NCBI RefSeq assembly: GCF_000022265.1
Contig: NC_011979.1
Coordinates: 1,380,001-1,412,000, forward strand
Source of the DNA: Geotalea daltonii FRC-32
GTDB lineage: Bacteria > Desulfobacterota > Desulfuromonadia > Geobacterales > Geobacteraceae
Length of the DNA stretch: 32,000 nt
Direction of reading: 5' to 3'
The notes beneath the pieces were generated by a model. That model was given only the letters and a program-made list of their open reading frames with translations. It searched no databases and was not told where the DNA came from. Within the stretch, counting starts at the first letter, position 1. Each line of letters starts with the position of its first letter. The translations under genes and the position numbers were made by a program. Shown here in pieces: positions 1 through 32,000 of the stretch.

Positions 1-1
1 T

Positions 2-118
2 GTGCCGCCGGAGATAGCAACCCTTGGGGCACAGGTTACCATCAGGCACGAAAAGGTGGCCATGGAAGCCAGTGTGGTGGAACTGCCCTTTTACAGGGGT
101 GGTTCGCTCCGCTCGTAA
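2..118 (+). CDS. gcvT: Aminomethyltransferase (glycine cleavage T protein), 3' end only; runs off the left edge
   Basis: Frame 2 is open from the window edge to TAA at 116-118. It reads ...GAQVTIRHEKVAMEASVVELPFYRGGSLRS*, a GcvT-like C-terminus (..VV..PFY). It lies directly upstream of gcvH-gcvPA-gcvPB. Confidence 0.55.
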   Translation: MPPEIATLGAQVTIRHEKVAMEASVVELPFYRGGSLRS

Positions 119-159
119 AATAGATGTCATCATATTTGAAATAATATGGGAGGATGGCC

Positions 160-534
160 ATGGAAACGTATTACAGCAAGGAACATGAGTGGGTCAAGAT
201 CAAGGACGGCGTTGCCAGTGTCGGCATCAGCGAGCATGCTGCCCGCGAACTGGGTGACATCACCTTTGTCGAACTTCCCCAGGTGGGTAAGACGGTCAAG
301 CAGTTTGACGTCCTTGCCGGCATTGAGTCGGTCAAAGCGGCCAGCGACATCTACGCCCCCCTTTCCGGTAAGGTGATCAAGATCAACGAGGCCCTTGAAG
401 GCGCCCCCGAGATTGTCAACGAGGCGGCCGAGGAAGCGGGCTGGATTGCCTGGCTGGAACCGGCCGACCTCGGCGAGGTGAAGAACCTGATGAGCAAAGA
501 GGAATACGACAACTACCTGAAAGGGCTTGCCTGA
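160..534 (+). CDS. gcvH: Glycine cleavage system H protein (lipoyl carrier)
   Basis: Contains KEHEWV and the lipoyl-lysine motif [14 protein letters not shown] at 148-153 is well spaced for the ATG at 160. The ORF track starts two codons earlier, at 154. Stop is TGA 532-534. Confidence 0.93.
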
Positions 535-1862
535 TGAGTTACTGTCCCAACACGCCGGAAGATATCCGGGAGATGCTGGCCGCCATTGGCAAGGGCAGTG
601 TCGAGGAGCTGTTCGAGCCGATTCACCATACGCTACGGGCAAAATCCTTCAATCTGCCTGCCGGTATTTCGGAACAGGAACTGCTGGTGAAGATGCAGGA
701 GTTGGCGGCTTGCGATCGGCACCTGATCAACTTCATCGGCGGCGGTTACTACGATCATCATATTCCGGCGGTTGTGGACCATCTCTCCGGTCGCGCCGAG
801 TTTTATACCGCCTATACTCCTTACCAGCCGGAATGTTCCCAGGGGACCCTGCAGGCACTCTTCGAGTACCAGACTGCCATCTGCAGACTGACCGGCATGG
901 AGGTGAGCAATGCATCCCTCTATGACGGCGGCACCGCACTGGCAGAGGCGGCCATGATGGCCCTGCGCATCACCGGCCGGAACCGGGTCGTCATCGATGC
1001 CTCCGTCAACCCTTTTGCCCGGCAGATTGTCGCCACCTACCTGAAGAACATCGGAGTCGAGATGGTGGAGATACCCACCAGTTCCGGCAGTGCCGACCGC
1101 TCGGCCCTGACCGAGGCCCTCACCGGGGATGTGGCTGCAGTCATGGTGCAAAATCCAAACTTCTTCGGTTCCATCGAAGACCTGACAGCCATTTCCCAGG
1201 CTGCCCATGCCAAGGGTGCGCTCCTCGTAACTTCGGTCTATCCCATCAGTCTGGGACTAATCAAGAGTCCCGGAGAAATGGGGGCCGATATCGTCGTCGG
1301 CGATGGACAGAGCCTGGGTAATCCCCTCGCCTTCGGCGGGCCCTCCTTCGGTTTCATTGCCACCACGAAAAAATATATCCGCAACCTGCCTGGCCGCATC
1401 ATCGGCGAGACCATCGACAAGGAAGGCCGCCGCGGCTTTGTTCTTACACTGCAGGCCAGGGAGCAGCACATCAAGAGGCACAAGGCCACCTCCAACATCT
1501 GCAGCAACCAGAGCCTCTGTGCCCTGCGCGGCCTGATCTTCCTTGCCAGCGTCGGCAAGGAGGGGATGGTGGAACTGGCCAATCTCAACCGGGACAAGGC
1601 CGAGTACGCCAAGGAAAGACTGGGCTCCATCAGGGGGGTGAGAGTCCTGAACCGTGGCGCAACTTTCAATGAATTTACTCTGGAACTGCCGAAAGATGCT
1701 GCAGATGTTGTGCGAACCCTTATGGAAAAGGGCATTGCTGCCGGGGTGCCCCTTGGAGAATACTATGCCGGCATGGCCAACTGCATGGTGGTCACGGTGA
1801 CGGAAAAACGGTCCAGGGGCGAGATCGAGGCACTGGCCGAGGCGCTGGAGGCGTCACTATGA
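534..1862 (+). CDS. gcvPA: Glycine dehydrogenase (decarboxylating), subunit 1
   Basis: 442 aa. N-terminal half of split P protein ([24 protein letters not shown] motif). The start overlaps the gcvH stop (TGATG). Confidence 0.93.
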
Positions 1863-3298
1863 AACTGATTTTCGAACAATCCGTGCCGGGAAGGCGCGGC
1901 CTGAAGCTGCCTATAGCCGATGTGCCCAAGGCTGCCCCTTTGCCGGACAATCTTGTGCGCTTTGAACCTGCACAACTCCCAGAGGTGAGCGAGCTGGACC
2001 TGGTCCGACATTTCACCGGACTGTCGCGGCGCAACTTCTCTGTGGACGGCAATTTCTATCCCCTCGGCTCCTGCACCATGAAGTATAACGCCAAGGTAAC
2101 CGAAAATGCCGCGGCCCTGTTCGCCGGCACTCATCCCATGACTGCCCTGCTGCCGGAAGGGGACACCAGTGCCCAAGGATCTTTATGCCTCCTGCTGGAA
2201 GTGTCCCGCCTGCTTGCCGAAATAACCGGCATGGACGAGGTCAGCTGCCAGCCCCTGGCTGGCGCCCACGGCGAGATGACCGGCATCATGCTCATCGCCG
2301 CCTATCACCGGGCCAAAGGCAACAAAAAGAAGTATGTCATAGTTCCCGATTCCTCCCATGGCACTAATCCTGCCAGTGCGGCCATGGTCGGTTACGAGGT
2401 AATCACCATCCCGTCTGCTTCCTATGGCGACATGGATCTTGATGCCTATCGGGCAGCCATGAACGGGGAAGTGGCTGCGGTGATGATGACCTGCCCCAAC
2501 ACCCTTGGTTTATTCAACCCTCACATCAGTGAGATTTGCGATATTGCCCACGAGCACGATGCCCTCATGTACTATGACGGGGCTAATCTCAATGCGATCC
2601 TGGGCAAGGTTCGCCCCGGCGATGTGGGTTTTGACGTCATCCATGTGAATCTGCACAAGACCTTCGGCACCCCCCATGGCGGTGGCGGTCCCGGCAGTGG
2701 GCCGGTAGGCGTTAAAAAGGCATTGATTCCCTTTCTTCCCGGCCCCAGGATCGTCAAACATGCCGACGGAAGATGCGGACTGGAAAAGGACAATTCGCAG
2801 AGTATCGGCCGGGTGGCCAACTTCTTCGGTAATTTCGGCGTCATAGTCAAGGCCTATGCCTACATGACCATGCTCGGACGGGAGGGTCTGATCCAGGTGA
2901 GCGAACAGGCAGTGCTCAATGCCAACTATATGCTGGCGCGGCTGAAAGGACATTTCGACGTGCCGTTCGATCAGACCTGCATGCACGAATGCGTCTTCTC
3001 TGCCTCTCGGCAGGTGAAGCAGGGGGTGCATGCCATCGACATTGCCAAATACCTCATCGACCGGGGTTACCACCCGCCGACTGTCTATTTCCCCCTCAAC
3101 GTCAAGGAGGCGATCATGATCGAACCCACCGAGACCGAGAGCAAGGAAACCATGGATGCCTTCATCGAGATTATGATCGAGGCGGCCAGGATGGCGGAAA
3201 CGAACCCGGACATGCTCCACGAGGCGCCAATAACGATGCCGGTCGGTCGTCTCGACGAGACCAAAGCGGCGCGGGAACAGAATGTCTGCTTCGGCTGA
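1859..3298 (+). CDS. gcvPB: Glycine dehydrogenase (decarboxylating), subunit 2, PLP-dependent
   Basis: 479 aa. PLP-lysine region [22 protein letters not shown] overlap with the gcvPA stop. Confidence 0.93.
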
Positions 3299-3301
3299 AT
3301 G

Positions 3302-3345
3302 AAAGCCCCCTTCAGGAGTGAGCCGGAAGGGGGCTTTGCTTTTCG
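3302..3345 (+). terminator. Rho-independent terminator of the gcv operon
   Basis: Perfect 12-bp stem: AAAGCCCCCTTC (3302-3313) pairs with GAAGGGGGCTTT (3326-3337). It is followed by a TTTGCTTTTCG T-rich tail and begins 4 nt after the gcvPB stop. Confidence 0.8.
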
Positions 3346-3612
3346 TGTGCTGCCTCGGAGGAAGGAACCGGCAGGATTTCTTCCGCTCCGGCCCATTCCG
3401 AGCTGCGGACCTTGACAGCTTTCCCTTTCAGTGCTCTGTCTGCTGGTACATTGTAACTCATGAACCTGTAACTGACAGCGGGCGGGTGTCCGCTCGCCGC
3501 TCGGACTGAACCTCCGCTCCGGAAACCCTGCCGGCTCCAGGGGTCCTGTGAAAGAACCTACCATCACTGTTTCTCGTTTACTTATCCACTCTTTAGCCGA
3601 TGGAGGATAAAT

Positions 3613-4065
3613 ATGACTGAGACCAGCCACACCTACCTTGTCACCTGCCCGTCATGCAAGACGGGAAACAGAGTCCCCGCTGCCAGGGAAGGGCAAGCGG
3701 GAAAGTGCGGCAACTGCCGCGGCACTCTTCCTCCCCTTTACCTGCAACCGGTCCAACTGACCGACAGATCTTTCGACTCCTTCATCTCCAACTATAAGGG
3801 CACTGTCCTTGCCGAATTCTGGGCACCCTGGTGACCCCACTGCCGCGACTTCGCACCGGTGGTGCGGGACATTGCCAGGGAGCTTGCCGGAAAAGCGGCG
3901 GTCGTACAAGTAAATACCGAGGAAAGCCCAGCCGTTGCCGCCAGGTTTGCCATAGGCGGCATACCGGCACTGCTCATTCTCAAGCAGGGAAAAACCATCG
4001 CCAGCATGAGCGGTACGCGTCCCAAGCAGACGATCATTGACTGGGTCCGAAAAAATGCCGCCTGA
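3613..4065 (+). CDS. trxC: Thioredoxin 2 type protein (N-terminal CxxC..CxxC zinc finger plus Trx fold), with in-frame UGA read as selenocysteine (residue 74, active site W-U-P-H-C)
   Basis: ORFs 3613..3834 and 3859..4065 are in the same frame and are separated only by TGA 3832-3834. The joined protein reads CPSCKTGNRVPAAREGQAGKCGNC...EFWAPW[U]PHCRDFAPVVRDIARELAGKAAVVQVNTEESPAVAARFAIGGIPALLILKQGK. From memory this is colinear with E. coli TrxC (DFWAPWCGPCRNFAP...VKVNTE...IRSIPT). RBS is GGAGG at 3602-3606. Confidence 0.8.
3850..3868 (+). promoter_or_regulatory. Candidate bacterial SECIS hairpin
   Basis: CGCACC (3852-3857) pairs with GGTGCG (3861-3866) around a GGT apical loop. Two U-G wobbles (3850/3868, 3851/3867) extend the stem. 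The hairpin starts 16 nt after the UGA. Confidence 0.5.
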
Positions 4066-4088
4066 TCGGTTATAAACGGTGCCACGCG

Positions 4089-4116
4089 TTGACATGGGGC
4101 GTTTTGGGGCTATCAT
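4089..4116 (+). promoter_or_regulatory. Sigma-70-type promoter candidate for the nuo operon
   Basis: TTGACA (4089-4094), a 16-nt spacer, then TATCAT (4111-4116), followed by an AT-rich stretch just upstream of nuoA. Confidence 0.5.
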
Positions 4117-4161
4117 TACACTTTGTTTAATATTTAAAAATTGAATAAATTCGGATCAGCT

Positions 4162-4590
4162 ATGCCTTTTCAAATGGAGCACGTATCCCCCCAAGCAGAT
4201 GCAGTCTTGTCGCTGGCGCTTTACACTGCCGTCGCAACCCTGCTTGTAGGGTTCCTGCTGCTGGTTGCCTGGTGGCTGGGGAGCAAAAGACGGACGGTGG
4301 TAAAACAGAAGCCCTATGAATCGGGTATCTTTCCGACCGGGACTGCCCGCCTGGCATATCCTGTCCCCTTTTATCTCGTTGCCATATTTTTCATCGTCTT
4401 CGATGTGGAGGCAGTGTTTATCTTTACCTGGGGAATGGCCTGGGATGAGCTCGGTTTTCCCGGCCTTGTTCACATAACGATCTTCATCGTCATCCTGCTG
4501 CTGGGGCTGGCCTGGCTCTGGCTCAAGGGAGGGCTCGAATGGGGACCACGAAAGGCGGTTCGAGGTTCTAAGTTCGAGGTTCCAGATTAA
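4162..4590 (+). CDS. nuoA: NADH-quinone oxidoreductase subunit A
   Basis: Three-TM ND3-like protein (KPYESGIFPTG, FDVEAVFIF motifs). The start is uncertain: TTG 4141, ATG 4162 or ATG 4174, none with a clear RBS. The C-terminal tail RGSKFEVPD is encoded by a heptad repeat tract. Confidence 0.85.
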   Translation: MPFQMEHVSPQADAVLSLALYTAVATLLVGFLLLVAWWLGSKRRTVVKQKPYESGIFPTGTARLAYPVPFYLVAIFFIVFDVEAVFIFTWGMAWDELGFPGLVHITIFIVILLLGLAWLWLKGGLEWGPRKAVRGSKFEVPD

Positions 4591-4649
4591 AGGCCAGAAA
4601 CCCAGAACCCAGAACATAGAACATAGAACATAGAACATAGAACATAGAA
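4558..4649. repeat. 7-bp periodic tract: four GTTCNNN units, then a switch to the complementary NNNAGAA type, including five perfect CATAGAA
   Basis: GTTCGAG GTTCTAA GTTCGAG GTTCCAG (4558-4585), ATTAAAG, GCCAGAA, A, CCCAGAA x2 (4601-4614), CATAGAA x5 (4615-4649). It spans the nuoA 3' end and the nuoA-nuoBCD spacer. Confidence 0.9.
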
Positions 4650-4672
4650 CCGCTTCTAAATCAGGAACACGC

Positions 4673-7051
4673 ATGCACGCAGATGCCGACAGGGCAGACA
4701 ACATCCTCCTGACCAACCTGGACGACCTGATCAACTGGGGGCGGGCCAACTCGCTCTGGCCCATGTTCTTCGGCCTCTCCTGCTGTTTCGTTGAAATGAT
4801 GACCTCCTTCACCTCCCGCTACGATATCTCCCGCTTTGGCGCCGAGGTGCTGCGTGGCACTCCGCGGGAGGCGGACCTGATGGTCATTGCCGGCACAGTC
4901 TTCAAGAAGATGGCCCCCTCCATTCTCACCCTCTACGAACAGATGGCCGAGCCACGCTGGGTTATCTCCATGGGGAGTTGCGCCAATTCCGGCGGCATGT
5001 ACGACGTCTACAGCGTTGTTCAGGGGGTGAACCAGATCCTGCCGGTGGATGTGTACGTGCCTGGCTGTCCACCGCGCCCCGAGGCCTTCATGCAGGGACT
5101 GCTGCTGCTCCAGGAGAAGATCCGCAACGACGAGAGACCGGCCCGGCCGGTGCTGCACCTGCAGGGTGGGAGCCAGGGGACTACAGCGCCGATCCTCGTG
5201 GATGGAATATCCAAATCCCGCGATACCCGTGGTCCCGGTTTGGAAGGAACATCAAAAAGGGGGACGTCGGTCAATCATCCCAAATTCTGGCTGTCCCGCT
5301 CCGACGAAATGTGGCGGCCTCCGGCAGAAAAGCATCCGTACCCGGATTTCGGGCTTGCCGGTGAACTGGAAGGACTTTTCGGCGAGCAGGTGAAGGTAGA
5401 CCCTGATGCCACCGACATGCTTACCTATCGCTGTCCGCCGGAACTGGTGCCGGAGGTGCTGAGACACCTCAAAAAGCGCAGTGGCAATGCCTTTGCCCGC
5501 CTGGAGGATATTGCTGCCGTCGATGATTCATGTCGGAGGCAACGGGAGAAATTCCAGGATTTCACGGTCAACTACCACCTGCTCTGCTTTGACACCCCTG
5601 GCCACATCCGCATCAAAACAGAGATCTCCGGCGCGACGCCCCAACTGCCGACAGTGACAGGCCTCTTCCCCGCAGCCAACTGGTATGAGCGGGAAGTATT
5701 CGACATGTACGGCATCCACGTTGCCGGTCATCCCAATTTGCGCCGCATTCTCATGCCCGAGGAGTGGCAGGGGCACCCCCTGCGCAAGGAGCATCCGTTC
5801 CGCGCCACTGAGATGCCCGCCTATACCCTTGACGATGCCCGTAAGCTGCAGCCGCTGCCGGCGGGGGACTTCTTCGAACGGGTCGACGAGGAGACCCTCA
5901 TCCTCAACCTGGGTCCCCAGCATCCCGGCACCCACGGCGTCATCCGCTTTATCCTCAAGCTCAATGGCGAGGAAATCGTCGATATGGATTCCAATATCGG
6001 CTTCCACCACCGGGGGGCGGAAAAGATGGGGGAGAGGCAGCATTGGAACCAGTACATTCCCTATACGGACCGCATCGATTACCTGGCCGGGGTGCAGAAC
6101 AACCTGGCCTATGTGAACAGCGTCGAAAAACTTTGCAGCATCACCGTTCCCGATCGGGCGATCACCGTCAGGGTCATGCTGGCCGAGCTCTTCCGCATCG
6201 CCAGCCACCTGGTCTGGCTCGGTACCTTTGCCGCCGACATCGGCGCCATGACCCCGGTCTTCTACACCTTTACCGACCGGGAGAAGATCTTCGACATCGT
6301 CGAGATGATTACCGGCGGCCGCATGCATCCCGCCTGGTTCCGCATCGGCGGCGTGGTGGAAGATCTGCCTGAAGGGTGGGAGGCGCCGGTGCGGGAATTC
6401 CTGGCCTGGTTTCCCCCGCGGCTGAAGGAATATGAAGACCTCTTGAACGGCAACCCGATCTTTACCGCCCGGCTCAAGGGGGTGGGGGTAATTACGAGGG
6501 CAGAGGCTATGGAATGGGGTATCAGCGGCCCTAACCTGCGTGCCTGCGGCTTTGACTGGGATCTGCGCAAAAAGATGCCTTATGCCGGCTATGACCGTTT
6601 CGATTTCCAGGTGGCAGTGGCTGAGGGTGGGGATTGCTGGGCAAGGTACCTGGTGCGCCTGGAAGAGATGCGCCAGTCCCTGCGCATCGTTCGCCAGTGC
6701 CTGGAGAACATGCCGGGGGGGCGCTGGATCAGCGAAGAATACCGCTATGCCATTCCCCAGAAACCGGACACTCTCAATGATATAGAATCGCTGATCCATC
6801 ACTTCGTCAACTCAACCCGTGGCATGACACCGCCCAGGGGGGAAACCTATGCGGCGATCGAAGCCCCCAAGGGAGAAAACGGCTATTTCGTCGTTTCCGA
6901 CGGTATCAACATCCCCTACCGGGTGCGGATCAGGACGCCGAGCTTTCCACACATCCAGGCACTCCCTATCATGAGCAAGGGGTGGCTTTTGGCCGATTTT
7001 CTGGCCATTATCGGGTCCATTGATTTCGTGTTGGCCGACGTGGATAGATGA
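4673..7051 (+). CDS. nuoBCD: NADH-quinone oxidoreductase, fused B-C-D subunits
   Basis: 792 aa. NuoB module ([20 protein letters not shown] cluster-N2 cysteines). About 70-aa linker. NuoC module ([13 protein letters not shown]). NuoD module ([13 protein letters not shown] ... [14 protein letters not shown]). Confidence 0.95.
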
Positions 7052-7076
7052 AAAAAACAAGCTTAACCCCTCCTGT

Positions 7077-7099
7077 CCTCTTTAGGCCCTGCGGGTCCC
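7077..7099. repeat. 23-bp motif CCTCTTTAGGCCCTGCGGGTCCC, with a second copy at 12875-12897
   Basis: The two copies are identical at 22 of 23 positions (C/T at motif position 16). Both lie in nuo intergenic spacers. Confidence 0.8.
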
Positions 7100-7125
7100 C
7101 TTGACTGAGGGGAGGGACGTGTGTT

Positions 7126-7149
7126 CCCCCTCTTAAGACTAAGAGGGGG
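7126..7149. repeat. G/C-clamped palindrome (CCCCCTCTTA-agac-TAAGAGGGGG)
   Basis: Perfect 10-bp arms with a 4-nt centre, in the nuoBCD-nuoE spacer. Same style as the palindromes at 8044, 9386, 15794, 22092 and 31429. Confidence 0.8.
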
Positions 7150-7168
7150 GGAATTATGAAGGAACAGA

Positions 7169-7678
7169 ATGATACCCGAATCGCTGAAAAAGGAACTTGC
7201 ATCCCGAATCGCCCATGGGGTTACCCCGCGTGAGGCGGCAGTTGACGTGATGAAGGAGCTGCAACTCCACTATGGCTGGCTGACCGACGAGGCGGTTGTG
7301 GAGGCTGCCGGTTTGCTGGGCCTGTCGCCGCTACAGGTGGAGGAATTGGCCACCTTTTACGAAATGATCTATCGCCAGCCGGTGGGAAAGCAGGTCATCC
7401 ACGTCTGCGACTCCATTTCCTGCTGGGCCATGGGTGGGGAAACGATGATGGCTCATCTGGCAGGACTTCTGGGGATAAAGCCGGGAGAAACCACGGCGGA
7501 CGGACAATTTACCCTGCTCCCCTGTGCCTGCCTGGGCAATTGCGGCGACGGCCCGACCATGATGATTGGTGAGAAAATATACGGCAAGTTGACCGTACCC
7601 CTGTTGACCGAGATGATCGGCTGGTTTCGGGGGGCGGCAATAGAGACGCCGGACAGCCACTCAAGGAGCATGCCATGA
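7169..7678 (+). CDS. nuoE: NADH-quinone oxidoreductase subunit E (2Fe-2S)
   Basis: 169 aa. Cysteine pattern VCDSISC ... [11 protein letters not shown] typical of NuoE/24-kDa subunit. RBS AAGGA is 7 nt upstream. Confidence 0.9.
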
Positions 7679-8019
7679 TCAGGATCAAAAGGATTTACGA
7701 CCCCCCCGAGGCAACCGATGGCAGGCGGCTTTTGGTCGATCGTCTTTGGCCGCGGGGGCTGGCCAAGGAAAAGGCCCAGGTTGACGACTGGCTCAAGGAA
7801 CTGGCCCCCAGCAGCGAGTTGCGTACCTGGTTCGGCCACGACCCAGCCAAATGGGAAGAATTTCGCCGCCGCTATGAAGAAGAGCTGCAGGGGCAAAGGG
7901 AACAACTGGCAAAGCTGCATGCCGAGTCGGAAAAACGAACGGTGACCCTGCTTTATGCGGCCAAGGACGAAGAGCATAACAATGCGGCGGTATTGAAGGA
8001 ATTAGTCGGCAATGCCTGA
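7675..8019 (+). CDS. DUF488 (YeaO-like) family protein, embedded in the nuo operon
   Basis: 114 aa. [27 protein letters not shown]......W.KELAPS.ELR.WFGHDP.KW.EF..RY..EL is the DUF488 signature as I recall it. ATGA overlap with the nuoE stop. Confidence 0.8.
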
Positions 8020-8043
8020 TGCTGAAAATCACCCTCCTCCTTG

Positions 8044-8066
8044 CCCCCTCCCATCGAGGGAGGGGG
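8044..8066. repeat. G/C-clamped palindrome (CCCCCTCCC-atcga-GGGAGGGGG)
   Basis: Perfect 9-bp arms, in the DUF488-nuoF spacer. Confidence 0.8.
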
Positions 8067-8111
8067 AACTGATGGAAGCTTAAGTTTGGGCATATTGCCT
8101 CCAAGGCAGCT

Positions 8112-9374
8112 ATGGAACAGGTTCTTTTTCGACATAACCGGCCCGGCCGGGCAGCGACCTTTGCCGAGTATTGCGGTGACGGTGGATTCGAGGCTCTGAA
8201 GAAGGCGCTCGGGGGGCTGTCGCCGGACGACGTGCAGCAGATGGTTGTCGACTCGGGGCTGCGTGGCCGCGGCGGGGCCGGGTTTCCCACCGGCAAGAAG
8301 TGGTCCTTTGTCCCCCGCAATCTCCCCGGTCCCCGCTGGCTCATCTGCAACTGCGATGAAATGGAACCGGGCACCTACAAGGACCGGGTGCTGCTGGAGG
8401 CCAATCCCTATTCCCTCATCGAAGGCATCCTCCTTGCCTGCTATGCCATCGGCGTCCATCATGCCTTCATCTTCATCCGTCGTGGCTATGAAACCGCGGC
8501 GGCCAACCTTCGCCATGGGATTGCCGAGGCAGATAAGGCGGAATTCATCGGCGACAACATTATGGGGAGCGGCTTCAGCTGTGCCATCGATGTCCATGTT
8601 TCCGCCGGTCGTTATATCTGCGGCGAGGAAACGGCACTGATGAATGCCCTGGAGGGAAAACGGGCCAACCCGCGCTCCAAGCCCCCTTTTCCGGCAGTGA
8701 AAGGGTTGTGGGGCGGGCCGACGGTGGTGAACAACGTGGAGACCCTGTCGAATATCCCGGCGATTGTCGCGAAAGGTTCCGCCTGGTTCAAAGGTCTGGC
8801 GAAAGTGCCCGAGGCAGCAGGAACGAAGCTCTTCTGCATCAGCGGCCATGTGCGGAATACGGTCTGTGTGGAGCTTCCCATGGGGATGACCCTGGGGGAG
8901 ATCATTGACGGGCCGTGCGGCGGCATGCTGCCCGGCAGGAAGTTCAAGGCCTGCATTCCCGGCGGCGCTTCCACCCCCTTTTTTACTGCCGATCACTTCG
9001 CCGTCCCCATGGATTTCGATGCCGTGGCCAAGGCGGGATCCCGGCTTGGCACCGGCGGCATTGTCGTCTTCGACGAAAACACCTGCATGGTCGGCGTCAC
9101 CCTCAACCTGATCCGCTTTTTTGCCAGGGAATCGTGCGGCTGGTGTACCCCTTGTCGGGAAGGGCTTCCCTTCGTCCATGAGGTGTTGACCCGCATGGAA
9201 CAGGGTCGGGGGAGGGAGGAGGACCTGGAGATATTGAGCGAGCATGTCCATTATCTGAACTATTCCTTCTGCGCCTTGGCCCCAGGAGCCATGGGCCCGG
9301 TGGAAGGATTGCTGCGCCTCTTCAAGGACGAGATCCGGGAACATATCAGGAAGAATGGCTGTCCCTTTAAGTGA
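8112..9374 (+). CDS. nuoF: NADH-quinone oxidoreductase subunit F (FMN, NADH-binding, 4Fe-4S)
   Basis: 420 aa. GLRGRGGAGFPTGKKW, the CNCDEMEPGTYKDR region, and the N3 cluster motif ESCGWCTPCREG. Confidence 0.95.
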   Translation: MEQVLFRHNRPGRAATFAEYCGDGGFEALKKALGGLSPDDVQQMVVDSGLRGRGGAGFPTGKKWSFVPRNLPGPRWLICNCDEMEPGTYKDRVLLEANPYSLIEGILLACYAIGVHHAFIFIRRGYETAAANLRHGIAEADKAEFIGDNIMGSGFSCAIDVHVSAGRYICGEETALMNALEGKRANPRSKPPFPAVKGLWGGPTVVNNVETLSNIPAIVAKGSAWFKGLAKVPEAAGTKLFCISGHVRNTVCVELPMGMTLGEIIDGPCGGMLPGRKFKACIPGGASTPFFTADHFAVPMDFDAVAKAGSRLGTGGIVVFDENTCMVGVTLNLIRFFARESCGWCTPCREGLPFVHEVLTRMEQGRGREEDLEILSEHVHYLNYSFCALAPGAMGPVEGLLRLFKDEIREHIRKNGCPFK

Positions 9375-9385
9375 TGCGTTCACAC

Positions 9386-9417
9386 CCCCACTCCCTTGAT
9401 GGAGAGGGGCCTTTTTT
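9386..9417 (+). terminator. Terminator-like hairpin plus T6 run inside the operon (nuoF-nuoG spacer)
   Basis: CCCCACTCC (9386-9394) pairs with GGAGAGGGG (9401-9409) with one A-A mismatch. It is followed by C and TTTTTT (9412-9417). Confidence 0.4.
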
Positions 9418-9439
9418 AAAGTCAAACACACAGAATCCT

Positions 9440-11332
9440 ATGCCGAAATTGACCATCGATAACATACCCGTTGAGGTGCCGGCCGGGACCAACGTCCTGG
9501 AAGCGGCCAGGCAGGTGGGCGTCTGGATTCCCCACTTCTGCTATCATCCCGCCCTGGGGAGTGTTGGTGCGTGCCGGCTTTGCGCCATGAAATTCCTGGA
9601 AGGGCCGGTGAAAGGGGTGCAGATGTCGTGCATGATCCCGGCCCAGGATGGCATGGTGGTTTCCACCACCGATGGCGAAGCGGCGAAGATGCGGCAAATG
9701 GTCATCGAGTGGCTGATGATCAACCACCCCCACGACTGCCCTGTCTGCGACGAGGGGGGCGAATGCCTGCTCCAGGACTACACCATCGCCGGCGGTCACG
9801 GTATCCGCCGCTACCGGGGAAAGAAGCGGACCTTCAACAACCAGTTCCTGGGGCCGTACATCGAACACGAGATGAACCGCTGCATTGAGTGCTACCGCTG
9901 CGCCCGCTTCTACCAGGATTTTGCCGGCGGAACAGATTTTGGCGTCATGGGGAGTGCCGGCCGGGTATATTTCGGCCGCTTCAGGGAGGGACAGTTGCAG
10001 TCCCCCTTTTCCGGCAATCTTGTCGATATCTGTCCTACCGGCGTTTTTACCGACAAGACGGCAAGGTTCCGCGCTCGTTACTGGGATTACGACATGGCTC
10101 CGTCCATCTGCCCCCACTGCTCCCTGGGCTGCAATACCATTCCGGCGGCCCGTTACCGGGAGCTGCTCAAGACCATGGCCCGCAGAAACGATGCCGTCAA
10201 CGGCTGGTTCATCTGCGACCGGGGGCGGTTCGAAAAATACCCGGTCAACGACCCGGCCAGACCACGCGCTCCAGGCATAGACGGTGTGGAGGCAAGCTGG
10301 GATCAGGCGCTTGATGCACTTGTCCAGAGGCTCGGGGAGGTTACGGCACTGCACGGCCAGGGAAGTATCGCCGTCGTCGGTTCTCCCCGTCTTTCTCTGG
10401 AGGGGCTGGTAATGCTTCCCCTGCTGGCGGAAACAATGGGGAGCGGCAACTTCTGTTTTTTTACCGACAAAGATGAGTCAGACAAGGCTAAGGCGGCAGT
10501 CGAAAAACTTACTCTAGCCAATTCCGCCTCCATGGCCGATGTGCAGACTGCCGATGCAGTGGTCGTCATGGCCTGCGACCTGCTGACGGAAGGGGCGATG
10601 ATGGCCCTGGCGGTACGCCAGGCATGGCGCAACGGAGCACGCGTCTTTCTTCTGAAGGCCAACGTTAGTGCACTGACGGCGGGGGTCGGCATTGTTGTCG
10701 AGGCGGTGGATTCCCTTTCTGCCATACCTTTTGCGGATTTCAAAAGACCGGTGGTGATCTGCGGTACCGCCCAGGCAGATACAGCCACCATCGAGAAGGC
10801 GGCCAATGCAGGCGCTAAAATTTCCTATATGCTTTCCGGAGCAAATGCCTTTGCCGCGGCACGCTTGTCATTGAAACATGGTGCCCGCGATCTGCAGACC
10901 GCCGTTGCCGGTGGAAAAATAAAGGGTATCATTGCCTTTGAGGCGGACCTGGCGGCAGACCTAGTGGAAAAACTTCCCTTTGTGGCCATTGCCGATTATA
11001 TGCCTTCGGATCTCACCGGGAAAGCCTCAGTTTTTCTTCCCGCCACCACTACTATCGAAATGGACGGCACCTTCATCAATAACGAAGGGCGAGCCCAGCG
11101 CTTCAAAAAGGTGATGGAGCCCGGGCTGCCCATAAAAGGACTCGACCCGGCGCTCCACCCACCCCATGTGCACCGGTTGTCACCACCCGGTGGCGAAGTA
11201 CGGCCGTCCTGGCAGATCATAGCCGCTCTGATAGAGCTCCTCAGCGGAGAGAAGATAGTAGAACCCCTTGTCGGGCAATGGGAGAAGCTGCGCGATCTGG
11301 ATGCGGAAAACGGCGGCCTGAGCATATTATGA
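9440..11332 (+). CDS. nuoG: NADH-quinone oxidoreductase subunit G (short form)
   Basis: Starts MPKLTIDNIPVEV. 2Fe-2S and 4Fe-4S motifs: CRLC, HPHDCPVCDEGGECLLQD, CIECYRCARF, CPTGVF. The track ORF starts at 9371, but that extension covers the spacer palindrome. Confidence 0.9.
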   Translation: MPKLTIDNIPVEVPAGTNVLEAARQVGVWIPHFCYHPALGSVGACRLCAMKFLEGPVKGVQMSCMIPAQDGMVVSTTDGEAAKMRQMVIEWLMINHPHDCPVCDEGGECLLQDYTIAGGHGIRRYRGKKRTFNNQFLGPYIEHEMNRCIECYRCARFYQDFAGGTDFGVMGSAGRVYFGRFREGQLQSPFSGNLVDICPTGVFTDKTARFRARYWDYDMAPSICPHCSLGCNTIPAARYRELLKTMARRNDAVNGWFICDRGRFEKYPVNDPARPRAPGIDGVEASWDQALDALVQRLGEVTALHGQGSIAVVGSPRLSLEGLVMLPLLAETMGSGNFCFFTDKDESDKAKAAVEKLTLANSASMADVQTADAVVVMACDLLTEGAMMALAVRQAWRNGARVFLLKANVSALTAGVGIVVEAVDSLSAIPFADFKRPVVICGTAQADTATIEKAANAGAKISYMLSGANAFAAARLSLKHGARDLQTAVAGGKIKGIIAFEADLAADLVEKLPFVAIADYMPSDLTGKASVFLPATTTIEMDGTFINNEGRAQRFKKVMEPGLPIKGLDPALHPPHVHRLSPPGGEVRPSWQIIAALIELLSGEKIVEPLVGQWEKLRDLDAENGGLSIL

Positions 11333-11344
11333 TGGTGAATTACT

Positions 11345-12349
11345 GTGAACATTGATCCCCTGGACATACTGCTGATCGCGGCAAAGATCGGCGCCGTCTT
11401 CCTCGTCATCCTCACCACGGCGGCCTACCTGGTCTTTGCCGAACGACGCATCCTGGGCTGGATCCAGGACCGGAAGGGTCCGAACCGGGTCGGGCCCATG
11501 GGGCTTCTGCAGCCAGTGGCCGATGTGATCAAGATGCTGACCAAGGAAGACATGCTGCCTGCGGCGGCGGACAAATGGCTCTTTTACCTGGCTCCGGCCA
11601 TGGCGGCAATTCCGGCCATCATGACCTTCGCCATCATTCCCTTCGGCGCACCGGTGACTCTCTTCGGCCGGCAGATCCCCATGCAGGTGGCTGATCTGCA
11701 CGTTGGGATTCTTTTTTTCATGGCCCTTTCATCCATTGCCGTCTATGGCGTTGCCTTGGGGGGATGGGCCTCCAATTCCAAGTATGCCCTTCTCGGCAGC
11801 ATCCGCGGTCTTGCCCAGCTCATCTCCTACGAGCTTTCCATGGGACTCTCGCTGGTGCCGGTAGTGATGCTCGCCCGCTCCTTTCGCCTTTCCGAGATCG
11901 TCAACGCCCAGGCAGGCGTCTGGTTCATAGTTTACCAACCATTGGCATTCGTCATCTTCCTCATCAGCATCATTGCCGAATGCAGGCGCATACCCTTCGA
12001 CCTTCCCGAAGCGGAAGGGGAATTGGTGGCGGGTTTCCATTCCGAATACTCGGGAATGCGCTTCGGCCTGTTCTTCGTCGGCGAATATATCAACATCATC
12101 GTCCTCGGTGCCCTGGCCACAACCTTTTTCCTCGGGGGCTGGCACGGTCCACTGCTTCCGCCTGTCGTCTGGTTCTTCCTCAAGACCCTGGCGTTCACCT
12201 TCCTTTTTATCTGGGTACGCGGCACTTTGCCGCGGCTGCGCTACGACCAGCTCATGCATCTGGGATGGAAACTGCTGACGCCACTGGCGCTGGTCAACAT
12301 TGTGGTAACCGGCTGGTACTTAACGCTTTCCGGGAGCTTCCGATATTAA
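11345..12349 (+). CDS. nuoH: NADH-quinone oxidoreductase subunit H
   Basis: 334 aa, GTG start, polytopic ND1 family (ERRILGWIQDRKGPN; ECRRIPFDLPEAEGELVAGFHSEYSG). Confidence 0.95.
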   Translation: MNIDPLDILLIAAKIGAVFLVILTTAAYLVFAERRILGWIQDRKGPNRVGPMGLLQPVADVIKMLTKEDMLPAAADKWLFYLAPAMAAIPAIMTFAIIPFGAPVTLFGRQIPMQVADLHVGILFFMALSSIAVYGVALGGWASNSKYALLGSIRGLAQLISYELSMGLSLVPVVMLARSFRLSEIVNAQAGVWFIVYQPLAFVIFLISIIAECRRIPFDLPEAEGELVAGFHSEYSGMRFGLFFVGEYINIIVLGALATTFFLGGWHGPLLPPVVWFFLKTLAFTFLFIWVRGTLPRLRYDQLMHLGWKLLTPLALVNIVVTGWYLTLSGSFRY

Positions 12350-12377
12350 CCATTCAGATGTAAAAGGAGGAGATGCA

Positions 12378-12806
12378 ATGAGTGAGAATTTGAATGAAAT
12401 CGATGACCACGGGCACACTCCCCTGATTGAGGCGGCAAAATCAGGGGATGTGGGGGCAATCAAGGATCTTGTCAGCCGCGGGGCCGATCTCAATGCCAAG
12501 AGCAACAAAGGCAAAACGGCCCTTCATTACGCCGCAGCCAACGGCAGGGCCATTGCCATCAAGGAGCTCCTGGCGGCGGGGGCCGAAGTGGACCCGCGAG
12601 ACCGGGAATGGCATACACCGCTGATGCTTGCCGCAATTTACGGCTGCAACGAATGTGTCCAGGATCTTTTGAGTTCCGGGGCGGATGTCAATGCCCGAAC
12701 CCTGGCAGGCAACACAGCATATATTTATGCAGAAAGCAATGATCATCCGGACACTGCCGGGATACTTAAAAAGGTGTTGAGAGCCAAGCCCCATGCCATT
12801 GGGTAA
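12378..12806 (+). CDS. Ankyrin-repeat protein, embedded between nuoH and nuoI
   Basis: 142 aa with 3-4 ankyrin units (GHTPLIEAAKSGDVGAIKDLVSRGADLNA; GKTALHYAAANGRAIAIKELLAAGAEVD; WHTPLMLAAIYGCNECVQDLLSSGADVNA). Strong RBS AAGGAGG at 12364-12370. No signal peptide. Confidence 0.9.
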   Translation: MSENLNEIDDHGHTPLIEAAKSGDVGAIKDLVSRGADLNAKSNKGKTALHYAAANGRAIAIKELLAAGAEVDPRDREWHTPLMLAAIYGCNECVQDLLSSGADVNARTLAGNTAYIYAESNDHPDTAGILKKVLRAKPHAIG

Positions 12807-12919
12807 AATGGCTTTGAAAAACTACTGCAGGGCCGATCTGCGGTGTTTTCACTCGCTCGGGCCTTGCATATCGGCCTCTTTAGGCCCTGTGGGTCCCATT
12901 ACGTTTTTCAAAGCCATTT
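12806..12919. repeat. 114-bp MITE-like or structured element bounded by perfect 17-bp inverted repeats
   Basis: AAATGGCTTTGAAAAAC (12806-12822) is the exact reverse complement of GTTTTTCAAAGCCATTT (12903-12919). The 80-bp core holds further short hairpins and the 23-bp motif shared with 7077-7099. Confidence 0.65.
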
Positions 12920-12939
12920 AAAGACTGTTGAGGAGATTC

Positions 12940-13470
12940 ATGTCTGTCTTTGCGGACATAAAAGCGCTGTCGCTCGGCCTGTGGACCACCTGGAAGCACA
13001 TCTTCCGCAAGCCGGTGACCATCCAGTATCCGGAGGAAAAACGGACGCCCTATCCCCGCTTCCGGGCGCGGATCGTCCTCACCCGTGACCCGGACGGCGG
13101 CGAACGCTGCGTGGCCTGTTACCTCTGTTCTGCTGCCTGCCCGGTGGACTGCATCTCCATGCAGTCGGTGGAAGGTCCCAACGGGCGGCGCTATGCCGAG
13201 TGGTTCCGCATCAATTTCGCCCGCTGCATTTACTGCGGCCTCTGCGCCGAGGCCTGCCCGACCCTGGCCATCCAGATGACCACCGACTACGAGTTCTGCA
13301 AGCGGGACATCATGGAGATGATTTACGAGAAGGAAGACCTGCTCATCGACGGCTGCGGCAAGGACGATAGCTACAATTTCTACCGCCATGCGGGGATTGG
13401 CGTGGTCAACCCACGGGGGGGCAATGTGGATGAGGAACCAACCGTGGACCCGCGGGGGTTATTACCCTGA
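12940..13470 (+). CDS. nuoI: NADH-quinone oxidoreductase subunit I (2x 4Fe-4S ferredoxin)
   Basis: [12 protein letters not shown] and [12 protein letters not shown] motifs. ATG at 12940 has GAGGAG 5 nt upstream. The track start, TTG 12928, is less likely. Confidence 0.95.
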
Positions 13471-13471
13471 T

Positions 13472-13548
13472 TTGTAGGGGCGGCCCCGCGTGGCCGCCCT
13501 CACTACCCATACAGAACACCAGGGCAACCACACGGGGTTGCTCCTACA
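13472..13548. repeat. Nested-hairpin element in the nuoI-nuoJ spacer
   Basis: Outer arms: TGTAGGGG (13472-13479) against CTCCTACA (13541-13548), one mismatch. Inner hairpin 1: GGGCGGCC (13478-13485) against GGCCGCCC (13492-13499). Inner hairpin 2: GCAACC (13524-13529) against GGTTGC (13536-13541). Confidence 0.55.
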
Positions 13549-13561
13549 GGATTGACTCACC

Positions 13562-14047
13562 ATGGAACAGGCACTCTTCTACATCCTGGCGGCGGTGACG
13601 GTCGTTGCCACCATTTTTGCCATTACCGAAAAGCATGCGGTGCATGCCATCGTCTACCTGGTTACCTCGTTCTTTGCCCTGGCGGTGATCTTCTTCCTGC
13701 TCAGTGCGCCGCTGGTGGCGGTTTTCGAGGTCATCATCTATGCCGGTGCCATCATGGTGCTGTTCATGTTCGTCATAATGATGTTGGACCTGAGCCACCC
13801 GGAAAAGATCGGCCTGCCGCGCTTTGCCCACTGGTGGCCGGCCATCCTTCTTGGGGGAATCATCCTGGCAGCTTTCATCACACTGGTTATGGCCCGTCAG
13901 CAGGCAGTGCCGGGGGAGGTGGCAGAAATCGGCATCCGCGACTTTAGCCGCACCCTTTTCCAGAAGTACGGCATTGCCGTGGAGATTATTTCCATGCAGC
14001 TCCTCTTTGCCCTGGTGGGTGCGCTATATCTCGGGAGGCGCAGGTGA
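13562..14047 (+). CDS. nuoJ: NADH-quinone oxidoreductase subunit J
   Basis: 161 aa, ND6-like hydrophobic protein at the conserved operon position (VIIYAGAIMVLFMFVIMM). Confidence 0.9.
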   Translation: MEQALFYILAAVTVVATIFAITEKHAVHAIVYLVTSFFALAVIFFLLSAPLVAVFEVIIYAGAIMVLFMFVIMMLDLSHPEKIGLPRFAHWWPAILLGGIILAAFITLVMARQQAVPGEVAEIGIRDFSRTLFQKYGIAVEIISMQLLFALVGALYLGRRR

Positions 14048-14056
14048 AAAAATATA

Positions 14057-14091
14057 GTTCGATGTTCGAAGTTTAAGGTTCGAGGTTAAAC
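14057..14091. repeat. Second heptanucleotide array (GTTCGAT GTTCGAA GTTTAAG GTTCGAG GTTAAAC)
   Basis: Five in-phase 7-bp units of the same GTTCGAN type as at 4558-4585. They fill the nuoJ-nuoK spacer. Confidence 0.75.
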
Positions 14092-14094
14092 GGA

Positions 14095-14403
14095 ATGATC
14101 GTGCCCCTGTTGCATATCCTGATTTTGGCTGGCATTCTCTTCGTCCTTGGCCTGGTCTGCACCATGGTCTGGCGAATGAATATCATCATGATGCTGATCG
14201 GCATCGAGATCATGCTCAATGCGGCCATGCTCGCCTTCGTCGGCGCTGCCAACCGCTGGGGGACAGCCGACGGTCAGGTCTTCTCCCTGATGATCATGGC
14301 CATGACCTCCGCCGAGGTGTCACTGGCCCTGGCGCTGGTGGTCTACCTGCACCGGTGGCGGAAAACCGTTAATGCGGATGACTTCAACAGCATGAAAGGC
14401 TGA
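14095..14403 (+). CDS. nuoK: NADH-quinone oxidoreductase subunit K
   Basis: 102 aa, 3-TM ND4L-like protein (GIEIMLNAA; AEVSLALALVV). Confidence 0.95.
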   Translation: MIVPLLHILILAGILFVLGLVCTMVWRMNIIMMLIGIEIMLNAAMLAFVGAANRWGTADGQVFSLMIMAMTSAEVSLALALVVYLHRWRKTVNADDFNSMKG

Positions 14404-14407
14404 CGAT

Positions 14408-16369
14408 TTGAAACTCTACCTGGCCCTCATAATCCTGCTGCCCCTGATTGGGGGAATAATCAATGCCGTCGTAGGCAGCAAACTGCCCCGCCGCATATCT
14501 GAGCTGCTCGCCTGCGGTGTGGTCTGGGGGTCTTTTGTCTGCAGCCTGCTAGCCTATGGTGCTTACCAGACCCCCACAACCGTCAAGCTTGCTTCCTGGC
14601 TAGCCGCATTCGATTTCGAGGCACCCATCAGCCTCTACCTGGACCCGCTGGCGCTGGTCATGGTGCTGATGATCACCTTCGTCTGCGGCCTGATTCACGT
14701 TTACTCCGTCGGCTACATGGCCGGTGATCCCGATTACGTCCGTTACTTCGCCCTGCTCAACCTGTTCGTCTTCGCCATGCTGGTGCTGGTGCTGGCGGAG
14801 AACCTGCCGTTACTTTATCTGGGGTGGGAGGGGGTCGGCTTCTGTTCCTACGCCCTGATTGGCTTCTGGTATCGGGAGGAGAAAAACGCCACTGCCGGAC
14901 GCAAGGCCTTCATCGTCACCCGCATCGGCGATACCGCCTTCGGCATTGCCATTTTCTGGATGTTCCAGCTCTTTCACACCGTATCCATTACCGAATTGAA
15001 CGGTCTCGGTTTCCTGATGCCGGTCGGTGTCATCACCGCCTTGGGGTTGCTGCTGCTTTTCGGGGCCATGGGCAAGTCGGCCCAGCTGCCGCTCATGGTC
15101 TGGCTTCCCGATGCCATGGCCGGCCCGACCCCTGTCTCTGCCCAGATCCACGCAGCCACCATGGTCACCGCCGGGGTCTACCTCCTGGCCCGGATGTTTC
15201 CGCTCATCGGAATGTCAACAACGGTGCAGGCAGCCATCGCCCTCACCGGCGCCCTGACCGCCTTTTACGCGGCCACCTGTGCTCTGGCCCAGCGGGACCT
15301 GAAACGCATCCTCGCCTATTCCACCATCAGCCAGATCGGCTATATGATGCTCGGCGTCGGCTGTGGCGCCATCTCCGCCGCCACCTTCCATCTCCTCGTT
15401 CATGCCTTTTTCAAGGCACTGCTCTTCCTCGCCGCCGGCTGCGTCATAGCCACAATGCACCATGAACAGGACATTTTCCGCATGGGGGGCTTGCGCAGTC
15501 GCCTGCCGCTCACCTTCTGGCCCTTTCTCGCCGGTGCCGCCTGCCTGGCCGGTATTCCCCTCACCGGCGGATTTTTCAGCAAGGATTCCATTCTCCTGGC
15601 GGCCTGGGAGAAGGGGGGAACCCTGTATGGCGGGCTCTACATCCTGGGGCTTGTGACGGCGCTCATTACCTCCATCTACACCTTTCGCATGGTCTATCTG
15701 GTCTTTGGCGGCAGCACCCATCACCTCCCCCCCCTAGAAAAAGGGGGGACAGGGGGGATTTATTCTGCAGTTTCACATAAAATCCCCCTCTATCCCCCTT
15801 TGTCAAAGGGGGAGGGCTTTGTACAGCCGCCGCGGGTAATGGAGCTGATGCTCATTCCCCTGGCGATCCTGGCCCTGTGCGGCGGACTGCTCAATCTGCC
15901 TGCCTACCTGGGTCCCGGCTGGCTGGAAGACTTTCTTTCCGGCACGGTAAGCAAGGAATCGGCTGGGGCGGGACACGCCATTGAACTGGTGCTGCAGGCA
16001 GTCGCCACGGTCGCGGCTCTGGCAGGCCTTGCCGTTGCCCATATGCGTTATGGGAAGAGGCGGGACCGGGTTATTGCCGCTGCTGCGCAACCGGAAAGCG
16101 GCCTCAACGCCTTTCTCCTCAGGGGCTGGTATGCGGATGATCTTTACCGCCTGCTGTTCGTCCGCCCCTATAAGGCGTTGGCGGGCATATTGTGGCAACG
16201 GATTGACGAAGGGGTCATAGACGATGCCCTGGACCGGCTGGCGGAGATCCTGGGGCGGGTGGGAAGGGACGTGGGGTGCTGGACCACCGGCCAAGTCTCT
16301 CTGTACATCATTAGTTTCGCTGCCGGGGGCGCCCTGATTCTCGGATACCTGGCATGGGTGGTGTGGTGA
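14408..16369 (+). CDS. nuoL: NADH-quinone oxidoreductase subunit L, with an in-frame repeat-derived insertion
   Basis: 653 aa, TTG start, ND5-family antiporter-like subunit (GWEGVGFCSYALIGFWY; KSAQLPLMVWLPDAMAGPTPVSA). Confidence 0.95.
   Translation: MKLYLALIILLPLIGGIINAVVGSKLPRRISELLACGVVWGSFVCSLLAYGAYQTPTTVKLASWLAAFDFEAPISLYLDPLALVMVLMITFVCGLIHVYSVGYMAGDPDYVRYFALLNLFVFAMLVLVLAENLPLLYLGWEGVGFCSYALIGFWYREEKNATAGRKAFIVTRIGDTAFGIAIFWMFQLFHTVSITELNGLGFLMPVGVITALGLLLLFGAMGKSAQLPLMVWLPDAMAGPTPVSAQIHAATMVTAGVYLLARMFPLIGMSTTVQAAIALTGALTAFYAATCALAQRDLKRILAYSTISQIGYMMLGVGCGAISAATFHLLVHAFFKALLFLAAGCVIATMHHEQDIFRMGGLRSRLPLTFWPFLAGAACLAGIPLTGGFFSKDSILLAAWEKGGTLYGGLYILGLVTALITSIYTFRMVYLVFGGSTHHLPPLEKGGTGGIYSAVSHKIPLYPPLSKGEGFVQPPRVMELMLIPLAILALCGGLLNLPAYLGPGWLEDFLSGTVSKESAGAGHAIELVLQAVATVAALAGLAVAHMRYGKRRDRVIAAAAQPESGLNAFLLRGWYADDLYRLLFVRPYKALAGILWQRIDEGVIDDALDRLAEILGRVGRDVGCWTTGQVSLYIISFAAGGALILGYLAWVVW
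15727..15812. repeat. Cluster of three G/C-clamped palindromes lying in frame inside nuoL
   Basis: CCCCCCCC-tagaaaaa-GGGGGG (15727-15748). GGGGGATTT..AAAATCCCCC (15753-15788, imperfect). Perfect 19-nt palindrome CCCCCTTTG-t-CAAAGGGGG (15794-15812). Encoded peptide: LPPLEKGGTGGIYSAVSHKIPLYPPLSKGEG. Confidence 0.8.
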
Positions 16370-17859
16370 TGGCCGAGCTGCCGTTGCTCTCCATACTGGT
16401 CTTCCTCCCCCTGGTCGGGGGGCTCTGTCTGCTGCCTTTCGGGCAGCAGCACCGGATAGCCAGGATCATCGCCATTGCCACGGCTCTGGCTGAACTGCTC
16501 ATCTGCGTCATGCTCCTTCTCTCCGTCGGATCGGTTACCAATGCCGTTCCCGGCTTAGCTTTGCTGCTGGTGGAGGACTACCCCTGGATCGATCGTCTCG
16601 GCATCCGCTATACCCTTGGCCTGGACGGCATCAGCCTTTTGATGGTGCTTCTGACCTCCCTTATCACTCTTATGGCCATGCTCGTTTCCTGGCGCAGCAT
16701 AAAGGATCGGGTGGCGCTGCACTATGCCACGATTCTCATCATGGAAACCGGCATCATGGGGGTCTTTCTCTCCCTGGACCTGGTTCTCTTCTACCTGTTC
16801 TGGGAGGTGATGCTGATTCCCATGTTCCTGCTCATCGGCATCTGGGGGCACGGGCGGCGCATCTATTCGGCGGTGAAGTTCTTCCTCTACACCCTTGCCG
16901 GATCGCTGCTCATGCTCCTGGCGATCATCGCCCTTTATCTCATCCACGGCGCCCAGAGCGGCAGCTATACCTTTGCCCTGCCGGCGCTGCTCCAGACCCG
17001 TATTGAGCCCACCACAGCCGGATGGCTCTTCGCCGCTTTCCTCCTGGCTTTCGCCATCAAGGTACCACTTTTCCCCGTCCATACCTGGCTTCCCGATGCT
17101 CATACCGACGCCCCCACCGCAGGCAGCGTAATCCTGGCGGGGCTGCTCCTGAAAACCGGCGCCTACGGACTGATCCGATTCGGTTTTCCGCTTTTTCCAC
17201 AGGCAGCGAAGGCAAGCGCAACGCTGCTTTTTACCCTGGCAATAATCGGCATCATTTACGGCTCGTGGGTCGCCTATGCCCAACGGGACATGAAGCGGCT
17301 GGTGGCCTATTCCAGCGTCGGCCACATGGGCTTCGTTGCTTTAGGGATCGCCGCGTGGACGCCCCTGGCCCTCTCCGGCGCAATCCTGCAGATGGTCAAC
17401 CACGGCATCACCACCGGGGCGCTCTTTGCCCTGGTTGGGATGCTGGACGAGCGGACCGGCACCAGGGAAATCGATGCTTACGGCGGATTATGGGGGAAAA
17501 TCCCCATGCTCTCCTTTTTCTTCCTTTTCTTTGCCATGGCTTCTGCAGGGCTCCCCGGCCTGAACAACTTCGCCGGGGAATTCATCATTCTTACGGGTAC
17601 TTTCCCCATAGCTCCGTGGGCCGTTGCCGTCGGCTTTTTCGGCGTAGTGCTCGGGCTCGTCTACCTGGTGCGCCTGGTGCAGGAGGTGCTCTTTGTCCGG
17701 GAGCGGCAGGCTCTGACCCTGCCTGACCTGTCCCTGCGCGAGGGCGCGCTTCTTACGGTGCTGGCGCTGATGGCGCTGTATCTGGGCGTCCATCCCGGCC
17801 CGGTACTGGAACTGGTACAGGCGCCGGTGCAGTTGTTGACCGTAGGGGGGGGGCCATGA
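16369..17859 (+). CDS. nuoM: NADH-quinone oxidoreductase subunit M
   Basis: ND4-family protein (FYLFWEVMLIPMFLLIGIWG; VHTWLPDAHTDAPTAGSV). ATG at 16369 overlaps the nuoL stop (TGATG). The track ORF starts at 16354. Confidence 0.93.
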   Translation: MAELPLLSILVFLPLVGGLCLLPFGQQHRIARIIAIATALAELLICVMLLLSVGSVTNAVPGLALLLVEDYPWIDRLGIRYTLGLDGISLLMVLLTSLITLMAMLVSWRSIKDRVALHYATILIMETGIMGVFLSLDLVLFYLFWEVMLIPMFLLIGIWGHGRRIYSAVKFFLYTLAGSLLMLLAIIALYLIHGAQSGSYTFALPALLQTRIEPTTAGWLFAAFLLAFAIKVPLFPVHTWLPDAHTDAPTAGSVILAGLLLKTGAYGLIRFGFPLFPQAAKASATLLFTLAIIGIIYGSWVAYAQRDMKRLVAYSSVGHMGFVALGIAAWTPLALSGAILQMVNHGITTGALFALVGMLDERTGTREIDAYGGLWGKIPMLSFFFLFFAMASAGLPGLNNFAGEFIILTGTFPIAPWAVAVGFFGVVLGLVYLVRLVQEVLFVRERQALTLPDLSLREGALLTVLALMALYLGVHPGPVLELVQAPVQLLTVGGGP

Positions 17860-19259
17860 CCACCTTCGACCTGTGGAGTGTCATGCCCCTGGCCATCCTG
17901 GCCTTAGGTGCCCTGCTCATCCTCATCATCGGTGCTGTCAGGCCTGGGGGCCATTGCACCGGCCTCGGCGTTGTCGCTACCCTCGGCGCCGCCGTCTGGA
18001 CCGTGGTCATGCCGCCGATACCCGCTTCACCAACACTGGGCATCGTCTTTGGCCCCTTTGCCCGCTTCTTCAGTACGCTATTCCTCCTGGCTGCCGCCGT
18101 GACCCTGCTCCTTTCCCACCAGTACAACAGGGAACGCCGCATCCAGGGTGAAGAATATCCGGCGACGGTGCTTTTTGCCGCCTTCGGCATGGTAACGGTC
18201 AGCGCCTCCACCAACCTCCTTACCCTGTTCCTCGGTGTCGAGGCCATGACTTTCGCCTTTTACATCCTCGTTGCCATGGACCTGAACAGTACCGGATCAG
18301 CGGAGGCGGGTCTCAAGTACCTCCTGCTCGGCGCCATTTCCGCTGCCTGCATCGCCTTCGGCATCGCTCTCCTCTATGCTGCGGCAGGGACCCTGGATAC
18401 GCGGGAGGTGGCCCGACTGACCCTTGGAGGAGGCTCCGATCCCCTTGCCCTTGCCGGTTGGGGACTGCTCCTCACCGGCATCGCCTTCAAGATTTCCCTG
18501 GTTCCGGCCCATCTCTGGACCCCCGACGTTTACCAGGGGGCGCCCACACCGGTCGTCGCCTTCCTTTCCACCGCCTCCAAAGGTGCGGCCATTGCTTTCC
18601 TCCTCCTGCTCCTCTTGGGGGGCGACGGATTTAAGGCCCTCCATGGGCCGCTCTGGTGGCTGTCGCTACTTTCCATGGTGGTTGGTAACCTGGCGGCGCT
18701 GCTGCAGTCCAACGTCAAGCGGATGCTGGCCTATTCTTCCATCGCCCAGATGGGCTACGTGGTGCTGGCGCTTTTGACCGGAACGGAGGATGGCTTTACG
18801 GCGGTCATCTTCTATGTGGTGGCCTACACGGCCATGAACTTGGCGGCATTCGGGGCTGTGGCAGTTCTTTGCCGGGGGGAGGCGGGGGAGGAGATCGGCG
18901 ATCTGCAGGGGATGGGTTACGGCAGGCCGTTTCCGGCGGCGGTGCTGGCCCTGGCCATGTTTGCCCTGGCCGGGATTCCTCCCACCGCGGGATTTATCGG
19001 CAAGTTTTTCATTTTCTACTCAGCCTTCAGGGGGGGCGAGATTCCCCTGGCCGTCATAGGCATTCTCACGGCCGCAACCTCGGCCTTCTACTACCTGCGG
19101 GTGGTGGTCAACCTCTACATGCACGCTGCAGTCTCGCCGGGCAACGGCAAGATCTCCGCCACCGAATCCCTCGCCCTTGCCGCTTCGGCGGCAGCCGTGT
19201 TCGCCATCGGCATCTATCCCCCTCCGCTACTCCAGGTAATCGGCAAACTCATCCCCTGA
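17856..19259 (+). CDS. nuoN: NADH-quinone oxidoreductase subunit N
   Basis: 467 aa, ND2-family protein (KISLVPAHLWTPDVYQGAPTPV; KRMLAYSSIAQMGY). ATGA overlap with nuoM. Confidence 0.93.
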   Translation: MTTFDLWSVMPLAILALGALLILIIGAVRPGGHCTGLGVVATLGAAVWTVVMPPIPASPTLGIVFGPFARFFSTLFLLAAAVTLLLSHQYNRERRIQGEEYPATVLFAAFGMVTVSASTNLLTLFLGVEAMTFAFYILVAMDLNSTGSAEAGLKYLLLGAISAACIAFGIALLYAAAGTLDTREVARLTLGGGSDPLALAGWGLLLTGIAFKISLVPAHLWTPDVYQGAPTPVVAFLSTASKGAAIAFLLLLLLGGDGFKALHGPLWWLSLLSMVVGNLAALLQSNVKRMLAYSSIAQMGYVVLALLTGTEDGFTAVIFYVVAYTAMNLAAFGAVAVLCRGEAGEEIGDLQGMGYGRPFPAAVLALAMFALAGIPPTAGFIGKFFIFYSAFRGGEIPLAVIGILTAATSAFYYLRVVVNLYMHAAVSPGNGKISATESLALAASAAAVFAIGIYPPPLLQVIGKLIP

Positions 19260-19350
19260 ATCCCCGGTAATCAATGCGGCAGGAAACAGGGCAACCAGAT
19301 ACCCCCCTGCATCCTGAGCTGCCCATGGTTCTCTCGAAAAAAATTAAATC

Positions 19351-19378
19351 TTGTTTTATCTAGAAAACTAACTAAAAT
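19351..19378 (+). promoter_or_regulatory. Weak promoter candidate in the AT-rich spacer
   Basis: TTGTTT (19351-19356), a 16-nt spacer, then TAAAAT (19373-19378), inside a roughly 75-bp AT-rich island. Confidence 0.3.
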
Positions 19379-19387
19379 AATCATCTT

Positions 19388-19407
19388 AATTAATAGAAAA
19401 ATTAATT
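19388..19407. promoter_or_regulatory. AT palindrome AATTAAT-N6-ATTAATT upstream of the sensor kinase
   Basis: Perfect 7-bp inverted arms separated by AGAAAA, 16 nt upstream of the kinase ATG. Confidence 0.35.
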
Positions 19408-19422
19408 TATCCGGCTTGTCCA

Positions 19423-21420
19423 ATGTCAGGTGACTCAGTTTTGCTCTTGAGGATGTACAGAACAGCGCTTGCAATCGTCTTTGCGCTGCTTGTTTCTCTT
19501 GGCAGCGGATGCGGTGGGGCAGGAAAAACTCCCCAAGCCCACAGGGGGGTGCTCGATCTTTCCACCGTGCAATGGCCCATTTCAACCATCATACCCCTTG
19601 ATGGCCAATGGGAATTCTATTGGAAACAGCTGCTGTCTCCCGATGATTTCCATAGAGTCTCTCCCCCGGCACCCTCTGCCCATATCTCGCTACCCGACCC
19701 ATGGAACAACCTCTTCATCCAAGGGGAAAATATCGGCCCACGCGGCTATGCCACTTACCGCCTGGTGGTGGTCCTGCCGGGGAAAGGGGAACGGGAGCTT
19801 GCGCTCAAGCTTGCCGATATTTGTTCCGCCTACAGGCTTTGGGCAAACGGCAAGCTTATCGCCGAAGGGGGTAGGATAGGGAAGGACGCCGCCGGGGAAA
19901 TTCCGAACCAATCCTTTCGCCAGCCCCGCCTCCGCGTGACCGGAGATTACGTGGAGTTAGTCCTCCAGGTGTCCAATTATCATTACTACCAGGCAGGAGT
20001 CGTCAATCCCATCCAGATTGGCCCGGTGGAGAAGGTTGAGGCGGCCCGCTTCAGGCAGTTGGGGGGAGTCCTCTTCTGCGCCGGCAGTCTGTTGATCATG
20101 GGCATCTACCATATTGCCATCTTCGCCTTTCGCAGAAGGGATGCGGCTCCCCTTTACTTCGGCGTCTACTGTCTTTGCTGGGTGGGAAACATACTGACCT
20201 CCAATGCGAACGGCTGGGTTGCCGGTCTTTTCACCGGCGGTTTACCCGATGCATCCATTTACGTGATCGACACCCTCTGCTTCGTGATAACGGTCGCTGT
20301 TTGCTACAGTTTTCTACGGACGCTCTATCCCGAAGAATTCAACCGGTATATTTCCTATGGGGCATGGTGCCTGGCCCTGATCTACTTGGTAATGGGGTTT
20401 GTCCTCCCAGCCATTACCGTTTCCTCAGGCCTCCCCGCCTATTATATTTATTCCATTCTGTTGATCGCATACAGCCTGTTCAGGCTCGGCGCTGCATTGG
20501 GGAACGACCGGGAGGGGGCCTTCTTCATTTTCATCGGCATCATGGTTCTCGGCGGGGCCGGTATCAACGACATGCTGCTCGACATGGGCGCGATTCACTC
20601 CGTGTACCTGGGACACATGGGGCTGTTCGTGTTGATCCTGTTCCAGGCGATGGCCCTGTCGCTGAGGTTTTCCCGTGCATTTTCGTGGGTGGAACAGTTG
20701 TCCGACGAACTGGCGGAGAAGAACCTGACCCTGGAAGAAGGGCTTGCGGAGAGAAACCGCCTGGAGCGGAAGATCATCCAGATCAGCGAGGATGAGCGCC
20801 GCAGCCTGAGCCACCACCTGCACGACGGTCTGTGTCAGCAACTTACCGGCGCCAGGCTGCTTTTTTCGGTATTGGGTAAGAATTTAGCCGGAGCCAAGGG
20901 TGTGAAGCCCGATATGCAGCGACTCTCGTCTCTTTTGGAAGAGTCGGTCAACCAGGCCTACGACCTTTCCCGCGGGCTCTGGCCGGTGGAGCACGATCCC
21001 CACGGTGTCAGTCCTTCCCTTGAAGAGCTGGTCCGGCGCCTGGGCGAGTCCAACGGCATCGACATTCAGTTCCGCCAGGAAAGGGGGTGTGCAAAATGCA
21101 CCAATACCGATGTCACCCAAATGTACCGGATAGCTCAGGAAGCGGTTACCAATGCGGTCAAGCATGCCCGGGCGCAAAAAATCACGGTCACCCTCGACTG
21201 CGCCGATCGCACCACGATTTCACTGGCGGTGGAGGACAATGGTATCGGCAGAGCTAAAGCATCCATGGGCAAGAGTGGGCTCGGTATGGGAATAATGTCT
21301 TATAGGGCGGGCATTATTGGCGGCAACCTGACTGTCACGGATGCCGTAGGGGGAGGGACACTGGTTTCCTGCACTGCGGTATGCGAACAACATGCGGAGG
21401 TGATTTCCAATGGGTTTTAG
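19423..21420 (+). CDS. Sensor histidine kinase: 7TMR-DISM type extracellular domain, 7 TM segments, HisKA_3 and HATPase (NarL-partner class)
   Basis: 665 aa. N-terminal signal peptide with LGSGC lipobox-like site. About 190-aa periplasmic domain (DGQWEFYW...). Seven hydrophobic helices between residues 210 and 415. Coiled coil. H-box SHHLHDGLCQQL. N and G boxes: EAVTNAVKHA, DNGIG, GLGMGIMSYRAGIIGG. Confidence 0.9.
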   Translation: MSGDSVLLLRMYRTALAIVFALLVSLGSGCGGAGKTPQAHRGVLDLSTVQWPISTIIPLDGQWEFYWKQLLSPDDFHRVSPPAPSAHISLPDPWNNLFIQGENIGPRGYATYRLVVVLPGKGERELALKLADICSAYRLWANGKLIAEGGRIGKDAAGEIPNQSFRQPRLRVTGDYVELVLQVSNYHYYQAGVVNPIQIGPVEKVEAARFRQLGGVLFCAGSLLIMGIYHIAIFAFRRRDAAPLYFGVYCLCWVGNILTSNANGWVAGLFTGGLPDASIYVIDTLCFVITVAVCYSFLRTLYPEEFNRYISYGAWCLALIYLVMGFVLPAITVSSGLPAYYIYSILLIAYSLFRLGAALGNDREGAFFIFIGIMVLGGAGINDMLLDMGAIHSVYLGHMGLFVLILFQAMALSLRFSRAFSWVEQLSDELAEKNLTLEEGLAERNRLERKIIQISEDERRSLSHHLHDGLCQQLTGARLLFSVLGKNLAGAKGVKPDMQRLSSLLEESVNQAYDLSRGLWPVEHDPHGVSPSLEELVRRLGESNGIDIQFRQERGCAKCTNTDVTQMYRIAQEAVTNAVKHARAQKITVTLDCADRTTISLAVEDNGIGRAKASMGKSGLGMGIMSYRAGIIGGNLTVTDAVGGGTLVSCTAVCEQHAEVISNGF

Positions 21421-22048
21421 AAAAAAAGCAGCCAGCATCTTCCTGATCGACGACCATCCCGCAGTAAGACAGGGATTGAAGCTGCTTCTTTCCCAGGAAG
21501 GCCACTCCATTAGTGGAGAAGCCGGTTCCCATGCCGAGGTGGCTTCCCTTCTGGCTTCCTCCCATGCCGATGTGGCGCTTCTGGATCTGTCCCTAAGCGA
21601 AGAAAGCGGCCTGGGTCTGATTAGCGGAATACGAAATGCCGGTATTGCAGTTCTTGTCTATTCCATGCATGAAGATCCGGATAGCATCGAGAAAGCCTTT
21701 ACCGCCGGGGCCGACGGCTACGTCACCAAGCGGGAAATGGCCGAAGCGCTCCTGACCGCAGTATCGGACCTTGTGGCCGGTAAGCGGCATATCAGCCCCA
21801 GGGCGGCCCAGAGCCTGGCGAGCAGGGCCGTAGATCACCCCGAGCAGGGCCGGGAGAGGCTTCTCAGTGATCGCGAAAAAGAAGTATTGGTAAAACTTGC
21901 CCTGGGAGAAACAAATGGGGACATAGCCGCATTCTTCGGCATCAGTGTCCGCACGGTGGAGTCATATTTTTCGCGCATTATAGCCAAGCTCGGCCTTGCG
22001 GGAATGAAGGAGCTGAGACGCCATGCCATAACCAGAAACCACCGGTAG
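21410..22048 (+). CDS. Response regulator, receiver plus LuxR/NarL-type HTH
   Basis: 212 aa. Receiver (IFLIDDHPAVRQGL, DVALLDLSL, GADGYVTK) and HTH (LSDREKEVLVKLALGETNGDIAAFFGISVRTVESYFSRI). Overlaps the kinase gene by 11 nt. Confidence 0.9.
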   Translation: MGFRKKAASIFLIDDHPAVRQGLKLLLSQEGHSISGEAGSHAEVASLLASSHADVALLDLSLSEESGLGLISGIRNAGIAVLVYSMHEDPDSIEKAFTAGADGYVTKREMAEALLTAVSDLVAGKRHISPRAAQSLASRAVDHPEQGRERLLSDREKEVLVKLALGETNGDIAAFFGISVRTVESYFSRIIAKLGLAGMKELRRHAITRNHR

Positions 22049-22152
22049 TAGATTCCTTCCCGATTTTTCCCTTCCTGCTTATCCTCCTGTAGGGGGATTC
22101 CCCCACAAAAAAACAGTATTTCCCCGTACATACAACGGTCCTGGGCGTGTTG

Positions 22153-22158
22153 TATAAT
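22153..22158 (+). promoter_or_regulatory. Perfect TATAAT -10 hexamer (possible promoter of the GNAT / tail-collar cassette)
   Basis: TATAAT at 22153-22158. Only a poor -35 (CATACA with an 18-nt spacer). Confidence 0.3.
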
Positions 22159-22182
22159 GAGAGCCCATTAGACAGAGCGACC

Positions 22183-22245
22183 AGCAGCAAAGGAGGACCG
22201 GGTATGGGGATCATGTCCCATCGCGCCGGTCATTCAGGTTTTGTT
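22183..22245 (+). pseudogene. Relic of a histidine-kinase G2-box region
   Basis: Reads SKGGPGMGIMSHRAGHSG, compared with GKSGLGMGIMSYRAGIIGG at the end of the intact kinase 1 kb upstream. The DNA is visibly alignable. No H-box or N-box is attached. Confidence 0.35.
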
Positions 22246-22336
22246 TCATGGAGATTCTTAAAAAACCGAAAAATTCTGATGCAGCCTCCACGGTGGTGCG
22301 CCGGCAAGGCCAACGTTTTCCGCGCAGGGGGACCAG

Positions 22337-22843
22337 ATGATTAAGGACGGTCAGATAGCCCTTCGATCCATAGGCGAAGGAGACCTGGAATTCCTCCTCC
22401 TGCTCTACGCATCGACCCGGGAGCCGGAGAAGGCGATGGTGGCCTGGCCGGACGAGCAGTGGGACCAGTTCATGCGGATGCAGTTCTCCCTGCAGCATGC
22501 CCAGTACATGAAGAACTACGAAAATCCCAGCTTTGACGTCATCCTGGTGAACGGCGTTCCGGCGGGGCGACTCTACGTCAATCGCAAAGCGGACGACTGC
22601 CGGTTGATCGACATCGCCCTCTTGCCGGAGTTCCATGGGCGGGGCATTGCCGGGTCGCTCATCGGGTTGTTGCTGCAAGAAGCCGATGAAAACGGTACCT
22701 CGGTCAGCCTGCACGTGGAAAAGAACAACCCGGTCCGCGACTATTATCTGCGGCTCGGGTTCAATGTCGCAGAAGACAAGGGGGTCTACGACTTCATGGT
22801 CCGCCCCGTTGGGGGCAAGGACCGTCGGTCGGGGGCAGTTTGA
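22337..22843 (+). CDS. GNAT-family N-acetyltransferase
   Basis: 168 aa. Acetyl-CoA motif A LLPEFHGRGIAGSLIGLLL, followed by VSLHVEKNNPVRDYYLRLGF. Confidence 0.85.
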   Translation: MIKDGQIALRSIGEGDLEFLLLLYASTREPEKAMVAWPDEQWDQFMRMQFSLQHAQYMKNYENPSFDVILVNGVPAGRLYVNRKADDCRLIDIALLPEFHGRGIAGSLIGLLLQEADENGTSVSLHVEKNNPVRDYYLRLGFNVAEDKGVYDFMVRPVGGKDRRSGAV

Positions 22844-22874
22844 ATCGGCAGTTGGAAGGGAGCAGGAGGAGCCT

Positions 22875-23171
22875 ATGACAAAACTGAAAAAAGAGGATTT
22901 CGAACCCCATCTGGCAACTGTTTTCCAGGTTTTGCCGTCCGGCATGGAGCCGGTTCCAGTGGAACTGGTCCAGGTGGAGGATAAAAGTTCGGCAGCCCTG
23001 GAAGTATTCTCCCTGATGTTCAAGGGGAGCACGGACAATGTCTTTCACCATGACACTCACCGGGTGCGCCATGGGGTCATGGGGGAACTGGAAATTTTCC
23101 TGGGGCCGGTGCACACCGGCAAGTTGGATGCTGTCTACTACCAGGCGATCTTCAGTTCGCCACGGGGGTGA
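22875..23171 (+). CDS. 98-aa conserved-looking hypothetical protein
   Basis: ATG at 22875 with AGGAGGA 4 nt upstream. No signal peptide, TM segment or motif I can name. Same strand and tightly packed with its neighbours. Confidence 0.65.
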   Translation: MTKLKKEDFEPHLATVFQVLPSGMEPVPVELVQVEDKSSAALEVFSLMFKGSTDNVFHHDTHRVRHGVMGELEIFLGPVHTGKLDAVYYQAIFSSPRG

Positions 23172-23186
23172 TTGCCGCAACGGCAG

Positions 23187-23235
23187 GATGTGATGCACCA
23201 GATGTGATGCAGGTCGCGGGAGAAGATATATCTTC
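23187..23235. promoter_or_regulatory. Direct repeat pair plus a perfect 14-bp palindrome upstream of the first tail-collar gene
   Basis: GATGTGATGCA at 23187-23197 and again at 23201-23211 (14-bp period). GAAGATATATCTTC at 23222-23235. Confidence 0.4.
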
Positions 23236-23255
23236 CAAAAAGAAGGAGGAAAAGG

Positions 23256-23777
23256 ATGAGTGATCAGTTTATCGGAGAAATCAGGATGTTCGGGGGGAAC
23301 TTTGCCCCTGTGGACTGGGCACTGTGCGACGGCAGCACGTTGCAGATCAGCCAGTACGACGTGCTCTATGCAGTGATCGGCACGTACTTCGGCGGGGATG
23401 GGATCACTAACTTCAAGCTCCCCGATTTCAGGGGGCGAATCCCGGTGCACATGGGAACGGGGCAGGGGTTGACGCCGAGGGGGATCGGCAATGCTTTCGG
23501 CACCGAGCAGGAGACGCTGCAGGTTGCCCACATCCCGGCCCATAACCATGTCGTCAGCGTCGGCGCCAACGCAACCACTGCCGCTCCGGCCGGTAACTAT
23601 CTGGGGAACAGCTCCAATTTCAGCCTGTATTCAACTGCTGCCGCGGACTCCCTCTTAAATCAAGACACAGTGGGGTTTTTCCCGGCCGCTCCTGCCCAGC
23701 CCCACTCCAATATGATGCCCAGTCTGTGCGTGAATTTCATTATTGCCACCAACGGGTACTATCCCCAGAGACCTTAG
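23256..23777 (+). CDS. Phage-tail-collar-domain protein, paralogue 1
   Basis: 173 aa. FIGEIRMFGGNFAPVDWALCDG, LPDFRGR, PAHNH, HSNMMPSLCVNFIIATNGYYPQR. RBS AAGGAGGA. Confidence 0.88.
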   Translation: MSDQFIGEIRMFGGNFAPVDWALCDGSTLQISQYDVLYAVIGTYFGGDGITNFKLPDFRGRIPVHMGTGQGLTPRGIGNAFGTEQETLQVAHIPAHNHVVSVGANATTAAPAGNYLGNSSNFSLYSTAAADSLLNQDTVGFFPAAPAQPHSNMMPSLCVNFIIATNGYYPQRP

Positions 23778-23794
23778 GACAAAAGGAGAATTTC

Positions 23795-24319
23795 ATGGCA
23801 GAACCATTTCTCGGCGAAATCCGGCTGTTCGGCTTCAACTTCGCCCCCGTCGGGTGGGCGACCTGTGATGGTCAAATAATGCAGATCACTCAAAACCAGG
23901 CGCTGTACGCCCTGCTCGGCACGACCTACGGCGGCAACGGCACCACAACCTTCAACCTCCCCGACTTTCAGGGCCGGACCCTGCTGCACGCCAACGCCAC
24001 CTATGGCGAAGGGAAAGCCGGCGGCGTAGAGACGGTCGCCCTGGCGACAACCTCGGAGCTGCCGGTCCATAACCATGTGTTGGCAGCCAATACAGGTCCC
24101 GGCGGGTCCAACGTACCCCAAGGAAATATTCTGGCGGCGACGCAGAGCCCTGACAATACCAAAACAGCCTACGCAACGGCAAAGGCGACGCCGGTGGCCA
24201 ATCTGGCGGGAGGCACGCTCTCTCCGGCCGGTGGTTCTGCCGGCCACAACAACGTGCAGCCGTCGCTGACAGTTAACTTCTGCATCGCCCTGACGGGGCT
24301 CTGGCCCCCTAGAAACTGA
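23795..24319 (+). CDS. Phage-tail-collar-domain protein, paralogue 2
   Basis: 174 aa from the ATG at 23795 (RBS AAGGAG 23783-23788). FLGEIRLFGFNFAPVGWATCDGQ, LPDFQGR, PVHNH, HNNVQPSLTVNFCIALTGLWPPR. Confidence 0.88.
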   Translation: MAEPFLGEIRLFGFNFAPVGWATCDGQIMQITQNQALYALLGTTYGGNGTTTFNLPDFQGRTLLHANATYGEGKAGGVETVALATTSELPVHNHVLAANTGPGGSNVPQGNILAATQSPDNTKTAYATAKATPVANLAGGTLSPAGGSAGHNNVQPSLTVNFCIALTGLWPPRN

Positions 24320-24337
24320 CCACAAGGAGAGAATTAT

Positions 24338-24892
24338 ATGGCAGATCCATTTATCGGAGAAATCCGTGCCTTTGCCTTTACCTATGCCCCCTATGGCTGG
24401 GCCACCTGCGACGGACAGATCATGAACGTTCAGCAGAATACGGCACTGTTTTCCATAATCAGTAACACCTATGGCGGTGATGGCAGAACCACCTTCGGCC
24501 TGCCGAACCTGTCCGGACGGGCACCCATGGGCTTCGGCACCGGGCCGGCGCTGACCCCCCAGACTTTGGGCCAGTCACTGGGCGAAGCCTCGGTATCGCT
24601 GGCAACCAACAACTTTCCCCCCCATACCCACGGTTTCAATGCGGTGTCCAATACCACTGCTACACTGGCGACAGCAGCCGACAGCTATGTGGCAAAGGCG
24701 CCGTCATCGGGAAAGCCTCCTGTCACCACCAACTCATTCCAGCCGTCGGCCTCCGCAGGGACCCAGTTGGCGGCAGATGCCGTCCTACTGGCAGGAACTG
24801 CGCCCGGAACAATGCCGCACAAGAACATGCAGCCCTACCTGCCGGTTCTGCTCTGTATCGCCCTTAGCGGCATATACCCGGCCAGACCTTAA
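24338..24892 (+). CDS. Phage-tail-collar-domain protein, paralogue 3
   Basis: 184 aa. FIGEIRAFAFTYAPYGWATCDGQ, LPNLSGR, PPHTH, HKNMQPYLPVLLCIALSGIYPAR. RBS AAGGAGAG. Confidence 0.88.
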   Translation: MADPFIGEIRAFAFTYAPYGWATCDGQIMNVQQNTALFSIISNTYGGDGRTTFGLPNLSGRAPMGFGTGPALTPQTLGQSLGEASVSLATNNFPPHTHGFNAVSNTTATLATAADSYVAKAPSSGKPPVTTNSFQPSASAGTQLAADAVLLAGTAPGTMPHKNMQPYLPVLLCIALSGIYPARP

Positions 24893-24904
24893 CAGGAACA
24901 TTCG

Positions 24905-24943
24905 GTAACCGGAGAGAGAACGGCACGTTCTCTCTCCGGTTAC
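24905..24943 (+). terminator. Perfect 18-bp stem hairpin after the tail-collar genes (no U tract)
   Basis: GTAACCGGAGAGAGAACG (24905-24922), loop GCA, CGTTCTCTCTCCGGTTAC (24926-24943). Begins 13 nt after the stop. Confidence 0.45.
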
Positions 24944-25091
24944 ACCTGACGACGGACAGTTGCACCTTTGAACATCGAATATACCCATGCCTCTAGGCCG
25001 TGAGTGCGGCATGTACCTATATTATGCAGGACCCGCAGCGTGCATTGAAATGGAACATGTCAGTTCCAATGCGTCACAAAAGGAGATCCCC

Positions 25092-28000
25092 ATGTTGAAG
25101 CGATCATTTGTCACTCTAATGGTCATTATGTTTGCAGCTTTTTGGTGCGGTCATGCAGACGCAGGCATCATCGGCACAGGCAACGGCACCTATGACTTCA
25201 GCAACGGCAATTCGGGCGCCAACGGAGGCATTGGCACAGACAACACCGCGGGAGCCGGGTTTGCCACCTTTTCCGACAAATTCGTCCTCAGTAACGGTAT
25301 GTTGATCGACGACCTGGTGCTGACCTCCATCTGGGCCGGCAATCAGCAAACTGCCTTCACTACCGGGTCGTTTACCGTAAAAGCGGAAGGGGGATCGACC
25401 TGCAAGACCTTCACCTTCAAGGACCTGGCGATTCACGACTATGACGGCTCCACCAATTTGGAGTCCATCACCGTCACGACCAAGCGGGCTGACGGTTCGA
25501 CCATCGCCACCCATGCCTCGGGTGTTCTCAGTTTCAACTCCACCACTCCCACACAACTGAGCACGCTTATAAACGGCGGCACTCAGTTCAATGACGCTTA
25601 TGTCGATTCGATTGTCATAAACTGGACCTTTCAAGGGGGAGCAGCCCCTTCGAACCTTAATTTCGACAACATTACCATAGCCGATGTGGCAGCACCGCCA
25701 GCGCCGACCGTAACCGGCATCGCTCCCACCTCCGGGCCAACCGCCGGAAACACCAGCGTCACTATCACCGGCACCGGTTTCGTGAACGGCGCGACAGTGA
25801 CCATAGGCGGCGCAAGCGCCACCGGGGTAACCTGGAACAGCGCCACCTCGATTTCGGCGACAACTCCGTCAGGTACTGCCGGAGCAAAAAATGTGGTAGT
25901 CACCAATCCCGATACGCAGAGCGGGACTCTGAGCGGCGGCTTTACCTATGTGGCCAACACCGCCCCGACCTTCGTCGGTGGCGTTACTACCCTGACAGTG
26001 AACCAGAACGCTTCCGCCACCGACATCAAGGGGCTGCTGCATGTCAGCGACACCGATCCCAGTCAGACCCTTACCTGGAGCCAGAGCGCTGCCCCGAGCC
26101 ATGGCACGCTCAGTGTTTCCAGTGCCACGGCCTCTTCAGGTTCCACCGACATCACCCCGGGTGGCGCCATTACCTACCAGCCCACCGGCGGCTACAGCGG
26201 CAGCGACAGTTTCACCGTCCAGGTCAGCGACGGCAATGGAGGAACGGCTACCCGCACGATCACGGTGACGATAAATCCTTTCTACACCGTCACATACAAC
26301 GGCAACGGCAGCACCGGCGGGACAGTCCCTGTTGACGGGAGCAGCCCCTACGTGACGGGCAGCACCGTCACCGTGATCGGTAACACCGGCTCGCTGGTTA
26401 AAGCGGGCTTCACCTTTGCCGGTTGGAACACGATGGCCAACGGCAGCGGTACCACCTATGCCGCGGGAACTCCCTTCACCATAAGCGGCAACACCACCCT
26501 TTACGCCAAATGGATCGGCACCGTCACCTACAACGGTAACGGCAATAACGGCGGCACAGTACCCACCGATGCCACCCTCTACCTGCCGGGAGACCTCGTC
26601 ACCGCTGCCGCCAACAGCGGCAGCCTGACCAGGGCCGGCTACACCTTCGCCGGCTGGAACACCCTGGCCGACGGGACCGGCACAACCTATACCGCGGGCA
26701 GCGGCACTTTTGCCATGGCTGGGCATATCACCCTGTACGCCAAGTGGACCGCTGCCGTCACCTATAATGGCAACGGTAACACCGGCGGCACAGCTCCCAC
26801 CGACGCCACAGCCTATCTGAGCGGGACCACGGTAACTGTTCTCGGCAATACCGGAACACTGGTGAGAACCGGTTATACCTTTGCCGGCTGGAACACCTTG
26901 GCCAACGGCACCGGTACCAGCTACGCCGCCGCAGATACCTTCTCCATCGCCGGCAACACCACCCTCTACGCCAAGTGGACCGCCACCGTCACCTACAACG
27001 GCAACGGTAACACCGGCGGCGTTGCACCGACAGACGCAAGCAGCTCCTATGTGGCAGGGGCTACGGCAACCGTTCTCGGCAACACAGGAACGCTGACCAG
27101 GACCGGCTACACATTTAATGGATGGAATAGTGCTGCCAATGGCAGCGGAACAGACTATTCTCCCGGCGCTACCTTTGCCATATCCGGCAATCTTACCCTT
27201 TACGCCAAATGGACCGGAACGGTCACTTACAACGGTAACGGCAACACCGGCGGTACAGTTCCCACCGATGCCACCGGTTACCTGCCGGGAGACACCGTCA
27301 CCGCCGCCGCCAACAGCGGTACATTGGTGAAGACAGGCTACACATTCAGCGGCTGGAACACTCTGGCCGATGGCACCGGCACTACCTATGCCGAAGGCAG
27401 CACCTTCAACATGGCAGGGCACATCACCCTTTACGCCAAATGGACCGCTGCTGTCACCTACAACGGTAACGGCAACACCGGCGGAGCTGCTCCCACCGAC
27501 GCCACAGCCTATCTGAGCGGGGCCACGGTTACTGTTCTTGGCAATACGGGAACACTGGTGAGAACAGGCTACACCTTCAGTGGATGGAACACCCTTGCCA
27601 ATGGCACCGGCACCAGCTACGCCGCCGCAGATACCTTCTCCATCACCGGCAACACCACCCTCTATGCCAAGTGGACCGCCACCGTCACCTACAACGGCAA
27701 CGGTAACACTGGTGGAGCCGTGCCAACCGACGGTAGCAACCCCTATGTGGCCGGAGCCACTGTGACCGTCCTCGGTAATACTGGATCACTGGTGAGAACC
27801 AATTATTCATTTGTCGGCTGGAATACCCTGGCAAACGGCAGCGGCACCCCCTACGCCCCAGGCGCAACCTTTACAATGACCGGCGACATCACCCTTTATG
27901 CGCAGTGGTTGGGAATCCCTGTTGCTACGGCAGCCTCTTCAGTTAACTTCTCCGGCTTCACCGCCAACTGGGGTGCTGTTGCAGGCGCATCCGGCTACTA

Positions 28001-31000
28001 TCTCGACGTGGCTACCGACATCGGTTTCACCACCTTTGTCACCGGCTTCAACAATCTTGATGTGGGGAATGCCACGACCAAAGCAGTCACCGCTCTTTCG
28101 TCCGGCACCCCCTACTGGTACCGCGTCCGGGCCTACAGCGCCAGCGGCACCAGCGCCGATTCCAACACAATCAACCCCACAACCGCCACCACCCGCACCG
28201 TTATCAACACCAACGACAGCGGAGCAGGATCGCTCCGCCAGGCCATCATTGACGCCAACCCGGGCGACCAGATCACCTTTGACGCAAGCCTGAATGGCCA
28301 GACAATCACCCTTGCTTCAGCTCTGACTATCGGCAAGGATCTGACCATCAGCGGACCCGGTGCAAAGAACCTTACCATCAGCGGTAACAATGCTACCCGG
28401 ATATTCACAGTAAACGGGGGAAATTTGACCCTGCAGGACCTGACCATTGCCAACGGCAGCGCTGGTGATGGTGGTGCGATGCATAACACAGCTACCACAA
28501 CCATCGAAAGATGCGTCTTCAGCGGAAACCTGGCAACCAACGCCGGCGGCGCGGTAATTGCGTACGGCACTATGACAATTAAGGACAGCTCGTTCACGGG
28601 CAACAGCGCCCTGAATTACGGGGGTGCCATTTATAGTGACTGTAACTTTTCAATGACCAACGTCACCATAAACAACAACAGCGCGGGCATAGATGGCGGC
28701 GGAATATATTTTATGAACGACCCGGCTGCCATCTCTAATACCACTATTGCAGGGAATAGTGCCTCGATCAATGGGGGAGGGATAGCTAATAACGGGGGAG
28801 CAGTCAGCCTGAAAAACAGCATCGTCGCCAACAACAGTGCCCCGTCCGGTCCGGATATTTACGGTAGTCCTGTCACTTCCCAGGGATACAACCTGATCGG
28901 GAACACCTCAGGCGCATCAATCGCTGGAGACACCACAGGCAATATTACCAATCAAAACCCGTTCCTCGGCCCCTTGGCCGACAACGGCGGACCGACCCAG
29001 ACGATGATGCTGCTCAACGGCTCCCCGGCCATTGACGCCGGTAACTGCAGCAGCGGTCCTGCCGCGGACCAGCGCGGCATGGCCAGACCCCAGGAAGGCA
29101 CTTGCGACATCGGTGCCTACGAGCGGGGCATCCCGGCAGCCGTGACGGCAACCGGCGGCACGTCACAGTCGACAACCATAAACACGGCCTTTAGCACTCC
29201 ATTTTCTGCCAAAGTCGCAGATTCTCTCGGCTTCCCCCTCGATGGCATAACAGTCACCTTTGCCGGTCCGGGGAGCGGTGCCGGTATAACCGCTGGGGGT
29301 AACGCGGCTACTAATGCCTCCGGCATCGCCTCCTTCAGCGCCTCGGCCAACGGCAATGCCGGCAGCTACTCTGTAACGGCCACCATCGGAAGCCTGACTG
29401 CCGGCTATACCCTCACCAATACGAAGGCGAACCAAACCATCACCTTTAACCCGCCAGCCAGCGCCACTTATGGGAATAGTCCCATTACCCTTACCGCCAT
29501 CGGCGGCGCCTCCGGTAGTCCGATCACCTTTGCCGTCACTAGCGGGCCGGGGAGCCTCACCGGCAATGCCCTGACCATCACCGGCGCAGGCAGCATCGTT
29601 GTCACTGCTTCCCAGGCGGGAAACTCCAATTACAGTGCTGCGGCGGATGTGCCCAGGACCATTGTCGTCGGCAAGGCAACGGCCACTGTCAACCTTTCTG
29701 GATTGAGCCAGACGTACGATGGTACGGGCAAATTAGCTTCCGTCACTACCACACCCGCGGGGCTGACGGTGAATGTTACCTATGACGGCAGTGCCACGGC
29801 ACCCAGCAATGCCGGCAGCTATGCAATCATTGCCACCATCAACGACGCCAACTACCAGGGGAGCACCAGTGGCACCCTTACCATCGGCAAGGCGGCGCAA
29901 TCGGTCACCTTCGGCACCGCCCCGGCCATTGCCTATGGCGGAACAGGTATCGTCAGTGCTACCGCCAGTTCCGGATTGACACTTAGCTTAAGCTCCACAA
30001 CGCCAACGGTTTGCACCGTCAGTGGTGCCACCGTCAGCGGCCTGGCCGCCGGCACCTGTACCATAGCCGCCGATCAGGCAGGTAACGGCAACTTCAATGC
30101 CGCAACCCAGGCCACCCAGAGCATCACCATCGGCAAGGCCAGCCAGACCATCACCTTCGGCACGGCCCCGACGGTTTTTGTCGGCACTACCGGTACTGTC
30201 AGCGCCACCGCCTCCTCTGGGTTTGCCGTAAGCTTCACCTCCACAACGCCCCTTGTCTGCACCATCAGCGGCACCGCCGTTACCGGCATATTCCCCGGCA
30301 CCTGCACCATTGCCGCCAACCAGAGCGGTAACGGCAACTATAACGCCGCAACCCAGGCGACCCAGAGTATGACAGTGACCGTTCCCTTGAGCCTGTTGCT
30401 TTCGACCCTCAGTGACGGTGCCGTCACCACCGAAACCACGGTTAATGTCTGCGGTCTGGTCAGCAACCCGACTTTCCTCAGTTCCGTGACCATCAATGGG
30501 GTCGCCATTCAGGTCAGTTCTTTCGGCCTGTTCAGCTATCCCGTGCAACTCGTGGCCGGGGCCAATACCATCACCGTCATCGCCACCAGCACCTCCGGCA
30601 ATGTCATTACCGATACCCGCACCATAATCCTCGATACTATGGCGCCTCGCCTGACCGTTACCTCTCCGCCGGACAACACGGTGGTGATCCGGCAGTTCGT
30701 CACCGTCACCGGTACCATTGTCGATTTGTTTGCCGGAAATGCAAAAATGGCCGCCGCGGATTCCGCAGGTATGACTGTCAGCTATACCGTCAACGGCTCA
30801 TCCCCCCAGGCGGCCAGCCTGACCGATACGACGTACACCTTCACCGCCCCACTGAATGAGGGGATGAACACCATCCTTATAACAGCCGTAAGCCAGACAG
30901 GAAAGACAGCGCAGGCCAAGCGGACGGCCAGTTATGTGCCTGCCTTCTCCCTGGCCGTTACCGATCCGTCCGGCGATATCCGCACGGTGCGTGATTCCTA

Positions 31001-31418
31001 TCCCCTTGCGGGAACAGTGGCGGACAATACAACTCCGGTAACTGTCACCATAAATATGGATGGCCAGACGTATACCCCGGCGGTGGTTGAGGGAGTATTC
31101 CGGCAGTTGCTGTCGTTGACCGATACCAAGGTGTACCAGGTGAGCGTTACCGGCACCGATCAGAACAGCAATACGTTGACGGTGCAGCGCAATATCATCC
31201 GCACCCTGCCGGTGGCGGTCGACGGAACGACGGAAGGTTTAAGTATTGTCGATGCGCTGCTTGCCCTGCAGATGGCGGTAGGGCTGAAAAATCAGCAACC
31301 GGACCAGGTTCTGAGGCTGGACATGGCGCCGATGGTCAACGGCGTTTCCACGGGGGACGGCGTCGTGGATATCGAGGATGCCCTGGTCATCCTGCGCCTG
31401 GTGGTGGGGCTAATCTGA
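25092..31418 (+). CDS. Giant secreted mosaic surface protein (2108 aa): signal peptide, unknown N-domain, IPT/TIG, cadherin-like Ig, 7 Listeria-Bacteroides (InlB B-repeat type) units, FN3, right-handed beta-helix, several Ig-like/MBG-like domains, dockerin-like C-terminus
   Basis: The ATG at 25092 (RBS AAAGGAGA) gives MLKRSFVTLMVIMFAAFWCGHADA. IPT: PTVTGIAPTSGPTAGNTSVTITGTGF. Repeat units: VTYNGNGNTGG...GYTFAGWNT...TLYAKW. FN3: SGYYLDVATD...YWYRVRAY. Beta-helix with GGAI-type turns, ending LADNGGPTQT..GSPAIDAG..DQRG..RP..CDIGAYE. Confidence 0.9.
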   Translation: MLKRSFVTLMVIMFAAFWCGHADAGIIGTGNGTYDFSNGNSGANGGIGTDNTAGAGFATFSDKFVLSNGMLIDDLVLTSIWAGNQQTAFTTGSFTVKAEGGSTCKTFTFKDLAIHDYDGSTNLESITVTTKRADGSTIATHASGVLSFNSTTPTQLSTLINGGTQFNDAYVDSIVINWTFQGGAAPSNLNFDNITIADVAAPPAPTVTGIAPTSGPTAGNTSVTITGTGFVNGATVTIGGASATGVTWNSATSISATTPSGTAGAKNVVVTNPDTQSGTLSGGFTYVANTAPTFVGGVTTLTVNQNASATDIKGLLHVSDTDPSQTLTWSQSAAPSHGTLSVSSATASSGSTDITPGGAITYQPTGGYSGSDSFTVQVSDGNGGTATRTITVTINPFYTVTYNGNGSTGGTVPVDGSSPYVTGSTVTVIGNTGSLVKAGFTFAGWNTMANGSGTTYAAGTPFTISGNTTLYAKWIGTVTYNGNGNNGGTVPTDATLYLPGDLVTAAANSGSLTRAGYTFAGWNTLADGTGTTYTAGSGTFAMAGHITLYAKWTAAVTYNGNGNTGGTAPTDATAYLSGTTVTVLGNTGTLVRTGYTFAGWNTLANGTGTSYAAADTFSIAGNTTLYAKWTATVTYNGNGNTGGVAPTDASSSYVAGATATVLGNTGTLTRTGYTFNGWNSAANGSGTDYSPGATFAISGNLTLYAKWTGTVTYNGNGNTGGTVPTDATGYLPGDTVTAAANSGTLVKTGYTFSGWNTLADGTGTTYAEGSTFNMAGHITLYAKWTAAVTYNGNGNTGGAAPTDATAYLSGATVTVLGNTGTLVRTGYTFSGWNTLANGTGTSYAAADTFSITGNTTLYAKWTATVTYNGNGNTGGAVPTDGSNPYVAGATVTVLGNTGSLVRTNYSFVGWNTLANGSGTPYAPGATFTMTGDITLYAQWLGIPVATAASSVNFSGFTANWGAVAGASGYYLDVATDIGFTTFVTGFNNLDVGNATTKAVTALSSGTPYWYRVRAYSASGTSADSNTINPTTATTRTVINTNDSGAGSLRQAIIDANPGDQITFDASLNGQTITLASALTIGKDLTISGPGAKNLTISGNNATRIFTVNGGNLTLQDLTIANGSAGDGGAMHNTATTTIERCVFSGNLATNAGGAVIAYGTMTIKDSSFTGNSALNYGGAIYSDCNFSMTNVTINNNSAGIDGGGIYFMNDPAAISNTTIAGNSASINGGGIANNGGAVSLKNSIVANNSAPSGPDIYGSPVTSQGYNLIGNTSGASIAGDTTGNITNQNPFLGPLADNGGPTQTMMLLNGSPAIDAGNCSSGPAADQRGMARPQEGTCDIGAYERGIPAAVTATGGTSQSTTINTAFSTPFSAKVADSLGFPLDGITVTFAGPGSGAGITAGGNAATNASGIASFSASANGNAGSYSVTATIGSLTAGYTLTNTKANQTITFNPPASATYGNSPITLTAIGGASGSPITFAVTSGPGSLTGNALTITGAGSIVVTASQAGNSNYSAAADVPRTIVVGKATATVNLSGLSQTYDGTGKLASVTTTPAGLTVNVTYDGSATAPSNAGSYAIIATINDANYQGSTSGTLTIGKAAQSVTFGTAPAIAYGGTGIVSATASSGLTLSLSSTTPTVCTVSGATVSGLAAGTCTIAADQAGNGNFNAATQATQSITIGKASQTITFGTAPTVFVGTTGTVSATASSGFAVSFTSTTPLVCTISGTAVTGIFPGTCTIAANQSGNGNYNAATQATQSMTVTVPLSLLLSTLSDGAVTTETTVNVCGLVSNPTFLSSVTINGVAIQVSSFGLFSYPVQLVAGANTITVIATSTSGNVITDTRTIILDTMAPRLTVTSPPDNTVVIRQFVTVTGTIVDLFAGNAKMAAADSAGMTVSYTVNGSSPQAASLTDTTYTFTAPLNEGMNTILITAVSQTGKTAQAKRTASYVPAFSLAVTDPSGDIRTVRDSYPLAGTVADNTTPVTVTINMDGQTYTPAVVEGVFRQLLSLTDTKVYQVSVTGTDQNSNTLTVQRNIIRTLPVAVDGTTEGLSIVDALLALQMAVGLKNQQPDQVLRLDMAPMVNGVSTGDGVVDIEDALVILRLVVGLI
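26278..27917 (+). repeat. Seven tandem coding repeats of 231-243 bp; units 2-4 and 5-7 form a 699-bp higher-order duplication
   Basis: Unit starts at 26278, 26520, 26754, 26985, 27219, 27450 and 27681. At protein level unit 2 resembles 5, unit 3 resembles 6, and unit 4 resembles 7. Confidence 0.85.
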
Positions 31419-31528
31419 CAACGCTTGTCCTTTGGCAAAGGGGGTGTGATGCATGATCATGCCGCACAAAGATCGGCCGGACTGGAATGGGATTTTGTGC
31501 TTTATCTAAAACATGAAGGAGAACGAAG

Positions 31529-32000
31529 ATGAAAAATATTATTGCGGTGGCGACTGCCGTCTTTATGGCTGCGGGTCTTTGGGGATGCGGAGGAGGCTCT
31601 TCCGAGCCTGCCGTCCAAAAACTGAGTACAGGCAAGGCGACGCTGGCATTTTCCGCCATGAGTACGGCCAAACTGGACAACTCCATCGGCGGCATCGACA
31701 TCGAGGTGGCGCTGCCGCCGGGAATGAGCATTGCCACGACCGGTGGGGGATCGGGATCTGTGGACAGCGGTTCCCTAGTTCCCGGTGCGGCTGTGCAGGG
31801 CAGCATCCTGGTCTACGGCAATTATTCCGCCTCGACGCGCAAAGCTCGGATAGCCTTCACTACCAGCAGTAACAGCTACCGTTCCGGCGAATTCCTCCGC
31901 CTGGTTTGCAGCGTCGACGGCAGTGCGAACGTCACTGCCGCCGATGTTCGGGCACTGAACAACCCGGTAGTGGTCATCAAGGCTGCAGGTTACGATGGTG
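31529..32000 (+). CDS. Lipoprotein, partial (runs off the right edge); possible cohesin-like partner of the upstream dockerin-like module
   Basis: Frame 2 is open from the ATG at 31529 (RBS AAGGAG 31516-31521) to the window end. It is not in the ORF track because it has no stop. Reads MKNIIAVATAVFMAAGLWGCGGGSSE (signal peptide plus lipobox-like LWGC), then a beta-rich sequence. Confidence 0.7.
   Translation, partial: MKNIIAVATAVFMAAGLWGCGGGSSEPAVQKLSTGKATLAFSAMSTAKLDNSIGGIDIEVALPPGMSIATTGGGSGSVDSGSLVPGAAVQGSILVYGNYSASTRKARIAFTTSSNSYRSGEFLRLVCSVDGSANVTAADVRALNNPVVVIKAAGYDG

Follow-up and report, generated by a model that had tools for sequence, protein, structure and literature searches.

Do the three consecutive collar-domain genes of Geotalea daltonii FRC-32 belong to a former phage, or are they part of a system that serves the bacterium itself? 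In public records, these genes are annotated as 'tail fiber protein' or 'phage tail protein'. They are located in a stretch of 32,000 nucleotides, referred to as the window in the following, and constitute together with two upstream genes a cassette of five intact open reading frames on the plus strand between positions 22337 and 24892 (Geob_1278 to Geob_1282). The cassette and its surrounding features are the following:

19423..22048, plus strand: 7TMR-DISM histidine kinase and LuxR-type response regulator, neighbours assigned with Pfam
22337..22843, plus strand: GNAT acetyltransferase, Geob_1278, 168 aa, PF00583, first gene of the cassette
22875..23171, plus strand: DUF6916 protein, Geob_1279, 98 aa, PF21880
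23256..23777, plus strand: collar paralogue type 1 (Col1), Geob_1280, 173 aa, PF07484 with E 3e-27 at residues 7-63
23795..24319, plus strand: collar paralogue type 2, Geob_1281, 174 aa, PF07484 with E 3e-28, one HxH motif
24338..24892, plus strand: collar paralogue type 3, Geob_1282, 184 aa, PF07484 with E 1e-25, one HxH motif
24905..24943, plus strand: perfect 18-bp stem-loop 3' of the third collar gene, from inverted repeat and RNA fold
25092..31418, plus strand: giant secreted surface protein, 2108 aa from its probable start, from its domains and signal-peptide-like N-terminus

The five same-strand genes are separated by gaps of 31, 84, 17 and 18 nt, as the ORF coordinates confirmed. A sequence-only reading of the locus had also assigned an AGGAG-type ribosome binding site to each gene; a clear AGGAG or AAGGAG is present in four of the five, while the GNAT gene is preceded by GGGGGA only. 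The inverted repeat of the stem-loop is 100% complementary and folds as RNA with −34.8 kcal/mol (z = −7.1). It is devoid of a U tract, was not called by a simple terminator scan and is possibly a terminator, an attenuator or an RNA stabiliser.

In the window, the cassette is flanked by nuo genes and the two-component system upstream and by the 2108-aa adhesin downstream; no tRNA genes were found there. The earlier statement that phage context is missing was upheld, and the cassette is not surrounded by a prophage. Tail, sheath, tube, baseplate, capsid, integrase and lysis genes were likewise absent from the Pfam- or record-annotated neighbourhoods in the window and in the other genomes. The proposed link to the upstream two-component system was not borne out. 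No related locus has a homologue of it beside the cassette, and it is probably not part of the cassette system.

All three collar proteins were assigned to PF07484 with 94.9, 98.2 and 89.6 bits at a cut-off of 24. They are paralogues with shared blocks, as had been noticed, and these are 42-52% identical in the N-terminal and 52-56% in the C-terminal block. The central segments in between had been called unrelated. This does not hold literally, given 19-22% identity between the paralogues, but they are diverged and rich in Ala, Thr, Gly, Ser, Pro and Asn. Among same-type orthologues in other genomes, the central segment is 39-44% conserved. In all three proteins, the collar domain starts at residue 7, which leaves no room for a signal peptide, and the tip is not preceded by a shaft or an attachment region. 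Exactly one HxH motif was found in each of 50 collar proteins, and it is invariant in an alignment of 32 sequences; in Geob_1280 it comprises residues 96-98. The motif aligns with LPSHQH of the cyanophage A-1(L) fibre (8kec). In the phage fibres of T4 (gp12 and gp37), the HxH histidines coordinate a metal ion that lies on the three-fold axis.

Structure modelling of the collars was carried out with Col1 alone at its full 173 aa. In the AlphaFold2 model, the pLDDT was about 90 for the collar domain and lower, at 54-76, for the central part. With Foldseek, it matched only phage fibre tips, namely, 1ocy (E 1.7e-4, 196 columns), 8kec and 2xgf. The likeness to the tips of T4 gp12 (1OCY) and gp37 (2XGF) and to the A-1(L) fibre (8KEC) lies in the N-terminal collar domain and the HxH motif, and the 198-aa construct of gp12 aligns with the whole Col1 model. 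Col1 as modelled corresponds to an entire gp12-type receptor-binding domain without the shaft, with moderate confidence for its central part; types 2 and 3 align with Col1 along their full length. Phage fibre tips are homotrimers and form the C-terminal ends of long, baseplate-attached fibres, whereas the cassette domain is free-standing. It occurs as three fixed paralogues with a GNAT and a DUF6916 protein in a cellular context, and the identity to the phage tips is only ~23%.

The co-occurrence of the cassette genes was studied with two sets of loci. The first comprised 26 loci found through DUF6916 alone, each with at least 3 kb of flank, and the second seven plasmid or chromid loci found through a collar protein. 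Genes of the GNAT subfamily and collar genes were present in all 26 DUF6916-anchored loci, with exactly three collars in 23 of them. In the collar-anchored set, the cassette-type GNAT was found in 7/7 and DUF6916 in 5/7 loci. Hence, the expected co-occurrence of GNAT and the 98-aa family with collar triplets was observed from both sides. The lineages include Geobacterales, alpha- and beta-proteobacteria, Acidobacteriota, Treponema, Paenibacillus and Deinococcus; the distribution is patchy, with horizontal transfer and frequent location on plasmids and chromids. Since the arrangement recurs in dozens of unrelated genomes, it is far beyond chance.

The order within the triplet is kept as well, with positional orthology across phyla. 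The collars form three positional clades with 55-60% identity within a position compared to 40-44% between positions, and Geob_1280, Geob_1281 and Geob_1282 fall into the type-1, type-2 and type-3 clade, respectively. Seven alignment columns are fixed within each type and differ between types. Two fixed orders of the three types are retained across phyla, and type 3 almost always comes last. One protein of each type was assigned in 21 of 34 independent triplets, and most of the remainder were low-margin calls; about a third of the distant triplets were not cleanly one of each type, again with low margins. These data show that the three collar paralogues are ancient and cannot be interchanged. 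The cassette is best explained as a cellular, non-phage, widely conserved module that derives from a domesticated phage fibre tip.

The two small partners are closely associated with each other. Geob_1278 belongs to PF00583 (E 9e-11), and its nearest solved relatives are 7wx5, which was deposited as N-acetyltransferase (E 9e-8), and 6wqb/6wqc, deposited as N-terminal acetyltransferase of the GNAT family (E 5e-6). N-terminal acetyltransferases, namely, RimI and 6WQB/6WQC, are the best sequence relatives. An assignment as RimI (ribosomal S18 alanine N-acetyltransferase) was rejected, as the 25 bits are far below the equivalog cut-off of 86.4; the enzyme is a GNAT, not RimI. The GNAT gene adjoins DUF6916 in 26/26 loci, and one natural GNAT::DUF6916 fusion (P0121) is followed by a type-1 collar gene. 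Because of this invariable adjacency and the fusion, both proteins are taken to act as a pair.

The 98-aa protein, whose family the sequence-only reading had left unnamed, is a member of DUF6916 (PF21880; E 8e-22, 77.6 bits at a cut-off of 27, residues 4-93 of 98). The family amounts to 7577 representative clusters at 50% identity and was not found in the viral collections IMG/VR and INPHARED. The AlphaFold2 model (pLDDT 94) is a small beta protein of one helix and six strands. Foldseek searches against PDB and BFVD gave no match better than E 0.06, and the weak top matches, none of them significant, were phage neck and tail proteins. In metagenome loci, 39 of 118 DUF6916 ORFs carried a canonical SRRxFLK Tat signal; the usual gene order with such ORFs is GNAT-DUF-GNAT-DUF(Tat)-Col-Col-Col. 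The DUF6916 protein of the window starts with MTKLKKEDFEPH and has no twin-arginine signal, and a second copy is not present in the window. None of the cassette proteins of the window has a signal peptide. This counts against export in Geotalea, where the complex might stay in the cytoplasm.

GNAT and DUF6916 may mature or escort a collar trimer. The collar N-termini are conserved as Met-Ser, Met-Ala or Met-Asp, which is the kind of N-terminus modified by N-terminal acetyltransferases. From these termini and the weak similarity to such enzymes, it could be guessed that the GNAT acetylates Ser/Ala or Met-Asp of the collar proteins, where they would converge at the base of the trimer; DUF6916 may, equally as a guess, be an adaptor. 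The Tat signal on the second DUF6916 paralogue of many lineages indicates an extracytoplasmic destination, and a folded, signal-less trimer could possibly be co-exported with it. Such hitchhiker export of signal-less partners through the Tat system is known from hydrogenase HybOC and DMSO reductase DmsAB. As an analogy, many related loci encode a small Tat-signal partner beside signal-less proteins that are probably oligomeric and metal-containing, but the DUF6916 protein of the window differs in lacking the Tat signal.

The probable start of the giant protein has an AAGGAG site and gives a signal-peptide-like N-terminus. Among its domains are TIG, Big_9/cadherin-like, seven Listeria-Bacteroides repeats, MBG, Glucodextran_B and a choice-of-anchor Q beta-helix module. 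The giant adhesin noted downstream proved to be a recurrent neighbour. A large secreted protein is encoded 3' of the trio on the same strand in 11/13 window-type loci with gaps of 17-240 nt, and an adjacent giant protein in 6/7 collar-anchored loci. It is a probable functional partner of the cassette. Its architecture varies between genomes without a single domain common to all loci, and it is absent in loci L005 and L013 as well as in most Tat-type loci; a physical partnership is therefore left as putative. The strong hairpin between cassette and giant gene in the window counts against a partnership.

The earlier idea of a 1:1:1 heterotrimer gained indirect support from the three ancient types with their signature residues and from a homologous trio of a virophage. 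The trio of virophage DSLV2 (QIG59353-55) likewise consists of three consecutive same-strand collar genes for ~19-kDa proteins that form positional clades across their relatives; these proteins co-purify 1:1:1, form 16-nm fibres and bind cyanobacterial LPS for virus attachment (PMC12724248). The heterotrimer is thus demonstrated for the virophage and inferred for the cassette. The DSLV2 genes lie beside capsid genes in a virion context, whereas the cassette is on a cellular chromosome, and a GNAT or DUF6916 partner is not reported in the virophage paper (PMC12724248). Following this homologous precedent, one copy of each Geotalea paralogue would assemble to a roughly 55-kDa metal-clamped heterotrimer. 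As each of the three types would bring in a conserved Ala/Thr/Gly/Ser-rich segment of its own, the tip of this heterotrimer would be asymmetric, and it may bind a surface glycan or another surface ligand. Three independent homotrimers with three binding specificities, in which case the trio is a small repertoire rather than one complex, are rather unlikely. The homotrimeric nature of the solved relatives gp12 and gp37 counts against the heterotrimer, and two genes of one type are apparent in some distant triplets; in addition, one of the three virophage homotrimers was moderately stable in simulation (PMC12724248). However, a count of three collars in 23/26 loci is not that of a variable repertoire, the same types recur across phyla in two fixed orders, the tips are conserved within each type and not hypervariable, and for the homologous trio of the virophage, co-purification gave a heterotrimer.

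A decaying prophage remnant without current function would conform to the public annotation and to earlier genome papers that took such trios as phage regions (PMC4221894, PMC2745422). It is extremely improbable and effectively refuted by the conservation data: all reading frames of the cassette are intact and closely packed, its five families keep the same order across phyla with type-specific constraint, flanking phage genes, integrase and tRNA are missing, and the cassette is co-regulated in Acaryochloris marina. Alternatively, the trio could form the fibre or tip on a contractile injection system, a tailocin, a gene transfer agent or a similar particle whose genes are located elsewhere in the genome, with DUF6916 as adaptor to it. 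In A. marina, induction of the cassette indeed coincides with that of genes whose annotation is phage tail sheath and baseplate (PMC11633204), the fold of the Col1 model is exclusively that of phage fibre tips, and the insignificant top fold matches of DUF6916 point in the same direction. Still, this role is quite unlikely. Sheath, tube and baseplate genes are absent from the annotated neighbourhoods, and the collar proteins begin without a shaft or another N-terminal part for attachment. In addition, the two viral collections yielded no DUF6916, and the recurrent partners are GNAT and surface adhesins instead of particle genes. In a module for antagonism or defence, the collar complex would serve as a lectin-like bacteriocin or as a phage-receptor decoy. 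GNAT and DUF6916 would then provide immunity or neutralisation, both in the cytoplasm and, where DUF6916 carries the Tat signal, in the periplasm. Cytoplasmic and Tat-exported DUF6916 paralogues in one locus, along with duplicated GNATs, resemble compartment-matched immunity; the patchy distribution through horizontal transfer, with frequent location on plasmids and chromids, and a positive-selection signal in Solibacter collar paralogues (PMC3174227) also fit. We nevertheless consider it to have little probability: none of the five cassette proteins matched any family of the PADLOC-DB 2.0 defence models, a toxin or lysis domain is missing, the tips are conserved among orthologues and not diversifying, and the chromosomal context is one of housekeeping genes and not of defence islands.

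The claim of an undescribed system stood in part. The collar family includes RhiB and MrpB, trios have been noted in passing (Caulobacter, Pseudomonas, Acaryochloris), and a virophage counterpart was described in 2025. AM1_3686-3690 of A. marina is the same cassette and co-regulated (PMC11633204), and a collar homologue was detected in the exoproteome of Ruegeria pomeroyi (PMC4949626). The giant surface protein after the trio, the GNAT::DUF6916 fusion and the Tat-signal DUF6916 paralogues beside trios are new, as is the finding that the two-component system is not conserved with the cassette. RhiB (Rhizobium leguminosarum rhiABC) and MrpB (Microcystis aeruginosa), which belong to COG4675 (MdpB family, 'microcystin-dependent protein'), resemble the cassette collars as free-standing bacterial collar proteins without phage context. 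According to their descriptions, rhiABC and mrpAB are set apart by a single collar gene with RhiA or MrpA in place of the trio and by regulation through quorum sensing or light, and GNAT or DUF6916 are not reported for them. In the literature, they are connected with plant interaction and with changes in expression that go along with those of MrpC, an extracellular glycoprotein of cell contact.

Our best explanation is that the module is a domesticated heterotrimer for binding to surfaces and has maturation or escort factors of its own; as a whole, the chances of this explanation are about even. In Geotalea-type loci, the module would most likely serve cell-surface adhesion or recognition together with the giant choice-of-anchor protein. 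Sulfotransferases, hydroxylases and methyltransferases near the cassette in other lineages may point to a different logic and count against this explanation. A more far-reaching and rather improbable reading is an unrecognised, very widespread class of surface recognition. It would be a phage-derived, metal-clamped 1:1:1 heterotrimeric lectin that is folded in the cytoplasm, acetylated at its N-termini by the GNAT and carried outward by DUF6916. Tat-type lineages would export it through Tat hitchhiking and Geotalea-type lineages through hand-over by DUF6916 to the giant choice-of-anchor adhesin, as the ligand-specific tip of which the complex would act.

Genes for a 'tail fiber protein' or 'microcystin-dependent protein' are very common among bacterial genomes and are, as a rule, written off as remains of phages. 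Across many phyla, three fibre tips are encoded together with a GNAT subfamily and DUF6916, and often also with a giant surface protein; this defined cassette is a conserved unit of the cell. With it, DUF6916 is placed in a functional context for the first time, and the old puzzle of RhiB and MrpB receives an explanation that can be tested. The cassette further suggests that receptor-binding tips of phages have been put to new use by bacteria at their own surface. Both Geotalea daltonii and G. uraniireducens can be grown in culture, and attachment to minerals and electrodes is central to them, so that the hypothesis is directly testable in these organisms.

The cassette and its neighbours lie in the window as follows:

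19423-22048, 7TMR-DISM histidine kinase and LuxR/GerE response regulator, upstream of the cassette
22337-22843, + strand, GNAT (Pfam PF00583)
22875-23171, + strand, 98-aa protein, DUF6916 (PF21880, E 8e-22)
23256-23777, + strand, Collar 1 (Col1), Pfam Phage Tail Collar domain from residue 7
23795-24319, + strand, Collar 2 (Col2), Pfam Phage Tail Collar domain from residue 7
24338-24892, + strand, Collar 3 (Col3), Pfam Phage Tail Collar domain from residue 7
25092-31418, + strand, secreted giant protein of 2108 aa, downstream of the collar trio

The five cassette ORFs were confirmed in position, strand and gaps (31, 84, 17 and 18 nt) as the sequence-only reading had placed them, and their products are Geob_1278-1282 of Geotalea daltonii FRC-32 at 100% identity. 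An AGGAG-type ribosome-binding site, claimed for every gene, was found for four of the five, while that of GNAT is weaker. NCBIfam provided no name for any collar or DUF6916 protein of the cassette. With Rfam, at gathering as well as permissive thresholds, no riboswitch or other RNA family was detected in the 288-nt leader or in the rest of the window, and a promoter and terminator scan gave nothing convincing on the + strand. A TATAAT at 22153-22158 lacks a good -35 element and is a possible promoter element at most. An 18-bp inverted repeat with perfect pairing and a 3-nt loop (24905-24943) separates Collar 3 from the adhesin gene. As RNA it folds with -34.8 kcal/mol (z = -7.1); it has no U tract and was thus not called by the simple terminator scan. 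Directly upstream, 12000-19259 is occupied by a nuo run of NADH dehydrogenase genes (Fer4 subunit, Oxidored_q3, q2 and three Proton_antipo_M subunits), which places the cassette in a core chromosomal context.

Related loci were retrieved from genomes and metagenomes with the DUF6916 protein as anchor since it introduces no bias towards collar genes. Of the non-redundant loci retrieved, 26 had 3 kb or more of sequence on each side; all of these contained this GNAT subfamily and Collar genes, and 23 of them exactly three collars. In the reverse search with a collar protein against plasmids and chromids, most matching records had exactly three matching places; the seven loci inspected all carried three collars and this GNAT, and five carried DUF6916. 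The cassette is thus a real conserved unit, and the linkage of GNAT and the 98-aa family to the collar triplet, suspected from the single window, is firmly established. It occurs in Geobacteraceae, Sulfuricellaceae, Comamonas, Azospirillum, Rhizobium, Aminobacter and Pontibrevibacter, and furthermore in Acidobacteriota, candidate phyla, Paenibacillus, Deinococcus and, rearranged and with two collars, Treponema. In Geotalea uraniireducens, a cultured isolate, the set is complete and a protein of >2670 aa comes after it. By published annotation, Acaryochloris marina shows the same layout with AM1_3686 (acetyltransferase), AM1_3687 (hypothetical) and AM1_3688-3690 (tail collar) (PMC11633204).

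Several loci deviate in arrangement or surroundings. In Treponema sp. UBA1793 (locus L012, 7974-13066), DUF6916 and GNAT lie on one strand and two longer collars (215 and 243 aa) on the other, with an 886-aa cadherin-like/fn3/LamG protein behind them; the collar stoichiometry may be different here. On an Azospirillum oryzae plasmid (L020, 664-5731 and 9237-11909), the order is three collars, GNAT and DUF6916, and a lasso-peptide biosynthesis set (PqqD, B2 protein and an asparagine synthetase-like cyclase) flanks the cassette together with cupin and 2OG-Fe(II) oxygenases. Convergent with the cassette of locus L018 (860-8294) are a T1SS membrane-fusion gene, genes for a 1469-aa Big/cadherin protein and a 910-aa TPR-sulfotransferase, and a second DUF6916 copy. 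In further loci, the surroundings of the cassette repeatedly include sulfotransferases, Asp/Arg hydroxylase, 2OG oxygenases and PqqD, a protein-modification theme.

GNAT and DUF6916 were adjacent in all 26 DUF6916-anchored loci and are often duplicated as pairs in soil metagenome loci. Pairs without nearby collars were found in one Pyrinomonadaceae contig (L024), and a natural GNAT::DUF6916 fusion with a Lys/Ala-rich tail (P0121; locus L027, 2311-3207) is directly followed by a type-1 collar gene. Constant adjacency, paired duplication, collar-free pairs and fusion all argue that the two proteins work together. The L024 contig holds two pairs (4408-9478) and no collar gene; their neighbours encode a sulfotransferase, an Asp/Arg hydroxylase, a phosphoribosyltransferase and a PqqD-like protein. 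DUF6916 was modelled with a pLDDT of 94 as a helix and six strands. Foldseek returned nothing significant against PDB and BFVD (best E 0.55 and 0.06, TM <0.5), so that no fold was assigned. An exhaustive profile search for DUF6916 yielded 7577 representative clusters, and no paper mentioning the family was found in the literature searched. The literature likewise gave nothing relevant on the Geob_1278-1283 locus tags or on a Geobacter tail collar.

An identity of the GNAT as RimI was ruled out (25 bits versus a cut-off of 86). Among its closest relatives of solved structure are chains deposited as N-terminal acetyltransferases, and all collars begin with Met-Ser, Met-Ala or Met-Asp, 4-5 residues ahead of an invariant GEIR. 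In other systems, such N-termini are, as a general rule, typical substrates of N-terminal acetylation. From these relatives and N-termini we infer that GNAT would acetylate the collar N-termini, with DUF6916 as a putative adaptor.

The collars are genuine members of the Collar/COG4675 family, to which Rhizobium RhiB and Microcystis MrpB also belong. A profile of 32 collars matched the fibre of cyanophage A-1(L) (8kec, E 7e-9) and T4 gp12 (E 1e-6) in the PDB. Its HxH motif is invariant and aligned with an HxH of 8kec. In the published structures of gp12 and gp37, an axial Zn or Fe ion is coordinated by HxH histidines from three chains. The AlphaFold2 monomer of Col1 reached a pLDDT of about 90 in the collar part and a moderate 54-76 in the centre, a level to be expected when a chain is intertwined with its partners in a trimer. 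It had only three structural neighbours, namely 1ocy (E 1.7e-4 over 196 columns), 8kec and 2xgf, and by this model Col1 corresponds to a complete gp12-type receptor-binding domain without a shaft. Col2 and Col3 could be aligned with Col1 over their full length.

Pairwise identity of the three window collars was 39-43% overall, with 42-52% in the N-terminal block, 52-56% in the C-terminal block and 19-22% in the Ala/Thr/Gly/Ser/Pro/Asn-rich centre. The central segments, which had been called unrelated, are better described as diverged. A tree of 50 collars resolved three clades (types 1 to 3) which track the position of the gene in 12 diverse loci; collars of the same position were 55-60% identical versus 40-44% for different positions. 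Seven columns are fixed within each type and differ among the types, for example LPD/LPD/LPN and NxMP/NxQP/NxQP. Even for the central "tip" segments, conservation across phyla is 39-44% among collars of one type versus approx. 22% between types of one genome, and each type thus appears to supply its own constrained tip segment. Triplet order, raised as a question by the sequence-only reading, was conserved to a large extent. When type-specific HMMs were applied to 34 triplets outside the training set, 21 had the order 1-2-3 (13 triplets) or 2-1-3 (8 triplets); for another eight the call was 2-2-3, by narrow score margins, and most of the few others were ambiguous. Type 3 nearly always stood last.

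Such a pattern would be expected of an obligate hetero-oligomer but does not prove one. Three positional types suggest that the trio probably forms one heterotrimer, and the idea is well motivated. Its strongest outside support comes from the virophage DSLV2, which resembles the bacterial loci in having three consecutive collar genes (approx. 19 kDa each) that likewise fall into clades by position; its trio co-purifies as a 58-kDa complex, forms 16-nm fibres and binds Synechococcus LPS (PMC12724248, 2025).

The cassette is not phage. The absence of phage context noted in the window held for the other annotated neighbourhoods as well: the window has neither tRNA nor phage genes, and sheath, tube, baseplate, capsid or integrase genes never occurred in Pfam- or record-annotated neighbourhoods, which contained housekeeping or surface genes instead. 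DUF6916 was not found in IMG/VR in a pattern scan with two different profiles, nor among 50,697 phage genomes by tblastn. In contrast, a metagenome scan with an alignment of five Tat-DUF6916 sequences (DUF6916 with a twin-arginine signal) gave >600 matching stretches; 414 of these proved to be relatives. Phage relatives of the collars share at most 35% identity, usually occur in one copy per genome and lie inside larger tail proteins. Earlier papers mention the trio briefly in Caulobacter K31 and Pseudomonas and treat it as phage-derived; in Pseudomonas it is accompanied by an acetyltransferase and a sulfotransferase (PMC4221894, PMC2745422). A role of the trio in a particle whose genes lie elsewhere in the genome is improbable on this record. 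The reading stays alive because in A. marina the whole cassette (AM1_3686-3690) is among the most strongly induced genes in low far-red light and AM1_0271 and AM1_6406, annotated as phage tail sheath/baseplate, are co-induced (PMC11633204). A known defence system was dropped as an interpretation since PADLOC gave zero matches.

Of the two neighbours proposed as partners of the cassette, only the giant protein recurred. The 7TMR-DISM kinase and LuxR/GerE regulator genes overlap by 11 nt, but in none of the other genomes examined did an equivalent pair adjoin the cassette; the proposed upstream link was not borne out and the two-component system was excluded from the cassette. In 11 of 13 independent window-type loci (arranged as in Geotalea), the next gene on the strand of the third collar encodes a large protein, at gaps of 17-240 nt, and the trio is accompanied by a giant protein in six of the seven collar-anchored loci, so that the suggested adhesin linkage is supported. 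Those of the window-type loci range from 348 aa to >2600 aa and had signal-peptide-like N-termini where inspected. Their domains vary (TIG, cadherin/Big, fn3, FG-GAP, choice-of-anchor Q beta-helix, choice-of-anchor Z repeats and, once, a T9SS sorting domain), and giant Ig-like, YDG-domain or beta-helix proteins lie beside the collar-anchored trios of Paenibacillus, Rhizobium, Aminobacter, Pontibrevibacter, Comamonas and Deinococcus. The 2108-aa protein itself comprises TIG, Big_9/cadherin-like, seven Listeria-Bacteroides repeats, fn3-like, a choice-of-anchor Q beta-helix module, MBG and Glucodextran_B. By eye, the ~70 C-terminal residues look like dockerin-type repeats (GDGVVDIEDALVILRLVVGL), which no profile confirmed. 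A universal docking domain was sought among the giant neighbours and not found: the choice-of-anchor Q beta-helix is common to five and TIG to others. In Tat-type loci, i.e. those with a twin-arginine-signal DUF6916 paralogue, other neighbours such as methyltransferases or a kinase usually take the place of the giant protein. Given the lack of a common domain and these other neighbours, the link between adhesin and cassette is statistical and functional, not demonstrably physical.

No collar protein contained a signal peptide, as had been observed for the window, where the Collar domain begins at residue 7. About one sixth of the best DUF6916 matches in the exhaustive search carried an N-terminal extension of 40-50 residues, and most extensions inspected contained a canonical SRRxFLK twin-arginine signal and a hydrophobic region. 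In the metagenome loci, 39 of 118 DUF6916 ORFs had a twin-arginine signal, typically in the arrangement GNAT-DUF6916-GNAT-DUF6916(Tat)-Col-Col-Col. This expanded cassette was seen in soil metagenome loci L033, L043, L052, L067, L078, L085, L107 and others; its second DUF6916, with the SRRxFLK signal, is often on the opposite strand. Proteins exported by the Tat pathway are already folded and bear cofactors, and signal-less partners can travel with them. A collar homologue is present in the Ruegeria pomeroyi exoproteome (PMC4949626). Together with Tat-DUF6916 and the signal-less collars, this makes it an attractive hypothesis that a folded trimer would be co-exported with Tat-DUF6916 in Tat-type lineages. 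The window has a single, signal-less DUF6916, and Tat co-export leaves export in Geotalea unexplained.

Taken together, the cassette is best read as a domesticated phage-type, putatively trimeric, receptor-binding tip with its own accessory proteins. This matters because the cassette has a very wide distribution and is mis-annotated throughout, and because cultured Geotalea allow direct tests.
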